From assembly GCA_964545545.1 (NCBI GenBank), contig CAZJGK010000001.1, positions 35,375 to 99,374 on the forward strand: a stretch of DNA of 64,000 nucleotides. The letters run 5' to 3'. The notes beneath the pieces are model-generated. The model had not been told where the DNA came from and searched no databases. It saw only the letters and a list, made by a program, of their open reading frames with translations. This DNA is from an uncultured Fibrobacteraceae bacterium. Lineage in GTDB: Bacteria > Krumholzibacteriota > Krumholzibacteriia > LZORAL124-64-63. Every line of letters begins with the position of its first letter. Position 1 is the stretch's first letter. This document shows, one piece after another, positions 1 through 64,000 of the stretch. The translations under genes were made by a program, and so were the position numbers.

Positions 1-394
1 TCTTGCCCACATCGCCCTCCTCGATGGTCATTTCATGGTAGACATTGGACTCGATGAGGTCCCCGTTGGCGTGGTCAACATTGTTGTAGTCGCTGAAGAC
101 CACCAGTTGCTGGGCGCCCTGTTCCACCCCGCCCTGCAAGACATCGATCTGGCAGAATGCTGCGCCGTCGTTGGGGGCCGGGAAAGCGCCATAACCATAC
201 ATAAAGACGCCGAGCGGAGTGAAGACATTGCCGTATACCACCCAGCCGTCGGCGGCCAGCGCGCCTGTGTCAGTCTGGACCAGCCCTTCAAAATCCTGAC
301 TGTACGGCTGGATCGCCGCCTGGCCCGCCAGGGGAACCAGGCAGACCAGCAGGATCGCCAGGGCGGCCAAGTTTCTCGTTTTCTGGAAATTCAT
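1..394 (-). CDS. Secreted hypothetical protein. Partial: the 3' end runs off the window start.
   Basis: Minus-strand ATG at 392-394 with a GGAGG 8 nt upstream. Translation starts MNFQKTRNLAALAILLVCLVPLAGQAAIQPYSQDFEGL..., a classic signal peptide with an AGQA-AI cleavage site. The frame stays open to nt 1. It is not in the ORF track because it is truncated. Confidence 0.6.
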   Translation of the reverse strand, partial: MNFQKTRNLAALAILLVCLVPLAGQAAIQPYSQDFEGLVQTDTGALAADGWVVYGNVFTPLGVFMYGYGAFPAPNDGAAFCQIDVLQGGVEQGAQQLVVFSDYNNVDHANGDLIESNVYHEMTIEEGDVGK

Positions 395-593
395 CCTTAC
401 TACCTCCTGCAGGGAGCCGGGGCAGGCTCCGAATTTTGTTGCATCCCTGGTGAACACACATCCAAAGGCCGGGCGTCAAGTGATCCCATTCGTAAGCGGG
501 AACCGGTCTGCTGCGGCGCCATCTTCCCGTTGCCGAAAAGAGTGCCGCAACCGAGAATGCACGCTTGACAGAACTGAAATCATTATACACTAT

Positions 594-608
594 GTTCGGA
601 GTCCGAAC
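594..608. promoter_or_regulatory. Perfect 7-bp-arm palindrome GTTCGGA-G-TCCGAAC in the divergent intergenic region upstream of GH1. Candidate operator. A TTGACA lies at 565-570.
   Basis: Read directly from the sequence. It sits 30 bp upstream of the GTG start of the GH1 gene. Confidence 0.25.
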
Positions 609-636
609 AAAGAATTATTTCGGGGATGGGTAACGC

Positions 637-2040
637 GTGGCCAGACACTGTTTTCCCGACGATTTTCTTTTTGGCACGGCCACCTCGGCGCTGCAAATCG
701 AGGGCGCCCTGGATCTGGACGGCCGGGGCGAATCCATCTGGGACCGGTTCGCCTCGATTCCCGGCAAGATCGCCGACGGCTCCCGGCCCGATGTAACCTG
801 TGACCACTACCACCAATGGCCCCATGACATCGAGCTGATGACCTGGCTGGGCCTGGGCGCCTACCGGTTCTCCATCGCCTGGCCGCGAATTTTTCCCGCT
901 GGTGATGGGGCCGTCAATGCGGCCGGCCTGGATTTTTACGACCGCCTCGTGGATGGCCTGCTGGCCGAGGGGATCGAGCCCTTCCCGACTCTTTACCACT
1001 GGGATCTGCCGCAGGCCCTGCAGGACCGCGGCGGCTGGGCGGCTCGCGAAACCGTGGACGCTTTTGTGGACTACGCTGCGGTGGTGACTCGCCGCCTGGG
1101 CGACCGCGTGCGCCGCTGGGTGACCCACAACGAGCCCTGGTGCGTCGCCACCCTGGGCCACGAGGAAGGCCACCACGCCCCGGGCCACCAGGACCCCGCC
1201 GAGGGGTTGCGCGTGGCCCATCACCTCTTGCTGTCCCACGGCAAGGCGGTCGATGTTATCCGGCAAGAAGTGCCGCAGGCGGAAGTCGGCATCGTCCTGA
1301 TCCATTGCCCGGCCGAACCGGCGACGGCCAGCAAGGCCGACCATGACGCCGCCCGCTGGTTCGACGGCTTTTTCAATCGCTGGTACCTCGAGCCGGTCTT
1401 TCACGGCCGCTACCCCGCCGACGCGGTCGCCGACCGCATCGCCCGGGGCCATCTGCCCGGATCGGAATTGCCGTTCGTGCAGGAGGGCGATCTGGCCGTC
1501 ATCAGCGCCCCCCTGGACTTCCTGGGCTTGAACTACTACAGCCGCGCCGTCATGCGCGCGGATGCCGAGGGCAAACCGGAGGCCGTCAAGGCGGCGCCCC
1601 CCGTCCAGCTGACGGACATGGGGTGGGAAGTCTATCCTCAGGGACTGTATGACAGCCTGATGGCGGTTCACCGCCAGTACCATCCGGCCCGGATATACAT
1701 CACCGAGAACGGGGCCGCCTACGATGACCCCCGCGGCGCCGACGACCGCATCGCCGACAACCGGCGCATCGCCTACCTGCGTGAACACCTGTTGGCAGCC
1801 GGTCGCGCCATGGACGACGGCGTCCCCCTGCAGGGATATTTTGCCTGGTCACTGCTTGATAATTTCGAATGGGGCTATGGCTTCACCAAGAAATTCGGCC
1901 TTTTCGCCATGGAACCCGAATCCAGACGGCGCATCGCCAAGGACAGTGCGTTCTGGTACCGCGAGGTGGCAAAAACCCGCACCGTCGATGATACTCCGAT
2001 CCCCCTGACCCGAGGAGAATCCCGTGTACCCGAAGTATGA
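637..2040 (+). CDS. Glycoside hydrolase family 1 beta-glucosidase
   Basis: GH1 motifs are present: FLFGTATSALQIEG near the N-terminus, TENG (ITENGAAYDD) nucleophile, NEP acid/base (THNEPW). Length 467 aa. GTG start. Confidence 0.9.
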   Translation: MARHCFPDDFLFGTATSALQIEGALDLDGRGESIWDRFASIPGKIADGSRPDVTCDHYHQWPHDIELMTWLGLGAYRFSIAWPRIFPAGDGAVNAAGLDFYDRLVDGLLAEGIEPFPTLYHWDLPQALQDRGGWAARETVDAFVDYAAVVTRRLGDRVRRWVTHNEPWCVATLGHEEGHHAPGHQDPAEGLRVAHHLLLSHGKAVDVIRQEVPQAEVGIVLIHCPAEPATASKADHDAARWFDGFFNRWYLEPVFHGRYPADAVADRIARGHLPGSELPFVQEGDLAVISAPLDFLGLNYYSRAVMRADAEGKPEAVKAAPPVQLTDMGWEVYPQGLYDSLMAVHRQYHPARIYITENGAAYDDPRGADDRIADNRRIAYLREHLLAAGRAMDDGVPLQGYFAWSLLDNFEWGYGFTKKFGLFAMEPESRRRIAKDSAFWYREVAKTRTVDDTPIPLTRGESRVPEV

Positions 2041-5000
2041 CCGCAAACTGAGCCTGCATGTCCTGGCTCTGGCCGTTGTCTTGACTTTCCCCTTGGTGTC
2101 GGTTGGTCCGGTCTCCGCGGCCGCCACTGCCCCAGCCCGGATGCCCGTCATCAAGGTCGTGACCGACCAGCAGGGATCACGCCTGACCGTCGACGGCCAT
2201 GATTTCATGGTCAAAGGCATGAACTGGGGATACATGCCCATCGGGCAGAACTACAACTACAGCCTGTGGACCCAATCCGACGAAGTCATCATGGCCGCCC
2301 TCGACCGGGACATGCCGCTGCTCCAGGCCATGGGCGTCAACACCATCCGGCACTATGTGGGCATGCCCCCGCGCTGGGTCAAATATGTCTACGAGAAATA
2401 CGGCATTTTCACGGTGCTCAACCACACCATCGGCCGGTATGGCCTGACCATCGACGGCGTCTGGCATCCGGTGACCGACTACAGCGACCCCAAGGTGCGG
2501 GCTCAATTGAAGACGGAAATGGCCGCCGAGGTGGACAAATACAAGGACACCCCCGGGGTCTTGATGTGGCTGCTCGGCAACGAGAACAACTACGGCTTGT
2601 CCTGGAAATCCTTTGAAATCGAAAACCTGCCCAAGGGGGAACGCGACCACGCGCGGGCACGTTACCTTTACTCCCTGTTCGGCGAAATCATCCGCGACAC
2701 CAAGCAGCGCGATCCGGGTCGCCTGGTGGCCATCGCCAACGGGGATCTGCAGTACATCGATCTGGTGGCCGAGGAGTGCAAGGGGCTGGATGTGTTCGGC
2801 TCCAACGTCTACCGCGGCATCTCGGCGCGGGACTTCTTCCAGGTCATCCACGACAAGCTGGGCCTGCCGGCCCTGTTCACCGAATTCGGCGCCGACGCCT
2901 TCAACGCCGTGACCATGAAGGAAGACCAGGCCACCCAAGCCCGCTACCTGCTGGGCCAGTGGGAGGAAATCTACGAGCAGTCCGCGGGCAAAGGGCGGGT
3001 CGGCAACGCCGTCGGCGGGATGATCTTCCAGTGGAGCGACGGCTGGTGGAAATACAAGCAGGAAGAGCGCCTGGACATCCATGACACCCACGCCTCGTGG
3101 GCCAATGCCGGTTATCCCGAGGACTACCGCAAGGGTGAGAACAACATGAACGAGGAGTGGTGGGGCATCACCGCCAAGGGGTACCCCGATGCCCGCGGCA
3201 TTTATGATGTCTATCCGCGGGCCGCATATTACGCCTTGCGGGACGCCTTCCGTCTCGATCCCTACGCCAAGAACACCGACCAGGACAGGATCCGGGCGTA
3301 CTTCGGCGGCATCCAGCCCATGGCAGAAGTGCTGACGGCCAGGGGGGACGCAGCAAGCCTGGAGACCAATCAGCTGAGCAAGGTGCGGCTTGCCGGCCTG
3401 CGCATGGAATTCGAGACCTATGGGACCGGCGGCAAGAATATTTCAACCCCTCCGGCTAGCCGGCCCCAGAACTCCTATCCCTCCTACCTGGGTTTCGATC
3501 ACGGCCAGTCGTTCTACGCCGATTTCGAGGCCAAACCCAGCGAGGCGGTGATCGGCCGGTTGTCGGTGAATGTCCTGGGCCGGGTGCCGCAGAATCCCAT
3601 CGACGAGATCTTCTACGAAAACCGGGGCCGCCCCGTCAAGATCGCCAATGCCCCCGGCGATACCGTGACCCTGAACTCCATCGAACGCGTGAAGGTTTAC
3701 CAGGGTTCGGTCACCTGGGACGATCGCAATTTTTCCCTGGATGCGTTCTACCGCGTCGGGCATCTGCACTGGCAGTACGAGGGCGATTTCTTCGGCCTCT
3801 ACCACGACGCTTTCTACGGCGACAACCTCGACATCTACAACGGCGAGGCGCCCATCGGCTTCGAGATGGCCGGCAAGCGGTCCCTCGAGGGACTGAAGCT
3901 GGCCTTCGGTCCCCAGCTATGGTGGGGCGCCAACCCGGCCGTGTTCCTCAAGTACAACCGCACCTTCGGCGGCATCCACTGGACGGGTGTCTTTCAGAAT
4001 GATTTCGAACAGCAGTCGCAGGTGACTGCTTCGATCGCCATTCCCGTTCGCATGACCCGCAAGGCATCCCTGCAGATGGAGACCGGCCTGGGTCCGTTCG
4101 ATTTCCAGGGCGGGGTTATCTGGTCGGGCCAGCCCCGGATCGGCGAAACCTTCCAGATCATGGACCCCCAGCTGGTGGCCAGGGGCGGACCCTTCGCCCC
4201 GGGCGATGTCCGTCAGGACAGGATCAAGCCCGAGGACACCTTCGGCTTCAAGGGCAAGCTGATCTGGCAAAAAGGAAGCTGGAACTGGTACGGCCAGGGA
4301 GCCTACATGGGCCTGGTGGCCGACGGCGGCCCCACTTCCATCCCCACGTTTACCGGCTGGACCCTCAAGGACAGCGGTTCGGGTAACCAGGTGAATGCCC
4401 TGACCGGTGTGGCCGCGGCCTTCGGCAAGTGGCAGATCGGCCCCAATATCCTGTGGCAAAAGCCCATCGTGGGGCCCATGCCCAGCGCGGCCGACCTGGT
4501 GGGTACGCCGGGGCGTCCCCGCGACATCCGGAGCGACCCCTTCGCGGTGCGTTACAACCGCGAAACCATCGCCGCCGAGATCATGGTGACCTACGACCCC
4601 ACCCCCGCCACCTGGATGTGGGCCTGGGACAACGATGTCCGCGAGGATGCCGACTTCGCGGCCAGCTTTGGCCTCAGCCTGCTCAAGCACAACACGACCG
4701 CCGACGCCGGGCTGTTCATTTCCGACACCGGCGCCGTCTACCCCTTCACGGGCGCCACCCCGGCCCGCAGCTTCGGCGATCTGTGGGAAGTCCACTCCCG
4801 CATTGTCAACCGCGTGGGGATTTCGGGGCGCATGGTCAGCAACATCTACTTCGGTACCGCCGAGCCCAACGGGGACGACCCTCGCCTGATCAAGCGCTTC
4901 GGCCTCGACAGCCGGATCGCCTGGTCTTCGGTGGCCCTCTCGGGCTTTTTGAAGTTCAACGACTTCGGCCCCTACGATTACCACCGGGACTTCAACATGA

Positions 5001-5233
5001 CCTACCCGCTGCAGGTGATGGCCGACCTGTCATACAGTCTGGGCCGGCCCAAGTGGTTCAATTTGCCCCAGACCCGTATCGGCGTGCGCGGCACCTACCG
5101 CACCCTGGATCGGTATTCCAACCGCTACCATCCCGAGGGTGTCGCGGTGCCGCTGCAGGGCGTGCTGTATCCGGAAGGGTTATCGCAGGGCCGGGAATGG
5201 GAAATCCGGACCTACCTGCACCTGGTGATCTGA
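2024..5233 (+). CDS. Secreted clan GH-A (TIM-barrel) glycoside hydrolase fused to a roughly 700-aa aromatic/Gly-rich beta-strand-rich C-terminal region of unknown function
   Basis: GTG start at 2024 with GGAG 7 nt upstream; it overlaps the GH1 stop. Signal peptide LALAVVLTFPLVSVGPVSAAA. The catalytic domain has LLGNENNYG (acid/base NE) and FTEFGADAF (nucleophile E). The C-terminal about 700 aa has alternating aromatic residues typical of beta-sheet or beta-barrel proteins. Confidence 0.75.
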   Translation: MYPKYDRKLSLHVLALAVVLTFPLVSVGPVSAAATAPARMPVIKVVTDQQGSRLTVDGHDFMVKGMNWGYMPIGQNYNYSLWTQSDEVIMAALDRDMPLLQAMGVNTIRHYVGMPPRWVKYVYEKYGIFTVLNHTIGRYGLTIDGVWHPVTDYSDPKVRAQLKTEMAAEVDKYKDTPGVLMWLLGNENNYGLSWKSFEIENLPKGERDHARARYLYSLFGEIIRDTKQRDPGRLVAIANGDLQYIDLVAEECKGLDVFGSNVYRGISARDFFQVIHDKLGLPALFTEFGADAFNAVTMKEDQATQARYLLGQWEEIYEQSAGKGRVGNAVGGMIFQWSDGWWKYKQEERLDIHDTHASWANAGYPEDYRKGENNMNEEWWGITAKGYPDARGIYDVYPRAAYYALRDAFRLDPYAKNTDQDRIRAYFGGIQPMAEVLTARGDAASLETNQLSKVRLAGLRMEFETYGTGGKNISTPPASRPQNSYPSYLGFDHGQSFYADFEAKPSEAVIGRLSVNVLGRVPQNPIDEIFYENRGRPVKIANAPGDTVTLNSIERVKVYQGSVTWDDRNFSLDAFYRVGHLHWQYEGDFFGLYHDAFYGDNLDIYNGEAPIGFEMAGKRSLEGLKLAFGPQLWWGANPAVFLKYNRTFGGIHWTGVFQNDFEQQSQVTASIAIPVRMTRKASLQMETGLGPFDFQGGVIWSGQPRIGETFQIMDPQLVARGGPFAPGDVRQDRIKPEDTFGFKGKLIWQKGSWNWYGQGAYMGLVADGGPTSIPTFTGWTLKDSGSGNQVNALTGVAAAFGKWQIGPNILWQKPIVGPMPSAADLVGTPGRPRDIRSDPFAVRYNRETIAAEIMVTYDPTPATWMWAWDNDVREDADFAASFGLSLLKHNTTADAGLFISDTGAVYPFTGATPARSFGDLWEVHSRIVNRVGISGRMVSNIYFGTAEPNGDDPRLIKRFGLDSRIAWSSVALSGFLKFNDFGPYDYHRDFNMTYPLQVMADLSYSLGRPKWFNLPQTRIGVRGTYRTLDRYSNRYHPEGVAVPLQGVLYPEGLSQGREWEIRTYLHLVI

Positions 5234-5254
5234 GGGTTGTGCCTGTCTGGCCGG

Positions 5255-6070
5255 TCAGGGCTTAGCGCCGTAAACCCGGACATAATCTACGAGCATGGCC
5301 TGAGGGAACACTGTGGCGGCATCGGGGTCACCGGCCCAATGGCCGCCCACCGCCACATTCAGGATGATGAAGAAGGGATGATCGTACACCCAGTCGGCGC
5401 CCTGGGGGATGTCCGCGGGGGTCACCGTCTGATACGGTTTTCCGTCCACGAACCAGGTGATGGCCTGCTCGTTCCATTCCAGCGCAAACACATGAAAACC
5501 CAGGTTGAAGCCGCCGTCAGGCAGCACATACCGGCGGGTCAGGTCGTTGTCGCCGGAGAAACCGGGACCGTGAAGGCTCCCGTGCAGCACCCGCGGCTCG
5601 TGGCCCCGATATTCCATGATGTCGATCTCGCCGCAGGCGGGCCAGCCGACCGTGTCGACATCCGCACCCAGCAGCCAGAACGCCGGCCAGATACCCTGCC
5701 CCACCGGCAACTTGATCCGAGCCTCGAATCGGCCGTAGGTCGGGGCGAACAGGTGCTTGGTCTTGATCCGGGCGGAAGTGTAGGGCTGACCGGCGAAATC
5801 CTCCTGGCGGCAGGTGATGGCGAGGTTTCCCTTGCCGTCCAGGCTCACGTTGGCGGCCCGGCCGGTGTCCCATTCGAGCTGGGCGTTGCCCCAGTCGGTC
5901 CCGGTGTCGCAATACCACCGCTGGGGATCCGGCAACTGGCCCGCGGGGCCCTCGAATTCGTCCCGCCACACCAGGTCATAGGATTTTGACGTCGCTGGGG
6001 GGGATTTGCATCCGGCCAGGAGGACCGCCACGCCCATCGCCAGCACCACGCCCCGCACCAACCGGGTCAT
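5255..6070 (-). CDS. GH16 endo-beta-1,3-glucanase (laminarinase), lipoprotein
   Basis: Lipobox LLAGC. GH16 catalytic motif EIDIME, and WPACGEIDIMEY. 271 aa. Its start ATG overlaps the TGA of the upstream ROK gene (ATGA). Confidence 0.9.
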   Translation of the reverse strand: MTRLVRGVVLAMGVAVLLAGCKSPPATSKSYDLVWRDEFEGPAGQLPDPQRWYCDTGTDWGNAQLEWDTGRAANVSLDGKGNLAITCRQEDFAGQPYTSARIKTKHLFAPTYGRFEARIKLPVGQGIWPAFWLLGADVDTVGWPACGEIDIMEYRGHEPRVLHGSLHGPGFSGDNDLTRRYVLPDGGFNLGFHVFALEWNEQAITWFVDGKPYQTVTPADIPQGADWVYDHPFFIILNVAVGGHWAGDPDAATVFPQAMLVDYVRVYGAKP

Positions 6071-7329
6071 GAGGTCGGCTCTTCGGAGGAGATCGCGGCG
6101 TAATCCACCGCCTCGGCGAACATCCGGGAGTCCTCCAGCGCGGCCTTCAAGACCAGGGTCGCCGCGCCCATGGCCACGGAGCGGGGCCCGAGATCGCTGA
6201 CCATGATTTTGACCGCAGCCACCGTACTGACCAGCGTCCGGTTATGCACGCGTTCCCGCAGGGGATCCAGCAGCAAATCGCCCAGGCGGGCCAGATCGCC
6301 GCCCAGAACCACCACCGCCGGATTCAAGAGGTTCAGCAAGCCCGCCACCGCGGTCCCCAGGTTCCGGGCCCCTTCCTCGATCACCTGAAGGGCCAGGGCA
6401 TCCCCCTGGAGCGCAGCATCCTCGATATCATTGACGGCAAAGGGACCCTGAGTCAGCACGCTGTCGGGGAAGTCAGGAATCAATTCTTCGACGCGCTCCA
6501 CCAACGCCTGGGCGCCCACAAAAGTCGCCAGGCATCCGTGCAGACCACAGATGCAAGGTTTGCCCTTGGGATCGATGGCGATGTGTCCGATCTCACCGGC
6601 GACCCCGGTGGCTCCCCGATAGATGTCTCCGCCGATGATATGGCCCGACCCGATGCCGGTGGCCACCTTGATGTAGGTCAGGTTGTCCGTCCCGGCGGCC
6701 TGTCCCCACCAGTGCTCCGCCAAGGCCCCCAGGTTGGCGTCGTTATCGACCAGCAGAGGAACCCCGTACTGGGAGGCAAGGTCGCCCAGCCCCAAGTGTT
6801 CCTGCCAGAAAGGCATGACCACCGAAGCCAGCCGATCCGGATCCTCCGGATCAACCGGGCAAGGCACCCCCACGCCGATGCCCACCAGGGGCCGACCCTT
6901 GGCCGCAGCGGTTTCCAGGCAAGCGGCGCAGAGCTCCGCGATCAACCGACGCGTTCCCGGCGGATCGGACCTGACGGGATGCGGCCGCGATTCCCAGGCC
7001 AGCACCTTGCCCCGCAGATCCGTCAGGACCACCACCACATGGGCCCCGCCCATTTCCACGCCCAGAATAATGGCCGCATCGTCCTGAAACTCGATGACGA
7101 TGGGGCGCCGGCCTCCGCGGGATGGGCCCTCGCCGATCTCGGCAATCAGCCCCAGCGGCAGAATTTCGCTCACGACTTCGGAAACGGTGGAGCGGGAGAG
7201 ACCGGCCTGGCGGGCGATCTCGGCCCGGGAAATCCGCTTGGCCTCCCAGATCAACCGCAGCAGCGCATCGGCCAGCGGCCGCGGGCGGTCGGGGTCGGAC
7301 CGGCGGAGCCCTTTCCTGATGCGATTCAT
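6067..7329 (-). CDS. ROK-family transcriptional regulator (NagC/XylR-like)
   Basis: N-terminal HTH (LLRLIWEAKRISRAEIARQAGLSRSTVSEVV). ROK sugar-kinase-like domain with the Zn motif CICGLHGCLATF. I place the start at the internal ATG (MNRIRKG), which has a GGAGA upstream, rather than at the track start 7542. Confidence 0.8.
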   Translation of the reverse strand: MNRIRKGLRRSDPDRPRPLADALLRLIWEAKRISRAEIARQAGLSRSTVSEVVSEILPLGLIAEIGEGPSRGGRRPIVIEFQDDAAIILGVEMGGAHVVVVLTDLRGKVLAWESRPHPVRSDPPGTRRLIAELCAACLETAAAKGRPLVGIGVGVPCPVDPEDPDRLASVVMPFWQEHLGLGDLASQYGVPLLVDNDANLGALAEHWWGQAAGTDNLTYIKVATGIGSGHIIGGDIYRGATGVAGEIGHIAIDPKGKPCICGLHGCLATFVGAQALVERVEELIPDFPDSVLTQGPFAVNDIEDAALQGDALALQVIEEGARNLGTAVAGLLNLLNPAVVVLGGDLARLGDLLLDPLRERVHNRTLVSTVAAVKIMVSDLGPRSVAMGAATLVLKAALEDSRMFAEAVDYAAISSEEPTS

Positions 7330-7396
7330 TTTGAACACCCTGTCTCCTCGTTGTCTGCGACGGGGATCCTGCGCCCCAAAACTCCCGGGGTCGAGT

Positions 7397-8800
7397 CTAT
7401 TTGTGCCAATAGACGTTGTCCACCAGGACCAGCTGGGCATCGGTGGTGCTGAAGGCCATTTCCCCGACTTCAGACCAATCCCATGAAGCCGGAAGTTGGA
7501 AATTCTCCAGAGGAATGTCAAGGGAGGACCAGGACCCCGCATGGAAAGCCGGCGTGGTCGTGCCGTTCAGGACCAGATCCGTGGTCTCCACCGAGTGTCC
7601 CAGGCCGGGAGGGAAAGAGATCAGCTTGATCTTGAAATTGGTGCCCGCCGGGGCATAGACATCCATATGGAAATGGGTCATGGCGCTGGCATCGATCAGG
7701 GGATTGTGGAACAGGATCCCCACGAAATTGAGTGAGGAGTACATTTTGGTGTTGTCGCCGGCAACCTGAAAATCTCCGAGCTGGGCGGTTGAGCCGCCCC
7801 AATCCGCCCGCCAGGTGTCCACGGGCACGGAGGGGTAGGCGTCGCTGAACATGGAGATCACGTCGGAGGCAGGCAGCGGCGGGGAAACCGCGGCCCCGTT
7901 TGGCGGCGAATACCCGGTCACCGTGACGCTGCCGTTGACGGCCGCCCCTTCCAGGGTGGCGGTGATGGACGCCGTCCCGGTGCCGACAACCTCGATGTCC
8001 CCGCCGGTGACCCTGGCCACGCCGGGATCGGATGAGCTGAAATCGAAATACCCGGCCATGTGGCTGACGGGGATCAACGCCGTACCCATCTTGAATATCG
8101 TGTTGGTGCCCGACAGGACCACCGGCGAACCGACGAACAATTGCTTGTTCGCCGAGGGAAGGTTGGCCCGGAAGATCTCGATATTATCCAGCTTGGCGAA
8201 CTTGATCTCATCGACCCAGATGTCGTAGCCCTCGGGATAGGCCGCCGTGGTATCGGCGACAATGGTGAACAGACCCCGCTCGGCTCTCAGCTTCGAGGGC
8301 GCCGGGATGGGGACGACCACGAACGTCCAGTCCGAGTTCAAGGCCACCCCCCCACGTTCGGCGGTGTACAGCGAGGCGCCCGTGTTGTCGTTGCCGAAGC
8401 CGAACTTGGCCACGGTGACGGGATCGTTGGCCCGTGCGTAGAAGGTCAAGGCGTTGTAGTCGGCCAGGTCGCGATTCCCCCCCGAAGTGAGGACTCCGCC
8501 GGTGTAGCCGCCGAGGGCGGCGCCGACGGGGGCCACACGGAACTCCAGGGAACGAGCGCCGTCGAACGCAAACGCCCCCAGCGGGGCGGCGAAGGTCGAG
8601 TCGATGGTGACTGCGGTATAATAGGTCTGGAAGAAGCCCTGGTAATAGACATCTGCGCCGTAATCATCGCCAAACACCAGGGGATCGGTGTTGCCCTGGG
8701 CCGGCTCCAGATCCGTGGGGTTGCGATCGCTGCATCCGACACCCATCACCAGGGTCAACACTGCCGTCATGGCAACAAGATTGCGCTTGATAGGGATCAC
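7397..8800 (-). CDS. Surface lipoprotein with a bacterial Ig-like (Big_2) domain. Candidate glycan-binding protein of the beta-glucan locus.
   Basis: An AGGAGG-N6-GTG start gives MIPIKRNLVAMTAVLTLVMGVGCSD (lipoprotein signal). Big_2-like segment ARVTGGDIEVVGTGTASITATLEGAAVNGSVTVTG. It lies directly upstream of ROK and GH16 on the same strand. Confidence 0.65.
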   Translation of the reverse strand: MIPIKRNLVAMTAVLTLVMGVGCSDRNPTDLEPAQGNTDPLVFGDDYGADVYYQGFFQTYYTAVTIDSTFAAPLGAFAFDGARSLEFRVAPVGAALGGYTGGVLTSGGNRDLADYNALTFYARANDPVTVAKFGFGNDNTGASLYTAERGGVALNSDWTFVVVPIPAPSKLRAERGLFTIVADTTAAYPEGYDIWVDEIKFAKLDNIEIFRANLPSANKQLFVGSPVVLSGTNTIFKMGTALIPVSHMAGYFDFSSSDPGVARVTGGDIEVVGTGTASITATLEGAAVNGSVTVTGYSPPNGAAVSPPLPASDVISMFSDAYPSVPVDTWRADWGGSTAQLGDFQVAGDNTKMYSSLNFVGILFHNPLIDASAMTHFHMDVYAPAGTNFKIKLISFPPGLGHSVETTDLVLNGTTTPAFHAGSWSSLDIPLENFQLPASWDWSEVGEMAFSTTDAQLVLVDNVYWHK

Positions 8801-9009
8801 AATCGGCCTCCTGGAGGAACGGATCAAACCGGCCGGATGACACGGCCAAATCATGACAGTCGGCACTTTGTACGGTGCCCGATCAAAGTATGCCCCGGAG
8901 GGGTTCCCGTGTCAAGCCAAGCATGAGGTTTCCCTTTCCCGGGTTCCTGGGTTATGCTCCCGGGGATCATGCAGCCCGCTCTTCATTTTCCGACAGCGGA
9001 GGCTCAGCC

Positions 9010-11097
9010 ATGCGATCGTGCGTTATCCTGTCCCTGTGTTTGTGTTTGCTCCCGGCCACCCATGCCGGCGCGAAACCGGCTCCCGTCACCCAGGACGCCT
9101 TTACCCTGGCCCGCTTCCTCGAAGTGCCGACCCTGGGTTCGGTGGCTGTCAGCCCCAACGGCAAACTGGTGGCCTACACCTGGAGCCAGCGAGATCTCGA
9201 TCAGGACAAGCGGATCACCCATCTCTGGCTGGGCGAGGTAGCCTCGGGCCAAACCCGCCAATTGACCTTCACGAACGACGGCGTCGGGGCGTTGGCCTGG
9301 GCGCCCAGCGGGGCCTTGAGCTACCTGCGCAAAGTAGGCGACGCCACGCAGGTCTGGATCAACCCCCTGGACGGTTCCGAGCCGCGGCCGGTAACCGACA
9401 TCAAAGGCGGGGTCAGCGCCTACTGGTGGTCACCCGATGGATCCGAGATGGCGATCCTGGCTGACCCGCCGGACACGGACACCGAGGCCGCCGCGGATTC
9501 ATCCTCCACGGACGAGGCCATCTACACCGTCCCTGATGATCGCCGGGACTGGACCGTCTTCGACCGCCTGGAACACCCCGACAAATACCAGCAGTTGTGG
9601 CTCGTGCCCGTGAGCCTGGACGGTCCCGTCGAGGACCCCGCACTCCGTCAGCTCACGTTCTCCCCCTGGTATCCATACGAAGTCGATTGGTCGCCCGACG
9701 GCAAGCAGATCGCCCTTACCTTCAACCCCCGCTTTTCCAGCCTCATCGACGAGGAACAGCAGATCGCCCTGATCGATGTGGCCACCGGCGAGGCAGAGGT
9801 CATCACCCCCGACGATCGCCACAGCTCGTTGGCCGCCTACTCTCCGGACGGCAAACAGCTCGCCTACTACACCGACCGTGAAGCCGACTTCCGCGCCTAT
9901 CTGAACCTCAAGGATGTCGTCGTCCGGAACCTGGACAGCGGCGCCGAAACCGTGGTCACCCCCGGCACCGAACTGACCCTGGGCGGAACCGGCAGCACCC
10001 CGGAGTCGGCTCCCCAGTGGGGCTCCCACAACCGGTACCTCTACCTGCCCGCGGCCCACGGCACGGGCCTGGACATGGTTCGCATCGAGGTGTCCGAACA
10101 AAAGCTGGAACAGGTCACCCATTTGGAGGGCAATCTCTTCAACCTGAGCGTCGCCGGCGGCAGCTTCGCCTATCTGGAAACGGCCCTGGACAAACCCGGC
10201 ACCCTGTACGCGGGCAGGCTGGGCGACAAGGTGCGCGAAATCGACAGCACCAACGGCACCGTGGCAACCTACAACCTGCAACCGGCCAAGAAGTTGCGTC
10301 TGCACGGGCATGATGGCGGATTCGTGGAGGGATTCCTCTTTCTGCCTCCCGGCGCCGGCGGGGCCGACCATCTGCCGGCTATCATCGAGATGCACGGCGG
10401 CCCCTTCTACCGCTACGGCAACGCCTGGACCAGCCGCTATCCCTGGCAGGTCCTGTCGCGCAACGGGTTCGCGGTGTTCATCATGAACCCTCGCGGCGGC
10501 ACGGGCTACGGTCAGGAATTTTTGCGCGGGGTGTACCGCAACTTCGGCACCGACGACTACCTGGACATCATGGCCGCCGTCGACGACCTGGTCGAGCAAG
10601 GCACCATCGATCCCGACCGCCTGGGCTTCACCGGTTACAGCTACGGCGGGCTGATGACAGACGTGGTCGTCAGCCGCACTGACCGGTTCAAGGCCGCCGT
10701 GTCCATCGCCGGCATCTGGAACTTCGTTTCAGCCATGGGTCAGAACAACTCCCAGCTGTTCATCGACAGCTATCGCCGGCCGTGGGACGAGGACCTGCAG
10801 CGCATGTGGGAACAGAGTCCCGCCTCGCGCGCCGACCGCATCACCACCCCCACGCTCGTCATGCACGGCAAGGACGACGAGCCGGTGGACCCCCGCCAGT
10901 CCATCGAGATGTTCCACTACCTGCAGCTGGGCGGCGTGCCCAGCCGCCTGGTGCTGTACCCCGGCGAAGGCCACGGCATCAACAAGCCGAGCCACATGAT
11001 CGACTACGAAACACGCGAGCTGCAGTGGTTCCGCCACTACGTGCTCGGCGACAAGGAGGCGGTGGGCGCCGAGCCCCCGGTGCCCGTGGAGCCGTGA
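9010..11097 (+). CDS. S9 family serine peptidase (prolyl oligopeptidase/dipeptidyl peptidase: beta-propeller plus alpha/beta hydrolase), secreted
   Basis: Signal peptide MRSCVILSLCLCLLPATHAGA, with GGAGG upstream of the ATG at 9010. GYSYGG nucleophile elbow. WD40/TolB-like repeats (SPDG...). A C-terminal hydrolase domain carrying the catalytic triad residues. Confidence 0.85.
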   Translation: MRSCVILSLCLCLLPATHAGAKPAPVTQDAFTLARFLEVPTLGSVAVSPNGKLVAYTWSQRDLDQDKRITHLWLGEVASGQTRQLTFTNDGVGALAWAPSGALSYLRKVGDATQVWINPLDGSEPRPVTDIKGGVSAYWWSPDGSEMAILADPPDTDTEAAADSSSTDEAIYTVPDDRRDWTVFDRLEHPDKYQQLWLVPVSLDGPVEDPALRQLTFSPWYPYEVDWSPDGKQIALTFNPRFSSLIDEEQQIALIDVATGEAEVITPDDRHSSLAAYSPDGKQLAYYTDREADFRAYLNLKDVVVRNLDSGAETVVTPGTELTLGGTGSTPESAPQWGSHNRYLYLPAAHGTGLDMVRIEVSEQKLEQVTHLEGNLFNLSVAGGSFAYLETALDKPGTLYAGRLGDKVREIDSTNGTVATYNLQPAKKLRLHGHDGGFVEGFLFLPPGAGGADHLPAIIEMHGGPFYRYGNAWTSRYPWQVLSRNGFAVFIMNPRGGTGYGQEFLRGVYRNFGTDDYLDIMAAVDDLVEQGTIDPDRLGFTGYSYGGLMTDVVVSRTDRFKAAVSIAGIWNFVSAMGQNNSQLFIDSYRRPWDEDLQRMWEQSPASRADRITTPTLVMHGKDDEPVDPRQSIEMFHYLQLGGVPSRLVLYPGEGHGINKPSHMIDYETRELQWFRHYVLGDKEAVGAEPPVPVEP

Positions 11098-11141
11098 ACC
11101 TGGCGGCCGGATTCACCCAGGACAACAGCAGAACCTGAATG

Positions 11142-11182
11142 AAGCAGGCGGCCCGCAAGAGAATGTTGCGGGCCGCCTGCTT
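11142..11182. terminator. Strong 17-bp-stem hairpin between convergent genes. Possible bidirectional terminator, but the flanking A and T tracts are not in canonical orientation.
   Basis: AAGCAGGCGGCCCGCAA gagaatg TTGCGGGCCGCCTGCTT, read from the sequence. Confidence 0.35.
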
Positions 11183-11212
11183 GAAAAACCGGAACATGCA
11201 CCGGATACCGGT

Positions 11213-12205
11213 CTACTCCGTCAGACTCGCCGGCCGATAGCTGATCTGGAAGATGAACGCCGCGTCCCGGCTGTCATCCCTCAGGTCGTTGTCGTAGCTG
11301 GTGACCACAGGGACACGGGCCCCGGCAAAGGGCTTGAAGGCGCCCAGATCATAGGACAGCCCCGGGAACACGTCCACCAGGGTGCCACCCTGGTCCAGGT
11401 TGGATTCCCCCCCCGGTGTGCCGTCGTTCCAGGAAGTTTCCACCTTGCCGTCGCCGATCAGCATGGCGCTGGCACCCAGGTTGAACCACAACTGGCCGCC
11501 CACGCGCCGGCGGGCGAACAGGGAGACCACACCCAGGTTGGCGTTGGTCACCTTGCTGGTCATGATGGCCGTACCGAAATCCGTGGCCGTCTCCTTGCCC
11601 GAGTTAAGGCGGTACAGGGCTGCAGCAATGATGCCGGTGTTGGCCGACGACCGGGCGTATTGCCCCCGGACCAGCAGATCCGTCCCGCCGGTGCCGAGAG
11701 GCACGGGATATTCACTGCCAAATTCATCGGTGTCGATCTTGGTCTCATCGCCGGTGGGCAACTTCACGCTTCCCTGGAAGCGAAACTCGGCGCCCGAACT
11801 CTGCAGACGTTTGGTGTATTCCCCATCCAGAGTGATGTCCCCCAGGCCGCTAGCCTCGGCGTCGAATCCAAAATAATGACGGGTGTAATTGAAAATCAGG
11901 GGCACATGGGCCTTGAAGGACAAGGCCGGTGACACGCGGTAAAAGGGTGCCAACACGCCGGATTTGATATCTGAAGTGACATCCACATAGGCGCTGACGC
12001 CCAACGGACCAACGGCGCCGGCACCCTGAGGCGCCGCAAACTCATCCACGGTCGGCACAATCAGGGGCGATACGGTGACGTCAAACTCCTGACCGCTACC
12101 ATCTCCCTCGGGCAAAAAATCGCCGTTCGTCTGGGCCGGCGCCAAACCGGAAACCAGCATCAGCAACACAACCGCGCACATCAGCTTCCAACCAGAGACC
12201 CTCAT
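11213..12205 (-). CDS. Secreted protein, likely outer-membrane beta-barrel. Function unknown.
   Basis: Internal ATG at 12205 with GGAG upstream gives MRVSGWKLMCAVVLLMLVSGLAPAQT (signal peptide). The rest is Gly/aromatic-rich beta-strand sequence. I reject the track's N-terminal extension to 12742 as low-complexity read-through. Confidence 0.55.
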   Translation of the reverse strand: MRVSGWKLMCAVVLLMLVSGLAPAQTNGDFLPEGDGSGQEFDVTVSPLIVPTVDEFAAPQGAGAVGPLGVSAYVDVTSDIKSGVLAPFYRVSPALSFKAHVPLIFNYTRHYFGFDAEASGLGDITLDGEYTKRLQSSGAEFRFQGSVKLPTGDETKIDTDEFGSEYPVPLGTGGTDLLVRGQYARSSANTGIIAAALYRLNSGKETATDFGTAIMTSKVTNANLGVVSLFARRRVGGQLWFNLGASAMLIGDGKVETSWNDGTPGGESNLDQGGTLVDVFPGLSYDLGAFKPFAGARVPVVTSYDNDLRDDSRDAAFIFQISYRPASLTE

Positions 12206-12365
12206 GTCGGCTCCTTTCAAGGTGTTGACTTTCCACAGACCGGCATCCCCGGCAATTTCGTGGCGAAATTCCCTTCTGAAAAACATGGCCTGCTTCGATA
12301 AACGGATGATATCATCGATTCCTATCTGAGCTTTTGCAAACAATTCCTGAAGCGGAGGGTGTTCC

Positions 12366-12851
12366 ATGTCCAGAATCCGAATCCTGTTGCCGGTCGTTTT
12401 GCTTTTGGCGGCGGCGGTGGCCCTGGCCGCAGCCGGAGTCATGAGTGTCCAGGTGCGCACCGGGAAGATGCGCGCCAAGCCTTCCTTCCTGGGTCCGGTG
12501 GTCGCCTCGGTGGGATACGGCGACCGCGTCACGGTGCTGGGCGAGAAGGGCGGTTGGGTCCAAATCCGCAACGCCTCAGGGAAGACCGGGTGGATCCATG
12601 TTTCGGCCCTGACGGAGAAAAAAGTCGTGCTGCGGGCCGGCGACGCCGATGTGGCCACCGGCGCCTCGGGCGAGGAGCTGGCGCTGGCGGGCAAGGGCTT
12701 CAATGACGCCGTCGAAGCCGAGTTCCGCGCCGAGAACCCCAACGCGGATTACACGTGGGTCGACAAGATGGAGACCTTCCGCGTCACCCCCGAGCAGGCC
12801 AGGGACTTCCTGGCCGCGGGCAAGGTCACCGTCCCCGGAGGTGAGCGATGA
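12366..12851 (+). CDS. Secreted SH3b-domain protein
   Basis: Signal peptide ILLPVVLLLAAAVALAAAG. SH3b-like VGYGDRVTVLGEKGGWVQIRNASGKTGWIHVSAL. Its stop overlaps the next start (ATGA). Confidence 0.7.
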   Translation: MSRIRILLPVVLLLAAAVALAAAGVMSVQVRTGKMRAKPSFLGPVVASVGYGDRVTVLGEKGGWVQIRNASGKTGWIHVSALTEKKVVLRAGDADVATGASGEELALAGKGFNDAVEAEFRAENPNADYTWVDKMETFRVTPEQARDFLAAGKVTVPGGER

Positions 12852-13756
12852 ACACGCGCAACCTCGTCGGAATCGCCGCCTGTACCCTGGCTCTGGCAGC
12901 CTTGTTCGGATGCAGCACCATGACGAAGATCGGCACCCAGATCGGACAGGGATCCGGCGTGATCACCGAGGAACAGGCGGCCTCGATCACCAAAACCAGC
13001 GCCGCCCTGGAGAAAACCTTCGCCGACATCACGCCCGAACAGGAGTACTACATCGGTCGGGCCGTGGCCGCGACCATCCTGCAAACCTATCACCCGTTGG
13101 ACAATCCGGCGGCCAACGCCTACATGAATGAACTGGGTCAAACCCTGGCCATGGCCTCGGACCGGCCCGAGACCTTCGGGGGCTATCATTTCCTGCTGCT
13201 GGACAGCGATGAAATCAACGCTTTCGCGGCCCCCGGCGGGTTGATTCTCGTGTGTCGCGGACTGGTTTCCTGTTGCAGGACCGAGGATGATCTGGCTGCC
13301 GTCCTGGCCCATGAAATCGGTCACGTGCAGGACAAGGACGGCCTGCGCGCCATCAAGAAAAGCCGCCTGACCAGCGCCTTGACCACCCTGGGCGTGGAGG
13401 CCGGGCGCAATCTGGGCAACGCCAAGGTCAAGGATTTGACCGAGCAATTCGCCGGAGGTATCCAGGACATCGTTCAGTCCCTGGTGACCAAGGGTTACGC
13501 CCGCGGGCAGGAATACGAGGCGGACGCGGCCTCGGTCGACATTCTCGGCCGGGTTGGTTACAACCCCGGTGCCCTGGTCTCCATGCTGAACCAGATGGAC
13601 AAACGCTGGCAGCCGAACGGGCCCGGGTTCGCCCGCACCCACCCGTCGCCCACCGACCGCATCCAGCATGTAAGGCCCTTGGTGGAGTCGACGGCCGGCG
13701 AAGATCAACCCCGTTCGCCCAGAGCCCGCTTCGCCGCAGCCGTACGCGGACTCTAG
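12848..13756 (+). CDS. M48-family zinc metallopeptidase lipoprotein (BepA/LoiP-like)
   Basis: Lipobox ALFGC. HEIGH zinc motif (LAHEIGHVQDKD). Downstream EYEADAASVDIL, typical of M48. Confidence 0.85.
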   Translation: MNTRNLVGIAACTLALAALFGCSTMTKIGTQIGQGSGVITEEQAASITKTSAALEKTFADITPEQEYYIGRAVAATILQTYHPLDNPAANAYMNELGQTLAMASDRPETFGGYHFLLLDSDEINAFAAPGGLILVCRGLVSCCRTEDDLAAVLAHEIGHVQDKDGLRAIKKSRLTSALTTLGVEAGRNLGNAKVKDLTEQFAGGIQDIVQSLVTKGYARGQEYEADAASVDILGRVGYNPGALVSMLNQMDKRWQPNGPGFARTHPSPTDRIQHVRPLVESTAGEDQPRSPRARFAAAVRGL

Positions 13757-13760
13757 GCTT

Positions 13761-15746
13761 ATGAAATCGAGCCATGCACATGGTCTGCTGATCGGACTGG
13801 GTGCCGGAGTGCTGGCTCTGGCCCTATGGTTCGGCCATACCCTGGACGGACTCGAAAACACAACATGGGGCTGGCGGGTGCGGGCCATGGCCCGCCCTGC
13901 GCCCACCACCGACCAGATCGTGCTCATCCTGCTGGACCAGGCCAGTCTGGATTGGGGCGAGCAGGAAAACGGACTGCCCTGGCCTTGGCCGCGTGAAGTG
14001 TACGTGCCCGTGCTGGACTTCTGCCGGCGCGCCGGAGCCACCGCGACCGCGTTCGATGTCCTGTTCACCGAGCCCTCGGCCTACGGTGTCGCGGACGACC
14101 AGGCCCTGGGCGAAGCCATTGCCCGCAACGGATCCTTCATCGGAGCCCGCTTCCTCAAACTGGGTGCCACCGGGGTCACCGGATGCGACGAACCCATTGC
14201 CGAGGTGGCCGGGGCCGCCCGGCTCCTGGCCAACGTCAGCGCGGTGCCTGATGCAGACGGCCTGTTCCGGAGCACGGACCCCGTTCGCCGGTGGAAGGAA
14301 GAACCCGTGCCCGCCCTGGGTCTGGCCGCATGGCTGACCAGCCGCAACCTGGGGATTGCGGATCTCGATTCCGTCCTGGCGGCCCTATCCCTGAAAGCTG
14401 ATCAGTCCGTTTTGCTGCGCTTTCGCGGCCCCTTGGAAACCTTCACCACCTTCAGCGCCGCCAGCATCATCCAGTCCGAATTGCGGCTCGAAGCCGGCGA
14501 AATACCCGCCGTCGACCCCGCCTTGCTGCGCGGCAAGATCGTCCTGTTCGGTTTCAGCGCGCCCGGCCTGCTGGATCAGCGTCCCACCCCCGTCAGCCGC
14601 GTGAGCCCCGGTGTGATGATCCATGCCACCCTGCTGGACAACCTGTTGAACAGGGACTTCATGCACCGGACTCCCGGTTGGGCGGTCCTGGTCGGCACCC
14701 TGTTTTTGGCCCTGTTGGCCGGATCCTTGGCGGTGACGGTCCACCGGACGCTCCATGTGATCCTGGCGGCCGCACTGCTGCTGATGATTCCCCTGGCCGT
14801 GGGCTTTGCTCTCTACGGACCCGGCCTGTGGTGGCCCGTCGTTCCGGGCACCCTGGCCGCCGCCTTGGCCGTGTTCGGCGGGGTCGTGCGCAACTACGCC
14901 GTGGAAGGCCGGCAAAAACGGTTCATCAAGCAGGCTTTCCGACACTATCTGAGCCCGGCGGTCATCGCCCGCATCCTGGACGATCCCCGCGCCCTTAAAC
15001 TGGGCGGGGAACGGCGCGAACTGACCATCATGTTCTCCGACCTGGCCGGATTCACCTCCCTGTCCGAAGGACTGGAGCCCGAAGCCCTGACCGCCCTGCT
15101 CAACGACTACCTGACCGACATGACCGATATCATCCTGGCCGAGGGGGGCACCCTGGACAAGTACGAGGGGGACGCCATCATGGCGTTCTGGAACGCCCCG
15201 CTGGACCAGGCGGACCATGCCGCGCGCGCCTGCCGGGCGGCCGTGCGTTGTCAGAAGAAATTGGACGCCCGCGCCGAGGAATTCCGGGTCCGCTGCGGCC
15301 GGCCGCTTTTCGCCCGCATCGGCGTTCACACCGGCGAGGTTATTGTCGGCAACATGGGATCGCGCCAGCGCTTCGACTATACCGTGCTGGGCGATGCGGC
15401 CAATCTGGCCTCGCGGCTCGAAGGCGCCAACAAGGCTTTCGGCAGCGCGGTGATGATCAGCGCCGCGACCCTGGCCCGGGCCGGCAACGGCTTCCTGGCC
15501 CGGCCGCTGGGTCCGGTGCGCGTGATCGGCCGACGCGAGCCCGTGGAAGTGTTTGAGCTGGCGGGTCTGGCCACCGATCCCGAGCCCGCATCCTGGACCA
15601 TCTTCGCCCGGGGCCTGGCTGCCTGGCGCGAAGGCGAAGTGAGCGGGGCCCGTGAATTTTTCGGCGCCTGCGGCGACGATCCCGTGGCCCGGCATTGCCT
15701 GGATATGATCGACCAGACCGGGGTGTGGACCCTGGACAGCAAGTAA
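13761..15746 (+). CDS. CHASE2 sensor domain fused to a class III adenylate/guanylate cyclase
   Basis: N-terminal TM helix followed by a periplasmic CHASE2-like region. Then 3 TM helices. The cyclase domain shows FSDLAGFTSLSE...GDAIMAFWNAP...GVHTGEVIVGNMG...YTVLGDAANLASRLE. Confidence 0.85.
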   Translation: MKSSHAHGLLIGLGAGVLALALWFGHTLDGLENTTWGWRVRAMARPAPTTDQIVLILLDQASLDWGEQENGLPWPWPREVYVPVLDFCRRAGATATAFDVLFTEPSAYGVADDQALGEAIARNGSFIGARFLKLGATGVTGCDEPIAEVAGAARLLANVSAVPDADGLFRSTDPVRRWKEEPVPALGLAAWLTSRNLGIADLDSVLAALSLKADQSVLLRFRGPLETFTTFSAASIIQSELRLEAGEIPAVDPALLRGKIVLFGFSAPGLLDQRPTPVSRVSPGVMIHATLLDNLLNRDFMHRTPGWAVLVGTLFLALLAGSLAVTVHRTLHVILAAALLLMIPLAVGFALYGPGLWWPVVPGTLAAALAVFGGVVRNYAVEGRQKRFIKQAFRHYLSPAVIARILDDPRALKLGGERRELTIMFSDLAGFTSLSEGLEPEALTALLNDYLTDMTDIILAEGGTLDKYEGDAIMAFWNAPLDQADHAARACRAAVRCQKKLDARAEEFRVRCGRPLFARIGVHTGEVIVGNMGSRQRFDYTVLGDAANLASRLEGANKAFGSAVMISAATLARAGNGFLARPLGPVRVIGRREPVEVFELAGLATDPEPASWTIFARGLAAWREGEVSGAREFFGACGDDPVARHCLDMIDQTGVWTLDSK

Positions 15747-15762
15747 CCGCGGAGGCGGCATC

Positions 15763-16629
15763 ATGAAAATCCTGTGCGGCGGCGTGCGCGGCTCGATTCC
15801 CTGCGCCGAGCCCAACACCACCAGGTATGGCGGACACACCACCTGCCTGCTGGTCACCGGCCAGGGCGGCGAGCTCGTGCTGCTGGATGCCGGCAGCGGC
15901 GTCAGGACCGTGGCCGACCACCTGAGACCGGCCGCGGAATCGGCGCCTGCGCTGCACATCCTGATGACCCACCTGCATCTGGACCATCTGCTCGGACTGC
16001 CCATGCTGCCGGTCCTTCACGACGCCCGCTGGACGGTGACCATCACGGGCTTTCAACCCCAAGTCGGGTCTCTCCAGGGGGCCCTGGACCGTTTGCTTTC
16101 ACCCCCGCTGTGGCCGTTCTCGCTGGCTGACTGCGCGGCGACCGTCCAGGTACGGGAGCTCACCCCTGCCGATCCCCTTCCGGCGGTTGGGGGCCTGGAG
16201 ATCCGGGGCCTTCCCGTTCCCCATCCGGGCCGGTGCACGGCCTGGCGCATCGACGAATCCGCGACCGGCACCTCCCTGGTTCTGGCCACGGACATGGAGT
16301 GGTCGGCGGCCGCCCCCCGACAACGGCGGGCATTCTTGGATTTCTGCCGCCTGCCGCAGCCGGTCGACCTCCTGGTGATGGACGGTCATTTCGCTCCGCG
16401 GGAATTGTCCGGCAAAACGGGCTGGGGCCACAGCTCCACTGACGAATGCCTGGCGGTGGCCCGTGACTGCGGCGCAGCGCGTCTGTTGATCACCCACCAT
16501 GCCCCGGACCATGATGACGACCGTCTCGATGCCATGGCCGATCATGTGCACGGAGTGTGGGAACACGCCGGTCTGGCGCGCCAGGGTATGGAAATTTCAT
16601 TGGACGCATCCTTGCGAAAGGAATCCTGA
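15763..16629 (+). CDS. MBL-fold metallo-hydrolase. Candidate class II-type cNMP phosphodiesterase.
   Basis: HLHLDHLLGL motif (HxHxDH). 288 aa. GGAGG RBS. Located between the cyclase and the cNMP-gated channel genes. Confidence 0.75.
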   Translation: MKILCGGVRGSIPCAEPNTTRYGGHTTCLLVTGQGGELVLLDAGSGVRTVADHLRPAAESAPALHILMTHLHLDHLLGLPMLPVLHDARWTVTITGFQPQVGSLQGALDRLLSPPLWPFSLADCAATVQVRELTPADPLPAVGGLEIRGLPVPHPGRCTAWRIDESATGTSLVLATDMEWSAAAPRQRRAFLDFCRLPQPVDLLVMDGHFAPRELSGKTGWGHSSTDECLAVARDCGAARLLITHHAPDHDDDRLDAMADHVHGVWEHAGLARQGMEISLDASLRKES

Positions 16630-16631
16630 GC

Positions 16632-18236
16632 GTGAACGCCTACACTTCGACCATCCTGGAATTTGTGATCCTGTTTCTGATCTGGCTGATGGCCACGATT
16701 CTCACCTCACCCCTGAGACGTCGCCTGCATGACCAGGGCGAAACTATCCAGCCGGTTTCCACGGCGTTGCGCGCGATTTTCCCCCACCTGTCCCGTTCCC
16801 TGCTGGTTTTGGTCCTGACCCAGGTCCTGGTGATGGCGACGGCGGCCTGGCCCGCCGTGTCCGGTTGGCTCGACCTTCATCATGGACACCTGGTAGCGTG
16901 GCAGATCTTCTGGCTCGGCCTGTTCATCATCAATCTGGCCGAGAGTTGCCTTCAGGCGGTTTTCAGCTGGCGTAAGCAGGCATTCCCTTTGCCGGATCTG
17001 CTCCTGGACATTTTCCGCGGAATCCTGGTTGTCACCCTGGCGTTGCTGGTGCTGCGGTTTGAACTCAGCATCGATATCGGGCCGTTGTTGGCCTCCACCG
17101 CACTGCTGACCGCCGTGGCCGGCTTCGCTTTGCAGGGCGTGCTGGGCAACCTCATGGCCGGCATGTCCCTTCACCTTGTGCGCACGTTGAAGCCGGGGGT
17201 CTGGGTGGAGGTGGACGGCATCGAGGGCCGCATTCTGCGCACCAACTGGCGCGAAACCCGGATCCGCACCCGCGGGGGGCACCTCTACATCATTCCCAAC
17301 GCCAGGATCGCCGCGTCCAAGATCCACAACTACGCCGAGCCCACGCCCCTGCGACGCCATGTGGTCAACGTGGGCGCCAGTTACAGCGACGCCCCCGACG
17401 AGGTCATGGCCGCCATGGTGGCGGCGGCCCGCGCCGTACCCGAGGTGCGGTCCAGCCCGGCGCCGGAGGCCATGATCACCGAGTTCCAGGACTTCGGCGT
17501 CAACTACCGCCTGGAGTTCTGGACCACAGAGCTGCAGCGCCATAACCCCATCGACGGCGCCGTCAACCGCGTGATCTGGTACCAGTTCAAACGCCGCGGC
17601 ATCGAAATCCCCTTCCCCATGAGCGACAAGCTGCTCAACGATTTCATGGCCGTGGTCTACAACCAGCGGCGGTTGCCGCCCGTGCCTGAAGACATTTCAC
17701 GCACGGTCGACGACCTGCTCCGCAGCGACCTTTGCACCGGCCTGCTGCAGAGCGAAAGCGGGGAACCCTTGTTCACCCCCCAGGACCTGGAAAAGCTCGC
17801 CCCCCACCTCGGTCGCCTGCCCTATACCAACGGGGAAACCCTGTGTGCACAGGGTGACGGAGGGGAAACATTCTGGATCGTCACCGGCGGCAAGCTGATG
17901 GGCACCGTGGCGCAGGATGGCCACACCGCCGCCGAATTCGAACTCGGCCCCGGCGCCGTGGTGGGTGAGATGAGTTGCCTGACGGGCCTGCCCCGCAGCG
18001 CCACGCTCATGACCACCACCGGAACCGAGCTGCTGGAATTCGGCCCGGCTGCTTTTCAAGCCCTGCTGGAACTGCATCCGGGGATCCCCGAGCGTCTGGC
18101 TGACCTGGCGGCCGCCCGGGCGGCCGAGAACCAGGCCTCACTGGAAACCCTGGCCGGCAGCCTGCAGCCAGAGAGCCCCATCGTCCTGGAGAAACGGGGA
18201 ATCCTGGGCCGGTTGTTGCGAATCATGAATCGGTGA
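16632..18236 (+). CDS. MscS-family mechanosensitive channel with a C-terminal cyclic-nucleotide-binding domain (bCNG-type)
   Basis: TM helices, then an MscS beta domain (GVWVEVDGIEGRILRTNWRETRIRTRGGHLYIIPN). C-terminal cNMP-binding motif GPGAVVGEMSCLTGLPRSATLMT. I chose the GTG at 16632 (AAAGGA upstream) to avoid overlap with the upstream gene. Confidence 0.75.
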   Translation: MNAYTSTILEFVILFLIWLMATILTSPLRRRLHDQGETIQPVSTALRAIFPHLSRSLLVLVLTQVLVMATAAWPAVSGWLDLHHGHLVAWQIFWLGLFIINLAESCLQAVFSWRKQAFPLPDLLLDIFRGILVVTLALLVLRFELSIDIGPLLASTALLTAVAGFALQGVLGNLMAGMSLHLVRTLKPGVWVEVDGIEGRILRTNWRETRIRTRGGHLYIIPNARIAASKIHNYAEPTPLRRHVVNVGASYSDAPDEVMAAMVAAARAVPEVRSSPAPEAMITEFQDFGVNYRLEFWTTELQRHNPIDGAVNRVIWYQFKRRGIEIPFPMSDKLLNDFMAVVYNQRRLPPVPEDISRTVDDLLRSDLCTGLLQSESGEPLFTPQDLEKLAPHLGRLPYTNGETLCAQGDGGETFWIVTGGKLMGTVAQDGHTAAEFELGPGAVVGEMSCLTGLPRSATLMTTTGTELLEFGPAAFQALLELHPGIPERLADLAAARAAENQASLETLAGSLQPESPIVLEKRGILGRLLRIMNR

Positions 18237-18247
18237 CGGTCAGGGCA

Positions 18248-18646
18248 TCATTCGTATGCGCGCGGCACGGCACAGATGAACACAAACGGCTCGCGGCCCG
18301 TATTGCGGAACTGGTGAACATCCCCGGGAGCCACGAAGGCGAATTCGCCGGTGCCGATGGGATGGGGATGACCCTCGGCATCGATCAGGGCGCCATGGCC
18401 GCTGATCACGAAATTCAGGTGCTCAACATCGTGGCTGTGATGGGGTGAGTGGCCACCCGGTTCAACGGTGAAGACACGAAAGGAAAAATTGGGGACACCG
18501 TCGGCGCTGCCCAAAACGAGCTGTTTTGTGATCCCCTTGACCCCCTCCATGGCGATGGGGCTCACGGGAACATCTTCGAGTTTGCGGATGATCACCACGT
18601 CTCCTTCCGGTTGTGCATTCGGCCTGCGCTGGGTATGGTTCGACAT
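18248..18646 (-). CDS. Cupin-domain protein
   Basis: Cupin_2 pattern: GGHSPHHSHDVEHLNFVISG...GDVHQFRN. 132 aa. Confidence 0.7.
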   Translation of the reverse strand: MSNHTQRRPNAQPEGDVVIIRKLEDVPVSPIAMEGVKGITKQLVLGSADGVPNFSFRVFTVEPGGHSPHHSHDVEHLNFVISGHGALIDAEGHPHPIGTGEFAFVAPGDVHQFRNTGREPFVFICAVPRAYE

Positions 18647-18706
18647 GATAAGGGAACATTGCGTGTTTCGCCGCGCTCGTTACGCTGGGGCAAGGATACG
18701 GTCCTG

Positions 18707-19135
18707 ATGGAAGATCTCATCATCAATTCCCGCGTTCGTATTCCATCAGGCGAACTGGAAATCACCGCCAGCCGTTCCTCGGGGCCCGGAGGCCAGCACG
18801 TCAACACCACCGATACGCGCATTCAGGTGCGCTGGAATATTCCCACGACCACGGCGGTGGGAAATATCCGGCGTGAACGCCTGTTGAGCGTGTTGGGTAG
18901 CCGCTTGACCACGACCGGAGACCTGATTCTGGCGTGTGACAGCCACCGCAGCCAGCGCCGCAACCGCCAGGATGTCCTGCAACGCCTGGCCGCCATGGTG
19001 CGCGCAGCCCTGGTGCCGCCTCGCCCCCGCAAGGAAACCCGTCCCAGTGCGGCCGCCAAACGACGGCGCCTGGAAGCCAAACGCCGACAGGCTCAGCGCA
19101 AGAAGAACCGTGGGCCCGTGCACGATCAGGACTGA
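18707..19135 (+). CDS. arfB: Alternative ribosome-rescue factor ArfB (peptidyl-tRNA hydrolase, YaeJ family)
   Basis: GGQ motif (GPGGQHVNTTDT) and a basic C-terminal tail (KRRRLEAKRRQAQRKKNR). About 142 aa, starting MEDLIINSRVRIP. I reject the track's N-terminal extension to 18449. Confidence 0.8.
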   Translation: MEDLIINSRVRIPSGELEITASRSSGPGGQHVNTTDTRIQVRWNIPTTTAVGNIRRERLLSVLGSRLTTTGDLILACDSHRSQRRNRQDVLQRLAAMVRAALVPPRPRKETRPSAAAKRRRLEAKRRQAQRKKNRGPVHDQD

Positions 19136-19160
19136 AGCACGGCTCATATGCCAAGTGAAA

Positions 19161-19189
19161 GTGGTCACAATTGCTCAAATCTGGTATAA
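19161..19189 (+). promoter_or_regulatory. Candidate sigma70-like promoter (TGGTCA-N17-TATAAT) about 160 nt upstream of the BNR-repeat gene
   Basis: Perfect TATAAT at 19184-19189. The -35 is weak. Sequence-only call. Confidence 0.2.
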
Positions 19190-19349
19190 TTCAGAGGAAC
19201 CATGAGCAACTTCCGCGATACACCGTTTCGATCTCATGGATCAAGGAAAGTTGGGGCCGTTCATCGCCCAACCGGGAGGAACACCTATGCCGTGGTCCTC
19301 GCGTTCGCCCAGTTGATCTTTCGCCCATTTCCGCAAAGGTGCACTCGCC

Positions 19350-22300
19350 ATGAAACGCATTGTCTTGTCGACTTCCGTCCTCGGAGCCGTCCTTCTCGTG
19401 GGCCTGTGCCTGATTGTCGGCCAGGGTCCTACGGATCAACCGTCCACCTGGTTTCAGAACCGGCACGCCCAGCTGGAAAATGAGCTTCAGCACGCCGCCC
19501 CCGGGTCGGACAGGGCCTTCAAATACCAGATGAAACTCGACCGTTTGGACGCCTACAAGGAGGGCCGGCCCCAGCCGGGATTCCCCGATGAATTCGCCCG
19601 CGTGCTCTACGAGATGAAAATTCCCAGCGACCGGACCACCCCCGAGTACACCCCCGGTTACCAGAGCCGCGCGCTGGCCAAGGCGCCCCGCCGCCAGTAC
19701 ACGGACAAGACCATCACCTGGACGCCCCGTGGCCCGGGCAATGTGGCCGGCCGCGCCCGGGGAATCATCGTCGATCCCGACGATCCCTCGGGCCTCACAT
19801 GGTTCATCGCCAGTGTGGGCGGCGGCGTGTGGAAGACCACCGACGGCGGCTCCAGCTGGCAGGTTTTGACCGACAACGTGCCCAACCTGGCCGTACAATC
19901 TTTGGCCATGGCCGCCAGTGACCACGACATCATGTACGCGGGCACCGGCGAAAGCTTCTTCAACGTCGACACCATGAACGGCAACGGCATCCTCAAATCC
20001 ACCGATCACGGCGCTACCTGGTTTCAGCTTGTCTCGACGCTGAGCGATGTCCGTTTCAACAACATTTCACGCATCATCGTCTCGCCGACGGACCCGAACC
20101 TGGTGCTCGCCTCCGCAACCACCGGCAGCTACAAGCAGACCATCTCGGCGACCTCCAGCATTTTCCGCTCGACCGACGGCGGCATAGACTGGACCGAAGT
20201 CTATAACAACCCTTCCAATCAGATTCAGCAAATCATTGCCGACCCCACGGATTTCAGTATCCAGTATGCCTGCGTCAAGAATTACGGCGTCCTCAAGTCG
20301 ATCGACGCGGGCCAGACTTGGTCACCGTCCCGCAACGGGATCACCAATACCGCGGGCCGCTTCGAGATGGCCATCTCTCCGCTGAACAACACGTACCTGT
20401 ACGCAGTATCCGAGGGATCTTCCGATGCCATATTGTGGACCTCGTGGGACAGCGGTTTTACCTGGAACCAGACCTATGAAAACGGCGGCACCGAACCCAA
20501 TTGGCTCGGCACCCAGGGCTGGTACGACAACACCATCATCTGCAGTCCCGATACTCCCACCATCGTGTACGTGGGCGGCACGGAGCTCTACAAAATCCAG
20601 CTGGATGCCGTGGGCTCCACGAACCGGACCTCGACGCCCATGGCCAGTTACTCCTTTCCCCACCCGGACCACCATTGCCTGCAGATCATCCAGCCTTCGG
20701 GCGGCGGCTGGTTCCTGCTGGGCACCAACGACGGCGGTCTGACCCGCACCGCCTCGCAGGAATCCGGATTTACCATGCCCATCAACGGGATGGTCACCAC
20801 CCAGTTCTACGGCGTGGACAAAATGCCCGGCGGCAGCGCCTACGTCGGCGGCATGCAGGACAACGGCACCTGGCGTTCACCCGTTGATGCCACCGCGAGT
20901 TCGCCCTGGGCGCCCCAGATCGGCGGCGACGGTTACGAAACCGACTGGAATTTCGACGATCCCCTGAAAATCATGGGCGGTTACCAGTTCAACGGGCTGA
21001 TGCGCTCCCTGGACGGCGGCATGACCTGGGAAGCGGCCGACAACGGACTGGGCGACACCGGCAGCAGCGCGGCCCCGTTCATCACCAAGATCGGCCAGAG
21101 CGACGCTCGGCCCGACGTGGTTTTCGCGGTCGGCTCCCAGGGTGTCTGGCGATCGACGGACTTCGGCGGCAGCTGGAGCCTGTCCACGACTCCCTCGGGT
21201 GATTGGGGTGGGCTGAGCTCCTTCCAGGACGTCAGGGTGTCCCAGGCCGATCCGGACATCGTCTGGGCCGGCTCCCGCATGGATGCCACCGGCAGCATCC
21301 TGATCTCCACCGACGGCGGCGCCACCTTCACCGCCACCACCGACTACACCTCCGTGACCATGGGCCGCATTTCCGGCCTGGCCACCGATCCCGTCTCGTC
21401 CAGCACCGCGTACGTATTGTTCTCCTACGCCACGCGGCCCAAAATCCTCAAGACCACGGACCAGGGCGCAAGCTGGGCCGACATCTCAGGCTTCGGCACC
21501 GGTTCGGTGAGCACCAACGGCTTCCCCGACGTGGCGGTTTACGACCTGATGGTCTGGCCCAACGACCCCAACCGGATCTGGGTCGGCACCGAGATCGGCT
21601 TGGTCGAATCCCTGGACGGCGGCGCAACCTGGGCCCTGGCCAACAACGGCTTGCCCGCGGTCGGTATCTGGCAGATCAGGACCGTTGAGGACCAGGTCGT
21701 GGTCGCCACCCACGGGCGCGGAATCTGGACCACCACCGACCCCGCACTGGTGACCGGCAAGACCTTCAACCCCTTGCTGGCCAACCTTTTCCAATCCCCT
21801 ACCGGGACCATGACCATCGACATGAACCTGCGCAGCGCGTACGACTCCACCCAGGTCTATGTGGACGGCGCCAAGATTCAGACCTATCCGGCCAACACCG
21901 CCCTGCAACAGGAGACCATCGAGGTTCCCGTGGTTGCCAACGGCACCCGGAACGTCTATGTCCGCGGCTTCAAGGCCGGCTCGACTTACGATTCGGTCAC
22001 CCGCACCCTTGATGTCTTCGCCCTGAGCCAGCCCCAGTTCACGTACGCCAACTCCCTGGACAACGGCAGCGACTGGGCCATGACCGAATTCTCCATCCAG
22101 ACCCCCGGCGGTTTTTCCAACCCCGCGCTGCACACGACCCACTTCTACACCAACAACAGCAGCCCGGTGGCCATGTTGACCGTGCCGGTGAGTATCTCTT
22201 CCCAGACCGACCTTTCCTTCGATGAGATCGCCATCGTCGAGCCCGGCGATCCCGGGTCGGTCTATGGCGACAGCGGTTTCTGGGATTATGTGACCGTGGA

Positions 22301-22853
22301 GGGATCCCTGGATGGGCTCACCTGGCAACCGGTGGACAGCGCTTGGGATTGCCGCGAATACAACGACTGGCTGAACGCCTTCAACGGCGGCCTGTCGGGC
22401 ACCGCAGCCATGTTCCACAACCACACCATCAACCTGAACAACACCTTCAACACCGGTGACGTGATCCTGCTGAGATTCCGCCTGTTTGCCGATGGTTACG
22501 TGACCGGTTGGGGCTGGGCCATCGACAACCTCAGCATCACCCCCCACGGGGTGTCCGGCGCCGGCGACACCCCGCGCCCGGTCACCCTGGCGCAGAATTA
22601 CCCCAACCCGTTCAACCCCATGACGACGATCTCCTTCAGCCTGGCAACCCGCAGCCCGGTCAAGATGCAGATCTTCGACACCCGCGGCCGGCTGGTGCGC
22701 ACCCTGCTCGACGAGCAGTTCAGCGAGGGCCGGCACTCCGTGGTCTGGGACGGCAAGGACAACCAGGAACGCCCATCCGCGACCGGCGTGTACCTCTACC
22801 GCCTGACCGCCGGGACCACCGTGCTGCAGGACAAGATGACGTTGATCAAATAG
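19350..22853 (+). CDS. Large secreted BNR/Asp-box repeat beta-propeller protein (sortilin/GH74-like architecture) with a T9SS C-terminal sorting domain
   Basis: Signal peptide MKRIVLSTSVLGAVLLVGLCLIVG. About 10 Asp-box repeats (STDGGSSW, STDHGATW, STDGGIDW, SIDAGQTW, SLDGGMTW, STDFGGSW, STDGGATF, TTDQGASW, SLDGGATW). The C-terminus ends MQIFDTRGRLVRTLLDE...GVYLYRLTAGTTVLQDKMTLIK. Confidence 0.85.
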   Translation: MKRIVLSTSVLGAVLLVGLCLIVGQGPTDQPSTWFQNRHAQLENELQHAAPGSDRAFKYQMKLDRLDAYKEGRPQPGFPDEFARVLYEMKIPSDRTTPEYTPGYQSRALAKAPRRQYTDKTITWTPRGPGNVAGRARGIIVDPDDPSGLTWFIASVGGGVWKTTDGGSSWQVLTDNVPNLAVQSLAMAASDHDIMYAGTGESFFNVDTMNGNGILKSTDHGATWFQLVSTLSDVRFNNISRIIVSPTDPNLVLASATTGSYKQTISATSSIFRSTDGGIDWTEVYNNPSNQIQQIIADPTDFSIQYACVKNYGVLKSIDAGQTWSPSRNGITNTAGRFEMAISPLNNTYLYAVSEGSSDAILWTSWDSGFTWNQTYENGGTEPNWLGTQGWYDNTIICSPDTPTIVYVGGTELYKIQLDAVGSTNRTSTPMASYSFPHPDHHCLQIIQPSGGGWFLLGTNDGGLTRTASQESGFTMPINGMVTTQFYGVDKMPGGSAYVGGMQDNGTWRSPVDATASSPWAPQIGGDGYETDWNFDDPLKIMGGYQFNGLMRSLDGGMTWEAADNGLGDTGSSAAPFITKIGQSDARPDVVFAVGSQGVWRSTDFGGSWSLSTTPSGDWGGLSSFQDVRVSQADPDIVWAGSRMDATGSILISTDGGATFTATTDYTSVTMGRISGLATDPVSSSTAYVLFSYATRPKILKTTDQGASWADISGFGTGSVSTNGFPDVAVYDLMVWPNDPNRIWVGTEIGLVESLDGGATWALANNGLPAVGIWQIRTVEDQVVVATHGRGIWTTTDPALVTGKTFNPLLANLFQSPTGTMTIDMNLRSAYDSTQVYVDGAKIQTYPANTALQQETIEVPVVANGTRNVYVRGFKAGSTYDSVTRTLDVFALSQPQFTYANSLDNGSDWAMTEFSIQTPGGFSNPALHTTHFYTNNSSPVAMLTVPVSISSQTDLSFDEIAIVEPGDPGSVYGDSGFWDYVTVEGSLDGLTWQPVDSAWDCREYNDWLNAFNGGLSGTAAMFHNHTINLNNTFNTGDVILLRFRLFADGYVTGWGWAIDNLSITPHGVSGAGDTPRPVTLAQNYPNPFNPMTTISFSLATRSPVKMQIFDTRGRLVRTLLDEQFSEGRHSVVWDGKDNQERPSATGVYLYRLTAGTTVLQDKMTLIK

Positions 22854-22884
22854 GCCGCGTCGCCTGCTTTGACGCGGGTCACGA

Positions 22885-22926
22885 GAAGGCCGCCAAGCCA
22901 TCGAGGGTTTGGCGGCCTTCTTTCTG
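22885..22926 (+). terminator. Rho-independent terminator
   Basis: 12-bp perfect stem GAAGGCCGCCAA...TTGGCGGCCTTC followed by TTTCT, immediately after the stop at 22853. Confidence 0.6.
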
Positions 22927-22940
22927 CGCGGGGGCACTGG

Positions 22941-23168
22941 TCAGCTTGCCGGCGTTTTCATTTGGCCCCTCCAATAATTTCCTCCGCCAATGCCCACCGG
23001 GTATGTCAAATCGCTGGCAATGACATAGACATCAATGGGCTCAAAAAACACATTTGCGCACGATACTTTTCCGCTAGCGTCAAAATAGAGACCGATGTCA
23101 TCTTCGGCACGGCAAACCCCAAAAGCCAAACAAAAGGTCACCGCCAGCAACAATTTCCACGGTCTCAT
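22941..23168 (-). CDS. Small secreted protein (about 75 aa) in a low-GC islet
   Basis: Internal ATG at 23168 gives MRPWKLLLAVTFCLAFGVCRAEDD (signal peptide). Purine-rich stretch upstream. Local GC is far below the window mean. Confidence 0.4.
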   Translation of the reverse strand: MRPWKLLLAVTFCLAFGVCRAEDDIGLYFDASGKVSCANVFFEPIDVYVIASDLTYPVGIGGGNYWRGQMKTPAS

Positions 23169-23373
23169 AGAAAATCCCCCATAATTATTTTGGGCACTTC
23201 CCTTATATCCTGATGCCGCCCCGGCGCCATGAACATCTGGCAAATCCGTTGAAAACCCAACCCCCTCCAGCCCAAGAATATTTTACAAATTTCTCGCTAT
23301 TTCCCCTTGTGTTTTCGCCAATTTTTCGCTATATTATTTCTACCTCCCAATGACCTGAAAAGGGAGCCATACC

Positions 23374-24411
23374 ATGACCGAATTCCGCAGCGGCCAGCCC
23401 GCCCCTGAAGCCCACCGAGCCCTGAAATCCTCCCTGCAAACCATGGCCAAGGCCAAGCGGTGCGCCGTGCTCTGGTTCGGGGACATCCTTGAGCGCAAAC
23501 TCTACCGGGAGCTCGGCTACAGTTCGATCAACCAGTACGCCAGGCAGGAGCTGGGGTTTTCCTCCAGCCGGACAGGCGACTTCCTGAACATCTGCCGCAA
23601 GTTGAAGGAGTTGCCAAAGGTGAGGGAAGAGGTGGCTTCAGGGCGCCTGGGCTACACGGCGGCGCGGGTGTTGGTGACGGTGGCGGATCAGGGCAACGAA
23701 GGGGCATGGCTGAAGGTGGCGCAGCAGGTTCCCCGGCGGGAACTGGAGCTGGCCGTGAAACGGGCCAAAAAGGAGGCGGTCGACAGCAGATCGGGGCAGA
23801 CCTCATTGATACCGAGGAAAGCAAGCCGGCCGGCCGCCGTCGTTCCCGTTCGCCTGAGCCTGGAATTGTCGCCGACCCAGTTCGCCCGCTACGAATCTCT
23901 CTGGGCGCAGATCCGCAAAACCGGCGGAGTTTCGGCCGACAAGGGAGAAGCCCTCCTGGAAATCATGGCCTCGTTCCTGGGCCGAAGTTCCCCCCGGGGG
24001 GATCCTCCCCGGGCCGCCAAAGCGCCGGTACAAATCCATATTCACCAGTGTCCGGACTGCGCCAAGGCCTCCGTGCAAACAGGTAAGGGCGAACTGGCCA
24101 TGGGCAATGCCGAACGGGACCGCGCCCTGTGCGATGCCATGATCAGCCGGGAACACGGGCGCAACCGATCCGCCATTCCCCCGGCCACCCGCCGTGGGGT
24201 TCTGGCCCGCGATCGGCACCGATGTCAGAATTCCGGTTGTGGCCACACGCAGTTCCTGGAGGTGCACCACAGGATTCCGCGATCCCGGGGGGGATCAAAT
24301 GATCCGGGCAATCTCCTGACATTGTGCTCTGCATGCCATCAGCTGTTGCACGAACAGGTGTTGCAGGGGATCGACGCAGGGCCGCTGGCGAAGGTGGGTT
24401 CGGGGCCGTAA
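23374..24411 (+). CDS. DUF222-HNH endonuclease-domain protein
   Basis: HNH motif LEVHHRIPRSRGGSNDPGNLLTLCSACH. The N-terminal region resembles the DUF222 family of actinobacterial 13E12-repeat HNH proteins. AAGGGAG RBS. It is preceded by about 450 bp of AT-rich sequence. Confidence 0.85.
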   Translation: MTEFRSGQPAPEAHRALKSSLQTMAKAKRCAVLWFGDILERKLYRELGYSSINQYARQELGFSSSRTGDFLNICRKLKELPKVREEVASGRLGYTAARVLVTVADQGNEGAWLKVAQQVPRRELELAVKRAKKEAVDSRSGQTSLIPRKASRPAAVVPVRLSLELSPTQFARYESLWAQIRKTGGVSADKGEALLEIMASFLGRSSPRGDPPRAAKAPVQIHIHQCPDCAKASVQTGKGELAMGNAERDRALCDAMISREHGRNRSAIPPATRRGVLARDRHRCQNSGCGHTQFLEVHHRIPRSRGGSNDPGNLLTLCSACHQLLHEQVLQGIDAGPLAKVGSGP

Positions 24412-24416
24412 TCGGC

Positions 24417-25559
24417 TCAGTACAGCTCGTATTTCACCAGCCGGCCGTCCAGTCCCCCGTTGCGCAGGGGAATGCGGCGGGCCGTCTTCAGCCCCACGAA
24501 CTTGAACAGTTCGGGATCTCCCAGGTAGATCCAGGCCTCGCTGCCCGTGCATTTCTGCTTCAGGAAATCGCCGAAATCCTGCATGAATTCGGCCATCTCC
24601 CCGGCCTCTTTCATCCGGATCCCGTAAGGCGGATTGCAGACGATCAGCCGGTTTTCCAGGGGTTCCAGATCGTGGAAATCGGCCGTCCTTACGCGCAGCT
24701 CGTCGCCGCCGGGCAGGCGGGCGTTGTTGGCGCGCGTCATGCGCACGGCCTTGGCGTTGATGTCGCTGCCGCGGATCAATCCCCCGCGCACCGACTTGAC
24801 CTTGTTGTCTTCCTGCAGTTTGACCTTGAACCACACCCGGCGATCGAAATCCGGCAGCGTCATGAAACCGAACTTCTTGCGCAACACTCCGGGGGGAATG
24901 TTTCCGGCCTTGAGCCAGGCCTCGCTCAACAGCGTGCCCGAGCCGCACATGGGGTCGTACAACGGCTTCTTGCCGTCCCAGCCCGCCAGATCCAGGATCG
25001 CGGCGGCCAGCGTCTCCTGGATGGGCGCATCCACCGATTCCTGGCGATAGCCGCGCCGGTGCAGGGAACCGCCGGAGCAGTCGATGCCGATGGTGACCTC
25101 GTCCTCCAGGATGTGCACCGAGATCCACAGGTCGGGTTCGCGTGGATCGACGTTGGGCCGCTTGCCTTTGTAGCGCTTGCGGAACATGTCCGCCACGCAA
25201 TCCTTGACCTTCAGGGCGGCGAATTGGCTGTGATCGATGTGGCTGCGGTGGGCGTTGGCGAACACGGCGAAGGTCTGGTCCAGGCGCATGATGCGGGTCC
25301 AGTCGACCCTCTTCGCTCCCAGGTAGAGTTGTTCCGGGGTCTCGGCCTTGAAGGTCACCAGGGGGGCCACGACGCGGCTCAACAGGCGGGACCGGTAATT
25401 GACCCTGCACAGGGTTTCCAGATCGGCCTCGAACATGAGTCCGCGCTTGCGCGCCCGGATGGCCTTGGCGCCCAGGCCGTCGAGTTCGAGCGCAGCCAAT
25501 TCCTCCAGGCCGCCTGCGGTCTGGCCGAAAAATTCTCCGCGCTGCTGGTACAAGAACAT
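24417..25559 (-). CDS. THUMP-domain class I SAM-dependent RNA methyltransferase (RlmL/UPF0020-like)
   Basis: NPPYG motif (VCNPPYGIRM). GxGxG SAM site (DPMCGSGTLL). THUMP-like N-terminus. I place the start at the internal ATG (MFLYQQRGEFFGQTAGGLEEL). Confidence 0.8.
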   Translation of the reverse strand: MFLYQQRGEFFGQTAGGLEELAALELDGLGAKAIRARKRGLMFEADLETLCRVNYRSRLLSRVVAPLVTFKAETPEQLYLGAKRVDWTRIMRLDQTFAVFANAHRSHIDHSQFAALKVKDCVADMFRKRYKGKRPNVDPREPDLWISVHILEDEVTIGIDCSGGSLHRRGYRQESVDAPIQETLAAAILDLAGWDGKKPLYDPMCGSGTLLSEAWLKAGNIPPGVLRKKFGFMTLPDFDRRVWFKVKLQEDNKVKSVRGGLIRGSDINAKAVRMTRANNARLPGGDELRVRTADFHDLEPLENRLIVCNPPYGIRMKEAGEMAEFMQDFGDFLKQKCTGSEAWIYLGDPELFKFVGLKTARRIPLRNGGLDGRLVKYELY

Positions 25560-25570
25560 GATAGGCGTTT

Positions 25571-26026
25571 TCAGGTTTCCCGACGCAGCATCAAGAGATG
25601 ATCGATGCCGCACTCGCTGAAAACTTCTCCTTCCCTGATGAAACCGAACTCGTTGTAGAATTCCTCAAGATAGACCTGGGCATGGAGCTTGAACCCGCGG
25701 GCTCCGCGCAATCGCGCCTGGTCCAGCAGGAACTGCACAATCTGCCGGGCAATACCGCGGCCGCGCCAGCGGGGCCTGACGGCGATGCGCTCCAGTTTCG
25801 CCCAACCGTCCGGCAACATCCGCAAACGCCCCGCGGCCACCGGCTGGCCCTCGACTTCTCCCAGGACATGGACGGCCTCCTGTTCGTAGCCGTCGATCTC
25901 CCCGGCCCAGTCCACGCCCTGTTCCTCGATGAAGACGATGCCCCGCACGACCATCACCTTCAGGATGTCCTGTTCGCTGGTGGCCAGGTGAATTTCCGCC
26001 GGCGCTTTGTCGCCCGTTGGTATCAT
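25571..26026 (-). CDS. GNAT-family N-acetyltransferase
   Basis: Internal start MIPTGDKAP with AGGAGG upstream. GNAT motif RPRWRGRGIARQIVQFLLDQARLRGARGFKLHAQ. Confidence 0.75.
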   Translation of the reverse strand: MIPTGDKAPAEIHLATSEQDILKVMVVRGIVFIEEQGVDWAGEIDGYEQEAVHVLGEVEGQPVAAGRLRMLPDGWAKLERIAVRPRWRGRGIARQIVQFLLDQARLRGARGFKLHAQVYLEEFYNEFGFIREGEVFSECGIDHLLMLRRET

Positions 26027-26087
26027 GCTACAGTTAACCTCCTGCTCATTAGGCAATGATAACGATCCGGGGAGTGAAAGGCACCTT

Positions 26088-27248
26088 ATGTCCCTCATCG
26101 AATTCAAAAAGATCCAGCCGGGGCTCCATGTTTTCGCCTGGAAACTCGGCTCGGTGGGCCTGGTGTGGGGCCCCCGCGGTATCCGCCGGGTTGAACTGGG
26201 AGGACATGATTGCAACCCGGTCACCGCCCGGCTGGTATCCCATTTCCCGGACCTTCCTCCGCTCCAGAGGGCCCCCGCCCCCGTGGCGGCCTTGGTGGGG
26301 CGCCTGAAAAGTCTGGCTGCCGGCAAAGCGGACCAGCTGCTGGATGTGCCGGTGGATCTGGACGGATGCTCGGCGTTCTCCCGGGCCGTTTACAGCGCCC
26401 TGCGCAAAATCGGTCCCGGCAAGGTCACGACCTACGGTGAGCTGGCGGCCATGGCCGGCCGGCCGGGCGCCGCCCGCGCCGTGGGCCGCATCATGGGCGC
26501 CAACCCCGTGCCCCTGATCGTGCCCTGCCACCGTTGCCTGGGCAGGGATGGCTCCCTCACCGGGTTTTCCAGCACGGGCGGCATCGAATTGAAGGCCCGC
26601 CTGCTGCACTTCGAGGGTTACGCCCGCAACCCGGAGCACGCCCGGGGCATCGCCCATCTGCGGCGGCGTGACCGCATCCTGCGTCCGGTCATCGATGCCT
26701 TCGGCCCCTACCTCGCTGTTCCCGACAAACCCGGGCCGCCCTACGACACGCTGGTCAGCGCCATCGTCCATCAGCAATTGTCCCTCAAGGCCGGGCGCAC
26801 CATCGCCGGTCGCGTGCGCGATCTCACGCCCGGACCGCGATTCCCCACTCCGCAACAGATGCTGGCCCTGGATCCGCAGAAGCTGCGCGCCGCGGGCCTC
26901 TCGGGCCAGAAGGCCGGTTATGTGCGGGATCTGGCCGCGCGCGTCGGTGACGGACGGCTGAACCTGCGCTCCCTGAACCGCCTGAGCGATGAGGAGGTGA
27001 TCGCCACCCTGACCACCGTCAAGGGCATCGGCGTGTGGTCGGCGCACATGCATATGATTTTCCAGATGGGGCGTCTGGACGTGTTTCCGGTGGGGGATCT
27101 GGGGGTGAAAACCGCCGCCGCTCGGCTTTACGGTCTGGGTGAAAACCCGACCGCCCGGCAACTGGAGCAGGTGGCCGAAACCTGGCGCCCCTTCCGCAGC
27201 CTGGGCGCGTGGTACCTGTGGCGGTCCCTGGAAGCGGGGGGAATGTAG
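26088..27248 (+). CDS. Bifunctional methylated-DNA-protein-cysteine methyltransferase (MGMT/Ogt) fused to a DNA-3-methyladenine glycosylase II (AlkA-like, HhH-GPD)
   Basis: N-terminal half carries PCHRC (VPCHRCLGRDGSLTGFSSTGGIELKARLL). C-terminal half has the HhH-GPD helix-hairpin-helix (TLTTVKGIGVWSAHMHMIFQMGRLDVFPVGDLGV). I place the start at the internal ATG MSLIEFKK. Confidence 0.8.
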   Translation: MSLIEFKKIQPGLHVFAWKLGSVGLVWGPRGIRRVELGGHDCNPVTARLVSHFPDLPPLQRAPAPVAALVGRLKSLAAGKADQLLDVPVDLDGCSAFSRAVYSALRKIGPGKVTTYGELAAMAGRPGAARAVGRIMGANPVPLIVPCHRCLGRDGSLTGFSSTGGIELKARLLHFEGYARNPEHARGIAHLRRRDRILRPVIDAFGPYLAVPDKPGPPYDTLVSAIVHQQLSLKAGRTIAGRVRDLTPGPRFPTPQQMLALDPQKLRAAGLSGQKAGYVRDLAARVGDGRLNLRSLNRLSDEEVIATLTTVKGIGVWSAHMHMIFQMGRLDVFPVGDLGVKTAAARLYGLGENPTARQLEQVAETWRPFRSLGAWYLWRSLEAGGM

Positions 27249-27257
27249 CGGACAGAA

Positions 27258-28424
27258 TCAGGGCTGCAACAGGCGACGCACTTCCTCTTCCGGCTGGCCG
27301 ATATTCATACCGAGGGCCAGCCGAACACTCCAGGCGTCTCCCCACAGGGGCGTGCCTTCGCTGTTGCGCGGTCGCGTCCACTCCCGGCGTCCGGTCAGGG
27401 CCAGGAACCACAGATCGTGGGCGCCCAGGTCATAATGCAGGCCGCCACCCAGGTCCAGGTGTAGGGCATCCAGTACCAAATCCTCGTCTTTGAGCGGTTT
27501 GACCGCGTCCATACCCACTCCGCCGAACCCCTCCAGGCTGAGCGAGCCCCACACCGGCACGGCGCGCCCCAGCTCCATGGAAACGAGGGCGGCGTCGAAG
27601 CGGTCGGAAACGCCCAGGATATTTTCATTGCGCGCCACGTAACCGAGATTGGTCCGGCCCAGGCGCACTTCGGTCACCAGCCGGGCAAACCAGGGCCCCT
27701 TGCGGACCCCGAACTGCAGGCCCACCAGGGCATGATCCCCGGCGAAGGCATACTTGCCGAACGGTGACCACATGCCACCCTGTACAGCGATGAACTTGGG
27801 CAACACGGCGTGCAGGACCTGCAGCTTACGGTCCCGGTAATCCTCCAAATGGGTGCCCGCCAGATCGCCCGAGGCCAGCAAGCGCCAAGCCTGTGTGCTG
27901 CGGCCGGAATACATGAGGCAAAAGAATTCCTCGGGAGAGCCCATCGGGACGTGCGGCAAGAGCTGGTCGGCGAAAGCCTGTGAGAAGGTTTCGAACGCCT
28001 CGCGAACCGCGTCATAGGAAGGCGCCGTCCCCGCCGCCACCGCGGCGGCCAGGTCCGCGGACAAAATCGGCGCCTGGCCCTGCCGCCAGGACCCGGTGCA
28101 GAAATCCACCAGCTGGTTGATGATGCCCGGGCCGTAGAGTTCCTCGGTGAACCGGCCGTCCCAGATCGCGCCCATGATACGGACACGCACCAGCGGTTCA
28201 ACGGCCCCGCTTTCACTCCCCCAGGCGTTGAGCCAATCCAGCAGGGAATCGGGTTGGCCGGCGTAAACCAGGTCCGGGATGGCCTGCATGGCCAGGTAGG
28301 TGGCGTCCACCGCGGAGCGTCCGGTCAGCAGATCGTTCGGGGAGGCCGCTGCCGTGGCCGGGAATAAATGACCTACCGCAAGGCACCACAGCAAAACAAC
28401 CGTACCGAGGACCCGTTGGCTCAT
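27258..28424 (-). CDS. Secreted hypothetical protein translationally coupled to msrB
   Basis: Its ATG overlaps the msrB TGA (ATGA). Signal peptide [28 protein letters not shown]. No recognisable catalytic motif. I reject the track ORF's N-terminal 176 aa, which runs out of frame across msrB. Confidence 0.6.
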
Positions 28425-28930
28425 TTTTCTCCGTGGTCCTGAGGGGTTTCCGCGGCCGGACGGAAATCCAGCGCGGCCGAATTGACGCAGTAACGCAGGC
28501 CCGTGGGTTTCGGACCATCGCGAAAGACATGGCCCAGATGGCCGCCGCACTTGGCGCACAGGATCTCGGTGCGGGGCACGCCCAGACTGAGGTCCTGTTT
28601 CTCGCGGATGGCCGCGTCGTTGATGGGCTGGAAATAACTGGGCCAGCCGCTGCCCGAATCGAACTTGGCCGACGAGGAAAACAAGGCCGCCCCGCAACCC
28701 GCGCAATAATAGGTGCCCTTGTCGTGATTGTTGTAATACTTGCCGGTGAACGGCGCCTCGGTGGCGCTGCAGCGCAGAACCCGGTACTGGTCCGGATTCA
28801 ATTCCTTTTGCCACTGCTTGTCCGACTTTTCCACGGCGGATTTTCCCTGTTTCGGTTCGGGACCGGCCATGGCGACGGCCGCAGCCGCCAGCATACCGGT
28901 CAACAGAACCAAGGCTACGATCTTGCTCAT
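28421..28930 (-). CDS. msrB: Peptide-methionine (R)-S-oxide reductase MsrB, secreted
   Basis: SelR domain: [28 protein letters not shown]...[19 protein letters not shown]...RYCVNSAAL. Signal peptide [32 protein letters not shown]. Confidence 0.85.
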
Positions 28931-29029
28931 GGTCATCTCCTTCGGGATTCAAGATAAAATCATCCAGGCCTTCGTGCCTTATTCAGGATAATAATTATCT
29001 GCTACACCCGCAGGGGACCGCAGTTCCCG

Positions 29030-29560
29030 CTAGCTCGGGTCAAGATGCGGGAATTTCTTGTCCAGCGTCTTGTTCCAGCCCGCCACACGGTCTTTTTGCC
29101 CTTCCAACAGGGATTCCCAGTCCCCGTCGAGGGTCACGCTGACGATGGCATCGCCGCCGGCGATGGCGTCGACCACATCCTGGTCATCCTGTCCGACCAC
29201 CTTGCCGAACACCGTGTGCTTGCCGTCGAGCCAGGGGGTTTCCACATGGGTGATGAAGAACTGGCTGCCGTTGGTCCCGGGCCCGGCGTTGGCCATGGAC
29301 AGCACACCCGGCCCGTCGTGGCGCAGATCCTCACAGCATTCGTCCTCGAACTTGTAGCCGGGGCCGCCGGTGCCCCGGCCGTCCGGGCAGCCGCCCTGGA
29401 TCATGAAGTCGGGGATCACCCGATGAAAAACCAGTCCGTTGTAGAATCCGCGGCGGGCCAGATTCACGAAGTTGGCCACCGTCACCGGGGCCTGCTCGGG
29501 AAAAAGCACCAGGTTGATGGTGCCCTTGTCGGTCTCAAAGATGGCGCGAACCGAAGCCAT
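29030..29560 (-). CDS. ppiB: Cyclophilin-type peptidyl-prolyl cis-trans isomerase
   Basis: [16 protein letters not shown]...[19 protein letters not shown]...GKHTVFGKV. Start at [13 protein letters not shown] with AAGGAG 8 nt upstream. Confidence 0.85.
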
Positions 29561-29803
29561 GCAAGTCTCCTTGGCTGATCGGGATGTTGAAGGTTCATGC
29601 CAATGTAGCAAAACCCTCGCCTGCGTCCAGGAGTAGATGATCACCGCCGGCAGGGGGCGGCCCTGGCTGGAGGGACGGGCCTCGCGACCGTTGAGATTCG
29701 GCCGATATCCAAGTGGCGTGCGGACCGTTGTGGCGGTGTATCCGTCGTGGTACAATGCGGGCCGGTTGACAGAAGTCGTGGATGATTTCGAGCGGATAAC
29801 CCT

Positions 29804-30952
29804 ATGACCAGCCTCACCCCCAACCGCACTTTCCTGGTCGTCCTGCTGGTCGCCGTCAGCACGGTCTTCCTGGTGATGATCAAGCCCTTTTTGATGGCGC
29901 TGCTGCTGGCCGGTATTTTTTCCTCCCTGTGCCAGCCGCTCTATCGGCGGCTGGTGAAATCATGCCGCGGCCACCGTTCGGCCGCTTCCCTGCTGACCCT
30001 CGTCCTGATCGTGCTGGTGGTCATCATCCCCCTGGGCGGATTCCTGGGCGTGGTGACCTCCCAGGCCCTGAAGGTCACCGACTCGGTGAGCAAGCTGATC
30101 CCCCAGGACATCCAGAACGTGGACCAGCTGGAGTCATGGTTCAGGGGCCTGCCCTTCTACGACAAACTGCAGACCTTCACCGCGAGCCTGCCCTTCCACG
30201 ACCAGTTGACCCTCGACCGCCAAGACGTCCTGGCCAAGACCACCCAGGCCGTCCAGTGGCTCAGCGGGTTCGTCATCAGCAACCTCTCGGCCGCGACCAC
30301 CGGCACCCTGCAGTTCCTGTTCATGCTCGGGTTGATGCTCTACAGCATGTACTTCTTCCTCATGGACGGGGGCAAGCTCGTCGACCTGATCCTCTACTAC
30401 CTGCCCCTCGCAGACGAGGAAGAGCGACGCCTGCTGGACAAATTCCGCTCGGTGACGCGCGCCACCATGAAGGGCACCGCCGTGATCGGCCTTCTCCAGG
30501 GCGTCCTCGCCGGCCTGGCCCTGGCGGTCGCGGGCATTCCCAGCGCGGTGTTCTGGGGCGCGGTGATGGTGGTGCTGTCGATCATCCCCGGCATCGGCAC
30601 CGGGCTGGTGTGGCTGCCGGCGGCGGTCATCCTCATGGCCGGTGGCCATTGGTTCGCGGGCATCGCCCTGGTGATCTTCTGCGCCGTGATCGTGGGCAGC
30701 ATCGACAATGTCCTGCGGCCCCGTCTGGTGGGCCAGGACACCAAAATGCCCGACCTGCTGATCCTGCTGGCCACCATGGGCGGCCTCCTGATGTTCGGGA
30801 TCCTGGGCTTCATCATCGGACCCATCGTGGCGGCCCTGTTCGTGGCGGTGTGGGAAATGTACGGGGTGGCCTTCAAGGATTTGTTGCCGGCCGGACGGGG
30901 TTATCCCCCGGCCCCTCCCGCTGACGAGCCCCAGGACGAGAGCCCCGCTTGA
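29804..30952 (+). CDS. AI-2E family transporter (PerM/TqsA-like, UPF0118)
   Basis: Eight predicted TM helices. The characteristic GxxxG-rich C-terminal half ([30 protein letters not shown]). Confidence 0.8.
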
Positions 30953-30968
30953 GCCGCACGGGAGCCGT

Positions 30969-31706
30969 CTATCCCCGGCGCAGAAACACGGTGAGCACTC
31001 CGGTCAGGTTGTACATGACGTGCAGCACGAGGCTGATCCGGAAATTCCTTTTCGCCCGGACGACGAAGGCAACCGGCAGGAAGGCCAGGAATATGGCCGG
31101 CAGGTTCCACGGGCAGAAGAAGTGATAGAGGCCGAAGAAAAAGGCGTTGATCACCGGAGCCTTCCCGCCGAGGCGGCTCATCCGCGGCAACAGGAAGCCC
31201 CTGAAGTAGGCCTCCTCGACCAGAGGGGCCAGGAATCCCGAAAACAGGACCGCCATGGCGAAGAAGGCTGGCCTCCACCCGTGGGGAATCTCCGTCATGC
31301 CGCCGACCATTGCCTGGGTGCCCAGACGGTCCGGGAACCAGCCGAAGAAACGGGTCTCCAGGAAACCGGTCAGCGGGATGACCAGGGTGGAAAGCAGTCC
31401 CCAGAAGGCATAGAGGAGGATGGCCGTCAGGGCGTAGTCATGCCAGGAGCTGCGGTCACGATAGGTGATGGCGCCGAGGATGGTGCCCGCTTCTCCGGTT
31501 CGGCGGGACCAGAAAAGAACGATGCCGGCCAGCAGGGGAGCCAGGCAGATCGGTATCGCCATCAGCTCCGCCGGATATGCGCCGATGCCGTGCCGGGCCA
31601 ACTCGCCGGAGAATAAGTAAAGGAACCCCGAGAAAACCACGCCGGGAGCCAGGTGCAGCGCGACGATGGCCGGTGCGGAAAGTTCCGGTGGCTGGTGCGA
31701 ACCCAT
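30969..31706 (-). CDS. CPBP-family intramembrane metalloprotease (CAAX protease-like)
   Basis: EExxxR motif (LVEEAYFRGFLL). FxxxH motif (FFGLYHFF) and a second H (LVLHVMYN). Internal ATG at 31706 with GGAG upstream. Confidence 0.75.
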   Translation of the reverse strand: MGSHQPPELSAPAIVALHLAPGVVFSGFLYLFSGELARHGIGAYPAELMAIPICLAPLLAGIVLFWSRRTGEAGTILGAITYRDRSSWHDYALTAILLYAFWGLLSTLVIPLTGFLETRFFGWFPDRLGTQAMVGGMTEIPHGWRPAFFAMAVLFSGFLAPLVEEAYFRGFLLPRMSRLGGKAPVINAFFFGLYHFFCPWNLPAIFLAFLPVAFVVRAKRNFRISLVLHVMYNLTGVLTVFLRRG

Positions 31707-31994
31707 CGATTGCTCCCATTCCAGAAGGCGGGGAAACAACCGTACAACAGGTCGCCCACCCCCACAAGAGCCCATCCAGCCCAGGTAGAGACCCTGGCCG
31801 GCTCCCCCGAATTCCGTGGGGATGGGCCCGGTGAGGTACCCCACGGCTTTCAACTCCTTGAAATCCTCCGAAATAAACTTGTTCTCTCGGTCATGGGCCC
31901 CCGCGCGCTCGACGCAACAGAATGCCTCGGGCTGCGTATTCAGCCCTCAACACACGATCGAAAGCCAATGCTGGTCTTCCTCCAACAGGCGGGT

Positions 31995-33257
31995 ATGGAA
32001 ATGACAACAGCGCGAACTTTCCTGACGATGGGGACCTTGACCCTGGCCATGCTTGCCCTCCCTGTTGTGAGCGCCGATGCCGGCCAAGTCGTCCAGGTCC
32101 ACGACCAAACCGTCGTGCGCAACCTTAAACCCGCCTTGCCGGCGGTGGACCTGAAGCTGGAAGAACTCTGGCGCCGCGGAGGCGAAGGCGACGACGTGAT
32201 GATCGGCCTGCCGGTCGAGGCGCTGGCCGACGAAGCGGGGCGCGTCTATCTGGCCGACCAGCAACTCTGCCGGGTTTTCGTCTTCGGTCCCGATGGCGAG
32301 TTGACCAAGCCCCTCAGCCGCGAAGGAGACGGCCCCGGCGAGGTTCGCAACCCCGTGGACCTCGTGCACTTGCCTGACGGCACCTTCGGCATTGCCGAGT
32401 TCTTTCCCGGCAAAATCATCAAAGTGACCGCCGACGATCTTCCGGCCGGGGAGATCACGGTCGATGTGAGCGGCGGACAGACCGGCGGCTTCACCATGCA
32501 GACCATGGTCGAAGCCTGGGGCAATCATTTGCTGGTGGCGGGATCGCGCTCCCTGCCCCAGGACAAGTTTACCGAACGCACCCATTTCCTGGCCGCCATC
32601 GACCAGCAGGGCCGGCAGACCGTGCGCTACATGGAGCAGGTATCCCGCATCCAGCGGCCCCACACCGTGGTGCACGAAACCGATTTCCTGCCCGCCTTCC
32701 CCCTGGCCAGCGCCTTGGGGCCGGATGGCCGGGTTTTCACACCCCACGACCGCGAACACTACGCGGTGAACGTCTTCAATGCCGACGGTACCCTGGACCG
32801 GATCATCGAACGACCGGATTTCCAGCCCTGGAAACGCAACAAGCGCGACCTGCGCCGCATCAGGGCTCTGTTCCAATCCTGGGCCGGCGCCAACCCCGAA
32901 ACATGGCCCCGGTTCGACCTCAAAGACACCGAACGCGCCATCAACACCCTTCACATCGACGGCCGGGGCCGATTGTGGGTGCAGCACAGCCGCAGCAATC
33001 GTGACCAGAAGGACGGCGTCTTCCTCAGCCTCGATCTCTACGACGACCAGGGCAACTGGCAGCGCGAAGTGCGCCTGATCTGCGAAGGCAATCCGGTCAG
33101 TGACGGGGTGCGCTTTCTGCGGGACGGGCGGATTCTGCTGATCAGGGGGTTTGTCACGGCGCGGCTGGCCTGCCTCGGGTCCGGCACGGCCACCCTTGGC
33201 GAGGATGATACCGATTCCATCGAGATCATCTGTTACAAGTTGCCCGATTTCAGTTAA
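31995..33257 (+). CDS. Secreted beta-propeller-like hypothetical protein
   Basis: Signal peptide MEMTTARTFLTMGTLTLAMLALPVVSADA. Repeated VYLAD.../GPDG... segments suggest NHL/SGL-like blades. No catalytic motif recognised. Confidence 0.55.
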   Translation: MEMTTARTFLTMGTLTLAMLALPVVSADAGQVVQVHDQTVVRNLKPALPAVDLKLEELWRRGGEGDDVMIGLPVEALADEAGRVYLADQQLCRVFVFGPDGELTKPLSREGDGPGEVRNPVDLVHLPDGTFGIAEFFPGKIIKVTADDLPAGEITVDVSGGQTGGFTMQTMVEAWGNHLLVAGSRSLPQDKFTERTHFLAAIDQQGRQTVRYMEQVSRIQRPHTVVHETDFLPAFPLASALGPDGRVFTPHDREHYAVNVFNADGTLDRIIERPDFQPWKRNKRDLRRIRALFQSWAGANPETWPRFDLKDTERAINTLHIDGRGRLWVQHSRSNRDQKDGVFLSLDLYDDQGNWQREVRLICEGNPVSDGVRFLRDGRILLIRGFVTARLACLGSGTATLGEDDTDSIEIICYKLPDFS

Positions 33258-34651
33258 TCGTGGGGCAGACTGCCCCGGGCCGAGCGGAAGTACGCGAACG
33301 GTGTCTCGAACAGGAAGTTCGATACGCGCGAAGTGTAGATGTCCGCGTGGCGCTCCACGAAATCGGCCAGATAGCTCTTGTCGTTCCCCGCGCGCATCAG
33401 GGATCCCCAGTGGACATTGCCGGTCTGGGCCGAGGCGCGGGCCAGCGGAGCGAGGACCTCGTCCAGCGCCTGCAGCTCGGCGCGCAGTTTTTCCAGGCGA
33501 GGCTTCAGGGATCCTGCCCCCTGCCCCCGTTGCAGGCGCAACCGCATCTGCGCGTAGCGCCGTTCCAGGATTCCTTTGCGACTCATGAGGGTCTCCAGCT
33601 CGGCGGCCTGGTCCCGGAAGGCGTAGGCTGCCTTCAGGTCGTTTTCCAGTTCCCGGACGACCAGCGCCGTGCGCCAGCGCATGGTGCTCTTGGTCGCGTG
33701 CACATCCCCGAAGAAATGATCACCCACATAGAGGATACGTTCGCCGGTCAGTCCCAGGGCGGCTTCCACCGTCGCGGCGTTGCCGCCGAAATAGATCGCG
33801 CCCGCCTCCAGTTCCCCGCTGACGGGTTTCAACAGCCCCTCGTCGTCCACGACTTCCAGGATCGGGCTGCGGCTGGTGAAGAAGTCGGGCTTGCGGGCCG
33901 AGACGATGATCAGGTCGAACAGGTCCCGCCAGGTCATGCCCTCGGGCAGATGAGGGTCGAAAGCGTAAGTCATCAACTGGCGGCTGTAGGCCCAGTCCGA
34001 ATTGGTGATCAGCATCAGCTTCTTGCCGGCCTGCTTCTGGTCCAGCAGGGCTTCGGCGGTCTGTGGATCGCGGTCCACATAGCGATCCAGGTCGGCCAGG
34101 ATCTCCGCCTTGAGCAAGCCCTCGGAATGGGCGCGGTCGATACTGGCGCGGACACGCTTGTAGAGATCGCCGTAGTCCCCCAACATGGGCAATTGCCCGG
34201 CATCCCACAATTCCACCAGCTGGGCGAAGAGGCAGGCTTCGCTCAGCGAGAACAGCGTGCTCAGAAAAATGAACCGCGCTTCGTGATGGTCCACCACGAT
34301 GCGGGAGTAGAGTTTTCTCTGCGCCTCGAAATCCATGGGTGCCGTGCCGTGGAAGGCGCTCTTGACGAAGCCGAAGCGGTTGACCTTCAGGAGATTCCCC
34401 GTTTCCAGATCGACGATCAACCCCTGGATCATCATCTCGGGATCAAAGCTCAGACCCTCGACCGGCCAGCCTTCCCGCAGCAACTGCTCCCGGGCGTGAC
34501 GGAAGGCCACGGCCTCCCACTCGACCACCTTGTACTGGATCAGCGTGTAATCCATGTCGTAGCCGATGGCTCCCAGCGAGCGCATGTTCAGCGTGCGATT
34601 GCAGAAGATTCCACGCTGGGGCGCGCCTTTGGGAAAAAGAAAGTCCGACAT
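33254..34651 (-). CDS. HAD-superfamily 5'-nucleotidase, cytosolic cN-II-like (HAD-IG)
   Basis: DMDYTL (DxDxT) motif near the N-terminus. Length about 465 aa. Conserved KLMLITNS and GDHFFGDV (motifs III/IV). Confidence 0.7.
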   Translation of the reverse strand: MSDFLFPKGAPQRGIFCNRTLNMRSLGAIGYDMDYTLIQYKVVEWEAVAFRHAREQLLREGWPVEGLSFDPEMMIQGLIVDLETGNLLKVNRFGFVKSAFHGTAPMDFEAQRKLYSRIVVDHHEARFIFLSTLFSLSEACLFAQLVELWDAGQLPMLGDYGDLYKRVRASIDRAHSEGLLKAEILADLDRYVDRDPQTAEALLDQKQAGKKLMLITNSDWAYSRQLMTYAFDPHLPEGMTWRDLFDLIIVSARKPDFFTSRSPILEVVDDEGLLKPVSGELEAGAIYFGGNAATVEAALGLTGERILYVGDHFFGDVHATKSTMRWRTALVVRELENDLKAAYAFRDQAAELETLMSRKGILERRYAQMRLRLQRGQGAGSLKPRLEKLRAELQALDEVLAPLARASAQTGNVHWGSLMRAGNDKSYLADFVERHADIYTSRVSNFLFETPFAYFRSARGSLPHD

Positions 34652-34714
34652 GGTATGCGTTTCTCCACGGGTTTGGGTACGCACCCAATATTACATGGAA
34701 AAGGGGATGCCCGC

Positions 34715-36400
34715 CTAGATGGAAACCGGGATTTGCAGACTTTCGATGGCCTGGATGGCCTGCTTGAGGATGATCGGCTTGCCCAGATGCAGGTCCATGC
34801 CCGCCTCCAGGCACCGCCGGGTACTGTCGCTGTCAGCGTCGGCGGTCAGGGCGATGATCGGAATCTGCGCCAGGTGGTCAGTGCGGTCGCGCAGCAATCG
34901 CGTGGCCTCCAGCCCATCCATGACCGGCATGCGGACATCCATGAAGACCAGATCGAAAGCGCCGTGTTCCAGTTTCGTGATGGCCTCTTGGCCATTGACC
35001 GCAAACTCCGGCGTGATGCCGACCTTGTGCAGCAATTTGCCCATGACCACCTGGTTAACCGCATTGTCCTCGGCTACCAGCACCTTCAGGTCGAAACGCG
35101 GCAAAGTCCCGGGCTGAGCGGCCTCTATCTCTGCCACGACCGCCGTCGGCATGGCGAAGGTCACGGAAAAAGTCGAGCCGACGCCAACGGTGGATTGGAC
35201 CACAATGTCCCCGCCCATTTTCCGGGCCAGGTGGTGACTGATAGCCAGGCCCAGCCCCGTGCCGCCGAAGTTGCGCGTCGTGGACTCGTTCACCTGCTCG
35301 AATTGTTCAAAAATGGCCGCCAGGCGATCTTCCGGGATCCCGATACCCGTATCTTCTATGCGCAGAGTGATCATGGCCTGTTCACCGGGTTCTTCGGAAA
35401 CCTCAACGTTCAGGGAAACGCCCCCGGCCTCGGTGAACTTCACCGCGTTGGAGACAAGGTTCAGCGCGATCTGCCGCACCCTGACCGGGTCACCCAGAAA
35501 TCCGCGGGGTGCATCGGCGGGATACCGGAAATCAAGCGAGAGTCCCCGGGCCACCGCCGACGGCCGCAGGATCTGCTCCACGTCCTCCAGTACGGTATGC
35601 AGATCGAAGGGAATCGCTTCAATGGCCATCTTGCCCGAGGTAATCTTCGAGAAATCGAGGATGTCATTGACGATGTCGAGCAAGGAGGATGCCGATCGCC
35701 GCAGGATCTCGAGGTCGCGGCGCCCCTCGGAGTCGATATTTGAATCCTCAATGACCTGGGCCATACCCAGCACGCCATTCAGGGGAGTGCGGATCTCATG
35801 ACTCATGTTGGCCAGGAACACACCCTTGGCCTTCTCCGCGGCCTGGGAGTTCACGAGCTCCGCCTGCAGCTTGCTGTTCAACGCTCCGAGCCGGTTCAGG
35901 ACCGTGAGGAAGAACGAAGGCAGCATCAGGATTCCCCACCAGAGCCCCATCCCCATGAGCAGATTCTCCTGCCAATAGTGGTTGAACCTGAGAACCAAGC
36001 CGAATTCCACGAAGCCCATCGTGGCCGACGCCAGCAGCGTTCTTTTCCCGAACCGAATACCATAACCGACGATCACCCAGAGAAATACCGGATAGAAGAA
36101 CGACCCGAATCGGGCCGCGAAATAGAAAGCCAGGGTTGTGGTCGTGATGTCCATGAACATGGTCACATAGATGCGGGACGGCCGGCCACCCGGCTTCCTG
36201 GTCAGGTACTGATGCCAGAATACGGAAAAAATAAAATGAACCAGAATGATGGAAAGTCCATAAGTCAGGGATCGACTTAGATGCCCGTCACGAATAAGAT
36301 TGAAGGAACCCAATAAAACGAATGTGGTGGAGGATATGCTCAGCCGGCTGATGGACTGGTTTCGCTCCTCACGTCTGCGCAATTCCTGGGATTGGTTCAT
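34715..36400 (-). CDS. Hybrid sensor histidine kinase / response regulator (membrane sensor, HisKA, HATPase_c, REC)
   Basis: Five or six N-terminal TM helices. H-box ANMSHEIRTPLNGVLGM. G-boxes GGTGLGLAISHHLARKMGG. REC domain KVLVAEDNAVNQ...DLVFMDVRMPVMDG. GAGGA RBS. Confidence 0.85.
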   Translation of the reverse strand: MNQSQELRRREERNQSISRLSISSTTFVLLGSFNLIRDGHLSRSLTYGLSIILVHFIFSVFWHQYLTRKPGGRPSRIYVTMFMDITTTTLAFYFAARFGSFFYPVFLWVIVGYGIRFGKRTLLASATMGFVEFGLVLRFNHYWQENLLMGMGLWWGILMLPSFFLTVLNRLGALNSKLQAELVNSQAAEKAKGVFLANMSHEIRTPLNGVLGMAQVIEDSNIDSEGRRDLEILRRSASSLLDIVNDILDFSKITSGKMAIEAIPFDLHTVLEDVEQILRPSAVARGLSLDFRYPADAPRGFLGDPVRVRQIALNLVSNAVKFTEAGGVSLNVEVSEEPGEQAMITLRIEDTGIGIPEDRLAAIFEQFEQVNESTTRNFGGTGLGLAISHHLARKMGGDIVVQSTVGVGSTFSVTFAMPTAVVAEIEAAQPGTLPRFDLKVLVAEDNAVNQVVMGKLLHKVGITPEFAVNGQEAITKLEHGAFDLVFMDVRMPVMDGLEATRLLRDRTDHLAQIPIIALTADADSDSTRRCLEAGMDLHLGKPIILKQAIQAIESLQIPVSI

Positions 36401-36537
36401 ACGGTTTCCTCTTTAACCCCCTCCCTCCGATATCCATAGGTGTTTCGGCGGTTTGTTCCCGGACTTTAGGGATGTCATCCCGTTGCGCGCCGTCACGGCC
36501 CTTTCCCAAGGCTGTCTCGGCCATCCTGCACCCGGTT

Positions 36538-36550
36538 CCCCCCGGGGGGG
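36538..36550. repeat. C6G7 self-complementary tract (CCCCCCGGGGGGG) in a 313-bp divergent intergenic region. An AT-rich inverted repeat TTATTccgcttAATAA lies at 36571-36586.
   Basis: Read directly from the sequence. Confidence 0.5.
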
Positions 36551-36713
36551 TCTCAATGAGCAATCGGCGATTATTCCGCTTAATAATCCTGGATGACCAC
36601 CGGCCTGCTGACTACCTTGGCCCCGGCCACTGAAGCCCCCGCGGAACCTCCGCCGGGTGCTGCGGCCGGAGTCGCCGACAGACCGTCAAGGTCGCAAGGC
36701 GCGGAATACGATC

Positions 36714-37913
36714 ATGAACATCATCGTCTTCAACTGCGGCAGTTCCTCCCTGACTTACAGAGTTTATAGTTCCGAGAATTGTGACGACCTGCGGACTCTG
36801 CTCAAGGGCAAAGCCCACCGGGTGGGCGTCAAGGGGACCGAGCCGTCTTTTATCCAGCATGAGCATGAAGGAACCATCGACAGGCGCGAAGTCCAGATCC
36901 CGGATCACGCGACGGCGGCCAACCTGATCCTCGACAAGGTTGGCGAGTTGGGGATCGATCTGCATTGCATTGGCCATCGCTGGGGCCACGGCCTCGGCCA
37001 ATTCACCACCACATTTCTGAGCACGTCGGTGCTGGAGCAGATGAAACTGACCGTGCCCTTGCTCCCGATCCATCATCCGGCCATGTTGGATGTGATCTCG
37101 ACCTGCCGACGACGATTTCCCCACCTGCCGGATTATGTGACGACCGACAACGCCTTCCACGCCGGCCTGCCGGCCTGCGCGTACACATATGCGATCCCCA
37201 GGGACATGGCTGCCGAGTACAAGTTTCGCAAGTATGGTTTCCACGGACTTTCCTACCAGTATGTGGTGGCCGCCACCAGCGAGTACCTGGAGCTTCCCCT
37301 GGAACGACTCAAGATAATTGCCTGCCATCTCGGCACAGGCGGGTCCAGCGTGGCCGCGGTGCGGGACGGCTCGTCCATTGACACCTCGATGGGATTTTCC
37401 GGGCTGTCGGGCCTGCTCATGAGCACCCGCGCCGGTGACATCGACCCCATGCTTGCGATCTACCTGATGGTGGTCTTCGATCTGAGTTCAGGCGAGGTCA
37501 TCGACCTTTTGAACAAGAAAAGCGGCCTGTTGGGTATGTCGGGCTTTTCCAGCGACATTAGGGACATCATCAAACTCATCGCCAGCGATGAAGAAGCGCG
37601 CTTGGCCTTCGATATGTACGTGCATCGGGTTAAGAAATACATCGGGAGTTACTGTGCTGCTCTCGGTGGATTCGATGTTCTGGTCTTTACCGACGATATC
37701 GGCCAGCACAACTGGCTGGTGCGGGAAAAAGTCTGCCGGGATATGGCGTGGTGCGGCCTGGAGCTTGACGAGGATGCGAATCGGGAAACGGCCACCGAGG
37801 GAATCCGGCAGGTTAGTACGCCACAGTCCAGGGTTTGTGTGTTGGTCGTTCCGACTGATGAGGAGCGCATCATTTGCCTGGAAGGCCTCAAGCTGATGGG
37901 GGGTCAACCATGA
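36714..37913 (+). CDS. Acetate/propionate kinase-family protein (ASKHA). Near-canonical but lacks the GGIGEN motif.
   Basis: FNCGSSS, IGHRWGHG, DNAFH, KYGFHGLSY, IACHLGTGGS, IDTSMG and STRAGDIDP all match AckA motifs. VFTGGIGEN is replaced by VFTDDIGQH. Confidence 0.85.
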   Translation: MNIIVFNCGSSSLTYRVYSSENCDDLRTLLKGKAHRVGVKGTEPSFIQHEHEGTIDRREVQIPDHATAANLILDKVGELGIDLHCIGHRWGHGLGQFTTTFLSTSVLEQMKLTVPLLPIHHPAMLDVISTCRRRFPHLPDYVTTDNAFHAGLPACAYTYAIPRDMAAEYKFRKYGFHGLSYQYVVAATSEYLELPLERLKIIACHLGTGGSSVAAVRDGSSIDTSMGFSGLSGLLMSTRAGDIDPMLAIYLMVVFDLSSGEVIDLLNKKSGLLGMSGFSSDIRDIIKLIASDEEARLAFDMYVHRVKKYIGSYCAALGGFDVLVFTDDIGQHNWLVREKVCRDMAWCGLELDEDANRETATEGIRQVSTPQSRVCVLVVPTDEERIICLEGLKLMGGQP

Positions 37914-39001
37914 TCCTGCTGACCCAGGCCACGCCCGAGGCCTTGAAATGCTGTCAGGTGCAGGACGGCGAACTGCTGAAAACGCTGCACAAGGATGGCG
38001 GCGCCGGCTTGGGTCCGATCTTGTCGGAGCTGGTGGAGGGCCAGAGCATTGATGCTGTCGCGCATTTCGTAGGCCACGGCGGCGCGGAATTCGACCGGTC
38101 CGTTACCCGGCTTCTACCCGGCGATCTCTCGCCGCTGGAACGATGCATCCGGTACCAACCCGAGTGCAACGCCCGGACTTATGAGACGGCGCGCTATTTC
38201 GCCGCGCAGTTGCCGGGAAGCCCACAGTTCGTCTGCTGTGATACGGGTTGCTTCAGTTCGTTGCCGGGTGTGGCGAGCAACTACGGGATTCCCCGGGAAC
38301 TGCGCCAACGCGGTCTGCGACGATTCGGAGGCTATGGTCTCTGCCACGAGCGGGCCTGGGAGCGTACCGTATCCCTTCGCGGCGGCCGGGTTCGGCGGCT
38401 TGTCAGTGTCTACCTTGGCAACACCACCAACGTGGCCGCCATGCGGGACGGCCTCCCCGTGGAGACAACGATGGGCTTTACATCCGTTGAAGGGATTCCT
38501 TCCGACCACGCCTGCGGCGATATCGACCCCACCATCCTGGACCTGCTCTTCCCCAAGGGAATAAGCATCTCCGAAATCACCGGGATCCTTACGACCCGCA
38601 GTGGCCTTACCGGTTTGATGGGGAGGGACACCAGCTTCCGGGACTTGATGCGAGGTAGGGGCCAAGACAGCGACGGCGGTTATGCGGAAGTCTGGGACCT
38701 TCTGCTCTACCATGTTCAAAAGAATATCGGGGCGTTCGTCGCCTCCCTGGGCGGAGTGGACGCCATCGCGTTTTCGAGCGAATATATCCAGGAGTGCGCG
38801 CCGTTCATCGACGAACTTGCCGGGCGCCTGGCGTTTCTGGGTTTGAAGCATACCGATGTGCGGGGGGACGAGAGCGACATCCGCGACATTTCCGCAGCGG
38901 GTTCGCGTGTCGGTGTCGTCTGCCTGCATTACGACAAATGGAAGATCATGGCGGAATTGGTCATGGCTTCGATTAACCGGGAGGTGCAAGATGTCCAATG
39001 A
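37910..39001 (+). CDS. Degenerate acetate-kinase-family paralogue (probable pseudo-kinase)
   Basis: Its ATG overlaps the upstream TGA (ATGA). It aligns with AckA along its length (HFVGHGG, CDTGCF, GYGLCH, YLGNTTN, TTMGF, ACGDIDP, IAFSSEYIQE), but the N-terminal NxGSSS loop, R91, H180, R241 and the GGIGEN residues are all substituted. Confidence 0.7.
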   Translation: MILLTQATPEALKCCQVQDGELLKTLHKDGGAGLGPILSELVEGQSIDAVAHFVGHGGAEFDRSVTRLLPGDLSPLERCIRYQPECNARTYETARYFAAQLPGSPQFVCCDTGCFSSLPGVASNYGIPRELRQRGLRRFGGYGLCHERAWERTVSLRGGRVRRLVSVYLGNTTNVAAMRDGLPVETTMGFTSVEGIPSDHACGDIDPTILDLLFPKGISISEITGILTTRSGLTGLMGRDTSFRDLMRGRGQDSDGGYAEVWDLLLYHVQKNIGAFVASLGGVDAIAFSSEYIQECAPFIDELAGRLAFLGLKHTDVRGDESDIRDISAAGSRVGVVCLHYDKWKIMAELVMASINREVQDVQ

Positions 39002-39785
39002 CAAAAAGTTCTTGGTCGATGTCGGCCTGGGAGGCCTGGTTTTTCCGATCACGGTCCTCTCCAAGGGGAAGCCCGAGGGGCAGCAGACCGTGGCCACCAT
39101 TTCCATCAGTGCCCGGATCATGCATGAGTTCGAGGCCTTCTGGATCGACAGGTTCATCCAGATCCTGCACAAGCACCGCGACAACATCGGCCAGACATCG
39201 TTCAAAACAAACATCAAGGATTATGCGACCGCCCTGGGTGCCGAAGCGGTCAGCATCGAATTCAGCTACCCGTTTTTTATCGAGAAAACTACGCCCGTCT
39301 CCGGAGAGAAATGCTTGGTCAAGTACAACTGCGTTCTTTCCACCAAGCTTCCCACGCTTGAGAAGGTGCCGCCGGTCTTCCTACGCATTGATGTTCCGGT
39401 GCTGACGACCTACCCCCAGAGTCAATCCGGCCTGCCGTACGGTCTGTTCGCCCAGCAGAGCGTTGTGGCGCTGGAGACCCACTCCTTTACCGATCTCTTC
39501 GTGGAAGATCTGGTCGAGATCGTTGAGTCACATGCGCTTTCCCCTGTCTATTCGTTCCTTACCGATGAGGACCAGGCGTTCCTCATCAAGAAGCTGCACA
39601 CGGAATCCCAGACAAGCGTTATGATGCTCGATGGCGTCCGGCAGAAAATGGCGAGCAACAAGGACATTGACTGGTTCTCCGTGCGTTGCGCCAATTTCGG
39701 CATGTTGCATTCCTACAACACCACCATCGGAGCCGAGAAGAGCCTCTGGATACCATACAGCGGCGGAAGTGATGACGGCATCTAG
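38991..39785 (+). CDS. FolE2/MptA-family (GCHY-1, DUF198) T-fold protein lacking the conserved CPC(S)KE metal-site cysteines
   Basis: GGGAGG RBS. It overlaps the ack2 end by 11 nt. FPITV...TVA...SIEFSYPFFIEKTTPVSG resembles the FolE2 signature (SFPWFFERK.P). Where FolE2 has LCPCSKE, this protein has TTYPQSQS. Confidence 0.6.
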   Translation: MSNDKKFLVDVGLGGLVFPITVLSKGKPEGQQTVATISISARIMHEFEAFWIDRFIQILHKHRDNIGQTSFKTNIKDYATALGAEAVSIEFSYPFFIEKTTPVSGEKCLVKYNCVLSTKLPTLEKVPPVFLRIDVPVLTTYPQSQSGLPYGLFAQQSVVALETHSFTDLFVEDLVEIVESHALSPVYSFLTDEDQAFLIKKLHTESQTSVMMLDGVRQKMASNKDIDWFSVRCANFGMLHSYNTTIGAEKSLWIPYSGGSDDGI

Positions 39786-39840
39786 CCCGGTGGCATGATC
39801 CTGGGCGTTCAGCGTGTGGACCGCGGGAACTTAGGCGGAA

Positions 39841-41265
39841 CTATCGGGACCACTCGGCCGTGATCACCTTGATCATGTTGGTCGGCATCTTCTGGGCGAA
39901 CGGCACCCCTGCGGTCAGCACCACCGGATCCCCGGGGCTGACAAAGCCACCCTGCAAGGCCCTGTCCAGGGCGACCTGCTCAAGTTTTTCGACGGTTTGG
40001 GCCAGATCGATTTCCACCGGCACCGCGCCGAAGGTCAGGGCCATGCGCAGGGCCGTTTCACGTTCAGGCGTCAGGGACAACACAACCTGCCGCGGACGAT
40101 AACGGGCCACCCGCAGGGTGGTGTTGCCGCTGCGGGTGCAGGTCAAGATGGCGGCGGCTCCGATATCCTCGGCCATCTTCACGGCCGCATGAGCCACGGC
40201 GTCGCCGAAACTGAGTTTCTGGGACCCCGCGAACTTCTCGGTCCAACCTTCGTAATCCAGCTGCCGCTCCGTATCGGCGGCGACCCTGGACATCACCTGC
40301 ACCGCCTCGACCGGATAGGCGCCTATGGCCGTTTCCTCGCTCAACATGATGGCGTCGGTGCCGTCGTAGATGGCGTTGGCGACATCGGTTACCTCGGCGC
40401 GCGTCGGCCGCGGGCTCTCCACCATGGACTTGAGCATCTGGGTGGCCGTGATCACCGGTTTGGCCGCGGCGTTGGACCGGGCGATGATCATCTTCTGGGC
40501 GCGAGGCACCTGCTCCAGGGGAATCTCCACCCCCAGATCGCCCCTGGCCACCATGATTCCGTCGGCCACGACGATGATCTCCTCGATGTTCTCCAGGGCC
40601 TCGAACTTCTCGATCTTGGCGATGAGCGGTGTGTCCTTGCCCGCGGCCTGGATGACGTGTTTGGTCGTTTCGATATCGTGGGCCGTGCGCACGAAGGACA
40701 AGGCCACGAAATCCACGCCCTGCTGCAGGCCGAACTCCAGGTCGGCACGATCCTTGGCCGAGAGAATCGGCGCGTTGAGCGTACGGCCGGGCAGGTTGAT
40801 GCCCTTGTGGGAGCCGAGCATCCCGCCGGTGACCACGCGGCAGTTGATGTCCGTTGTGCTGGCCGACTCGACCTGCAGTTCCATGGCTCCGTCCGCCAGC
40901 AGGATGGCGTCTCCGGCACGCACGCTGCGCGGCAGGTCGTGATAGGTGAGGCCGACTTCCTCCCCGCTGCCGGGAACTTCCCGATTGGTCAGCACGAACC
41001 GGGCCCCCTCCTTGAGCTCGATCTCGCCGGGGGCCATAGCCCCGGTGCGGATCTTGGGACCGGCCAGATCCTGCAGGATGGCCACGGGCGCCCCCATTTT
41101 CCGGGACACTTCCCTGATGTCCTTGATGAGCTCAGCGTGCTCGGCGTGGGTGCCGTGGGAAAAATTCAGGCGGCATACATTCATGCCCGCCTCGATCAGT
41201 CGGGCCAGTATTTCCGGATCCCGGCTGGCCGGTCCGATGGTGCAGATGATCTTGGTCTTGATCAT
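39841..41265 (-). CDS. pyk: Pyruvate kinase
   Basis: MIKTKIICTIGPAS...NFSHG...; MVARGDLGVEIP; 474 aa. Confidence 0.9.
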   Translation of the reverse strand: MIKTKIICTIGPASRDPEILARLIEAGMNVCRLNFSHGTHAEHAELIKDIREVSRKMGAPVAILQDLAGPKIRTGAMAPGEIELKEGARFVLTNREVPGSGEEVGLTYHDLPRSVRAGDAILLADGAMELQVESASTTDINCRVVTGGMLGSHKGINLPGRTLNAPILSAKDRADLEFGLQQGVDFVALSFVRTAHDIETTKHVIQAAGKDTPLIAKIEKFEALENIEEIIVVADGIMVARGDLGVEIPLEQVPRAQKMIIARSNAAAKPVITATQMLKSMVESPRPTRAEVTDVANAIYDGTDAIMLSEETAIGAYPVEAVQVMSRVAADTERQLDYEGWTEKFAGSQKLSFGDAVAHAAVKMAEDIGAAAILTCTRSGNTTLRVARYRPRQVVLSLTPERETALRMALTFGAVPVEIDLAQTVEKLEQVALDRALQGGFVSPGDPVVLTAGVPFAQKMPTNMIKVITAEWSR

Positions 41266-41356
41266 GGCGTGTCTTCTTCCGGTCGGTTCGTGCTTTCCTG
41301 CCTCCGGTGGACTGTATCACGAACCCGGACAACTTACCCCAAACTGATTGTGCAGG

Positions 41357-43422
41357 CTAATAGGCGAGAAAATACAAATCGGCCCAGATCCTCTCACCTG
41401 CCAAAATCGCGTATCCTTCGGGGTAGTAATCCAGTTCGCGTTCACTGCCGTCGGTGGGCATATTCCAGACCACCCTGAACTCGGGGCCATCGGCCTTCCC
41501 GTTGGAGATCATGACGCCCATGGTTTTACCCACGGAGTCGGGAACCTCCGGGAACCTGAACTCCACCAACTCGAGTTCGCTTTTCAACTCCACCGGATAG
41601 ATTTTTTCCAGACGAACCACGGCCTTGCCCGAGGGCAGCATTTCCATAACGGTCAACCTTACCGATACCGTGCTCGGATAGGGTCCCGGACTGGAAAGCT
41701 TGAAAACCATTCCGTGTAAGCCGAACTCCCGGACGCGCAGCGTTTGAACCACACTCATGGCACCGACAATCGGGGGCGTATAGGATTCGGACAATTGCTG
41801 GCTGGCCGTCGGCAGCTGTTCCTTCAGGGGCAAGGCGGCGATCTCCTCGGCATCGCCATCATGCCGTGCCAGGATCTGATAGCTTTCCCGGCCCGACATG
41901 GCGGTACCGGCAACCGTGTAGTGGGTCCGCACAAAAGGATAGATGGAGGGGGCCAACCCGCGAAAAGACCTGATGCCGGGAATCACGCCCGAAGATCTCC
42001 CCTGGATGATGCACTGTGGTTTCGTGCGCTGCAGATCAGCAATCACCCGTTCAGGGTTCCGCACCTCACCGGCCAGCAGGGTTGTTTGGAAGGTGGCGAG
42101 GGCCGACCCGTTCAGAAAGGTCAAGCCCGGCTGGATCGGCCAGGTCAGCAGGGGTATGTGGGGGTCGCTGGGAACGCTGTGCAGGATCTTTTCCAGACCG
42201 GGAATGCGTTTGGCGCCCATATAGATCCTGGCCGTCGGCAACTCCCATCTCTTCAGGGAGGATCGCCCGAGATGTGCCGCCAGCCAGACGTTTCCCATGA
42301 ACAGGGGCGCGGCGACCACAACCAGGAAAACGCAGGCGAAAATCCCCGTCGATTTACGCCAGGCCGCCAAATCGGATATCAGCAACGGCGCCAGCACCAG
42401 GGAGCCGTACCAGGCCAGGGCCAGATGGCTGGGATCGCCACGGCCCAGCAAGGTGGCCCAACCGGCCAGAGCCAGACCGACCACGGGCGCCCAGGTCGGG
42501 CGATGGAAAAACAGGGCCTTCAGGATTCCGGCCGCGGGCAACAGCCAGATCAAAATGTAGAGGGCACGCAGGGAGATGATGCGCATGACGGCCTGGCCGG
42601 TCCAGGCTGCATGCAAAACCTCACCGGTGAACAAGGTGGGGAAAAGTATACCCAGCTTGTCGCTATCACCAAAATCATGCAACCAGGACGATCCCATGGC
42701 ACCCCTGAAACGGGTAACCGGGTAAATGACCGTATCCCAGAACATGTCCCCCATGTTGCCTTGGGCCCAGACAACGGCAAGAATCACCGTCAGCACCGCG
42801 CCCGCGCCGATCAGAATCCCCGACCAGGGAGCCAAAGACCGGATGCCTGTGGTCCGGTAATCCTTGGCCATGACCAGAAATCCCAGACCCAGGATGACCG
42901 CACCGTAACCCGCCATGTCCAGGCCGAACAAGGCCAGCCCACCCCAACCCAGGCCCAGCAGGATCCCCCTGCGGAAGTCCATACCCCGGGCCATGAATTT
43001 CGCAACCAGGAACGCCAGGGTTGCCGCCGCGACATAACGGGGTTGAATAGGCCCCAGAGCGATCACACCCAGGGGGATCAGCCACACCCAACGTCCGGCA
43101 CCCATACTGCGGGTGCCCCACACGCCCACCGCCGCCGCCAGGCCATCGCTGAACGCCTTGGCCAGCGCCAAACCGAGAACACTCTTGCCGGCCAGCAGGA
43201 AAAACGGCAGCACGAAATAATACCGCGCCGGTCCGTAGATGGTGAACAGGTCGCGGTACAGCACTCCGCCATCGGCGATGACGCGTGTTCCCAGCACCCA
43301 GAGCCCATCATCCAGGAGGTTGAATCCCTGGCAATGAACTCGCAGGCCAAGCAGGAATACCAGCAGGAAAGCCACGCCGGGAGCCGTCCAATAGGCGGAG
43401 AACTTGATGCGGGACATGGCCA

Positions 43423-43423
<1 letters not shown>
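41357..43423 (-). CDS. Large polytopic membrane protein (about 13 TM helices) with a C-terminal soluble domain. Candidate GT-C-fold glycosyltransferase (ArnT/PMT-like).
   Basis: Its start overlaps the SDR stop (TGATG). Multiple hydrophobic helices through residue 400. About 290-aa C-terminal extracytoplasmic domain. No firm family motif identified. Confidence 0.5.
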
Positions 43424-44256
<833 letters not shown>

Positions 44257-44275
44257 GGAATCACTCCCGGAATTC

Positions 44276-45355
44276 TCAGATCCTGTTATAAACCGTGTCC
44301 CGCAACACGGGCCGCAGGCCCACGCCCGTGATGAAGGTCTTGATGTCCTTTTCGGTCATGCCCTTGCCGGCGGTGCCGCCGGCGGCCAGGGTCACGCGCT
44401 CGTCCACCACGGTCCCGTCGAGGTCGTCGGCCCCGTAGCGCAGGGCCAGCTGGGCGATTTCCCGGCCCAGCATCACCCAGTATGCCTTGAGGTGGGGAAT
44501 GTTGTCCAGCATCAGGCGCGACAGGGCGATCACCTTCAACTTGGTCACCAGATCCGGGCCCGGCAAGTGCGCGAACTTGGTGCCCTGGGGATGGAACGCC
44601 AGGGGAATGAAGCACTGGAAGCCGCCGCTCTTGTCCTGCTGTTCACGCAGCTTGAGCAGGTGATCGACCCAGTGCTCGGGTTTTTCGATATGGCCGAAAA
44701 GCATGGTGCAGTTGGATTTCAGCCCCGCCTCATGGACCATGCCCGAGACTTCGAGCCACCGCTCGCCGCTCATCTTCTTCGAGGCGATCTGATGGCGGAT
44801 TTCAGGGTGAAAGATCTCGGCCCCGCCGCCCGGACAGCTGTCCAGGCCGGCCTCACGCAAGATGGCGATGGTCTCGGGCACCGTTTTGTGGGCCAACTTG
44901 GCCAGAAAATCGATCTCCACCATGGTGAAGGCCTTCAGGTGCACCTGCGGATAGGCTTCCTTGAGGGCCTGGAGGATCTCCACGTAAACGGAGAAATTCC
45001 AGCGGGGATGCAATCCCCCCACGATGTGGAACTCGGTCACCTCCGGGGAGTAGTCCCGCCGGGCAATCTCCACACATTCGGCGGGCGAGTAGCTCCAGGT
45101 GCCTTCGGCGTTGGGGTCGTCGGCATAGGCGCACAGTTCGCAGCCGACATAGCACACGTTGGTGGGATTGAGGTGCCTGTTGATGTTGTAGTAGACGGCG
45201 TCCCCGTGCAGACGGGCGCGCGCGTGATGCGCCAACAGGCCCAGCGCAGGCAGGTCGTGGCTATGGGCCAGGCGCAGGCCGTCTTCGGGGCTCAGGCGCT
45301 CACGGGCTTCAACCTTGGCTGCGATATCGGCAAGGGGATGGGTAACGGGCAACAT
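44276..45355 (-). CDS. Radical SAM enzyme of the futalosine-pathway MqnC/MqnE family (menaquinone biosynthesis)
   Basis: CxxxCxxC cluster motif (CYVGCELCAY). About 360 aa. Conserved FHIVGGLHP and C-terminal GADDLDGTVVDERV. GAGGAG RBS. Confidence 0.75.
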   Translation of the reverse strand: MLPVTHPLADIAAKVEARERLSPEDGLRLAHSHDLPALGLLAHHARARLHGDAVYYNINRHLNPTNVCYVGCELCAYADDPNAEGTWSYSPAECVEIARRDYSPEVTEFHIVGGLHPRWNFSVYVEILQALKEAYPQVHLKAFTMVEIDFLAKLAHKTVPETIAILREAGLDSCPGGGAEIFHPEIRHQIASKKMSGERWLEVSGMVHEAGLKSNCTMLFGHIEKPEHWVDHLLKLREQQDKSGGFQCFIPLAFHPQGTKFAHLPGPDLVTKLKVIALSRLMLDNIPHLKAYWVMLGREIAQLALRYGADDLDGTVVDERVTLAAGGTAGKGMTEKDIKTFITGVGLRPVLRDTVYNRI

Positions 45356-45562
45356 GATGGCGCAAACTCCTCGGGTTGCACCCTGGCCGCAGCACGCAGG
45401 CCGGGTTGTCCGTCAAATCTAACGGCACTTGCCCCGATCAACCAGCCGTTTGATGAAGGTTGTGTCCCTGATGGGGCCGAGGTCGTAACGTCAAGCAAGC
45501 CCGGGACAGGAAGTCCCAGGCTTGCGTCCCCGGTATCAGGGGGGATTTTTGTCGGTGCGGGG

Positions 45563-45940
45563 TCAGTCGTCGGCCTTGGCCGCCATCTTCATCCTCGGCA
45601 ACAAACTCAGGTCGAAAATCTTGGTCTTGTTGGTCCGCACCAGGCGGATTTCCTCGATCACCCGTCGGATCCCGGCCAAGGCCGAAGTAACCTCGAAATT
45701 GCCGTACCTGAAGCCGAAATTGCGCAGGGTGCGCATGGCCGAAACAAGCTTCTGTTCCGCATGGGCGTACTTCTGGTCCGACAGGTACATGAACCCCTCA
45801 CAGGCCTCGTTCAGACCCATCCAGAAAGCCTCGTCGGATCCTGAGGCGCCGGCCAAGCCCTCCGCCGCCTGATGTGCGGCGTCGGTGAATTTCCTGCCGT
45901 TGAAGGCGGTGATGGTCCGGTTGAGAGCTTCATCGTTCAT
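45563..45940 (-). CDS. Hypothetical protein (about 125 aa), co-directional with def
   Basis: Internal ATG at 45940 with GGAGG 6 nt upstream. Product MNDEALNRTITAFNGRKFTDAAHQ... I reject the track's N-terminal extension. Confidence 0.5.
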   Translation of the reverse strand: MNDEALNRTITAFNGRKFTDAAHQAAEGLAGASGSDEAFWMGLNEACEGFMYLSDQKYAHAEQKLVSAMRTLRNFGFRYGNFEVTSALAGIRRVIEEIRLVRTNKTKIFDLSLLPRMKMAAKADD

Positions 45941-45992
45941 GAGCGACCTCCGTGAAAAACCGGTGACTGCCGGGGCTGCCCTGCAGCCCCCC

Positions 45993-46544
45993 TCAAAGCT
46001 CGGCGTCGTCCTCGTCCTGGTCCTCATTCTCAAGGAAGCGCTCGGCTTCGGCTTCGAAAGCGAACCGTGTAATATCGGTGATGCGATCGACATAGAGCAC
46101 GCCGTCCAGGTGATCGCATTCGTGCTGGGTCACGATCGCCGGGAATCCCTCCAGGGCGAACTCCTCCAGCTTACCTTTTTCGTTGTAGGCCTTGACCCTG
46201 ATTTTGGCCGGGCGCTCCACCCAACCCCTCAGACCGGGAACCGAAAGACAACCTTCGAACATGCCCAGCTGGTCGTCTTCATCCAGGACGGTGATCTCCG
46301 GGTTGATCAAAACCCGGTATTGTTGATCGCCGTTCTCGTCGGCCTCACCGCCGGCGATGGCCAGGCGAACCGGATTGTGGACCTGGGGTGCGGCCAGACC
46401 TACCCCGTTGTACTCCGCCATGGTTTCGAACATGTCCCGGATCAGATTCTGGATTTTGGGACCAGAAATCTGGCCCGGAGCGATGGGGGAGCATTTCCGG
46501 CGCAAAACCGGGTGCCCCATGCGCGCCACCTTGAGGATCGCCAT
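45993..46544 (-). CDS. def: Peptide deformylase
   Basis: Motifs GVGLAAPQ, EGCLS and HECDHL. Start MAILKVARMGHPVLRRK. Confidence 0.9.
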   Translation of the reverse strand: MAILKVARMGHPVLRRKCSPIAPGQISGPKIQNLIRDMFETMAEYNGVGLAAPQVHNPVRLAIAGGEADENGDQQYRVLINPEITVLDEDDQLGMFEGCLSVPGLRGWVERPAKIRVKAYNEKGKLEEFALEGFPAIVTQHECDHLDGVLYVDRITDITRFAFEAEAERFLENEDQDEDDAEL

Positions 46545-46812
46545 GGCAAATCCCTTTCCTTGTCATCAGGGGTCTGGGTCCGCACCGGCGGACAGGAACT
46601 TCACCACCCAATGATAACTTCTGGGAACGCTCATGCAATATCGGGACCGCCGGGAAAACAAGTAAAACCGGGCCACGAGGCCTGCTTATCCGGGAAACCG
46701 GAAGCCGTTGCCCCTGCGGCGGCAGCTTTTTCCATCGGCATGGTCAAAAGAGGCCCAACGACCAAGGGGCCCGGACGACGCCGGGCCCCTGGTCACGAAT
46801 CGCACCCAAAAC

Positions 46813-47613
46813 CTATCTGAAGAGGGACTTCACACTTCCCCAACTAGTTTCCTCGGACGCAACCACCGTACCGAGATCCTGGAAGGTGATGTTGCCCCAG
46901 ACCACGTTGAAATTGGCACCGACGCCGGCTCCGGACATGTTGTTGAACTGCATGTGACCGCCGACGTAGGCGGGAGTCAGCATGCCGAACGACCCGTGGC
47001 CTTCGGCAGGGTTGCCCTCGTCGAAGGGAATCGGACCGCTGGTGTACAGGGTGCCGTCATCGTAGGTGTACTCGATGGTGGCGGGTTCGGCCAAGGTCAT
47101 CTCGACGTTGGGGGTGTAGATGATCCCCAACCGGACCGTGGTCCCCTTGACGTAGGAAACACCCTGGCTTCCGGTAAACGAGTAGAACGGCAGCCGTCCG
47201 CCGAAGCAGGCCACTTCACCGTCGGGGGTCCGCACATTGAATCGACCATCGACGTTCGGCGACCACCAGGGTGAGATCTGCAGACCGCCTTCACCGTCGC
47301 CTGTGCCCGAGATGGTCACATCGGCGGAGAAGGATAACCCATCGGTGTTCTGGAACTGCTGAGCGGTCGAATTATCGGTGGAGAACCGCCAGACATGCAG
47401 GTTGGCCCAACCCAGGGGGCCTGCAGCCTCGTCGTTGATGTCGATGAGGGCGGGATAGTTGTTGTTGACCGTGAGGATCGAAGCGAACGAATCGTCGAAA
47501 ACCCGCTCGATGACCACCGCGCTGGTCGGCGTATCGGTGGCCTGGGTGATTCCGGCCGTTAATGCCAGCACGGCAACGGCGACCAGAACGCTGATCTTGA
47601 TGAGCTTGAACAT
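46813..47613 (-). CDS. Secreted hypothetical protein
   Basis: AAGGAGAAA RBS. Signal peptide MFKLIKISVLVAVAVLALTAGITQA. Thr/Gly-rich beta-type composition. Last gene of the minus-strand T9SS/TBDR cluster. Confidence 0.65.
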   Translation of the reverse strand: MFKLIKISVLVAVAVLALTAGITQATDTPTSAVVIERVFDDSFASILTVNNNYPALIDINDEAAGPLGWANLHVWRFSTDNSTAQQFQNTDGLSFSADVTISGTGDGEGGLQISPWWSPNVDGRFNVRTPDGEVACFGGRLPFYSFTGSQGVSYVKGTTVRLGIIYTPNVEMTLAEPATIEYTYDDGTLYTSGPIPFDEGNPAEGHGSFGMLTPAYVGGHMQFNNMSGAGVGANFNVVWGNITFQDLGTVVASEETSWGSVKSLFR

Positions 47614-47719
47614 AATGTTTCTCCTTCAGTTGTTGTGGCTTCTAACTCGAATTCAAGTCGTGTGCTATGGCCATCGTCGTTTCACCACCTCCTTTTTCCC
47701 CGCATCCTTCGCGTCGGTT

Positions 47720-49393
47720 CTATTTGATTATGATGCATCGCTTCCACTCTGTCCGGCCATGGGCCTCCAGCGAATAGAGATAGATGCCGCTGGGAAGTCC
47801 CTGGGCATCCAGGGTCACGTGCTGCATCTCCTTGGCTGAAGCCTCGCTGGCGACCGTGCGCAGGCAGCGGCCGCGGACATCGTACAAACGCAGGGTCACT
47901 TCGCCGGCCTCGGCAACCCGGTAGGAAATCCGGGTTGAATTCCGGAAGGGATTGGGCGCGTTCTGGTCCAGTTCGATCATCTGTTCGGAGACCTTCGGTC
48001 CATCCGGTACGGCGGAAACATCGATGAAACCCGCTCTCTGCAGGCCGGCCCGGATATCCGCGTTCCCCATCATCCGGTCCCAGATGCCCCCGTTGAGATA
48101 GTTCTCGATCATGATGACGATGGGACCCTCATCGATCCCCAGGTAGTCCGAGCCCCACCAGAACTGGGTGAGGTTGAACGCATCCTTGAAACCATACTTC
48201 CCCCAGAGCATGGAGCCGTAGTTGTCGTACATGTTATGCAGAGCGGGCAGGACGATCTCGGGCGCAAAGGCGATGGAACCCGCCGCCGCGGTGGGGGTGA
48301 TCGTCCCGTTGTCGTTCTGGGCCGGGGGGGCGCCGTGGGCCAGGTAGCCGCCGGGATCGTCCGAGGCCGTCAGGCCCCACAGGTCCGCGCCGTAGCCGGC
48401 CCAGCCACTGGGATTGGCGATGCAGTATTCCCGGGCGGCAATGGTCGCCCGGCGGGAATTCTCGAAATAATCGATGCCGTGCAGACGCATATACGCGTCC
48501 CTCAGGTCACGAAAATCAATCCAGCAGTGGGAATACTGATGGCCGAACAGCGGCGGAAAGTTCACATAGATCTGGCCGTATTGCAGGCTCCAGTTGTAAC
48601 CGCTCGTCCAGTAGGCCCAGGTATAATCGGGGACCGGATGGGTGGGCGAACCCAGGGCCAACAGGTACAGGACCATGGCCTCGTTGTACCCCACCCAGGT
48701 GCCGTAACCGCTGAAACCCGTGTTCGGCTTCCAGCCCATGCGGATGCCGTTGCCGCCGTTGCGAACGAACTCCCAGTCCACGCGGTAGTACAGGGAATCC
48801 GAAAGGGCCCGCACCTCGACCTCGCCGGGATCCTCGCCGGTGAAGTACTGCTTGGCGTCGATGACACCGGCCATGAGCAGGGCCGTGTCGATGGTTGACA
48901 ATTCCGAGCTCCAGGTTCTCAGGCCGGAATTGATATCCAGGAAATGGTAGAACAGGCCCTTGTAGCCGTTCGTATTGTATTCGGTGTCGCCCTGGGGTCC
49001 GTTCCACAGGGTCTGCATGCCCAGCAGGATGCGGTCGCGTCCCTCGCTGCGGGATATCCAGCCGTGGTCGATGGCGATGCAGATGGCGGTGATGCCGAAA
49101 CCCTGGGCTGCGATGCTGCAGGCGGACCCGGGCTGGCTGCGGTCCCGGATCAACCCATTGACCGGATTGGCCTCGTCCCAGAAGTACAGGAAGCCCGTGC
49201 GCTGCAGGCTGTCCAGCAAGGCCTCGTCCGTCAGGGATTTCAGGGCGGGAACTGTCAGGCTACGCTGCGAATTCCCGGCGAGGACAGGGCCGGCCGACGA
49301 CCCGATCAGGAACAGGGCGACCAGCAGTCCCAGCCTGATCCTGCTCCCCGATAGACCGTGCATCCCACCATGATATGTCGTTTGCTTGATCAC
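47720..49393 (-). CDS. (alpha/alpha)6-type glycoside hydrolase, glucoamylase-like (GH15/GH144-related, tentative), with a T9SS C-terminal sorting domain
   Basis: GTG start with GAGGAG upstream, then a signal peptide. FLYFWDEANPVNG resembles the glucoamylase general-acid region LWEEVNG. The C-terminus ends GIYLYSLEAHGRTEWKRCIIIK. The family assignment is from memory only. Confidence 0.7.
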   Translation of the reverse strand: MIKQTTYHGGMHGLSGSRIRLGLLVALFLIGSSAGPVLAGNSQRSLTVPALKSLTDEALLDSLQRTGFLYFWDEANPVNGLIRDRSQPGSACSIAAQGFGITAICIAIDHGWISRSEGRDRILLGMQTLWNGPQGDTEYNTNGYKGLFYHFLDINSGLRTWSSELSTIDTALLMAGVIDAKQYFTGEDPGEVEVRALSDSLYYRVDWEFVRNGGNGIRMGWKPNTGFSGYGTWVGYNEAMVLYLLALGSPTHPVPDYTWAYWTSGYNWSLQYGQIYVNFPPLFGHQYSHCWIDFRDLRDAYMRLHGIDYFENSRRATIAAREYCIANPSGWAGYGADLWGLTASDDPGGYLAHGAPPAQNDNGTITPTAAAGSIAFAPEIVLPALHNMYDNYGSMLWGKYGFKDAFNLTQFWWGSDYLGIDEGPIVIMIENYLNGGIWDRMMGNADIRAGLQRAGFIDVSAVPDGPKVSEQMIELDQNAPNPFRNSTRISYRVAEAGEVTLRLYDVRGRCLRTVASEASAKEMQHVTLDAQGLPSGIYLYSLEAHGRTEWKRCIIIK

Positions 49394-49445
49394 CTGTTGT
49401 TGCTCCTCGTGCTTGCCATCATGGTGCCCCCTTGCGGTGCCTCGC

Positions 49446-50456
49446 CTAGAACTTGACGACCATGGTCACCCTGTGCGTACTGCCCAGGTGGTCATGGTTG
49501 GCCCACGCGTAGTTGACTTCGTAATTCGATTTTCCCAGCTCGCCGTTGACCCCGAAACCCAGGGTCAGCCCCAGTTCCCCATCGGTCTGGAACAAGGTCT
49601 GGTATCCGCCCCGCAGGGCAAACAGCCGCCACATCGTCCACTCCAGACCTATGTTCATGCTTTCGCTGTTGTCGTTGGGATGAATTCCTTCGACCAGGAA
49701 CAGGAAGGAGGAATTCTCGCCAGCCTGGACGGGAAAGCTCAGGCCGATCCGGAAAATGCCCGGCAGAGGGAACTGATCGGTGGATTGTTCTCCCGGCAGG
49801 GCGCTGTTGTCGCCGTAGGACGATGGGTCGGGGTCGAACTGGATGCCGAGCCCCCGTCCCGAGTAGCTGGACCGCGTGCCCAGGTTGGCCAGGCTGAAGG
49901 CCATCAATGCGCCGCCTTCGGTAAGACGGTAGGTCGTGCCCAGGTTGAAGGTCACCATCTTGTCCGAAACCGTCCAGATGCGTTCGGTAACGTAGTTCGC
50001 CTGGATCCCCGCCGAGAACCGGCTGGTGATCTGTTTGCCGAAGCCCACGCCCAGGGCCACGTTGGAAACCGTATAGCTTTCTCCGGTCCCCAGGGGCCGG
50101 TCCACCGTGCGCACGTCGATGTTCCCGGAGTTGAGAGCCGTGACGCTTACCAGAAAGTTGCCGACGCCGGCGACCGGCAAGCCCATGGCGACATAATCAA
50201 GGCTGATGCCCTCGAACCAGATGGCGCGGGAATACTGGACCACGGACTGGTCGATGAGCCCCAGGGCACCGATGTTGTAGTAGACGGCCTCGATACCGCC
50301 GGGCAGGGCCGAGCCGGCATTACCGACGGCCGTGCCCCGGGCGCTGGGCTCGATGCGCAAAAAGGTGCCGATGGTGCTCCCTACCTGGGTCTGGGCAAGG
50401 GCGCCGCCTGCGGCGCCGCTTGCGAGAATCACCAGGGCCAGGACAACTTTTCTCAT
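49446..50456 (-). CDS. T9SS-associated outer-membrane beta-barrel protein, PorV/PorQ-like
   Basis: Signal peptide MRKVVLALVILASGAAGGALAQ. N-terminal TIGTFLRIEPSARGTAVGNAGSALPGGIEAVYYNIGALG resembles the PorV signature (FL.I..GARA.GMGGA..A..DD.SA.YWNPAGL). The C-terminus ends in F. Confidence 0.6.
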   Translation of the reverse strand: MRKVVLALVILASGAAGGALAQTQVGSTIGTFLRIEPSARGTAVGNAGSALPGGIEAVYYNIGALGLIDQSVVQYSRAIWFEGISLDYVAMGLPVAGVGNFLVSVTALNSGNIDVRTVDRPLGTGESYTVSNVALGVGFGKQITSRFSAGIQANYVTERIWTVSDKMVTFNLGTTYRLTEGGALMAFSLANLGTRSSYSGRGLGIQFDPDPSSYGDNSALPGEQSTDQFPLPGIFRIGLSFPVQAGENSSFLFLVEGIHPNDNSESMNIGLEWTMWRLFALRGGYQTLFQTDGELGLTLGFGVNGELGKSNYEVNYAWANHDHLGSTHRVTMVVKF

Positions 50457-50502
50457 TTCTTTCCCCGTGTCGTGTCGTCTGGACGCGTCAAACTGTTTCC
50501 CC

Positions 50503-53500
50503 CTACTTCACGATCGCAAATTTTCCGGTGGCCGTGCCGGCCGCACCACCGTCCACATGGAAGATGTAGAGCCCGGGCGCCACATCCAGCAGGTCCTTGG
50601 TCCGCAGGTCCCAGGCCACGTAACCGTCGTTGGAGCCGTCGTGGTGCAGGGTCTGCACGAGTTCGCCCAGCAGGTTGTAGATGCGGATGGTGCACCGGGC
50701 CGGCAATCCACGGAACTCGATCCGCCGCTCACCGCGGCCCGAAACGGCGAACCGCTCGGGCTCGAAACTCGCCGAGGCCATATAAGGATTGGGCACCACA
50801 TAGGGGGCCATCGGCTTGCTGGCGAGTTTGGGGTCGATGAACGCCCCCTTGGTGGAAAAGGCGAAGACATCATCGGACGAGAAGGGGCGGATGAGCTTCA
50901 GCTCGTAGACATCGCCTTCGCCCGGCAAAATGGTGGGGACCCCGTCAACACCGTCGATCTCGAACCTCCAGGTCACGATGGGGGTGGCGGGATCGGATTC
51001 CAGGTAGGTGACAACATCGATCAACTCGTTCATGTCGCTGAGCGTGTTGTCGCCGTTGCGATCGCGGAAACGGAAATCGAGCTGCCGGTCTCCATCCACG
51101 GAGTGGGCGATGACCGTGAATTTGGCCGGGGTCGCCGTGAACGGATAGCCTCCGAGGGACGTATCCACGACGCTGTCGTAAAAACGCAGGGTGATATCGT
51201 CCGGGAAACCAGGCCGGACCTGGTTGATCGACAGCACTTCCTGGTACGAAACCTTGATCAGGGCATCGGTGGCGCTGCCGGATTGCAGGCCGGTGCCCGC
51301 CGAATCGATGCTCACCGTCTCGGGTGTCTGCACGATAGGCAACAGGCCTTCTCCCACCGGCCCGATGCCTTGTCCGATCAGGTCCCGGCCCGTCTCGAAC
51401 AGGACCTCGCCGGTGGTCACATCCGTCAGGAGGTACTGGGAGGCGCGCAGACTGTCCGGATGCGGGGTGGTGAAGCTGATCTGGAAGTCGTGATTATCGG
51501 GGACCTCGTTGGAGTTGACCACGGTGATGGCCAAGGCGCCCGTGCCCCGGCCCGCCACCTGGTCGGCCTCCTCCGCGGTGGCCGGCATATAGCCCAGGAC
51601 CCGCGGCTCGGGGCGTACGGCCACCACGTTGACAGGCAAGACCAGCCCCCCGCGCGGTGTCCGCGAAGGAGCGATGGCGTTCTCCGACGGATAAAAATTG
51701 AACTTGGCATCCGTGGACCCGAAATCATACGCCGTCACCGCGTAATAATACTGCTGTCCGTTGGTCACGCCGTGATCCGTCCAGGTGTGGGTCAGCCCGG
51801 TCTCCGCGCCCAGGTAATAGGCCACCCCCTCGATGGTCAGGTCCGAGAACCCGCTGTGCCCGTCGATGCGGTCGAACTGGGCGATGGGCTTGCCGTTGCC
51901 CAACGGACCGCTGCCCGTCCCGGTCGTGATGACCTGGGGATCGCGGAAGTCCGGGTCGGTCGATCGGTAGATGCGGTAACCCTCGAAATCGTACTCCCCC
52001 GTCACGGGATCGGCGCCCCGCTCAGCGACGTCGTTCCACGACAGCCGGATCTGGCCGTCCCCGGTCTCCGCCGTGAGTGTGGGCACATGCGGAGGGACGG
52101 CGAACCGGTAGTTGGCGTTGTAGATCTGCTGAACGGTCTGGGTGTTGCGCGACAACTCCTCCAGGCTCGCGCCGTAGGCCAGGGCCAGGCTGAAGCGTTC
52201 GGTCTGCCCGGCGTCGAGGCGGAAGGGGCCCGAGGCGAACAGGAAGCCGATGTTGTAGTTCGAGGCCAGCGGCGGGTCGAACCGCGACGCCGAATCCGGA
52301 TTGGCGAACTGGGTGTACAATCGCTCCGGCCAGTTGTGGTTGTCGGTGAAGAAAACGATGCCGTCGGTTTCCTGGTTGGGATTGTTCTGGCCCGGGCGGA
52401 TGCGGTTGAGCTTGAATCCCGTCAGGCCGATCTGGTCCGATTCGTTCAGGTCGGTGCGGTCGAAATTCGGTTCCCCGGCGGTGGGGATGCCGTCGCCTTC
52501 GCCGCTGTCATGCGTATCCGGGAGCCCGTCGGCGCCCACGTCGTGATTCTCCACCGTCCAGTCCATATCCTCGTCGCCGGTCCACCACAGCCCCGCACGA
52601 TAGGCCGGCGTGTCGACGACCGGGCCGTACACCGCTTCGAACCGTGCCTGATTGTAATTGGCCGCCACATAGGACAGGATCTGGTCCTCGCCGACGAGCA
52701 TGGTGCCGGGCCCGCTGTCCCGCCGCTCGTCCGTGATGCCGTCCTGGTCGTTGTCGATATGGTCGGTCGGATTGCCCGGGGTCTCCATGTAGGCATAACC
52801 GAGATAACCCGTGGTGGCGCAGGATCCCGTCAGGTCCCGACCGTGGCCGCCGTTGTCCCAGGTGTAGACCAGATTGATCCGCTGATTGTTGAAGACATCC
52901 TGGTAGTAGGCGTTGTCGTCGTCGGATTCGTAGATGCCGTCGCACGACAGGGCCGAACCGCCCACGCCGGAATCCATGTACAGGCCGAAAATGATGTTGT
53001 CGTCGTAGTCGGTGGTGCCCTCGTTGGTGATGTCGTAGTGCCAGAAGATCACGTTGCGCGCCTGGGGATTCGCCCACTGGAAGCCGCGCACCTCGATGCG
53101 CAGGCCCAGCCCGTGACGGGTGGAATCGCGGCTGTCGGGATAGAACGGCCAGGCGTCGTAGTAATCGTCGTCCATGACCGAATAGCTTTCCTGGTCGGCA
53201 ACGATCTGCTTGCCGAAATAACCGTTCCAGGAACCGGGCCACCCGGGATCGCTGGCTTCATCCAGGCGGTCCGGCCAAAAATCCGGCCAGGTGCGCGGAT
53301 CGTTGCTCATGGCGGGGGAACGGCCGGAATTGATGCCGGGATCGGGCTGGAAATAGCCCGGCCGAGGCTCGAAGCGCATGACCCGGTTGTAGTAGGGACT
53401 CGTGCCCTGCCGCTCCCGGAAGCCCGTTTCCATGATGTACGCTTCGGCGCCGTCAGCCTGGTTGACCTTGGCCAGGACGAACGGCGTGATCCCGTCGCTG

Positions 53501-53844
53501 TAGTTCATCCCGCTGCCCTTGGGCACCTCGACGGAGTGGAACACGCTCAGGTCGACATTGCCGGGATCCCGCGGGTAATCCCCCACCATGCCGTAGTTCC
53601 AGAAAACCGTGCGCACGTTGTTGGCGTCGTGCTGGCCGGCCCGTTCGGCATCCTCCCGCCCCCGCTCGGCCTTGGGCACCGGCGTCACCACGCCCGCGAA
53701 CGACCCGGCAGGTACGATCGACATGCCCAGGCTCCCGGCCAGGATCATCAGCATGGCTGGCGCCATACCCAACCATGCGCTCAATTTGCTCGTGCATCCG
53801 GTCAAGCAATTCCCCTTCACGCTACGGTTCCGCCAGGAGGTCAT
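50503..53844 (-). CDS. Large secreted protein with an FN3-like domain and a T9SS C-terminal sorting domain. Function unknown.
   Basis: ATG (M8) with GGGGGG upstream, overlapping the TBDR stop as TGATG. FN3-like PTLTAETGDGQIRLSWNDV...EGYRIYRS. The C-terminus ends GLYIFHVDGGAAGTATGKFAIVK. The exact start is uncertain (53865, 53844 or 53766). Confidence 0.7.
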   Translation of the reverse strand: MTSWRNRSVKGNCLTGCTSKLSAWLGMAPAMLMILAGSLGMSIVPAGSFAGVVTPVPKAERGREDAERAGQHDANNVRTVFWNYGMVGDYPRDPGNVDLSVFHSVEVPKGSGMNYSDGITPFVLAKVNQADGAEAYIMETGFRERQGTSPYYNRVMRFEPRPGYFQPDPGINSGRSPAMSNDPRTWPDFWPDRLDEASDPGWPGSWNGYFGKQIVADQESYSVMDDDYYDAWPFYPDSRDSTRHGLGLRIEVRGFQWANPQARNVIFWHYDITNEGTTDYDDNIIFGLYMDSGVGGSALSCDGIYESDDDNAYYQDVFNNQRINLVYTWDNGGHGRDLTGSCATTGYLGYAYMETPGNPTDHIDNDQDGITDERRDSGPGTMLVGEDQILSYVAANYNQARFEAVYGPVVDTPAYRAGLWWTGDEDMDWTVENHDVGADGLPDTHDSGEGDGIPTAGEPNFDRTDLNESDQIGLTGFKLNRIRPGQNNPNQETDGIVFFTDNHNWPERLYTQFANPDSASRFDPPLASNYNIGFLFASGPFRLDAGQTERFSLALAYGASLEELSRNTQTVQQIYNANYRFAVPPHVPTLTAETGDGQIRLSWNDVAERGADPVTGEYDFEGYRIYRSTDPDFRDPQVITTGTGSGPLGNGKPIAQFDRIDGHSGFSDLTIEGVAYYLGAETGLTHTWTDHGVTNGQQYYYAVTAYDFGSTDAKFNFYPSENAIAPSRTPRGGLVLPVNVVAVRPEPRVLGYMPATAEEADQVAGRGTGALAITVVNSNEVPDNHDFQISFTTPHPDSLRASQYLLTDVTTGEVLFETGRDLIGQGIGPVGEGLLPIVQTPETVSIDSAGTGLQSGSATDALIKVSYQEVLSINQVRPGFPDDITLRFYDSVVDTSLGGYPFTATPAKFTVIAHSVDGDRQLDFRFRDRNGDNTLSDMNELIDVVTYLESDPATPIVTWRFEIDGVDGVPTILPGEGDVYELKLIRPFSSDDVFAFSTKGAFIDPKLASKPMAPYVVPNPYMASASFEPERFAVSGRGERRIEFRGLPARCTIRIYNLLGELVQTLHHDGSNDGYVAWDLRTKDLLDVAPGLYIFHVDGGAAGTATGKFAIVK

Positions 53845-56534
53845 CACGATCCCCCCAGGCTCCACCGCACACCGAACTCGATGCGCCGTGGAGGGTAGAA
53901 ACGGGTCGGATCCCGCAGGGCTATTTCCTCGCTGGGACTCACCGTGCGGGAATAGTATGGACTGCCGGTGGTGGCAAAAACGGGTCCGTTGAAGAACCGT
54001 GAATCGAACAGGTTGAACACGCGCAGGAATACGCCGCCTGCGCCGATGGTCTTTTCCGCGCGCAGATCGACCAGGAGGCCCGAGGGCTTGCGGCCCGAGT
54101 TGGTTTCGCTGCTGAAGCCGAAGGCCGCCTCGCTCACCGGCGTGTAGGGCTGTCCGCTGGCGAACTTGGCCACCGCACTGAGGGAATAATCGCCGGATTT
54201 GTTGATCGCCGCGGTGAGGTTGACGGTATGCCGCTGGTCCCAGTTGAACGGGGCGAGGCGGGGCCGGGGATCCTCGCCGGCCGCGGCACGGTTGGCGGTT
54301 TCGCTGGGGTCGCTGGAATTCCCCAGGGCCTGCTGCCAGGTGTAATCCAAAGCGAGGCTGAAAGGCCCCACCTGGCGGTGATCGATGGACAGGGTCACTC
54401 CGAGGGCATTGCCGAAATCGACGTTTGTCAGGCGCGTGTACTCGGCTCCCGTATAGGTTTCCACGAACTCCACGCCCAGCAACTGCCGGATATCCTTGTA
54501 GTAGATGGTCAAATCGAAACCGAGGTCGGGCGTCAGAATCTGCTTGTAGCCGGCCTCGTACTGCACGGTTTCCTCGGGCTTGACGTCCGGATTGCCCATG
54601 AGTCCGTACCGGACCTGGCCAGCCTGCAGGCGGGCCAGGATATCGTAGTTGGAATTGGTGAACATGGTCCCCACCGAGGGGAACTGGTGGAAGTGACCGT
54701 AGGCGAAATGGATGGCCGCCTTGTCCTCGATGGGATAGGCCACACCCAGACGCGGCGAGACCGTGGCCTTGGCCGAAGTACTCTGGGGGTGTGACTCGGG
54801 CGCGCCGTCGATGGCGTTGGCCGGATTGGCCAGGTCGCTGGGGATGGTCGACCGCGAATCGAAATAGTCCAGGCGCAACCCGAAACGCAGGATCAGGTTC
54901 TTGTTCTCCATCTGGTCCTGGATGTAGGCCGCACCCATCAGCGGGTGATAAGTGGCGGGCTCCGGGTAGTCCGGCGGTTGGTTGACGTGGCGAACGAGGG
55001 TCCCTTCCCCGTAGGTGAAGTAGACGTCGTTGCCGAACTGGACCGCCGGCAGGCTGAGTTCCAGTCCCGTCTTCATCTGGTGCGCCTGGTTGAGCTGACT
55101 GACCACCGAACCCTTCATGAGCCAGGCGTTGGTTTTCTGCCGGTAATGATTCAACTGCACGCCCTGGTAGAACCAGTCGCCAAGGTTGGTGGAAGAGTCG
55201 AGCTGAGGCGTCTCGTCGTACCGCACATCGGAGCTATCAGCATAGACATGGTCCGTGTAGTCGAAGTAGTTCTGTCTGACGCTCAGATCCAGGAAGGTCG
55301 AAGCACCCAGGGTCTGGGTCAGGTCCAGTCCGTGGGAAATCGAGAACGACCGCTGGATGGACAACCCGTCCGGCATGTAGCGGAACTGGTAGTTCTGCGG
55401 ACGCCCCTTGCGCGCGCTGACAACCGCCTGGTAACTCAGCTTGGTGTTGGTCAGGGCGTTGCTGGCGACCTTGCACACCCCCGACCACTCGTTGTTGTAG
55501 CTCAGGGGCATGCGCTTGCCGTCTCCGGTGGCCACGAACGGGCTGCCCTGGACGGTCGGGTCTTCCACGTTGTCGGTGGGATTGAAGCGTCGCTCGGCAT
55601 AGATGTAGTCCTGGAATAGATAGCGCCGACCGCTGATCAGGAAGGTCGTCCTGGCCAGAGGCAGGGGACCGCTGAGGGTCATCTGGTAACTCTGGGTTCC
55701 CGTCAGGTGGGGCGTATCGTCCGTCAACCGCTTCTTCGCCCGACCAGGGAAAAAGAACCCGCCGTCATAGATTTCGCCCTCGGCCTGGAACTTCTCGGTC
55801 CCCTGTTTGAGCACGGCGTTGACCACCCCGCTCATGGCCTGCCCGTATTCCGCATCGAAGGTTCCGCTGATCACCTGCACTTCCTGCAGCAGGGAACGGT
55901 CGATCTTGAGGCTCGAGGAGTTGTCGAACGCGTTGTTCACGCTCACGCCGTCCACCTGGTACTGGACCTCGTCCTTGCGCCCACCGCGGAAATGGCCTTC
56001 GACCACACCCGCCTGGAGGTTGACGACATCATCCAGATCCTGAACCGGAAGCTGTTCGATCTCCTTGCTGCTGAGGTTGGACTGGGAACTCGTTATCTTC
56101 AGGTCGACCGGCGGCCGCTTGGCCACGACCACCACTTCGGCGGCCTTCAGGGTGGTGTTCCCCATCTTGAATTCGATCCGCATGGTCTTGTCGGCCGAGA
56201 CCAGGACGCCGGTGATGGTCACCGGGTTGAAACCCAGCCGGCTGGCCTTCACGTCGTAGGTGCCGGGGGGAAGGTTGAGAATGGTGAATTCCCCCTGGGC
56301 GTTGGCATACGCGCCCAGGCGCAGGCCCACCACCTGGACGGTGGCCGCCACCACCGGCCGCCCCTCCTGATCGGTCACCGTCCCGGCTATGCTTCCGGTG
56401 GTCCCGGCCTGCAAAGTGGGTGCAACAAAGACAAGACAGCAGACGGCAACCAATGCCGCCGTCCACCAGCGCCCGGGAAAATGGTTTCTTGCCCCCACGC
56501 TCATCACCAGGTTGCCGCCTCCGGTTGAAATCAT
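53844..56534 (-). CDS. TonB-dependent outer-membrane receptor with an N-terminal carboxypeptidase-regulatory-like domain
   Basis: CarboxypepD_reg-like SIAGTVTDQEGRPVVAATVQVV...PGTYDVKASRLGFNPV. Plug domain (VVVVAKRP...DLDDVVNLQAGV). Long beta-barrel. The start is uncertain (56579, 56534 or 56504). No SusD-like gene follows. Confidence 0.85.
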   Translation of the reverse strand: MISTGGGNLVMSVGARNHFPGRWWTAALVAVCCLVFVAPTLQAGTTGSIAGTVTDQEGRPVVAATVQVVGLRLGAYANAQGEFTILNLPPGTYDVKASRLGFNPVTITGVLVSADKTMRIEFKMGNTTLKAAEVVVVAKRPPVDLKITSSQSNLSSKEIEQLPVQDLDDVVNLQAGVVEGHFRGGRKDEVQYQVDGVSVNNAFDNSSSLKIDRSLLQEVQVISGTFDAEYGQAMSGVVNAVLKQGTEKFQAEGEIYDGGFFFPGRAKKRLTDDTPHLTGTQSYQMTLSGPLPLARTTFLISGRRYLFQDYIYAERRFNPTDNVEDPTVQGSPFVATGDGKRMPLSYNNEWSGVCKVASNALTNTKLSYQAVVSARKGRPQNYQFRYMPDGLSIQRSFSISHGLDLTQTLGASTFLDLSVRQNYFDYTDHVYADSSDVRYDETPQLDSSTNLGDWFYQGVQLNHYRQKTNAWLMKGSVVSQLNQAHQMKTGLELSLPAVQFGNDVYFTYGEGTLVRHVNQPPDYPEPATYHPLMGAAYIQDQMENKNLILRFGLRLDYFDSRSTIPSDLANPANAIDGAPESHPQSTSAKATVSPRLGVAYPIEDKAAIHFAYGHFHQFPSVGTMFTNSNYDILARLQAGQVRYGLMGNPDVKPEETVQYEAGYKQILTPDLGFDLTIYYKDIRQLLGVEFVETYTGAEYTRLTNVDFGNALGVTLSIDHRQVGPFSLALDYTWQQALGNSSDPSETANRAAAGEDPRPRLAPFNWDQRHTVNLTAAINKSGDYSLSAVAKFASGQPYTPVSEAAFGFSSETNSGRKPSGLLVDLRAEKTIGAGGVFLRVFNLFDSRFFNGPVFATTGSPYYSRTVSPSEEIALRDPTRFYPPRRIEFGVRWSLGGS

Positions 56535-56587
56535 GATTCCCCCGCCGGTGGAGGAGCCGTCGGCCCACTCCACCGGCAAGCGGGATA

Positions 56588-58477
56588 CTACTTGATATAG
56601 AGTACCTTGCCCTTCAGCACGCCGCGGGGAATTCCCGTCACGGGATCCTTCATTCCCAGGCGGTACATGTAGACGCCGGCACTCGGCCTCTTGGTCGTGA
56701 ATATGGACACCCCGTTCTCGCCCTCACCCATTTCGCCCAGATTCCGGCGCTCGATGAGCCGGCCCCGCAGGTCGAAGACCTCCAGGGTGACCAGGTTGCG
56801 GTCAGGCATGGCAAAGCGGATATCCGGCTGCGACGAAGGACCGCTGCCGCCGGTCACGGTGGCGTAGCCCAGCCCGTTTCCCGAGGGATCGGGAACACCG
56901 CTGACACCCGTGGCCAGATGGGCCCAGGTGGGGCAGCACTCGCCCGGGAATTCCCGGTACCACCAGGAACGCGTCCCGTAGCTGTCGGTCGAGGGAATGA
57001 ACGAATCCCCATCCATGAGGACCACCCCGAAGAAGAAGGCTCCATCACCCAATCCTGCGGGATACCCCAGGCTGGTCAGGTCAATGGCCATTTCGGCCGT
57101 ATACCCGGTGTCCGCCTGGGTACCGAGAGTATCGACGGTCGTGCCGGCCATCAGGTCCACGGCCACCTGGGCATGGCCGTCGGTCACCAAACTGAGCAGG
57201 TCGTCCTGGGCTATGGCCTGGCCGTCGGGGCCCACCTGGAACGAGAGGCGCCGGGTCAGCAACTGGTTGTCCGTATCGCGTTGGACGCGGTCGTCGATGG
57301 TCACGATGAAACCGTCCCAGCGGTTCAGGTCGGGATGGTACTGGACCACCTGGTCATGCGCCACGAATCCCAGGTAGAGCATGTCGCCGCGATGGTAGAC
57401 CTTGACGGTGGCGTCACCCGGATCGACCACGAAGGCCACATCCCCGTTGACCGTGGGCTGGAACTGGCCGGCGCGGTACGGTCCGACGCCGTCGTAGGTG
57501 TCCACCAGGGTGCCCGGATCCCAGCGGATGTCGAACGAGTAGATGTCCGGATCGGTCCACACGGCCTCGTCGAGCTTACCGTCGACGACCGGAGCGGTAT
57601 CGATATTCTTGATCACCATTTCGGGCCCGATCTCGGGCACGGGTCCGGACGCCGTGGTGACATCCGGGCTCGCAAAGATCCGCACCTCGTTGTAAAATGA
57701 TGTATTGCCCCAGGGCCCCTGCCACCAGACCCGATTGGAGCTGAACGTATTCACGTTGATGGGCCAATACCAGTCGCAGTCGTAGAGCGAGATGTTCCAT
57801 TCGACCACATCGCCGCCGGGCTGGGTGACATCGTAGCCCATGGGCGTCAGGTTGAAACGCATCTCCACGGTGTAGCCGACATCCGGAGTGGAGTCGTCAT
57901 TGGTGATCCCGTCGACCACCGTCACGGCATCCCAGTTGGCGATCTGCTCGGCGGTGCGGGGCGCGCCGTGGGGCAATTCGGCCCAGGATCCTATGAAGCT
58001 GGGCATGGTGCCCGGCGCCTGGGGGTCGGTCATTTCGTCGTGCCACCAGGAGTAGAAATACTCGGCGACAGGCTTGGGTGAATAGTCGGCGGTGTGATCC
58101 TTCATCCCCATCAACAGGCCATCAAAGCGGTTGAACTGGGCGCTGCCACCGATGGACTGGTCCGGGATCACGGCCCCGAGGTAGAGCTGGTTGCCGCGCA
58201 CCAGGAACTTGAGGGTCGCATGTGTGGGATCGACGGGATTCCAGCCGCTTTCGGTCTTCCAGCCGCTGCCGGGGATCCCCGCATCAACTCCGTAATCAAT
58301 GACATAGGTCTCGGCCTGAGCCCAGTCCGCCTCGTCGAGCACACCGTCCAGGGTTATGGAATCGAGCGCGGTGCGCGCCCAGATGGCGTCCAGCCGGGGC
58401 GTGGCCGCCGAAGCCAGGGAAGCACTGATCATCACCAGGACCAGGGCTACCGGCAGAATCGTGGACAATTTTCTCAT
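56588..58477 (-). CDS. T9SS-secreted protein with two CBM9-like carbohydrate-binding domains
   Basis: GAGGAGGAGG RBS. Signal peptide MRKLSTILPVALVLVMISASLASA. Two copies of the ...DG.LDEA.W... start motif (ITLDGVLDEADWAQAE and PVVDGKLDEAVWTDPD). The C-terminus ends GVYMYRLGMKDPVTGIPRGVLKGKVLYIK. Confidence 0.8.
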   Translation of the reverse strand: MRKLSTILPVALVLVMISASLASAATPRLDAIWARTALDSITLDGVLDEADWAQAETYVIDYGVDAGIPGSGWKTESGWNPVDPTHATLKFLVRGNQLYLGAVIPDQSIGGSAQFNRFDGLLMGMKDHTADYSPKPVAEYFYSWWHDEMTDPQAPGTMPSFIGSWAELPHGAPRTAEQIANWDAVTVVDGITNDDSTPDVGYTVEMRFNLTPMGYDVTQPGGDVVEWNISLYDCDWYWPINVNTFSSNRVWWQGPWGNTSFYNEVRIFASPDVTTASGPVPEIGPEMVIKNIDTAPVVDGKLDEAVWTDPDIYSFDIRWDPGTLVDTYDGVGPYRAGQFQPTVNGDVAFVVDPGDATVKVYHRGDMLYLGFVAHDQVVQYHPDLNRWDGFIVTIDDRVQRDTDNQLLTRRLSFQVGPDGQAIAQDDLLSLVTDGHAQVAVDLMAGTTVDTLGTQADTGYTAEMAIDLTSLGYPAGLGDGAFFFGVVLMDGDSFIPSTDSYGTRSWWYREFPGECCPTWAHLATGVSGVPDPSGNGLGYATVTGGSGPSSQPDIRFAMPDRNLVTLEVFDLRGRLIERRNLGEMGEGENGVSIFTTKRPSAGVYMYRLGMKDPVTGIPRGVLKGKVLYIK

Positions 58478-59571
58478 GGTTGAACCTCCTCCTCGCCGGG
58501 GGCGTGGATTTGCGGGAAATCACATATCTGCGGCCTGAGCTCCGTCTGAGGCCTGGGCGTGAATAATTTGGGATTCGGGGCTCCACAGGATTGCCTGATT
58601 TTCAAGGTGGTGGGAAGGACGACCCGGCGGGGAGTATCGGAGGCGTTGTCGTCCAGGACATCCAGCATCATTTCAACCGCCCGCCCGCCCAACCCGCTGG
58701 CATCGACACTAACGGTGGTCAAGGCAGGATTCATATACCCGGCCAGGGTGACATCGTCGAAACCGACCACGGCGATATCACCCGGAACTTCTATCCTCCC
58801 TTCACGCAGGGAGGCCAGCAGGCCGATGGCCATGCTGTCGTTGGCCACAAATACGGCCGTAGGCCGGGGCTTGTGTTTCAGGATGACCGAAGCGGCCTTG
58901 AAACCCGTCGTTTCACGAAAATCACCCGGCACGATGAGAGCCCGGTCGGGATCCTGGCCGGCTGCGGCCAAAGCCCTGCGGAAACCGCGATGGCGGTCGT
59001 TGGCATCGACATTATCCGCAGGCCCGGCAACCATGGCAATGTCGCGGTGCCCCAGCCCGAGCAGGTGGTTCACCGCATTTTCCGCCCCATGGACATTATC
59101 CACGGCCACGGAATGGCAACCTTCGATTTCCCCGCAGGGGTTCAGCAGGACGACGGGAACCCGCCGGCGCGCCCTGATGGCGGTTTCGATGGATCTCTCG
59201 TCGGGGGCCATCATGATGACGCCGTCGATGCGGCCCAACATGGCCCTGCTGGCCATGACCACTTCCTCGAGATTGAAGCAGGAACTGGACAGCAGGATCT
59301 GGAATCCGTTGCGGTGGGAAACGAGATCGATCCCGCGGATTATTTCCGAATAGAATTCACCGAAAAGGTCAGGCAGCAGCACGCCGAAGGTATGCGTGCG
59401 GCGGGTCGTCAGACTCTGGGCGGCAGGATTGGGCCAATAGTCCAGCTCGGCGGCGACTTTGAGGATGTTGCCGGCGGTTTCGGCATTGACCAGAGATTGA
59501 TTGTTGTAAACCCTGGAAACTGTGGCTATCGATACCCCGGCGGCGCGGGCGACGTCCCGAATGGTGGCCAC
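58474..59571 (-). CDS. LacI-family transcriptional regulator
   Basis: HTH ATIRDVARAAGVSIATVSRV. Periplasmic-binding-fold core with a roughly 40-aa C-terminal extension. Its TGA overlaps the ATG of the CBM9 gene. Start taken at GTG 59571 (AGGGGGA upstream); an ATG at 59631 is an alternative. Confidence 0.8.
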   Translation of the reverse strand: MATIRDVARAAGVSIATVSRVYNNQSLVNAETAGNILKVAAELDYWPNPAAQSLTTRRTHTFGVLLPDLFGEFYSEIIRGIDLVSHRNGFQILLSSSCFNLEEVVMASRAMLGRIDGVIMMAPDERSIETAIRARRRVPVVLLNPCGEIEGCHSVAVDNVHGAENAVNHLLGLGHRDIAMVAGPADNVDANDRHRGFRRALAAAGQDPDRALIVPGDFRETTGFKAASVILKHKPRPTAVFVANDSMAIGLLASLREGRIEVPGDIAVVGFDDVTLAGYMNPALTTVSVDASGLGGRAVEMMLDVLDDNASDTPRRVVLPTTLKIRQSCGAPNPKLFTPRPQTELRPQICDFPQIHAPGEEEVQP

Positions 59572-59677
59572 TTCGGTTCCCCCTGTGCGATCCCGCCGAC
59601 CTGTCCTCAGTTCGGCAAGATCCAGTATCATTGGCCCAGGGCTTTCCGTGGCCCGGGAGGACAAACTTATTCCCAAT

Positions 59678-59693
59678 ATGTAAACGGTTTCAT
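59678..59693. promoter_or_regulatory. Imperfect 16-bp palindrome ATGTAAACGGTTTCAT (LacI-family operator-like, TG..A.CG.T..CA) in the lacI/GH94 divergent intergenic region
   Basis: 13 of 16 positions are self-complementary. It lies between the divergent LacI and GH94 starts. Confidence 0.35.
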
Positions 59694-59806
59694 AAATAGG
59701 AGGAGCCGTCAAGTGTTTCTTTGACAAAATCCCGGGGGTGGACTAAGCATACCACAAATCATCATGAATCAGCTTTGTACAGGCTCCAGGGAACCGGGAG
59801 TGAATT

Positions 59807-62800
59807 GTGTGGGAATCTGATCAATCGCCAGCAAACCCCGGGGCAGGGTTCCTGAAAGCCGAATCCATGCTTTCCGACAGCGGCCCTGACCGCTCGCGGT
59901 ACACGGTCCTGATCCGGAGTGACGGCACCGGGTTCTCCATGGTTTCCCGTCCGGAATCCCGGTTGGCCTTGACCGCCCGGTCCACCGCAGGCGGCGCGTC
60001 GCGTGAAGGCCTGGTGTTTTTCCTGCGCGACAGGGACAGCGGAACATTCTGGTCCGTGGGGGCCGACCCCGAGCAACGCTCCGGGAGCTGGTTTCCCGGC
60101 CGCTTCACCATCAACGATACCCAGGAAGGCATCACCGCCACTCTCGAAACCTGCGTCGCCGGTGCCATGGGAGCCGAAATTCGGAGGTTGACCCTCACCA
60201 ACAGCGGCCATGTTCCGCGCCGTCTCGATGTCACGTCCCTGGCCGAAGTCGTCCTCAACGATCCTGACGCCCACGAGGCGCACCCCGTGTTCTCGAAGCT
60301 CTTTCTCCAGACCCAATTCCTGGCCGCGGCCGAGGCCCTGCTGGTGAGCCGCCGACCGCGCAGCGCCCAGGAAGCAAACCCTGTCCTGGTGCACGCCCTG
60401 GTGGGGAAAGATCGCAATGCAGACCTCGAGTACGAAACGGACCGCGCCCGGTTCTTCGGCCGCGGGTACCACCGGAACCGCCCCGCCGCCATGGTTTCCG
60501 GGTCCCCCCTCGGCGGAACCGTGGGCAACGTGCTGGACCCGGTGGTGTCCCTGCGCCGGGCGGTCGACCTGGCTCCCCGGCAGTCCGTCACCCTGGACTT
60601 CATCCTGGGTGTGGCCGGCGACGGTGCGTCGGCCGCGCGCCTGGTGGAACAGTGCCGAGCGGATGTGGACGGGATTTGCCGGGACGCCGCCAACCGCGCC
60701 CGCGAACTGATGGCTTCTCTCGGGTGCTCGGCCGGTGAGCTTGAATACGCCCAGCGCCTCGCCGCGGTCCTCATCGCCGGGGATCGGCGTTTGGTCCGGC
60801 CAAGGGCCGCGGCTGCGGGGGCTGGATCCGCCGTTCTGCAACCGTTCGGCCTTTCCTCCCGCGCCCCCCTGGTGGTGGTCCTGCGTGACCGCGAAAATAG
60901 GTGGCGACCCCTTGCCCGCATCTGGCGAGCCATGGAACTGCCCATCCAGATCGCCCTGGGCGACGAGGCGGACGCAGCCCTGTTGTATGGCGCCGATCTG
61001 GTGGTCGAGGATTCATGGCCGGATATTTCGGGCCTGTCCGGCGGCGCCCCGGCCAGCGTGCGGGCCGTCGCCAGGAAGCGCCCGGACCCTGGACGTGCCG
61101 CCCCGACCCAGGGGGAACAGCCGGTCCCTGCTGACCCGAACTTTGCCGACCGAATTCTGGCCGGTCTGGCCTTTGCCAACGGCAGCGGAGGATTCGATCC
61201 CCAGTCGCAGGAATACGTGATGGCCCTCGGCCCCGCACCTGACGGCTCACGACAGGTGCCTCCCCGACCCTGGGCCAACGTGCTGGCCAACCCGCGCCTC
61301 GGCTGCATCGTCAGCGAAACCGGCGCCGGTTGCACCTGGTACGGCAACAGCCGGGAACACCGCCTCACCCCCTGGTTCAACGACCCGTTGCTGGATCCCC
61401 ACGGGGACGCCCTTTACCTGAGGGACGATGATGACGGCGGGTTCTTTTCCTGCCTGCCCGGCCCGGCCCCGGGAAAAGCCCATTACCGCATGGCTCACGG
61501 GTTCGGGTACAGCCGTTGCCGGCGCAGCCCAGAGGCCGACCACCTGGAGGTGGAAACCCTGCTGTTCGTGGCCCGGGACGAACCGGTGCGGATCGCCCGC
61601 GTCCTGATCACCAACCGCAGCGATCGGACCCGGCAACTTTCTCTTTTCTCATACCAGCAGCTCGTCCTGGGAGGAACGCCGCGGGACGCCGGCCGCTTCG
61701 TGGCCACGGCCCCGGCCTTCGACGGCCACGGCATGCTGGCGCGAAACCCCCAGTCCGGCTCCTTCGCCGCCGAGGTGGCGTTTGCCGCCGTGGTGGGCGA
61801 TGAACATGTGACGGCCGTTCATCACAGCGGCGACCGGGCAGCCTTCCTGGGTCCCAACCACGACCCGGCCCGGCCCGCGGCCCTTACGCAGCCCTCATTG
61901 GACGGGCGCAGCGGTTCCGGCTTGGCGTCGTGTTTCGCCCTGCAGGCCAACCTGAGGTTGGCGGCCGGGGAATCCGCCGTGGTCGCTTTCCTGCTGGGTC
62001 AGGACCGGGACCTGGACTGCGTCACGTCCCTGGTGGATGATTTGTCGCGTCCCGGCCGCTGCGACGAGGTCTTCGACGAGGTCAAAGAGTTCTGGCACCG
62101 CGGTCTGGACGGCATCCGGATCGAGACGCCCACCCCGGCCCTGGATATCATGGTCAACGGCTGGCTGGCCTACCAGACCCTGGCCTGCCGCATCTGGGCC
62201 CGCTCGGCCCTTTACCAGTCCGGCGGCGCCTTCGGGTTCCGCGACCAGTTGCAGGATTCCCTGGCCTTGATGCCCATCTGGCCCGAACTGGCCCGCGCTC
62301 AGATCATCCTGCATGCCGCCCACCAGTTTCTCCAGGGGGATGTCCTGCACTGGTGGCATCCGCCCCATGACAGCGGCATCCGCACGCGTTTCGCCGACGA
62401 TTTGTTGTGGCTGCCGTTTGCGGCCGTGGAATACGTCCGGACCACCGGCGACGACACCATCCTGGCGGAACAGGCTCCCTTCATCGAGGGACCGCCCCTG
62501 TCTCCCGGGCAGGACGAGGTTTTCCTGAAGCCCCTCCTGGCGGACCAATCCGCCGACATCTACGAGCATTGCTGCCGGGCCCTCGACCGCTCCCTGGCCA
62601 CCGGTGAACACGGCCTGCCGCTCTTCGGCACCGGTGACTGGAACGACGGCATGAATCGTGTCGGCCGGGAAGGCCGCGGGGAAAGCGTCTGGATGGGCTT
62701 TTTCCTGGTCACCATCATCGACGGGTTCGTGCCCTTCTGCGAACAGCGGGGCGACCACGCACGCGCCGCCGGCTACCGCACACATCGCGATCTCCTGGCC

Positions 62801-63631
62801 GCCGCCCTGAACGCCGCCGGCTGGGACGGCCGCTGGTATCGCCGGGGTTACTACGACGACGGCTCTCCCCTGGGCAGCAGCAAGAACCGGGAATGCCGCA
62901 TCGACGCCCTGGCCCAGGCCTGGTCGGTGCTCTCGGGTGTCGCCTCGCCGGAGCGCGCCGCACAGGCCATGGACGCGGTGGAAGAAAATTTGATCGACGA
63001 CCGGCAACGCCTGATTCGCCTGCTGACGCCTCCGTTCGTGTCGTCTCCCCACGACCCCGGATACATCAAGGGTTACGTGGCGGGCGTCCGCGAAAACGGG
63101 GGCCAATACACCCACGCCGCCCTGTGGGTCGTGCGGGCCATGGCGCTCCTGGGACGACGCGATCGCGCCGCCGCCCTCCTTGACCTGCTCAACCCCATCC
63201 TGCACGCGACCACTGCCGACGAGGTCGCCCGCTACCAGGTAGAACCCTACGTCGTGGCCGCCGATGTCTACGGCGCAGCCCCTCATGTCGGCCGTGGCGG
63301 CTGGACCTGGTACACCGGTTCCTCGGGTTGGATGTTGCGTGTGGCGCTGGAATCCGTGCTCGGCCTGAGCACCGAAAGCGACACCCTGGTGATCGCACCC
63401 TGCGTTCCCGACGCCTGGCCGCGGTACGCCATGACCTGGCGAGTGCCGGGGTCCGGCGGCACCCGATACGAAATCAAGGTCGAGAATCCCCGGCTTTGCA
63501 GCGCCCAGGTGGTCGCCATCGTTCTGGATGGCGAGACCGTAACGCCGGTCGCGGGAGCCGCCCGTGTGCCGTTGCTCAAGGACGGCTTGCCCCACCGCCT
63601 CGAACTGACCCTCGGACCCTCACAGGAGTGA
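59807..63631 (+). CDS. GH94-family glycoside phosphorylase (cellobiose/cellodextrin/1,2-beta-oligoglucan phosphorylase-like, 1274 aa)
   Basis: GTG start with GGGAG upstream. GH94 signatures: FRDQLQD, and [10 protein letters not shown] containing the catalytic DWND. There is a roughly 500-aa extra N-terminal region. Confidence 0.85.
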
Positions 63632-63645
63632 CGACATGACCGGGT

Positions 63646-64000
63646 TTCCTTCGGATTTCCTGTGGGGAGCGGCCACCTCGGCCTACCAGATCGAAGGTTC
63701 TCCCCTGGCCGACGGCGGAGGCATCAGCAACTGGCAGGTTTTCTCCCACACTCCCGGCAACACCCTGAACGGGGAAACCGGCGACACCGCCTGTGACCAC
63801 TACAATCTGTGGCGGCAGGACATCGCCCTCATGAGCGACCTCGGACTGCAGGCCTACCGGTTCAGCCTGGCCTGGAGCAGGATCCTGCCCCAGGGCACCG
63901 GAACGGTGAACATCGCCGGCCTGGATTTCTACGATCGGCTGGTGGACGGTCTGCTGGCCGCCGGCATCCAGCCGGTGCCGACCCTTTTCCACTGGGACAT
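63646..64000 (+). CDS. Second GH1 beta-glucosidase (partial, runs off the window end)
   Basis: [21 protein letters not shown]...[24 protein letters not shown]. Paralogous to the 637..2040 product. It starts 15 nt after the GH94 stop. Absent from the ORF track because it is truncated. Confidence 0.85.

Follow-up and report, generated by a model that had tools for sequence, protein, structure and literature searches.

A five-gene operon that probably couples envelope sensing to an MscS-type channel through cAMP in a Krumholzibacteriia bacterium

In the 64,000-nucleotide stretch of DNA analysed here (the window), five genes on the + strand at positions 12366-18236 probably constitute a self-contained cAMP signalling operon leading from the cell envelope to a membrane channel. 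In order, they encode an SH3b protein (g1, 12366-12851, 161 aa; Pfam SH3_3, 51 bits, 1.5e-13), an M48 metalloprotease (g2, 12848-13756, 302 aa; Peptidase_M48, 114 bits, 1e-32), a CHASE2 class III cyclase (g3, 13761-15746, 661 aa; CHASE2, 163 bits, 1e-47, and Guanylate_cyc, 77 bits, 2.2e-21), a metallo-beta-lactamase (MBL)-fold hydrolase (g4, 15763-16629, 288 aa; Lactamase_B_2, 61.5 bits, with HLHLDH at residues 70-75) and an MscS-type channel (g5, 16632-18236; MS_channel_2nd, 51.5 bits, MS_channel_3rd, 44 bits, and cNMP_binding, 54 bits). All Pfam matches exceed the gathering score, including those for the CHASE2, cyclase, cNMP-binding and MscS domains that the earlier note had singled out for checking, and the open reading frames and Pfam matches bear out its description of five co-directional, tightly packed genes. 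The spacing read from the sequence is -4, 4, 16 and 2 bp from g1 to g5. The first two genes share an ATGA stop/start overlap (12848-12851, +; read directly from the sequence), which suggests translational coupling, and this -4 overlap is kept in 14 of the 16 loci that carry the module. The longest reading frame of the channel gene begins with GTG 16557, which gives a 73-bp overlap with g4; the likely start is GTG 16632, situated 2 bp past the g4 stop and 9 nt past a ribosome-binding-like AAAGGAA, and ATG 16689 is a possible alternative. Since the genes on both flanks (11213-12205 and a cupin gene at 18248-18646, both on the - strand) lie on the opposite strand, the five genes form a discrete co-directional unit.

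In the proposed circuit, the SH3b protein would be the periplasmic partner of CHASE2, probably through an invariant helical region containing ELALAGKGF, and proteolysis by the M48 enzyme would set its abundance or form, so that an envelope condition would be turned into cyclase activity. The cAMP made by the cyclase would then bind the cytoplasmic domain of the channel and change its gating so that ions or solutes would flow, and hydrolysis of cAMP by the MBL enzyme would render the response transient. The sensing, synthesis and channel parts of such a circuit, as put forward in the earlier note, gain support from intact functional residues and conserved synteny, the two points on which the note said that it could fail.

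The full five-gene set recurs in the same order at 15 other loci in several phyla (16 loci with that of the window), indicating that the linkage is not a matter of chance; the five-gene loci include Krumholzibacteriia, Latescibacteria and Sedimentisphaerales, and the others are metagenome contigs. The catalytic residues of the cyclase and the cNMP-binding residues are intact in the window proteins, and the functional residues are invariant in all 16 loci except for conservative substitutions at T541 of the cyclase and S456 of the channel. Moreover, the identities to the window proteins co-vary among the five proteins from locus to locus. No account of the five-gene assembly was found in the literature. 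The idea that operons seldom hold such a loop in full stands as far as the literature found goes, but the module is not rare in sequence databases. The components are all of known kinds. Judged from the sequences, the module is composed of two layers, namely a wide triad of SH3b protein, M48 protease and CHASE2 cyclase, and a narrower output of phosphodiesterase and channel. The triad is also present in Kiritimatiellia, Tepidisphaerales, Elusimicrobia, Leptonemataceae and Desulfobacteraceae, and its gene order is rearranged in Elusimicrobia, Tepidisphaerales, Leptonemataceae and further contigs.

The receptor cyclase g3 consists of a first transmembrane helix, an extracytoplasmic CHASE2 domain (13812-14720), three transmembrane helices and a class III cyclase domain (15018-15554). 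The CHASE2 match (PF05226, 163 bits) covers residues 18-320 and is flanked by transmembrane helices (hydrophobic segments at 6-24 and approximately 309-376), which places the sensor outside the cytoplasm; a sequence search detected no solved structure for this domain. The cyclase domain scores 76.7 bits against Guanylate_cyc (PF00211; cut-off 21.9), and among solved structures it is nearest to Cya2 (2w01/6fht) and CyaB (3r5g). Alignment to these two proteins shows that all six functional residues are present, i.e., the metal-binding D427 and D471, the substrate pair K467 and T541, and the transition-state residues N548 and R552. Generally, Lys with Asp or Thr at the substrate positions specifies adenine, while Glu with Cys or Gly specifies guanine. 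K467 and T541 align to Glu and Gly in the guanylate cyclase Cya2, whereas the adenylate cyclase CyaB has Lys and Thr as in g3, and among the 16 loci Lys 467 is found in all and T541 in 15, the remaining one having S. Because g3 carries this Lys/Thr pair of adenylate cyclases, its product is predicted to be cAMP.

The same architecture, with a transmembrane helix, CHASE2, further transmembrane segments and a class III cyclase, is found in Cya2 of Synechocystis and in CyaD1, CyaD2 and CyaK of Sinorhizobium meliloti; however, Cya2, as a guanylate cyclase, has Glu/Gly rather than Lys/Thr, and none of these enzymes has been reported with an SH3b/M48 pair or with an adjacent phosphodiesterase or channel. 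To our knowledge, no CHASE2 ligand has been established since the domain was described. The S. meliloti CHASE2 enzymes are signal-activated adenylate cyclases, and CyaD1 becomes constitutive without its CHASE2 domain (PMC5498481). In Burkholderia, the BiofilmReg operon encodes a response regulator, a periplasmic LysM+FecR protein and a CHASE2 histidine kinase (PMC5192318), and of 51 more distantly related CHASE2 cyclases examined here, 9 have a FecR-domain protein encoded upstream; both serve as a precedent for periplasmic partners of CHASE2. BiofilmReg resembles the present module in combining, within one operon, a CHASE2 sensor and a secreted protein bearing a cell-wall-binding-type domain, but its partner is LysM/FecR instead of SH3b, it includes no protease, and its output is a two-component phosphorelay instead of cAMP.

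The two genes upstream of the cyclase are both predicted to encode exported proteins. The SH3b protein g1 has a single hydrophobic segment at its N-terminus (residues 6-24), followed by the SH3b domain (residues ~27-82), a disordered linker and a conserved helical C-terminal region, and is predicted to be secreted or N-terminally anchored. In its AF2 model, the SH3 domain is confident, residues 87-105 are disordered and residues 102-151 form helices, and Foldseek matches it to SH3b domains only. The family comprises approximately 384 clusters at 50% identity (E<=1e-30). Its most conserved stretch, residues 100-136 (12663-12773, +), reads ASGEELALAGKGFNxxVEAEFxxxNxxxDYTWVDKME, in which E104, A106, L107, A108, K110, G111, F112, E117, D128, D133 and M135 are invariant among 40 sequences, and the SH3b proteins of distant triads (L007, L008, L012, L014 and L035) keep A(G/A)(K/R)G(F/L). 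The near-invariant motif ELALAGKGF is a candidate site for recognition or cleavage by the M48 protease, or for recognition by the CHASE2 receptor.

The g2 product is predicted to be a lipoprotein (lipobox LFG-C22) and an M48 zinc metalloprotease, with HExxH, a downstream Glu zinc ligand and a PF01435 score above the cut-off; C22, H155, E156, H159, E222 and D226 are invariant across the 16 loci. The catalytic domain is BepA/LoiP-like and lacks TPR repeats, and its PDB matches are 3c37 at 2.6e-24 and BepA at approximately 3e-20. Its NCBIfam scores fall below the equivalog cut-offs of BepA (107 vs 570) and LoiP (59 vs 365), so it is a member of this family and not an orthologue. The M48 catalytic domain with HExxH and the downstream Glu is shared with BepA, LoiP and YcaL of E. 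coli, and the lipoprotein signal with LoiP; in contrast, BepA has a TPR domain, and the gene context of g2 ties it to an SH3b protein and a CHASE2 receptor instead of outer-membrane-protein biogenesis.

Given that BepA and LoiP are the best model matches of g2 and that SH3b domains are frequent in cell-wall enzymes, the first two genes could also be a BepA/LoiP-like envelope quality-control pair that is functionally separate from g3-g5 and shares only a transcript with them. We consider this improbable, as the pair of M48 protease and SH3b protein with AGKGF lies beside a CHASE2 cyclase in every context with a sufficiently long contig. The adjacency holds in distant, rearranged lineages, including three loci with the order cyclase-SH3-M48 (L007, L012 and L014), one with two M48 genes (L168) and one with an extra gene inserted (L169). 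Moreover, locus L020, which consists of the triad only, keeps the SH3b/M48 pair despite having lost the phosphodiesterase and channel. The same deep co-conservation with CHASE2 cyclases lends support to the earlier suggestion that the SH3b protein and the protease might generate or present the CHASE2 ligand. As a more specific and rather doubtful version of this partnership, the SH3b protein might be an M48-controlled protein ligand or pro-ligand cleaved at or near ELALAGKGF, past the disordered linker, and the cut would either free or eliminate a helical piece of its C-terminus whose docking on CHASE2 switches the cyclase. If true, CHASE2 would for the first time have a defined mode of activation, and a bCNG channel would gain its first place in a physiological circuit.

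The MBL gene g4 encodes a protein without transmembrane segment or signal sequence, which by its modelled fold appears to be a cytoplasmic di-metal enzyme of the RNase Z/YhfI/PDE1/Apyc1 phosphodiesterase clade. Its AF2 model (pLDDT 94.6) matches RNase Z (8e-16), YhfI (1e-14), yeast PDE1 (2e-12) and Apyc1 (3e-10) in Foldseek, with PhnP as a further neighbour; the best PDB match, RNase Z 1y44 at 8e-16, shares only 16% identity. Residues H70, H72, D74, H75, H154, D177, H223 and H245 are invariant and make up a complete HxHxDH...H...D...H di-metal site. From fold and context, g4 is predicted to be a cAMP phosphodiesterase, and as it reaches no curated family threshold, the role is founded on these two. 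It aligns with nearly the full length of the cyclic-nucleotide phosphodiesterase model NF041851 at 39.4 bits (cut-off 400), no Pfam match to PF23023 or the class II PDE model was obtained at E<=0.01, and precomputed matches of its homologues to Anti-Pycsar_Apyc1 (PF23023) are faint or weak only. The fold and HxHxDH di-metal site are those of the MBL-fold phosphodiesterases PDE1, Apyc1 and YhfI, but the sequence scores lie far below the family cut-offs and RNase Z is no more distant. The proposal that the MBL protein with its HxHLDH motif degrades the messenger is favoured by fold and context and weakened by the missed cut-offs.

It is conceivable, though we think it unlikely, that g4 is instead a nuclease resembling RNase Z or some other diesterase, which would leave the operon without a dedicated step for degrading the messenger. 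By structure and sequence its closest neighbours are RNase Z, ZipD and ELAC1, known cNMP phosphodiesterases are more distant in fold than RNase Z, the RNase Z model TIGR02651 scores higher (approximately 50 vs 39 bits), and some databases name its homologues "ribonuclease BN"; yet every RNase Z score is far below its cut-off (50 vs 293 for TIGR02651), and YhfI, PDE1, PhnP and Apyc1 occupy the same fold neighbourhood. Genomic context also argues for the phosphodiesterase, in that the MBL gene lies immediately 3' of the cyclase in more than 20 loci, all three MBL homologues with an inspected context directly follow a CHASE2 cyclase, and two loci (L041 and L050) have an MBL homologue near a different CHASE2 cyclase without the rest of the module. 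Outside the module, relatives at approximately 30-35% identity lie beside unrelated genes, for example those for ammonium transporters and PAS proteins, so the MBL family overall is not dedicated to cyclases.

The last gene, g5, is predicted to encode a cAMP-binding, bCNG-like channel with approximately five transmembrane segments and a C-terminal cNMP-binding domain. It matches E. coli MscS at 1.8e-20 over residues 87-332 in a PDB search, its TM3 aligns among the loci and to E. coli MscS, and it has the MscS pore-lining helix and the cytoplasmic beta and alpha-beta domains (PF00924 and PF21082). The cNMP-binding domain (PF00027, 54 bits) has the PKA regulatory subunit and MloK1 as its nearest PDB matches, and its conserved phosphate-binding cassette GEMSCLTGLPRSA aligns with both; the cassette residues G445-E446 and R455-S456-A457 are invariant in the 16 loci, except that position 456 is S, T or G. 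The bCNG channels are bacterial cyclic-nucleotide-gated homologues of MscS (Caldwell et al. 2010; Malcolm et al. 2012; both cited in PMC13591265). Going by published descriptions, they come mostly from cyanobacteria and are encoded by stand-alone genes, whereas g5 closes an operon whose other products make and, by prediction, destroy its ligand. The same 2026 review (PMC13591265) states that overexpressing bCNG channels in E. coli gave no protection from osmotic down-shock, and that a structural basis for how cyclic nucleotides affect gating is still lacking.

A cyclase together with a cNMP-binding membrane effector is also the formal architecture of the anti-phage Pycsar systems, which make cyclic pyrimidines in response to phage and to which g3-g5 is similar, and the unit could accordingly be read as killing infected cells, with the MBL protein as an Apyc1-like regulator. 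This reading is highly improbable. The cyclase matches PADLOC PycC models (best 2e-34), but these matches span the generic class III cyclase core only, and g1, g2 and g4 have no PADLOC match. Similarly, the cNMP-binding domain of g5 weakly matches those of Pycsar effectors, but the effector is a complete MscS channel. In addition, the large extracytoplasmic sensor of the receptor g3 is a poor fit to intracellular phage detection, the Lys/Thr substrate residues are of the adenylate type, and no PADLOC-type defence genes occur in the module neighbourhoods inspected. The cAMP signalling operon is the preferred reading; a point against it is that its output layer varies between loci. The channel is missing at some of them, of which L020 was described above; at two loci (L082 and L083) the fifth gene encodes a small lipoprotein instead, and another (L091) has a ClC channel.

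The five-gene cyclic-nucleotide signalling operon proposed in the earlier note lies at 12366-18236, where five plus-strand open reading frames carry exactly the domains that it had assigned, all of them recovered above the Pfam gathering score. The gene g1 (12366-12851, 161 aa) encodes an SH3_3 domain (SH3b) protein, g2 (12848-13756, 302 aa) a Peptidase_M48 protease, g3 (13761-15746, 661 aa) a receptor with CHASE2 and Guanylate_cyc domains, and g4 (15763-16629, 288 aa) a Lactamase_B_2 protein of the MBL fold, while g5, which ends at 18236, encodes an MscS-type channel with MS_channel_2nd, MS_channel_3rd and cNMP_binding domains. The ATGA overlap noted at 12848 is present (12848-12851; spacing of -4 bp between g1 and g2), and the following genes are separated by 4 bp (g2/g3) and 16 bp (g3/g4). 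Read from GTG 16632, which is preceded by an AAAGGAA motif, g5 encodes 534 aa and begins 2 bp after g4; the longest reading frame, which opens at GTG 16557 and would share 73 bp with g4, probably does not have the real start. The block is flanked on both sides by opposite-strand genes (11213-12205 and a cupin gene at 18248-18646, both on the minus strand) and is, therefore, a discrete unit. The whole loop occupies about 5.9 kb, and no other cyclase or cNMP-binding gene is found in the 64-kb window outside these five genes.

Genomes were scanned with the cyclase and then searched by tblastn for all five proteins, and the complete order is present in three Krumholzibacteriia MAGs (63-75% identity), the group to which the window organism evidently belongs, as well as in a Sedimentisphaerales MAG (47%) and an unclassified bacterium (54%). 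The neighbourhoods of MBL and SH3b homologues yielded more full modules, in a Latescibacteria MAG and in three other assemblies, together with a four-gene version in Kiritimatiellia whose fifth gene encodes a 135-aa lipoprotein, and a metagenome scan with the MBL alignment and tblastn contributed six more modules that are complete and eleven that are truncated yet consistent. The proposed synteny thus holds in 15 loci besides the window, with all five genes colinear within 9 kb. The catalytic and cNMP-binding residues on which the signalling reading depended are all present, and functional residues are invariant across module loci except for conservative changes at T541 and S456. In 14 of 16 loci, g1 and g2 still overlap by ATGA. 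Measured against the window, the identities of the five proteins co-vary across loci, and the MBL protein has diverged the fastest. Because the flanking genes vary between lineages, the five genes travel as a unit.

Several loci depart from this arrangement. On metagenome contig Ga0081528_100057 (L091:9833-11941), the fifth gene of an otherwise typical locus begins 1 nt past the MBL stop and encodes, in place of the MscS-cNMP channel, a ClC channel of 703 aa that also carries a CBS pair and a TrkA_C domain; this single case hints at a preference for an ion channel as output. The lipoprotein in the fifth position of the Kiritimatiellia loci (L082:7867-8274 and L083:6536-6943), where no channel is found, is a prediction and has no Pfam match. 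Three loci (one Kiritimatiellia; L082:1-3366, L083:147-2035 and L167:3694-7682) have Mla-type genes (MlaE, MlaD and ABC ATPase) and a TPR or unknown gene immediately 5' of the module in the same orientation, an arrangement that might reflect synteny particular to a lineage or a connection to lipid homeostasis of the outer membrane. One relative has a C_GCAxxG_C_C/DUF2007 gene inserted in reverse orientation between its cyclase and MBL genes (L005:11868-12608, minus strand), and the operon thus tolerates interruption at this point.

The receptor g3 consists of a transmembrane (TM) segment, the CHASE2 domain, three further TM segments and the cyclase domain. No solved CHASE2 structure was found by sequence, and the cyclase domain is closest to those of Synechocystis Cya2 (2w01, engineered 6fht) and Pseudomonas aeruginosa CyaB (3r5g). 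Alignments to both place the metal ligands at D427 and D471, the transition-state residues at N548 and R552, and the substrate-specifying residues at K467 and T541. Cya2, although its cyclase domain is the closest solved one, is a guanylate cyclase with Glu/Gly at the two specifying positions, whereas g3 has Lys/Thr, as in the adenylate cyclase CyaB; by established class III cyclase rules, the product of g3 is predicted to be cAMP.

The MBL protein g4 lacks a TM segment and a signal peptide, and its di-metal site is complete (H70, H72, D74, H75, H154, D177, H223 and H245). Its AF2 model, which is very confident (pLDDT 94.6), has as PDB neighbours RNase Z (8e-16), Bacillus subtilis YhfI, BA1088, ZipD and ELAC1, and also the yeast class II cAMP phosphodiesterase PDE1 (2e-12), PhnP, PqqB and Apyc1 (3e-10). 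As these fold neighbours are accompanied by sub-threshold NCBIfam scores only, of similar size for RNase Z (50 bits) and for the cyclic-nucleotide-degrading phosphodiesterase model NF041851 (39 bits against a cut-off of 400), g4 is best described as a phosphodiesterase-clade MBL enzyme, placed at fold level and outside every curated family. RNase Z being the nearest of these neighbours, g4 might instead be a nuclease, which we consider unlikely. Relatives of the MBL protein that lie outside the module, at about 30-35% identity, have mixed and unrelated neighbours, and this census is, therefore, unusable as independent support for a phosphodiesterase function. A subset of module MBL proteins reaches about 460 aa (L084:7001-8386; P0059, P0067, P0077, P0101 and similar homologues) through about 180 additional C-terminal residues, which are conserved and have no Pfam match even at E<=1.

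In the channel g5, residues 87-332 align to Escherichia coli MscS (1.8e-20) with a typical TM3, and the phosphate-binding cassette GEMSCLTGLPRSA of the C-terminal cNMP-binding domain (about residues 370-534) follows PKA and CAP in its G-E...R-[ST]-A pattern. By its predicted domains, g5 has the architecture that defines bCNG channels, for which no physiological role and no structure are known, and the effect of cyclic nucleotides on them is not understood (2026 review, PMC13591265). Here, g5 is tied to its own cyclase and a probable phosphodiesterase. A cyclase beside a cNMP-binding effector might also suggest a Pycsar-like defence system, and PADLOC does report matches to Pycsar, but these are confined to the cNMP-binding domain and the generic core of the cyclase. 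The architecture of a receptor, the Lys/Thr pair and neighbourhoods of a non-defence kind all speak against this reading.

The two genes preceding the cyclase encode its putative periplasmic partners. The protease g2 has a lipobox (LFG-C22), a HEIGH motif (155-159) and E222-x-x-A-D226, all invariant in 16 loci. Its nearest solved relatives are the M48 protein of PDB entry 3c37 and BepA; it shares the family of BepA and LoiP, but lacks a TPR domain and falls below the equivalog cut-offs for both and, hence, is a member of the M48 family and not an orthologue of either. The SH3b protein g1 has a single N-terminal hydrophobic segment, followed in the AF2 model (low pTM, 0.44) by a confident SH3b fold at about residues 27-82, a disordered linker (87-105) and three helices (102-151). 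A fold search with this model recovered SH3b domains alone, the C-terminal helices matching nothing. Across 40 homologues, conservation peaks outside the SH3 domain, at the start of the helical region (ASGEELALAGKGFNxxVEAEF...DYTWVDKME), in which E104, A106, L107, A108, K110, G111 and F112 are invariant. The family comprises about 384 clusters at 50% identity (profile search, E<=1e-30), most members being about 160 aa long. The disordered linker and the invariant ELALAGKGF make an obvious candidate recognition site for the protease or the receptor; that g1 is itself a protease-processed protein ligand of CHASE2 is a more novel but less likely reading.

This sensing triad of SH3b protein, M48 protease and CHASE2 cyclase is far more widely conserved than the output pair of MBL protein and channel. 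It stands alone in a Kiritimatiellia genome (L020), is found on a cut Desulfobacteraceae contig (L006), and takes other gene orders in Elusimicrobia (L007), Tepidisphaerales (L012 and L014), Leptonemataceae (L035) and a further locus (L008). At distant loci, the SH3b protein was often missed by tblastn and found by direct reading, with its A(G/A)(K/R)G(F/L) core kept. A search with the Leptonemataceae SH3b-like protein gave just 8 relatives, and both contexts examined among them contain an M48 gene and a CHASE2 cyclase: in one (L168:301-2419), the SH3b-like gene is flanked by two M48 genes upstream of the cyclase, and in the other an extra gene is inserted. Among the contexts examined, no SH3b/M48 pair lies beside a CHASE2 protein with a non-cyclase output. 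The reading of g1 and g2 as unrelated envelope housekeeping genes is disfavoured by this co-conservation with CHASE2 cyclases across gene rearrangements.

As far as sequence analysis reaches, the interpretation in the earlier note is supported: localisation signals, intact active and binding sites, adenylate-type residues and conserved linkage are established at this level. The exported SH3b protein and the lipoprotein protease would act on the extracytoplasmic CHASE2 domain and thereby set cyclase activity, cAMP would bind the cytoplasmic domain of the channel and alter its gating, and the MBL enzyme would remove the messenger. In a neighbour census, 9 of 51 more distant CHASE2 cyclases have a FecR-domain protein encoded upstream, and in the BiofilmReg operon of Burkholderia a CHASE2 histidine kinase is encoded along with a LysM+FecR protein (PMC5192318); both provide precedent for CHASE2 sensors using co-encoded periplasmic partners. 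CHASE2 adenylate cyclases of Sinorhizobium meliloti respond to a plant signal, and deletion of CHASE2 renders CyaD1 constitutive (PMC5498481), which suggests that the domain inhibits until a signal arrives.

Each component is of a known family, g4 at the level of a fold clade only. No paper was found linking CHASE2 with M48, SH3 or MscS/mechanosensitive channels, and the combination of these known parts is thus undescribed as far as we found: a single operon holds a loop that runs from receptor and messenger to channel and includes a probable phosphodiesterase, with an SH3b protein and a protease as its dedicated accessories. The factors recognised by CHASE2 domains were unknown as of 2016 (PMC5192318), and no later report of a CHASE2 ligand was found. 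The CHASE2 receptor of this operon has two periplasmic partners that are dedicated to it and conserved along with it, and these, with the sharply conserved motif, offer a candidate ligand, co-receptor or regulator, while the bCNG channel is placed in a natural circuit. One compact genetic system could, therefore, address two long-standing gaps, CHASE2 sensing and the role of bCNG channels, and its value lies in testability; the loop is kept across mostly uncultured phyla and is compact enough for transplant into E. coli. Even if ordinary, it would cleanly exemplify how a bacterial cAMP pathway leads from a receptor to a channel.

Scans of 12000-18700 for sigma-70 promoters and intrinsic terminators gave none above shuffled expectation and none at the operon ends. 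CRP-type sites (TGTGA-N6-TCACA, <=2 mismatches) numbered 13 against 18 expected, with none in the intergenic region 12206-12365, and there is no sign of cAMP-CRP feedback. A 10-nt inverted repeat, GGCAATTTCG/CGAAATTCCC (12251-12273), lies in the intergenic region 5' of g1 and was dropped, being missing from the aligned region of the closest relative, L001; closer to the g1 start codon, a TTTGCAA(A/T)CAATTCCTGA stretch is common to the window and L001.

The divergent gene at 11213-12205 (minus strand) encodes a protein of 330 aa that is signal-like at its N-terminus, has no match in Pfam and may be an outer-membrane protein. It was weighed as a module member by analogy with NsrA, an outer-membrane protein of S. 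meliloti, and was left out because it adjoins the module in L001 only. Directly downstream of the module, 18671-19135 (plus strand) encodes a short RF-1-domain protein, like ArfB-type peptidyl-tRNA hydrolase, and both this gene and the cupin gene also lie 3' of the module in L001. Further on, 19350-22853 (plus strand) encodes a 1167-aa Sortilin/BNR beta-propeller protein, at whose C-terminal end FlgD_ig exceeds its Pfam cut-off and two models of the type IX secretion tail, Por_Secre_tail and CHU_C, fall just short of theirs.

Follow-up and report, generated by a model that had tools for sequence, protein, structure and literature searches.

A widespread bacterial three-gene module encoding an Entamoeba-type acetate kinase, a putative pseudokinase paralogue and a FolE2-fold protein

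Organization of the three-gene locus

The window analysed here is a 64,000-nucleotide stretch of DNA from an uncultured Fibrobacteraceae bacterium (GCA_964545545.1 CAZJGK010000001.1:35375-99374). It contains three consecutive genes that overlap at both junctions (Table 1). The first-pass annotation had read this region as three coupled, overlapping ORFs, and we find all three where it had placed them, with overlaps of 4 and 11 nt. Pfam profile searches, which it had proposed as a check, assign gene 1 and gene 2 to PF00871 and gene 3 to PF02649.

Both downstream genes are preceded by a Shine-Dalgarno-like sequence, GGGGGG (37898-37903) in the case of gene 2 and the run GGGAGGTG (38979-38986) in the case of gene 3. 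The gene 1-gene 2 junction is an overlap in 36 of 36 related loci, at −1 to −23 nt, while the spacing between gene 2 and gene 3 in relatives is mostly −14 to +15 nt. Because junction overlap and spacing are kept in these related loci, the coupling is not due to chance. An Rfam search of the window revealed no riboswitch and no other RNA, and a promoter and terminator scan gave signal at background level.

Table 1. Coordinates of the genes and their junctions in the window
Feature	Position	Strand	Description
Gene 1	36714..37913	+	399 aa; ATG 36714, TGA 37911-37913; Entamoeba-type (EhACK-like) acetate kinase, probable catalytic subunit
Gene 2	37910..39001	+	363 aa; ATG 37910, TGA 38999-39001; acetate-kinase paralogue, predicted pseudokinase
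Gene 3	38991..39785	+	264 aa; ATG 38991, stop 39783-39785; FolE2-fold bimodular T-fold protein
Gene 1/gene 2 start/stop overlap, ATGA	37910..37913	+	Sequence read; 4 nt
Gene 2/gene 3 overlap region: GGGAGGTG, ATG 38991, gene 2 stop	38979..39001	+	Sequence read; 11-nt overlap

Gene 1 resembles the Entamoeba acetate kinase

Gene 1 matches PF00871 over its full length (E 2.7e-104, 349 bits, cut-off 22) and scores 351.6 bits against TIGR00016, above the cut-off of 293.4. The top PDB match is 4H0O, the acetate kinase (ACK) of E. histolytica (EhACK, EC 2.7.2.12), with an E value of 2.1e-94. EhACK is 42-51% identical to members of the gene 1 family and 37% identical to conventional ACKs, and an NJ tree groups EhACK with the gene 1 family in a single clade, separate from conventional ACKs.

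The catalytic core of gene 1 is complete. Specifically, N7, S10, S12, R91, H123, D148, H180, R241 and E384/E385 (MtACK numbering) are retained, and N7 through E384 of this list are present in 39 of 39 family members. The earlier claim that each of the three members had lost canonical catalytic residues is therefore incorrect for gene 1, which keeps the whole acetate-kinase core. Gene 1 is like the AckA of the conventional Pta-AckA pathway in belonging to PF00871, in its predicted acyl-phosphate chemistry and in the type of its acetate pocket, with F179 and, in most family members, V/I/P at 93/122/232; the window protein itself carries V93G and P232G.

The nucleotide pocket is of a different kind. 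The PHOSPHATE2 loop is extended (HLGTGGSS), with an inserted Gly and with Thr at position 211, where the ATP type has Asn211. The adenosine motif, which reads FTAGIGEN in the conventional ATP-dependent homodimer, is replaced by FTDDIGQH, with Asp at 330, Asp at 331 and His at 335. By the features that define ATP-dependent ACKs (Gly331-Ile332, Asn335, and Asn211 without an additional Gly), gene 1 falls outside that type; by the second Gly in PHOSPHATE2 and the Asp before the Q323 position, it groups with EhACK. The GTGGSS loop, K14T, G239S, Asp at A330, a side chain at the G331 position and the intact core are common to both. In contrast, where EhACK has Gln323-Met324 and Glu327, the window protein has Asp-Ile and His, and the family has D-I-H/R/Y; the G331 equivalent is Asp in 38 of 39 family members. 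The departures of gene 1 from standard ACKs are nucleotide-pocket changes of the Entamoeba PPi-ACK type.

In the survey of Dang & Ingram-Smith (2017, PMC5517563), every ATP-dependent ACK has Gly331, and a second PHOSPHATE2 Gly together with Asp both before and at Q323 is confined to EhACK-like sequences. Because an Asp in place of the invariant Gly and the extended PHOSPHATE2 loop would block the adenosine pocket, we infer from homology that gene 1 is PPi-type rather than ADP/ATP-using and most likely carries out the reaction acetyl phosphate + Pi <-> acetate + PPi. The same study found that pocket mutations in EhACK or an ATP-ACK brought about no switch in donor specificity, and its authors, the first to treat such sequences, left it possible that these use neither ATP nor PPi. 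The putative PPi-ACKs of Anaerolineaceae that they reported are like gene 1 in having the D-D ADENOSINE variant and an extended PHOSPHATE2, and were described as single genes, with no mention of partner genes (PMC5517563).

Gene 2 lacks key acetate-kinase motifs and is under purifying selection

Gene 2 matches PF00871 at profile positions 69-387 only (E 4.9e-40, 138 bits), and its score of 122 bits against TIGR00016 lies under the cut-off of 293.4. Alignment confirms the motif losses for which it had been called a degenerate paralogue. In particular, PHOSPHATE1 is deleted from the window protein, which carries R91F, H123C, H180Y, R241A and E384K; across the family, which is 32-44% identical, PHOSPHATE1 is missing in 39 of 39 members and R91, H180, R241 and E384 are substituted. 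AlphaFold2 (AF2) predicts a confident ASKHA-like fold (pLDDT ~95). Gene 2 is thus a real gene, whose product is predicted to be a catalytically dead pseudokinase that retains only the acetate-kinase fold.

Decay of the paralogue in its orthologues, which the first-pass annotation had named as an outcome that would speak against its reading, is not what we observe: dN/dS is 0.10-0.48, indicating purifying selection in dozens of lineages. The intact ORFs and these dN/dS values rule out a decaying pseudogene.

Gene 3 has a FolE2 fold and a remodelled pocket

Gene 3 matches PF02649 with an E value of 3.7e-28; it scores 77.8 bits against the NCBIfam FolE2 equivalog NF010200 (cut-off 215) and 13.1 bits against TIGR00294 (MptA; cut-off 220). 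The AF2 model (pLDDT 84.9) is a bimodular T-fold that Foldseek matches to the FolE2 structures 8g8v, 8g6c, 3d2o and 2r5r with TM scores of 0.83-0.87, at 25% identity to 8g8v/8g6c. P142, Q155, S157, D194, N235 and H240 are retained from FolE2/MptA.

The metal site and the catalytic base are replaced. In FolE2 the metal ligands are Cys154, His166 and Glu208 and the base is Glu250 (B. pseudomallei numbering, PMC11573665); the gene 3 residues at these positions are Y141, F153, Q195 and G237, respectively. F153 and G237 are invariant across the gene 3 family, and Y141 and Q195 are conserved at ≥90%. In addition, Cys156 of FolE2 is replaced by Gln, the HMSR motif is replaced, and the T-fold Glu that presumably anchors guanine appears to align to Val210. 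Since the metal ligands and the general base have all been exchanged for other, conserved residues, gene 3 is not a GTP cyclohydrolase and is predicted to be incapable of cleaving GTP. The structure-based comparison thus bears out the earlier view of a GCHY-1-like protein without the catalytic metal site. The label "cysteine-less" is wrong: C108, C114 and C233 are present, the first two invariant in the family, and only the CPC cysteines of FolE2 are missing. H60 and H62 are likewise invariant.

The pocket conserved in the family comprises Y141/P142, F153, Q155, D194-Q195, N235, G237, H240 and Y242, and conservation of the substituted positions suggests that the pocket has a function and is not decaying. 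Of the three genes, gene 3 is the best conserved, with a mean top-residue frequency of 0.715 (0.673 and 0.531 for the others) and ~90 positions conserved at ≥90% across phyla. Relative to FolE2/MptA, the family has an added, conserved C-terminal tail, TEKSxWVPFSG.

Conservation and gene neighbourhood

The neighbourhood survey that the first-pass annotation had called for reveals that the trio recurs in at least 12 phyla, in 41 of 82 gene-3-seeded loci. Among gene-1-seeded metagenome loci, 47 of the 53 that were informative carry the trio, with gene 3 adjacent and usually a few nt from gene 2. About 70 non-redundant trios were collected in all. The three genes are thus inherited together, and the counts support the earlier description of a neofunctionalised module rather than a housekeeping ackA plus folE2. 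Gene 3 occurs on either side of the gene 1-gene 2 pair (L009, L023, L048 and L060) and is missing from one of two otherwise identical loci (L150, compared with L149). Gene-1-like genes stand alone in four loci (L121, L129, L160 and L162); these are nearest to EhACK and resemble the Anaerolineaceae PPi-ACK type.

Gene 3 also lies apart from the pair. In ~24 adequately flanked loci there is no ACK gene nearby, many of these contexts are not linked to acetate metabolism, and the solo proteins are indistinguishable from those of the trio, so that gene 3 could function on its own. Nitrospinota and Phycisphaerae have pta-ack-gene 3 operons, and in Geobacter gene 3 adjoins ack, pta and an aldehyde dehydrogenase gene. 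Conventional ack and pta are recurrent further neighbours of the trio, which in several genomes is present alongside, not in place of, a conventional Pta-AckA.

A natural gene 2-gene 3 fusion (P0242) is the sole fusion lineage among the matches listed; a further protein from the fusion search, P0357, is a probable deletion chimera. AF2 modelling of P0242, from an alignment with few gene 3 rows, gave a pTM of 0.64, with the linker and the conserved C-terminal tail disordered and no evidence of a defined gene 2-gene 3 interface.

The neighbourhood surveys found no fourth gene universally conserved beside the trio. A hybrid histidine kinase and a cN-II-type 5'-nucleotidase are indeed present near the operon in the window, as previously noted, but the nucleotide or pterin metabolism deduced from them finds no support, since the genes are not conserved beside the trio: HisKA/HATPase_c and 5_nucleotid are outside the 25 commonest neighbouring families and outside the recurrent neighbour clusters. 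None of the three proteins matches a PADLOC defence-system model, which rules out an anti-phage defence reading.

Discussion

We favour, tentatively and with slightly less than even confidence, the view that the trio is a self-contained operon module of acetyl-phosphate metabolism, made up of the gene 1 kinase, the dead gene 2 paralogue and the T-fold protein of gene 3. Its product would be a heteromeric acetate kinase, probably one that forms PPi, with the T-fold protein as an accessory. Gene 1, with its acyl-phosphate and phosphoryl-transfer core intact, would be the catalytic subunit; gene 2 most likely stands in for the second protomer of a normally homodimeric enzyme, as a scaffold or regulatory partner; and gene 3 probably binds a different small ligand. 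Gene 3 would probably assist acetate kinases of more than one type, either as a regulator or through an additional activity around acetyl phosphate; it also lies immediately downstream of ordinary pta-ack. With this module, fermenting anaerobes could store the acetyl-phosphate bond in the form of PPi. The stoichiometric complex that had been deduced from the gene overlaps is plausible, the gene 2-gene 3 fusion being the one direct hint. The TsaD-TsaB-TsaE system likewise combines an active ASKHA enzyme, a degenerate paralogue without nucleotide or catalytic motifs and a small accessory protein; the likeness is one of architecture only, as the subfamilies and the chemistry are unrelated.

Several points count against this reading. 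EhACK is a eukaryotic homodimer that is active alone and gives no reason for two partners, whereas the dead paralogue and the T-fold protein come after gene 1 in nearly every locus, and the gene 1 family is unlike EhACK at Q323-M324-E327, positions thought to be important. The ~24 loci that have gene 3 but no ACK gene nearby, the single fusion lineage among the matches listed and the fusion model without a defined interface also weigh against it. A more far-reaching version, which we regard as possible but speculative, is that PPi-type ACK, pseudokinase and T-fold subunits form a new heteromeric enzyme, spread over many uncultured anaerobic phyla, that would link the turnover of acetyl phosphate with PPi or with a phosphoryl acceptor held in the T-fold pocket. 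It would be a hitherto unrecognised energy-conserving branch of fermentation and the ancestral setting of the PPi-acetate kinase that Entamoeba acquired.

The strong conservation of gene 3, including its substituted pocket positions, and its place beside acetyl-CoA and acetyl-phosphate enzymes even where genes 1 and 2 are missing would suit a new enzyme that makes or consumes an acyl phosphate, with genes 1 and 2 supplying or removing its substrate. Such an enzyme might provide another route to acetyl phosphate, the origin of which is an acknowledged open question for the Entamoeba ACK (PMC9983610), or might catalyse an acyl-phosphate-dependent change of a purine- or pterin-like molecule. We consider this unlikely: with the metal site and base lost, no catalytic residues can be named in gene 3, Pta in several trio or gene 3 loci means that a missing acetyl-phosphate source is not evident, and many solo contexts lie outside acetate metabolism. 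Gene 3 might also be a co-regulated protein of central metabolism that does not bind the products of genes 1 and 2, which would by themselves form a specialised kinase. Its variable position, its absence from one of two otherwise identical loci, its solo occurrence and the lack of a confident interface in the AF2 fusion model, with the few gene 3 rows of its alignment, point in that direction; its adjacency in 47 of 53 loci, the natural fusion and its place straight after a conventional ack in two phyla point the other way, and we give such independence little credence.

T-fold proteins classically bind purines, a property that would accord with gene 1 being a nucleotide-dependent enzyme after all, an ordinary isozyme that uses ATP, GTP or another NTP in a divergent pocket, its nucleotide choice tuned by genes 2 and 3. 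This appears quite improbable, given the Asp at the Gly331 position, a PHOSPHATE2 loop otherwise found only in EhACK-like enzymes and, in gene 3, the loss of HMSR and, apparently, of the Glu that presumably anchors guanine. The sequence of the pocket does not by itself settle this point, since mutants of EhACK and of an ATP-ACK kept their donor specificity (PMC5517563). Taken at face value, the database labels "acetate kinase" and "GTP cyclohydrolase FolE2" would describe a housekeeping ackA beside folE2 with a decaying ack pseudogene between them. We reject this reading as extremely improbable on the selection acting on an intact gene 2, on the absence of any FolE2 catalytic residue from gene 3 and its score far under the FolE2 cut-off, on the co-occurrence of conventional ACKs in the same loci and on the breadth of phyla that carry the trio.

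A search for literature that pairs ack with FolE2, COG1469 or GTP cyclohydrolase, or that deals with bacterial PPi-ACK, returned nothing relevant except PMC5517563, in agreement with the initial statement that no characterised pathway pairs ASKHA acetate-kinase homologues with GCHY-1. The module is widespread in bacteria, and we found no description of it in the literature. Among cultured bacteria, Thermogutta terrifontis offers a candidate locus in THTE_1319-1321, which has two ACKs but no pta and is co-induced (PMC5673643). To our knowledge, the Pi/PPi enzyme of Entamoeba remains the sole characterised acetate kinase that does not use ATP. Its physiological role and its partner enzyme are unresolved (PMC9983610). 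The gene 1 family is a bacterial sister family of EhACK, common in anaerobic, mostly uncultured lineages and nearly always accompanied by the same two partners, which current annotation mislabels "acetate kinase" and "GTP cyclohydrolase FolE2". Gene 3 shows clearly how a T-fold enzyme can be re-purposed once its metal site is lost, and recognizing it as such corrects a systematic folate-pathway mis-annotation, by which genomes would otherwise be credited with a FolE2 that is not present. Should acetyl phosphate be converted to PPi by the module, the ATP/PPi bookkeeping of metabolic reconstructions would shift for Elusimicrobiota, Omnitrophota, Planctomycetota, Acidobacteriota and others.

A coupled three-gene operon in the window

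The interval 36714–39785 is filled by three plus-strand ORFs, encoding an acetate kinase (gene 1), its paralogue (gene 2) and a FolE2-like T-fold protein (gene 3), together referred to as the trio. The first-pass annotation had described an operon of overlapping genes, and both overlaps are present, an ATGA at the gene 1/gene 2 junction and an 11-nt overlap at the gene 2/gene 3 junction, with Shine-Dalgarno-like G-rich runs 4–6 nt 5′ of the gene 2 and gene 3 starts. The start of gene 1 was placed at the listed ATG, not at the upstream GTG at 36657, because the family N-terminus is MNIxVFNCGSSS. Gene 1 matches its Pfam profile over the full length (E 2.7e-104), gene 2 matches the same profile with the first ~68 positions missing (E 4.9e-40), and gene 3 is GCHY-1-like, as first proposed (E 3.7e-28).

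Features of the window (window numbering)
Feature	Position	Strand	Remarks
Gene 1	36714 (ATG) to 37911–37913 (TGA)	+	ORF; PF00871
Gene 2	37910 (ATG) to 38999–39001 (TGA)	+	ORF; PF00871
Gene 3	38991 (ATG) to 39785	+	ORF; PF02649 GCHY-1
Hybrid histidine kinase	34715–36400	-	neighbour
cN-II-type 5′-nucleotidase	33254–34684	-	neighbour
Pyruvate kinase	39841–41265	-	neighbour, convergent
827-aa ORF	33260–35743	+	antisense to 5′-nucleotidase and histidine kinase genes
Sortilin/BNR protein	19350–22853	+	1167 aa; FlgD_ig C-terminal domain
HNH endonuclease-domain protein	23374–24411	+	345 aa; HNH domain C-terminal
Methyltransferase/glycosylase fusion	26007–27248	+	6-O-methylguanine-DNA methyltransferase DNA-binding domain fused to HhH-GPD glycosylase domain
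tRNA-Ile (GAT)	45835–45920	+	sole tRNA of the window
Glycoamylase	47720–49393	-	Por_Secre_tail (T9SS sorting domain)

The histidine kinase and 5′-nucleotidase genes named in the first-pass annotation are real. The 827-aa ORF opposite them has a low third-position G+C (0.64) and is therefore almost certainly a shadow ORF of G+C-rich DNA and no gene. The G+C content of the window is about 63%. Taken with the T9SS sorting domain of the glycoamylase, the FlgD_ig domain of the Sortilin/BNR protein and a closest gene 3 relative from Krumholzibacteria, this value suggests a member of the FCB group.

Gene 1 encodes an acetate kinase of the Entamoeba type

Among solved structures, the best match to gene 1 is the Entamoeba histolytica Pi/PPi-dependent acetate kinase (EhACK; 4H0O, E 2.1e-94), which ranks above the ATP-dependent enzymes of Thermotoga and Methanosarcina. 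In an alignment of 39 family members with EhACK and the ATP-type reference MtACK, whose numbering is used for genes 1 and 2, residues N7, S10, S12, R91, H123, D148, H180, R241 and E384/E385 are invariant, contrary to the initial view that gene 1 has lost catalytic residues. The catalytic core is kept, the changes lie in the nucleotide site, and gene 1 is not degenerate. Specifically, K14 is replaced by T, G239 by S, and N211 by T plus an inserted Gly, giving HLGTGGSS, and the ADENOSINE motif reads FTDDIG(Q/V/L)(H/R/Y)N in place of FTAGIGEN. Dang and Ingram-Smith found the extra Gly and the Asp only in Entamoeba acetate kinases and a few bacterial sequences, reported Gly331 to be invariant in every ATP-dependent acetate kinase, and left both PPi and another substrate possible for the D-D bacterial variants (PMC5517563).

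A neighbour-joining tree groups EhACK with the gene 1 family and four stand-alone bacterial sequences in a single clade, apart from conventional acetate kinases; EhACK is 42–51% identical to the gene 1 family and 37% identical to the conventional enzymes. Gene 1 of the window also carries V93G, N124H and P232G, a minority state in the family (about 5–13 of 39), and these substitutions may give a larger acyl pocket with a preference for propionate or longer substrates.

A conserved pseudokinase is encoded by gene 2

In all 39 of 39 gene 2 members the PHOSPHATE1 loop is deleted and a conserved PxPPxLRW motif stands in its place. R91, H180, R241 and E384 are substituted and the ADENOSINE motif is lost; D148, N124, H184 and C242 are still present, and E122 and W385 are newly conserved. 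An ASKHA-like fold is predicted by AF2 with high confidence (pLDDT about 95). Gene 2 is thus degenerate, as initially proposed, yet it is not decaying, because dozens of lineages carry it as an intact ORF and its pairwise dN/dS is 0.10–0.48 (gene 1, 0.10–0.26; gene 3, 0.03–0.31). One internal stop each was seen in the otherwise well conserved gene1-like and gene2-like ORFs of locus L022 (Ignavibacteriota MAG) and the gene2-like ORF of locus L037, which could be sequencing error, recent pseudogenes or recoding.

Gene 3 has a FolE2 fold and a remodelled site

The AF2 model of gene 3 (pLDDT 84.9, pTM 0.83) fits FolE2 structures with TM 0.83–0.87 at 25% identity. The metal ligands of B. pseudomallei FolE2 are Cys154, His166 and Glu208, and its catalytic residues are Cys156 and Glu250 (PMC11573665). 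The three ligands align to Tyr141, Phe153 and Gln195 of gene 3, and the catalytic residues to Gln143 and Gly237; in the family, Phe153 and Gly237 are invariant, Tyr141 and Gln195 are conserved at 90% or more, and position 143 varies. With the NCBIfam FolE2 equivalog gene 3 reaches 77.8 (cut-off 215), and with MptA 13 (cut-off 220). When 1.84 billion representatives were searched with a profile, a score gap separated the gene 3 family (at least 250 bits) from true FolE2 (about 120 bits), and a few degenerate offshoots fell within it. Gene 3 has the fold of FolE2 and cannot be FolE2. Its closest relative found is in Krumholzibacteria.

Gene 3 was initially called cysteine-less; C108 and C114 are present and invariant in the family, as is H62, and H60 is near-invariant. 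None of the four has a FolE2 counterpart, and jointly they may constitute a functional or metal site that is new. Gene 3 is the most conserved family of the three, and its C-terminal tail, TEKSxWVPFSG, is conserved, yet predicted to be disordered.

The trio is conserved across phyla

Searching GTDB species genomes with gene 3 gave 80 loci, or 82 non-redundant loci with context loci fetched earlier, and in 41 of these the trio is contiguous on one strand (gene1-like identity 49–59%, gene2-like 32–44%). These span Acidobacteriota/Aminicenantes, Elusimicrobiota, Omnitrophota, Planctomycetota, Verrucomicrobiota/Kiritimatiellia, Sumerlaeota, Fibrobacterota, Ignavibacteriota, Bacteroidota, Spirochaetota, Myxococcota and Auribacterota, with the order gene3-gene1-gene2 in Acidobacteriota and Polyangiaceae. 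With gene 1 as seed in metagenome contigs, all three genes occur in 47 of 53 informative loci, and gene 2 follows gene 1 on 13/13 early-ending contigs; gene 1 stands alone in four loci, whose sequences are the closest to EhACK. Genes 1 and 2 overlap in all loci measured, and the linkage of gene 3 is looser.

P0242, a 623-aa protein of a Candidatus Sumerlaeota MAG (L027:5921–7792), is a natural in-frame gene2-gene3 fusion that keeps an internal SD and ATG and occurs in assemblies from NCBI, JGI and Logan. P0357 (483 aa, representative library) joins gene1-like residues 1 to about 300 to gene3-like 78–end, with gene 2 missing, and is probably a deletion or assembly chimera. Two JGI metagenome contigs, L149 and L150, share gene 1 and gene 2 matches that agree in score, identity and coordinates. 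In L149 gene 3 is found 0.5 kb downstream, and in L150 it is absent within 2.9 kb, which suggests strain-level gain, loss or relocation.

In a neighbour-family survey of trio loci the flanks were otherwise not conserved. The recurring families are ack of the conventional ATP type, at 4 loci, and pta, at 2, so the module comes on top of housekeeping Pta-AckA. Histidine-kinase and 5′-nucleotidase families are not among the most recurrent neighbours, so the nucleotide or pterin metabolism once read from these genes finds no support. Upstream of the trio in Acidobacteriota is a gene for an ADP-forming acetyl-CoA synthetase.

Gene 3 also occurs without genes 1 and 2, in about 24 loci with adequate flanks and in varied contexts; solo and trio proteins interleave in the tree, with no discriminating residue. 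Two pta-ack-gene3 operons (L003:4593–8786, Nitrospinota; L080:4855–7777, Phycisphaerae) contain a conventional ATP-type ack (GN-GSS, FTAGIGEN), the former followed by pgi, pmi, pgm, pfk, ldh and fba. In nine of nine Geobacter-type MAG loci (L035, L050, L053, L055, L061, L064, L065, L066 and L077), gene 3 is just upstream of an Ech/Mbh-type NiFe hydrogenase cluster; it is just downstream of an aldehyde dehydrogenase in six (L035, L053, L055, L061, L065 and L077), and conventional ack and pta lie 3–5 kb upstream in five (L035, L053, L055, L061 and L065). From these operons and the Geobacter-type and Acidobacteriota contexts, gene 3 is therefore an acetate-kinase-associated protein in a broader sense.

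Discussion

The module, for which coupling, conservation, fold, residue patterns and family membership are all observed, is an acetate kinase system whose two fixed partners are without precedent. An ordinary ackA with a pseudogene and a folE2 is refuted. The original idea of a neofunctionalised, coupled module stands, whereas its claims on gene 1, the cysteines and the neighbouring genes do not. In the best-supported reading, gene 1 would provide the catalytic subunit of an acetate kinase that is non-ATP and most likely Pi/PPi-dependent, gene 2 would stand in for the second protomer of the acetate kinase dimer, forming a putative heterodimer, and gene 3 would be a T-fold accessory protein whose ligand pocket has been remodelled, potentially associating with acetate kinases at the acetyl-phosphate node. 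Counted against this reading, the gene 1 family departs from EhACK at Q323/M324/E327, and EhACK needs no partners; gene 3 may be autonomous; and the AF2 model of the P0242 fusion (pTM 0.64, linker and tail disordered) offers no interface evidence.

The closest known entities are EhACK (EC 2.7.2.12) and uncharacterised Anaerolineaceae sequences noted in 2017. In the searchable literature, we found no paper joining acetate kinase with a FolE2-like protein or describing the pseudokinase, and the names given in databases are 'acetate kinase' or 'hypothetical' for gene 2 and 'GTP cyclohydrolase FolE2/MptA family' for gene 3. The cultured planctomycete Thermogutta terrifontis has two acetate kinases and no pta (PMC5673643), and its THTE_1319 (ack), THTE_1320 (unnamed) and THTE_1321 (CoA-acylating aldehyde dehydrogenase) are co-induced 1.6–1.76-fold (PMC5673643 and supplement). 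This organism is a lead for a cultured host, in which THTE_1320 may be homologous to gene 2 or gene 3. This widespread, uncharacterised module carries wrong annotations and is directly relevant to the biology of PPi-dependent acetate kinase.

Follow-up and report, generated by a model that had tools for sequence, protein, structure and literature searches.

The gene at positions 37910..39001 (+ strand) of the window, the whole stretch of 64,000 nt that was analyzed, encodes a protein of 363 aa (ACK2) that is predicted to have an acetate-kinase fold without the catalytic and nucleotide-binding residues of acetate kinase. We estimate at roughly 55% the probability that ACK2 serves as a non-catalytic protomer in a pair with the product of the gene directly upstream (ACK1), an arrangement in which we infer both the complex and its phosphoryl donor. 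Likewise, we infer the regulatory or scaffolding role that the original prediction had assigned to it from the gene order, the overlapping codons and the retained dimer-interface pocket.

The reading frame of ACK2, which runs from the ATG at 37910 to the TGA at 39001, is uninterrupted, as originally described, and the database contains an identical protein of 363 aa (P0001). Its ATG (37910-37912) overlaps the TGA of ACK1 (37911-37913) in an ATGA (37910..37913, + strand) that can be read directly in the sequence, which confirms the proposed coupling to the upstream kinase gene. Pfam profile PF00871 matched ACK2 with an E-value of 4.9e-40 and 137.8 bits (cut-off 22) across profile positions 69-387 of 392, and the phmmer comparison with the Methanosarcina thermophila enzyme (1g99) gave 4e-36; the homology to acetate kinase is far above chance. 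The score against TIGR00016, the curated NCBIfam model that names acetate/propionate kinases, was 122.4 bits, below the cut-off of 293.4, and ACK2 scored far under the cut-offs of all the equivalog models. An AlphaFold2 model (pLDDT 90.1, pTM 0.89) was superposed by Foldseek along the whole chain on solved acetate and propionate kinases (AckA, TdcD), with TM values of 0.84-0.87, and ACK2 is thus predicted to adopt a complete acetate-kinase fold. The alignment to AckA along the whole length that had been claimed therefore holds for the model, but not for the sequence, in which the first ~38 residues remain unaligned; around 35 residues are deleted from the N-domain.

For the roles of the catalytic, substrate, Mg and nucleotide residues of the M. 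thermophila acetate kinase that are replaced in ACK2, we followed general background and the acetate-kinase literature as summarized in PMC5517563. Residues were checked against the 1g99 numbering and a 130-sequence MAFFT alignment that comprised 65 non-identical ACK2 and 30 ACK1 sequences; all the motifs that follow are on the + strand. The degenerate PHOSPHATE1 region (37916..37954) contains LLTQATPEALKCC in place of VINAGSSSLKYQ, with a family consensus LLFxPxPPxLRWC, and is located in the model between strands 2-7 and 11-18. Within it, the N7-S12 loop (NAGSSS) is QATPEA in ACK2 and (D/E)-P-x-P-P in the family, where 52 of the 65 sequences have Asp or Glu at N7, 51 have Pro at S10 and 47 have Pro at S11. 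From the alignment, R91 is replaced by Phe53 in AHFVGHGG (38060..38083), which keeps the HGG, and this position is occupied in the family by Leu, Val, Phe or Ile (57/65) and by Arg in only five sequences. The motif QPECNA (38156..38173), in place of APLHNP, maintains N124 and shows L122 changed to Glu, as in 60/65 ACK2 sequences, and H123 changed to Cys, at a position that is variable in the family. D148 and T149 are kept in CCDTGCF (38234..38254), in place of VFDTAFH, together with the changes F147 to Cys (60/65) and H152 to Phe (64/65); the D148 position contains Asp in 54 and Glu in 10 of the 65 sequences. In RRFGGYGLCH (38318..38347), in place of RKYGFHGTSH, H180 is replaced by Tyr142 and F179 by Gly; the family has Tyr or Phe at position 180, with His outside the five commonest residues (n = 65), and H184 is invariant (65/65). 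The degenerate PHOSPHATE2 motif SVYLGNTTN (38405..38431), in place of TCHLGNGSS, does not have the extra Gly found in ACK1 and retains N211, with Tyr for H208, Thr for G212 and S213, and Asn for S214; position 211 is Asp in 28, Asn in 26 and Glu in six of the 65 sequences. R241 is replaced by Ala201 in DHACGDIDP (38504..38530), in place of GTRCGSIDP, and by Gly, Ala or Ser in 62/65 family members, with a single Arg. The adenosine-binding motif FTAGIGEN is lost, reading FSSEYIQE (38771..38794), and these positions are variable family-wide; those of D283, R285 and G331-N335 are unconstrained. Finally, LHYDKW (38924..38941), in place of IPTNEE, contains Lys and Trp instead of E384 and E385, positions that are Lys or Arg in 48/65 and Trp in 52/65 ACK2 sequences.

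The absence of the catalytic residues withstood realignment, since three independent alignments agree (HMMER versus PDB structures, a MAFFT family alignment and Foldseek with the model), although the original statement that every catalytic position is substituted was too broad: the NxGSSS loop, R91, H123, H180, R241, GIGEN and E384 are lost, whereas D148, N211 and R285 are retained. According to the alignment, the loss is family-wide and not private to one genome. Of the columns with a conservation of 80% or more in canonical acetate kinases, ACK2 keeps 37, carries a new residue at nine and has lost 36, and the lost set is the catalytic plus nucleotide-binding set. The family retains HGG, N124, D148-T149, G181, H184, LG(N/D), GFT-x-EG, CGDIDP and GG-x-DA-x-VF, and many former active-site positions are re-conserved as new residues: E122, C147, F152, G179, Y180, C183, Y208, N214, K384 and W385. 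A metal or Fe-S site made up of four cysteines close to the former active site is not supported, because these were not jointly conserved (C147, 60/65; C242, 62/65; C183, 43/65; N-terminal Cys, 36/65) and some of them are missing in the homologs from loci L014 and L031.

A conserved pocket at the dimer interface was defined in AckA from S. typhimurium, consisting of R178, D227, M230, R309, K312 and Y313 (PMC3475010). In the ACK2 family, the position of R178, which falls in the RRFGGYGLCH stretch, is always basic (Arg in 61 and Lys in four of 65 sequences), that of D227 is Glu or Asp in 65/65 and that of M230 remains hydrophobic; likewise, the K312 position is Lys or Arg in 64/65 and Y313 is Tyr in 40/65. 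Five of the six positions are thus conserved in kind, and only R309 is lost. The interface residues were kept while the catalytic ones disappeared, indicating that the interface is conserved and the active site is not, and the residues in the pocket would be compatible with dimerization.

ACK1 (36714..37913, + strand; 399 aa) is, by its motifs, profile scores and tree position, an acetate kinase of the Entamoeba type (EhACK) with a full set of catalytic residues. Its motifs, all on the + strand, are FNCGSSS (36729-36749), GHRWGHG (36972-36992), GFHGLSY (37236-37256), CHLGTGGSS with an extra Gly (37323-37349), STRAGDIDP (37422-37448), FTDDIGQHN (37686-37712) and PTDEE (37851-37865). It reached 349 bits with PF00871 and 351.9 bits with TIGR00016, exceeding the cut-off of 293.4, and its top PDB match was the E. 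histolytica ACK (4h0o, 320 bits), with which it formed a clade in 100/100 NJ bootstraps. Residues N7, S10-12, R91, H123, D148, H180, R241 and E384 were kept in 29-30 of the 30 ACK1 family members, and the metagenome matches of the ACK1 type contained HLGTGG in 78/80 and FTDD in 76/80 cases. PMC5517563 gives a second Gly in the extended PHOSPHATE2 loop, an Asp in the ADENOSINE motif and clustering with EhACK as criteria for the EhACK type, and the motifs of ACK1 agree with those that it lists for putative bacterial EhACK-like enzymes. The upstream partner is therefore active-looking, as originally predicted, in that its catalytic residues are complete, but it is of the Entamoeba type and not an ordinary AckA.

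A third gene (38991..39785, + strand), whose start overlaps the end of ACK2 by 11 nt, encodes a FolE2-like T-fold protein of 264 aa; a GGAGG Shine-Dalgarno sequence (38980..38984, + strand), read within the end of ACK2, is 6 nt before its start. This protein scored 99 bits with the Pfam GCHY-1 profile and 77.7 with the NCBIfam FolE2 equivalog, below the cut-off of 215, and its model (pLDDT 83) matched GCYH-IB in Foldseek with TM values of 0.8-0.88. The metal ligands of GTP cyclohydrolase IB are Cys154, His166 and Glu208, with Glu250 as the catalytic base (PMC11573665). Alignment to 8g6c and 2r5r, using the B. pseudomallei numbering, indicated the substitutions Cys154 to Tyr and Cys156 to Gln in TTYPQSQ (39405-39425), His166 to Phe in GLFAQQS (39441-39461), Glu208 to Gln in LTDEDQ (39558-39575) and Glu250 to Gly in NFGMLHSY (39693-39716), all on the + strand. 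All three ligands and the base are replaced (Tyr, Phe, Gln, Gly) throughout the subfamily, with replacement motifs that are invariant or almost so in 27-46 family members, and the protein has lost the GTP cyclohydrolase IB metal site. Conservation within the family is strong (60-70% identity), including invariant His, Cys, Tyr and Lys residues peculiar to it, and the gene was also seen beside a canonical Pta-AckA pair, and alone.

The order ACK1-ACK2-FolE2-like is conserved in more than 12 phyla, with the third gene being a usual, although not constant, follower of ACK2, and the module is widespread in many uncultured anaerobic bacteria; we found no named cultured organisms among the ACK2 homologs. 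In the loci retrieved via ACK2, from 29 GTDB species genomes in more than 12 phyla and four metagenome contigs, an ACK1-type gene, 48-59% identical to that in the window, was always directly upstream, and we never saw ACK2 without it; in 27 of 31 orthologous loci, the ACK1 stop and the ACK2 start overlap by 4-23 nt. Starting from ACK1, ACK2 was directly downstream in 52/60 loci, and the kinase gene was alone in the other eight, as well as in Entamoeba. In a Sumerlaeota metagenome-assembled genome (L014), ACK2 and the FolE2-like gene constitute a single in-frame ORF of 623 aa, which hints at a physical association of the two proteins. Clustering of ORFs over 112 loci identified, as additional recurrent neighbors, only phosphate acetyltransferase (nine loci) and a canonical acetate kinase (around ten loci). 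The genes flanking the module in the window, for a hybrid histidine kinase and a pyruvate kinase, are not conserved as neighbors, and a scan for promoters and terminators returned nothing exceeding chance. An anti-phage defense system was also considered and discarded, as none of the three proteins had a PADLOC match.

A decaying pseudogene or an annotation artifact could be invoked given that ACK2 diverges faster than its neighbors, with a mean pairwise identity of 39%, whereas ACK1 reaches 55% and the FolE2-like protein 60%, but this reading is already contradicted by the data and we attach a negligible probability to it. None of the 31 ACK2 ORFs, taken from genomes and metagenomes, is interrupted (331-377 aa, save for one in-frame fusion), and the frameshifts that would have spoken against the original view of a gene that is not decaying were absent from every one of them. 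Additionally, the structure prediction is confident, and the family is marked by invariant motifs of its own and by around 115 clusters or representatives at 50% identity, from more than 12 phyla, that score above the level where canonical acetate kinases begin. The proposed comparison of substitution rates across orthologs gave dN/dS values of 0.21-0.35 in pairs with unsaturated dS (0.23-0.42), while ACK1 gave 0.10-0.17 for those genome pairs, with ACK2 evolving 1.3-2.8 times faster than ACK1; ACK2 is therefore under purifying, although relaxed, selection. With homology accompanied by residue loss, purifying selection and linkage to a competent paralog, ACK2 would qualify as a pseudoenzyme. 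We deem it very unlikely that ACK2 works as an acetate or short-chain-acid kinase by means of other residues: it belongs to PF00871 and still contains D148, N211 (Asp/Asn/Glu in the family), H184, HGG and GDIDP, but the PHOSPHATE1 loop, R91, H180, R241, E384, G331, I332 and N335 are replaced family-wide, and its 122 bits are far from the TIGR00016 cut-off of 293. A recent tandem duplication of ACK1 was rejected as the origin of the gene, because ACK2 does not have the extra Gly and joined the ACK1/EhACK clade in only 12/100 bootstraps, a placement that is subject to long-branch effects; ACK2 thus appears to be an old long-branch family and no recent copy of the upstream gene.

A less improbable alternative, though still one that we consider rather unlikely, is that ACK2 has acquired a new function, its remodeled inter-domain cleft binding a new ligand or catalyzing a new reaction, possibly with the FolE2-like protein. 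This would agree with former active-site loops that rank with the best conserved parts of the family, but with new residues (E122, 60/65; C147, 60/65; F152, 64/65; G179, 56/65; H184, 65/65; N214, 59/65; C242, 62/65; E234, 65/65; W385, 52/65), and with D148 kept in 54/65 and N7 replaced by Asp or Glu. It would also fit the in-frame fusion and a FolE2-like protein that is strongly conserved and also occurs apart from ACK2. Conversely, ACK2 contains no recognizable catalytic or cofactor motif, its nucleotide-binding positions are unconstrained, its four cysteines vary independently, its rate relative to ACK1 is unusual for a precise enzyme active site, and it was never found without ACK1. Part of this evidence also weighs against a pairing of ACK2 with ACK1, in that the re-conservation of former active-site residues is a pattern that suits a new site for binding or catalysis better than a passive scaffold. 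Likewise, the retained interface suits an ACK2 homodimer equally well; the ACK1-type kinase works alone in Entamoeba and is encoded without ACK2 in eight of 60 loci, meaning that the activity of ACK1 does not as such depend on ACK2; and, since ACK2 is not sister to ACK1, a simple tandem duplication does not explain the pairing. Only six positions set partnered ACK1 apart from solo ACK1-type sequences, and this comparison therefore revealed no clear heterodimer-specific surface on ACK1. In favor of the pairing, ACK1-type genes are sometimes alone and ACK2 never is, which fits an accessory subunit dependent on ACK1.

As a dead partner of ACK1, ACK2 would most likely take one protomer place in an obligately dimeric kinase, and the resulting ACK1-ACK2 heterodimer would have a single active site, with no residual activity expected from ACK2. 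In the reaction of ACK1, acetyl phosphate probably exchanges phosphate with Pi/PPi, or with some other non-adenylate acceptor, and not with ADP/ATP. ACK2 would provide the dimer interface and a remodeled, nucleotide-blind cleft, acting as a structural or regulatory module, and probably docks the FolE2-like T-fold protein as well. An extended version of this proposal, which is speculative and, taken as a whole, improbable, is that the three proteins form one heteromeric machine, composed of a live Entamoeba-type kinase subunit, a dead kinase subunit and a dead T-fold scaffold, that converts acetyl phosphate and Pi to acetate and PPi, or uses another non-adenylate acceptor, under allosteric control via the two dead subunits. 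It would serve PPi-dependent glycolysis as a dedicated source of PPi in numerous uncultured anaerobic phyla, and the Entamoeba enzyme would descend from this bacterial system.

For acetate kinase, a textbook enzyme, our search of the open-access literature yielded no report of a conserved dead paralog, and no account of ACK2 or of the module. Where the module proteins are named in the source databases, "acetate kinase" and "GTP cyclohydrolase FolE2" are among the names, and neither activity is supported by the residues. Kinases of the Entamoeba type are present in bacteria from more than 12 phyla, in most cases accompanied by a dead kinase partner and a dead FolE2-like protein, and an assay of a bacterial ACK1-type enzyme by itself may therefore overlook the form in which it really exists. 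Should the module produce PPi from acetyl phosphate, this would bear on the origin of PPi for PPi-dependent glycolysis. PMC5517563 (2017) describes a handful of bacterial EhACK relatives, leaves their phosphoryl donor open, treats the PPi-dependent kinase from Entamoeba as the sole known one of its kind and, in the section consulted, mentions neither a dead downstream paralog nor a FolE2-like gene.

The canonical acetate and propionate kinases (AckA, TdcD, PduW; 1G99/1TUY) share with ACK2 the two-domain ASKHA fold and the Pfam family; ACK2 differs in the replacement of the catalytic motifs, the deletion of ~35 residues in the N-domain and its constant position behind another kinase gene. EhACK (PDB 4H0O) and the bacterial EhACK-like kinases of Anaerolineaceae, as presented in PMC5517563, constitute the family of ACK1, with which EhACK shares the HLGTGGSS loop and the Asp of FTDDIG; ACK2, in contrast, lacks both the extra Gly and the catalytic residues, and the kinase from Entamoeba stands alone, without an ACK2-like partner. 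For a pairing of inactive and active ASKHA proteins, there is a precedent in TsaB (YeaZ), a dead paralog that heterodimerizes with the active TsaD in a complex shown experimentally. The parallel extends to ACK2 and ACK1 as a putative pair, although TsaB-TsaD belong to another ASKHA branch with another chemistry, t6A synthesis. MecR2, an ASKHA protein of the ROK family, is not known to have kinase activity. Listed in PDB as a methicillin-resistance factor, it was a distant Foldseek match to the ACK2 model (PDB 4IJA, TM 0.43) and, in line with our proposal for ACK2, exemplifies the reuse of the ASKHA fold for non-catalytic regulation; however, it is a remote relative that acts on a repressor and is not a partner of a paralogous enzyme. 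The third protein shares the bimodular T-fold of GTP cyclohydrolase IB (FolE2; 3D2O, 8G6C, 2R5R), from which it differs in that its gene is linked to acetate-kinase genes and not to folate or queuosine genes.

The gene ACK2 (37910–39001), coding for an acetate-kinase-like protein of 363 aa, is the second of three genes on the forward strand. It is preceded by ACK1 (36714–37913; 399 aa), an acetate kinase gene whose stop codon overlaps the ACK2 start codon in the sequence ATGA (37910–37913), and followed by a gene (38991–39785; 264 aa) for a T-fold protein related to GTP cyclohydrolase IB (GCYH-IB), here FolE2-like, which is preceded by a GGAGG sequence (38980–38984) and has its start codon 11 nt inside the 3′ end of ACK2. 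The block is flanked, on the reverse strand, by genes for a hybrid histidine kinase (34715–36400) and a pyruvate kinase (39841–41265). The reverse strand also codes for a 476-aa protein (33254–34684) matching, with 475 bits, the 5′-nucleotidase family PF05761, familiar mainly as the eukaryotic cytosolic cN-II type, and for a putative glucoamylase (47720–49393) with a C-terminal sorting domain for type IX secretion (Por_Secre_tail). This sorting domain suggests that the window derives from a member of the Fibrobacterota-Chlorobiota-Bacteroidota (FCB) group. Additionally, the window contains a methylguanine-DNA methyltransferase DNA-binding domain fused to an HhH-GPD glycosylase domain in one protein (26007–27248), and a separate protein with DUF222 and HNH endonuclease domains (23374–24411).

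The ACK2 product matched the Pfam Acetate_kinase profile (E-value 4.9e-40, profile positions 69–387) and scored far below NCBIfam cut-offs (122 bits for TIGR00016, vs. 293). A HMMER alignment to the M. thermophila enzyme (1g99), with the numbering verified for each residue, revealed Phe in place of R91, Cys in place of H123, Tyr in place of H180 and Ala in place of R241, as well as FSSEYIQE instead of the adenosine motif FTAGIGEN; likewise, in the family alignment the NxGSSS loop is missing, with QATPEA in its position, and PTNEE (E384) reads HYDKW. These two alignments indicate that the residue losses listed in the original prediction were correctly identified, although its statement that every catalytic position is substituted goes slightly too far, as D148, N211 and R285 are kept. 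An alignment along the whole length of AckA was also mildly overstated, because the first ~38 residues cannot be aligned by sequence and ~35 residues of the N domain are deleted; nevertheless, the acetate-kinase fold is complete in an AlphaFold2 model built from 39 family sequences (pLDDT 90.1, pTM 0.89), which superposes on acetate and propionate kinases with TM scores of 0.84–0.87.

ACK2 is a family and not an accident private to one genome. A word-indexed protein search retrieved ~42 ACK2 clusters (33–44% identity, 335–373 aa), below which scores fall to ordinary kinases of 400 aa, and an exhaustive profile search placed ~115 representatives at 50% identity above the canonical kinases, which start near 233 bits. 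The family has private motifs: MxLLFxPxPPxLRWC, GYxLxHGG, FLPExN, CDTAFF, RRYGGYGLCHQW, SVYLG(D/N)xxN, CGDIDPT, GGVDAxVF and YDKW. In a comparison of 65 ACK2, 30 ACK1-type and 35 canonical kinase sequences, the catalytic substitutions were family-wide in ACK2, whereas every catalytic residue was kept in ACK1. Among the columns conserved in at least 80% of canonical kinases, 37 are kept in ACK2, nine have switched to another conserved residue and 36 are lost, the latter being essentially catalytic, acetate-pocket and adenosine-pocket positions.

The view that the gene is not decaying held up: all 31 orthologous ORFs from the sampled loci were intact, with no frameshifts, and dN/dS values of 0.21–0.35, computed only for genome pairs with unsaturated dS (0.23–0.42), indicate purifying selection. 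The same genomes gave 0.10–0.17 for ACK1 and 0.10–0.32 for FolE2-like, and the mean pairwise identity was 39% for ACK2, 55% for ACK1 and 60% for FolE2-like. ACK2 is thus under purifying selection, yet with the weakest constraint of the three genes.

The top PDB match of ACK1 was the E. histolytica kinase (EhACK; 4h0o). According to Dang and Ingram-Smith, the kinases of Entamoeba, like a small number of Anaerolineaceae sequences, carry one additional Gly in PHOSPHATE2 and an Asp in the ADENOSINE motif; they name the cultured Anaerolineae Ornatilinea, Longilinea, Flexilinea and Leptolinea, and leave open the phosphoryl donor of the bacterial EhACK-like proteins (PMC5517563). ACK1 shares both features (HLGTGGSS and FTDDIG, respectively). 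In a neighbour-joining tree, EhACK formed one clade with ACK1 and the solo genes of its type in 100/100 bootstraps, and ACK2 was monophyletic, grouping with that clade in only 12/100. Sequence comparison hence assigns ACK1 to the Entamoeba (PPi-type) acetate-kinase clade, and not to ordinary AckA. Such kinase genes occur widely across bacterial metagenomes; each of the 80 retained loci was of the ACK1 type.

An ACK1-type gene lies directly 5′ of ACK2 in 29/29 GTDB species genomes with an ACK2 match, with 48–59% identity to ACK1 from the window vs. 33–41% for canonical kinases, and stop and start codons overlap in 27 of 31 loci. The phyla involved include Sumerlaeota, Myxococcota, Spirochaetota, Bacteroidota, Verrucomicrobiota, Omnitrophota, Fibrobacterota, Acidobacteriota, Planctomycetota, Lentisphaerota, Kiritimatiellia, Chloroflexota, Actinomycetota and Elusimicrobiota. 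This spread across more than 12 phyla and the low G+C content of the three-gene block (0.575–0.592 in 36001–40000, vs. ~0.60–0.69 for most of the window) fit a lateral acquisition of the module. FolE2-like is directly 3′ of ACK2 in 26 of the 29 genomes; in sampling from the ACK2 side it was upstream instead in L016 and the JGI locus L003, and missing at L025 and L031. In metagenomes, ACK2 adjoins 52 of the 60 ACK1-type genes with enough downstream sequence, the other eight being solo, and FolE2-like accompanies 37 of the 45 pairs with room beyond ACK2. The sampled loci showed no further recurrent neighbours except phosphate acetyltransferase (Pta) and a canonical ACK in about a tenth, which loosely ties the module to acetyl-phosphate metabolism. 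ACK2 and FolE2-like form a single in-frame ORF of 623 aa in a Sumerlaeota MAG (L014, positions 6001–7872; CAZSMK010000021.1), with no stop between them and still holding the internal GGAGG and ATG of FolE2-like; this ORF, unique among ~110 loci, may represent either a genuine fusion or a fault in the assembly. Separately, the ACK1-type gene is broken into two ORFs in L013 (4806–5998) and L168 (1790–3010), with ACK2 and FolE2-like intact, which may reflect assembly indels or true inactivation of the live kinase.

The FolE2-like model adopts the GCYH-IB fold (pLDDT 83, TM 0.8–0.88). In GCYH-IB of B. pseudomallei, Cys154, His166 and Glu208 are the ligands of the metal and Glu250 serves as the base (PMC11573665); in the window protein these are Tyr, Phe, Gln and Gly, respectively, as they are throughout a large and well-conserved subfamily (616 matches, 60–70% conserved). 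The names GTP cyclohydrolase FolE2/MptA, where given in databases, are therefore unsupported by its residues and, with the losses in ACK2, two of the three module proteins appear dead for the chemistry of their families. Sampling from the FolE2-like side yielded three full modules, two solitary copies (L166 and L167) and one locus (L165, 1593–5786) where a gene of the dead subfamily follows Pta and a canonical AckA (HLGNGAS, FTAGIGEN) and precedes PGI, PMI, PGM and PFK genes in a glycolytic cluster, without ACK2. This arrangement links the FolE2-like protein to acetate kinases more generally.

The comparative signal for ACK2 and its module is strong, and from it we infer function. Acetate kinases are obligate dimers, with a domain II interface burying ~3,000 Å2 per subunit and a conserved pocket at that interface (PMC3475010). 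Five of the six pocket positions are kept in kind among the 65 ACK2 sequences: R178 is Arg/Lys and D227 is Glu/Asp in all 65, M230 is still hydrophobic and K312 is Lys/Arg in 64, while Y313 is Tyr in 40. Retention of this pocket despite loss of the catalytic set, together with the strict adjacency and overlapping codons, points to ACK2 as a dimer partner of ACK1, in which ACK2 would fill one side of the kinase dimer and ACK1 the other; we give this reading a probability of about 55%.

The main competing explanation, that the ACK2 cleft has taken on a new binding or catalytic role, draws on the many former active-site positions that are not free to vary but re-conserved to new residues, and we consider it possible, if doubtful. 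The re-conserved residues of the cleft include D/E7, R14, E122, D148, D/N211, K/R384 and W385. That ACK2 is a still-active kinase is very improbable given its residues, and a pseudogene, with intact frames under purifying selection, is scarcely credible.

In the open-access literature searched we found no description of a dead acetate-kinase paralogue or of an acetate-kinase/FolE2-like cluster, and PADLOC gave no matches for the three module proteins. Among known systems, canonical AckA has the fold of ACK2, which departs from it in the residues tested, and the EhACK type is the family of its partner ACK1. In TsaB-TsaD, a dead ASKHA paralogue pairs with a live one, and this combination is among the nearest known kinds for ACK2 and ACK1.

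Follow-up and report, generated by a model that had tools for sequence, protein, structure and literature searches.

Background

Proteins with the T-fold generally have purines or pterins as ligands at their subunit interfaces, and the T-fold barrel has been reused with a re-lined interface pocket in QueF, QueF-like proteins, QueD/PTPS, dihydroneopterin aldolase and urate oxidase, all of them with purine, pterin or 7-deazaguanine substrates. We know of no link between any of these five and acetate kinase. The systems closest to the one described here are FolE2, or GTP cyclohydrolase IB, represented by the N. gonorrhoeae (3D2O), B. pseudomallei (8G6C) and N. europaea NE1163 (2R5R) proteins, and MptA, or GTP cyclohydrolase IV, which forms the archaeal branch of the same Pfam family, PF02649. 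Canonical FolE2 genes have folate, queuosine or Zur-regulon genes as their genomic partners. In the B. pseudomallei enzyme, the ligands are Cys154, His166 and Glu208, Cys156 is the nitrosylated residue and Glu250 is the proposed base (PMC11573665).

A second point of comparison is the PPi-dependent acetate kinase of E. histolytica (EhACK, 4H0O), an enzyme type regarded in 2017 as unique to Entamoeba. Its PPi-type features are an extra Gly in the PHOSPHATE2 motif and the loss of the Gly331-Ile332 pair in the ADENOSINE motif, and occlusion of the acetate kinase pocket was found not to be the sole determinant of phosphoryl substrate choice (PMC5517563). As of 2022, the role of the Entamoeba enzyme was still undefined (PMC9983610).

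Here we describe FolE2L, a protein encoded in a window of 64,000 nucleotides (the whole stretch of DNA analyzed), as the product of the last gene in an operon with two acetate kinase family genes, ack1 and ack2. FolE2L is under strong purifying selection and appears to be a GTP cyclohydrolase IB paralogue that remains functional in a new role. Searches of the full-text literature returned no description of the FolE2L subfamily or of the ack1-ack2-folE2L triad.

Results

Gene and operon layout

The folE2L frame, as read from the ORF and its translation, opens with an ATG at 38991 and closes with a stop codon at 39783-39785, and a public record (P0001) has the identical 264-aa protein as a called gene. 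In the window sequence the ack1 stop overlaps the ack2 ATG (ATGA), and the final 11 nt of ack2 overlap the start of folE2L (Table 1); folE2L is the third and last, translationally coupled gene of an ack1-ack2-folE2L operon. Its neighbors in the window are unrelated to folate, and a promoter and terminator scan of 36300-40000 gave matches at chance level.

Table 1. Features of the ack1-ack2-folE2L operon, in window coordinates
Feature	Position	Strand	Description
ack1	36714..37913	+	399-aa acetate kinase, catalytic residues all present; PF00871 349 bits
ack2	37910..39001	+	363-aa acetate-kinase-family pseudokinase; PF00871 138 bits; same gene call in public record
Shine-Dalgarno-like GGGAGGTG	38979..38986	+	putative, read from sequence; 4 nt 5' of the folE2L ATG, within the end of ack2
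folE2L	38991..39785	+	264-aa FolE2-derived T-fold protein without metal ligands
Family motif SYPFFIEKTTPVSG, retained	39264..39305	+	residues 92-105; P94, F96, K99 and P102 conserved in subfamily and canonical FolE2
Segment TTYPQSQSGLPYGLFAQQ	39405..39458	+	residues 139-156; replaces LCPCSK...GAHNQR; Tyr141 for Cys ligand, Phe153 for His ligand
C-terminal tail EKSLWIPYS	39735..39761	+	residues 249-257; K250, W253 and P255 invariant in subfamily

Family and fold

An earlier note on this DNA had taken the protein for a FolE2/MptA-like T-fold protein that lacks the metal-binding Cys-Pro-Cys. As to the family and fold, this reading was borne out. PF02649 is matched over essentially the full length, residues 8-243 covering model positions 15-257 of 260 (E 3.7e-28, 99.2 bits against a cut-off of 25), and the AF2 model (pLDDT 84.3, pTM 0.82) has two beta-beta-alpha-alpha-beta-beta modules. 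The top Foldseek matches of this model are all FolE2 structures, with TM 0.78-0.82 at 24-26% identity (0.82 for 8g8v/8g6c), and the next best are urate oxidases at E about 1e-5. On the predicted structure, FolE2L is a bimodular T-fold protein of the FolE2 family, and among T-fold paralogues its sequence similarity is to FolE2 only. It scores 77.8 bits on the NCBIfam FolE2 equivalog (NF010200), below the cut-off of 215. MptA has the Pfam family and the T-fold in common with FolE2L, but on the MptA / GTP cyclohydrolase IV models FolE2L reaches 13.1 bits against a cut-off of 220 (TIGR00294) and 17.1 against 468 (NF010204), and its distribution is bacterial, in another gene context.

The FolE2 signature segment that had been recognized before is indeed present as SYPFFIEKTTPVSG, an instance of the motif (Y/F)P(F/Y)FxxKxxPVSG that FolE2L and FolE2 have in common, along with P142, S144, Q155, E172, D194 and H240. 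Where canonical FolE2 reads KGTHMSRF, however, FolE2L reads EAxWIDxF, and it carries an extra conserved C-terminal tail whose columns are mostly gaps in canonical FolE2. Model confidence is low at this tail, with pLDDT <50 for residues 253-264.

Loss of the metal site

The Cys-Pro-Cys is absent as claimed, with TTYPQSQSGLPYGLFAQQ in its place, and the losses exceed those noted earlier, extending to the Glu ligand, the base and the basic residues. In phmmer alignments made independently to each of 2r5r, 8g6c and N. gonorrhoeae 3d2o, VPVLTTYPQSQSGLPYGLFAQQSVV aligns to VPVTSLCPCSKKISxYGAHNQRSHV, and the register is identical when 25 subfamily and 35 canonical sequences are aligned with MAFFT. 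Because the phmmer and MAFFT registers agree, the Cys-containing segment has not been shifted to another part of FolE2L.

In B. pseudomallei numbering, the ligands Cys154, His166 and Glu208 correspond to Tyr141, Phe153 and Gln195 (subfamily conservation 88-100% each); the nitrosylated Cys156 corresponds to a variable position and the proposed base Glu250 to an invariant Gly237. His253 alone of the pair His253/His255 is kept, as His240, while His255 is replaced by Tyr242. The conserved basic R, K and R of the canonical enzyme are Leu156, Thr191 and Asp214, the K of KGTHMSR is E48, and the canonical Glu at position 210, which we take to be the T-fold substrate anchor (Ng Glu216), is an invariant Val210. 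The view that FolE2L is unlikely to be a GTP cyclohydrolase is well founded, because the ligands, the proposed base and the basic pocket residues are all replaced; judging from these alignments, metal-dependent ring opening of GTP is very probably no longer possible.

Of 30 positions at which canonical FolE2 does not vary, 27 carry in FolE2L a different residue that is at least 85% conserved; over the whole protein this level is reached at 112 of 264 positions (Fisher p = 1.3e-8). Polar residues persist at the old active-site positions Q155, S157, D194, N235 and H240, and invariant His and Glu residues are found at E48, H60, H62, H203 and H240. By homology to FolE2, the switched residues would line a single pocket, aromatic, neutral and free of metal. 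The key residues are identical among FolE2L proteins of all genomic contexts. P0136, the most divergent triad member at 32% identity, does not keep Tyr141, Phe153, Gln195, Gly237 or His240, and keeps H60-x-H62, K99, E106, D194 and Y242. Since P0136 is without several of the re-lined pocket residues, the essential surface may lie elsewhere.

A new metal site made of His and carboxylate residues (E46, E48, H60, H62 and H203) is possible. Replacement cysteine ligands were considered and rejected: Cys114 has a Cys counterpart in 69% of canonical FolE2, Cys108, which aligns to a canonical Ser, is lost in the divergent P0125 and P0136, and Cys233 is about 90% conserved, with Ala or Ser in some members. 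A role as a PPi- or triphosphate-binding subunit is likewise disfavored, the canonical basic pocket being L156, T191, D214 and E48 in FolE2L.

Spread and selection

A total of 554 homologues were found, and relatives are named GTP cyclohydrolase I, IB or FolE2 in the source databases. The best 120 of the 554 all belong to the FolE2L group and come from many phyla, with 53-64% identity and lengths of 257-316 aa (most 259-265). The group is one tight set of orthologues at 50-64% identity across more than 25 bacterial lineages, mostly anaerobic or uncultured. Among representatives at 50% identity, there were few full-length matches at 40-53% and one at 32%, with canonical FolE2 apart at 22-32%.

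Several measures speak for selection on the protein. The dN/dS ratio was 0.02-0.18 in 23 of the 25 close pairs, those with unsaturated dS; mean column identity of the alignment was 67-71% across phyla; and the reading frame was intact in all 83 coding sequences extracted from the window and 82 further loci. When the three operon products are compared, FolE2L (50-61% identity) and Ack1 (48-58%) are conserved to a similar degree, and Ack2 lies at 32-44%.

Linkage to acetate kinase

The genomic partner of FolE2L is acetate kinase, unlike the partners of canonical FolE2. Among 82 FolE2L-centered genome or contig loci, the order ack1-ack2-folE2L was found in 42 and pta-ack-folE2L in five, and in about seven loci from Geobacter the genes for ack, pta and an acetylating acetaldehyde dehydrogenase lie within 4 kb. 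From the other direction, in 80 metagenome loci centered on Ack2, FolE2L adjoins ack2 in 58 of the 61 that have at least 800 nt beyond ack2, and Ack1 is present in all 49 with room upstream. FolE2L members of 32-43% identity likewise adjoin the ack pair. The adjacency to ack is seen in over 25 lineages, with two gene orders, and at identities as low as 32%.

Across about 160 loci, Pta is the only other recurrent neighbor, in 16 of them, and one locus has the array pta-ack-ack1-ack2-folE2L. Among these loci there is no recurrent folate, pterin, queuosine or purine gene, nor any recurrent gene of the Zn-starvation regulon, and all-against-all ORF clustering of the same loci for other conserved neighbors brought up only antisense shadows of ack1, ack2 and folE2L, Pta and lineage-specific synteny. 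The idea that FolE2L substitutes for phosphotransacetylase was rejected, Pta adjoining FolE2L in those 16 loci, pta-ack-folE2L operons included.

There was no ack gene within 2.5 kb in 34 of the 82 genome loci. In about 27 of these 34 there was none in up to 6 kb per side, several of them ending at a contig edge, and where such loci were examined FolE2L was a lone gene amid unrelated neighbors. Adjacency to ack falls short of proof of a physical or functional partnership.

The partner proteins

Ack1 keeps all catalytic residues, and its best PDB match is 4h0o (320 bits). Its PHOSPHATE2 (HLGTGGSS) and ADENOSINE (FTDDIG..NW) motifs are of the Entamoeba type: the extra Gly is common to Ack1 and EhACK, and the ADENOSINE motif lacks its Gly in both (FTDDIG and FTDQMG), whereas ATP-type enzymes have FTAGIG. 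The two differ within this motif, with Asp-Ile in Ack1 and Gln-Met in EhACK. HLGTGG(S/A)S was found in all 39 Ack1 sequences with a readable motif (of 40), and Asp330-Asp331 in 39 of 40, with Ile332 kept where EhACK has Met. In an NJ tree the Ack1 clade clusters with the Entamoeba acetate kinase in 200 of 200 bootstraps, with 43-47% identity between EhACK and the Ack1 clade, versus 33-41% between EhACK and ordinary bacterial acetate kinases. Ack1 appears to belong to the Entamoeba PPi-type acetate kinase lineage, and would presumably use Pi/PPi. The bacterial ack1 differs from EhACK in that it comes with a pseudokinase and FolE2L, neither of which Entamoeba is known to have. In 41 Ack2 orthologues the catalytic positions N7, R91, H180, R241 and E384 carry other residues, and Ack2 is classed on these replacements as a pseudokinase.

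Discussion

The reading to which we give roughly an even chance is that FolE2L is a repurposed T-fold protein serving as the non-kinase partner (ligand-binding, regulatory or adaptor) of the acetate kinase pair, at the acetyl-phosphate/acetate node. It can be hypothesized that the old active-site pocket binds a ligand other than GTP and that a protein contact is made through the conserved disordered W-x-P-(F/Y)-S tail. Ack2 could be the adaptor to the PPi-type Ack1, and the three proteins may form a physical complex. The earlier suggestion that such a scaffold serves for substrate binding only is possible for FolE2L.

Nevertheless, the very strong constraint on the old pocket would suit an enzyme no less than a regulator. 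FolE2L could be a new, metal-independent enzyme that makes, consumes or repairs a metabolite of the acetyl-CoA/acetyl-phosphate/acetate/acetaldehyde node, for example by supplying acetyl phosphate to Ack1 or by using acetyl phosphate as an acetyl donor, although we regard this as rather doubtful. Near-invariance with new residues at 27 of the 30 old active-site positions is a pattern typical of a catalytic or high-specificity site; FolE2L is as conserved as the active Ack1 and far more so than Ack2; it associates with Pta, Ack and the acetylating acetaldehyde dehydrogenase; and the enzyme that supplies acetyl phosphate to the related Entamoeba PPi-ACK has never been identified (PMC9983610). 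However, there is neither a candidate reaction nor a cofactor site or nucleophile to put forward; Cys114 is common in canonical FolE2, and Cys108 is lost in P0125 and P0136; P0136 does not keep the pocket residues; and the presence of Pta beside FolE2L in 16 loci means that FolE2L is not a simple replacement for Pta. It is improbable that a purine or pterin compound other than GTP is the ligand or substrate of FolE2L and that the adjacency to ack is without functional meaning. The habit of the T-fold superfamily, the residues Q155, S144, D194 and H240 common to FolE2L and canonical FolE2, and the roughly one-third of loci without a nearby ack gene would all fit such a role. Against them stand the invariant Val210 in place of Glu, the loss of the basic residues to L156, T191 and D214, the lack of any recurrent folate, pterin, queuosine or purine gene in the loci surveyed, and the breadth of the ack adjacency. 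The other purine or pterin chemistry that had been proposed earlier finds no support here. Far less probable again is that FolE2L retains activity as a GTP cyclohydrolase, or as an MptA-like enzyme, through different catalytic residues. The significant PF02649 match, the FolE2 fold, the database names and the invariant E48, H60, H62, H203 and H240 could be cited in its favor, but other residues occupy the sites of all three metal ligands, of the proposed base and of the basic pocket, the scores fall far below the curated equivalog cut-offs (78 vs 215, 17 vs 468, 13 vs 220), and there is no folate or queuosine context. As for a decaying, functionless folE2 relic, the loss of the ancestral catalytic residues is what such a relic would show, but the selection analysis refutes it, with the low dN/dS, the column identity kept across phyla, the 83 intact frames and the translational coupling of the gene in its operon.

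The partner role of FolE2L can be carried further, as a tentative proposal, to a three-component anaerobic energy machine in which the PPi-type Ack1 needs two 'dead' enzymes, a pseudo-acetate-kinase and a pseudo-GTP-cyclohydrolase, and from the bacterial version of which the Entamoeba PPi-acetate kinase came. FolE2L might add an activity or a substrate/effector site to such a machine, e.g. acetyl-phosphate turnover coupled to the formation of PPi or to another acceptor. A large bacterial sister clade of the Entamoeba enzyme, with two partner genes that look obligate, would offer a route to the determinants of Pi/PPi use and to the partners of the kinase, and anaerobes with PPi-dependent glycolysis would be a natural place to look.

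Because all tested catalytic residues are lost and the gene is linked to acetate kinase, the naming of these proteins as GTP cyclohydrolase in the databases is very probably wrong, and metabolic reconstructions of uncultured anaerobes that trust such names will contain a false first step of folate or queuosine synthesis. FolE2L seems to be a clear example of a metalloenzyme scaffold that has been stripped of its chemistry and is strongly selected in a different pathway, with a second pseudoenzyme, Ack2, in the same operon.

Finally, there is a single long relative, P0122 (483 aa), in which the first 300 residues of an Ack1 are fused directly at FolE2L residue 81. We take it for a chimera that arose by assembly or deletion, and not for a designed domain fusion.

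Family membership, fold and residues of FolE2L

FolE2L, the FolE2-like protein of the window, has the shape of FolE2 without its chemistry, is kept under selection, and is linked genetically to acetate kinase and Pta. By sequence and fold it is a member of Pfam family PF02649 and of the T-fold superfamily. Residues 8-243 match positions 15-257 of the 260 in PF02649 (type I GTP cyclohydrolase FolE2; E 3.7e-28), which bears out the family assignment of the earlier note, whose quoted strings are residues 92-105 and 139-156. The same note had described the Cys-Pro-Cys segment as lacking, and it is indeed absent: in the alignments to all three of 2r5r, 8g6c and 3d2o, VPVLTTYPQSQSGLPYGLFAQQSVV stands opposite 'VPVTSLCPCSKKISxYGAHNQRSHV' (phmmer, E 5e-25 to 5e-20). 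The AlphaFold2 model, with 57 homologues as input, is a bimodular T-fold of two beta-beta-alpha-alpha-beta-beta modules (pLDDT 84.3, pTM 0.82); only FolE2 entries rank at the top of its structural matches (TM 0.78-0.82, 24-26% identity), and urate oxidases come next. As to the gene start, a longer reading frame begins at 38856, yet shares sequence with the upstream gene, which is read in a different frame; every homologue starts at the equivalent of 38991 in the homologue alignment, and the public record has a called gene with an identical 264-aa product.

Genes of the window discussed in the text (window coordinates)
Gene	Position	Strand	Remarks
ack1	36714-37913	+	first of three packed same-strand genes; PHOSPHATE2 HLGTGGSS, ADENOSINE FTDDIG..NW
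ack2	37910-39001	+	ATG overlaps ack1 stop as ATGA
folE2L	38991-39785	+	ATG start, 264 residues
putative glucoamylase	47720-49393	-	type-IX-secretion C-terminal sorting domain (Por_Secre_tail)

For B. pseudomallei FolE2, the metal ligands are Cys154, His166 and Glu208, Cys156 is S-nitrosylated, Arg205 is also among the residues named, Glu250 is the proposed active-site base and His253 is conserved (PMC11573665; the chain index of 8g6c is this residue number plus 34). In the alignment, the three ligands fall on Tyr141, Phe153 and Gln195 of the window protein, Cys156 on Gln143, Arg205 on Asp192 and the base on Gly237, and His253 is kept as His240. A joint alignment of 25 sequences of the FolE2L subfamily and 35 canonical ones contains positions that are conserved in each group with differing residues; from canonical to subfamily, these are C to Y141, H to F153, R to L156, K to T191, E to Q195, E to V210, R to D214, E to G237, S to M238 and H to Y242, and the K and S of the canonical 'KGTHMSRF' are E48 and D53. 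Position 210 corresponds to N. gonorrhoeae Glu216, the T-fold substrate-anchoring glutamate. With the curated NCBI FolE2 model, whose cut-off is 215 bits, FolE2L reaches 77.8, and with the MptA model it reaches 13 where 220 are required. With these residue roles lost and the curated scores below cut-off, metal-dependent hydrolytic opening of GTP by FolE2L appears very unlikely, as the earlier note had anticipated in doubting a GTP cyclohydrolase. Neither FolE2 nor MptA should be its label, and we rate it as a repurposed T-fold paralogue.

Conservation and distribution

To judge from sequence conservation, the old active site appears to have been re-lined rather than abandoned: of 30 positions invariant in canonical FolE2, 27 show conservation of 85% or more among subfamily members, against 112 of 264 overall (odds ratio 15.8, p = 1.3e-8). 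The selection analysis leaves no room for a functionless relic: dN/dS was 0.02-0.18 (Nei-Gojobori) for 23 of 25 close pairs, those with unsaturated dS.

From 5.8 billion clustered proteins, 554 homologues were retrieved; the best 120 of these have 53-64% identity and a length of 257-316 aa (mostly 259-265), with source names that include Acidobacteria, Elusimicrobia, Omnitrophota, Phycisphaerae, Nitrospinota and Actinomycetota. In a library of representatives clustered at 50% identity, a few full-length matches at 40-53% identity and one at 32% are set off from canonical FolE2, which lies at 22-32%; no more than 16 representatives have an E value of 1e-30 or below. When one genome was scanned for each species, 147 relatives were found, 80 of which were kept, from more than 25 named lineages (among them Fibrobacterota, Myxococcales, Ignavibacteriota, Aminicenantes, Spirochaetes, Geobacter, Brocadiaceae, Kiritimatiellia, Zixibacteria and KSB1), the closest of those kept being from Krumholzibacteria at 61% identity. 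Taken with the window's putative glucoamylase and its Por_Secre_tail domain, this origin of the nearest FolE2L relative, a Krumholzibacteria MAG, suggests that the source of the window is a member of the FCB group with about 62% G+C.

Genomic linkage

In the window, folE2L and ack2 share 11 nt, and GGGAGGTG stands 4 nt before the folE2L ATG. On its two sides the triad of ack1, ack2 and folE2L has an opposite-strand hybrid histidine kinase gene and a pyruvate kinase gene that converges on it; no folate-related genes were seen near the triad in the window.

Of the 82 non-redundant FolE2L-centred loci, 42 have the triad. Its order is ack1-ack2-folE2L, or folE2L-ack1-ack2 in Acidobacteria, Aminicenantes and Polyangiaceae. 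Five other loci have an ordinary ack directly upstream of folE2L, preceded by pta where examined, and about 7, from Geobacter, have ack, pta and an acetylating acetaldehyde dehydrogenase within 4 kb. In about 27 there is no ack within the up to 6 kb covered per side, and FolE2L is a lone gene there where examined. For the reverse test, metagenome contigs were scanned with an Ack2 profile: of the 61 loci that extend 800 nt or more past ack2, 58 have FolE2L adjoining it, the beginning of FolE2L is visible in 11 more where the contig ends early, and Ack1 is present in 49/49 loci with upstream room. The linkage extends to divergent homologues, P0136 (32% identity) lying in ack1-ack2-folE2L and P0127 (42%) in folE2L-ack1-ack2. 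Whether it comes from a triad, a pta-ack, a Geobacter or a solitary context, FolE2L has the same key residues, and identity is about 0.6 both between and within contexts; FolE2L of all contexts therefore forms one orthologous group, presumably with a single molecular function.

When all ORFs of about 160 loci were clustered, the only other recurrent neighbour was Pta, adjoining in 16 loci, and a Pta-like role of FolE2L was rejected on this ground. One of these 16 loci, in an actinomycete MAG (L051, 1492-6792), has five consecutive same-strand genes, pta, an ordinary HLGNG-type ack, ack1, ack2 and folE2L; as the ordinary ack adjoins ack1, the two kinds of acetate kinase found side by side are presumably not redundant.

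The two acetate kinase homologs

Scored by the catalytic residues of the Methanosarcina enzyme (N7, R91, H123, D148, F179, H180, R241, D283 and E384), Ack1 keeps all nine, each in 38-40 of 40 triad copies. The PPi-dependent enzyme of Entamoeba histolytica, EhACK, is set apart by an extra Gly203 in PHOSPHATE2 and the loss of Gly331-Ile332 in ADENOSINE; it was stated in 2017 to be the sole known PPi-using acetate kinase, and pocket occlusion is not the sole determinant of Pi/PPi use (PMC5517563). Ack1 differs from ordinary Acks in these very two regions, and HLGTGG(S/A)S and FTDDIG..NW occur in every copy with readable motifs. EhACK (4h0o) is the best PDB match of Ack1 (320 bits), with 43-47% identity to the Ack1 clade vs 33-41% to ordinary bacterial Acks of the same loci, and it joins the clade in 200/200 bootstraps (neighbour-joining, 362 columns, limited taxon sampling). 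The window Ack1 belongs to a bacterial acetate kinase clade that has the extra PHOSPHATE2 Gly and an altered ADENOSINE motif in common with EhACK. In 'GHRWGHGLGQF' the window protein has Trp-Gly in place of the Phe/Val-Val of the clade consensus and other acetate kinases (V92-V93 of the Methanosarcina enzyme, MtACK), and Gly at position 93 is found in only 5/40 clade members. Because Val93 limits acyl-chain length in MtACK, the window Ack1 may take larger acids.

Ack2, which ack1 and folE2L flank almost always, is without N7, the PHOSPHATE1 serines, R91, H180, R241 and E384 in virtually every one of 41 copies. D148 is still there, and other residues are invariant in Ack2 alone (C15, E85, C110-D111, C202 and W344). 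We class it as an acetate-kinase-family pseudokinase. The literature searched contains no description of the FolE2L subfamily, of the Ack2 pseudokinase or of a bacterial EhACK-like clade, such absence being no proof of novelty.

Possible role of FolE2L

We rank first, and give an even chance to, the reading that FolE2L is a non-kinase partner of acetate kinase, a ligand-binding or regulatory subunit, which would act with it at the acetyl-phosphate node. FolE2L would be the primary functional unit, because Ack2 almost never occurs without FolE2L while FolE2L does occur without Ack2, and Ack2 looks like an adaptor linking it to the PPi-type Ack1. Since acetate kinases are dimers, an Ack1-Ack2 heterodimer is plausible. 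The pocket of FolE2L, which lacks the metal ligands and the basic and acidic catalytic residues, now contains Tyr, Phe, Leu, Val and Met as new residues and still has Q155, S157, D194, N235 and H240; re-lined in this manner, it would suit GTP, PPi or acetyl phosphate less well than a less polar ligand that is not a nucleotide. At the C terminus, the W-x-P-(F/Y)-S tail, invariant in the subfamily but disordered in the model, looks like a docking motif.

Ranked second, and rather doubtful, is that FolE2L is a new enzyme of C2 metabolism. The strong conservation of the pocket would fit an enzyme, and the evidence therefore does not separate this reading well from that of a partner subunit; P0136, the most divergent triad member, speaks against it in lacking the pocket residues, yet it keeps H60-x-H62, K99, E106, D194 and Y242. 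It is very improbable that FolE2L is still a cyclohydrolase; it departs from GTP cyclohydrolase IB in four defining features tested, namely curated score, metal ligands, catalytic base and genomic context. The linkage of FolE2L to acetate kinase should surprise specialists in folate and T-fold enzymes or in acetate kinase, and through it long-standing questions on PPi-dependent acetate kinase become experimentally approachable in bacteria.

Unusual loci

A tandem second FolE2L (P0124, 43%) follows ack2-folE2L in L171 (799-2445), where the first copy is typical and 55% identical to the window protein. P0124 lacks the TTYP, GLFGQ, NFGMLH and C-terminal tail motifs, and a sigma-54 activator comes next after the two copies. 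In the most divergent triad locus (L169), a 398-aa protein with no Pfam match (2510-3706) overlaps the ack1 start on the same strand and could be a lineage-specific fourth component. Two related metagenome contigs have a short internally repeating region after ack2 (L149 6035-6550, L151 6035-6800; blastn self-offset matches about 150 nt apart), past which L149 continues into folE2L and L151 diverges without it, which suggests rearrangement or misassembly at the repeats. In the representative library, P0122 (483 aa) has an Ack1 N-terminus in residues 1-300, to which FolE2L from about residue 81 onward is directly joined, with no Ack2; this apparent chimera probably arose by misassembly or deletion rather than as a designed fusion. 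The FolE2L proteins of two MAGs labelled Spirochaetota and Bacteroidetes (L082, L086) are 89% identical with dS 0.45, 55-60% being typical between phyla; the gene was transferred horizontally not long ago, or else one of the MAGs was wrongly binned or labelled.
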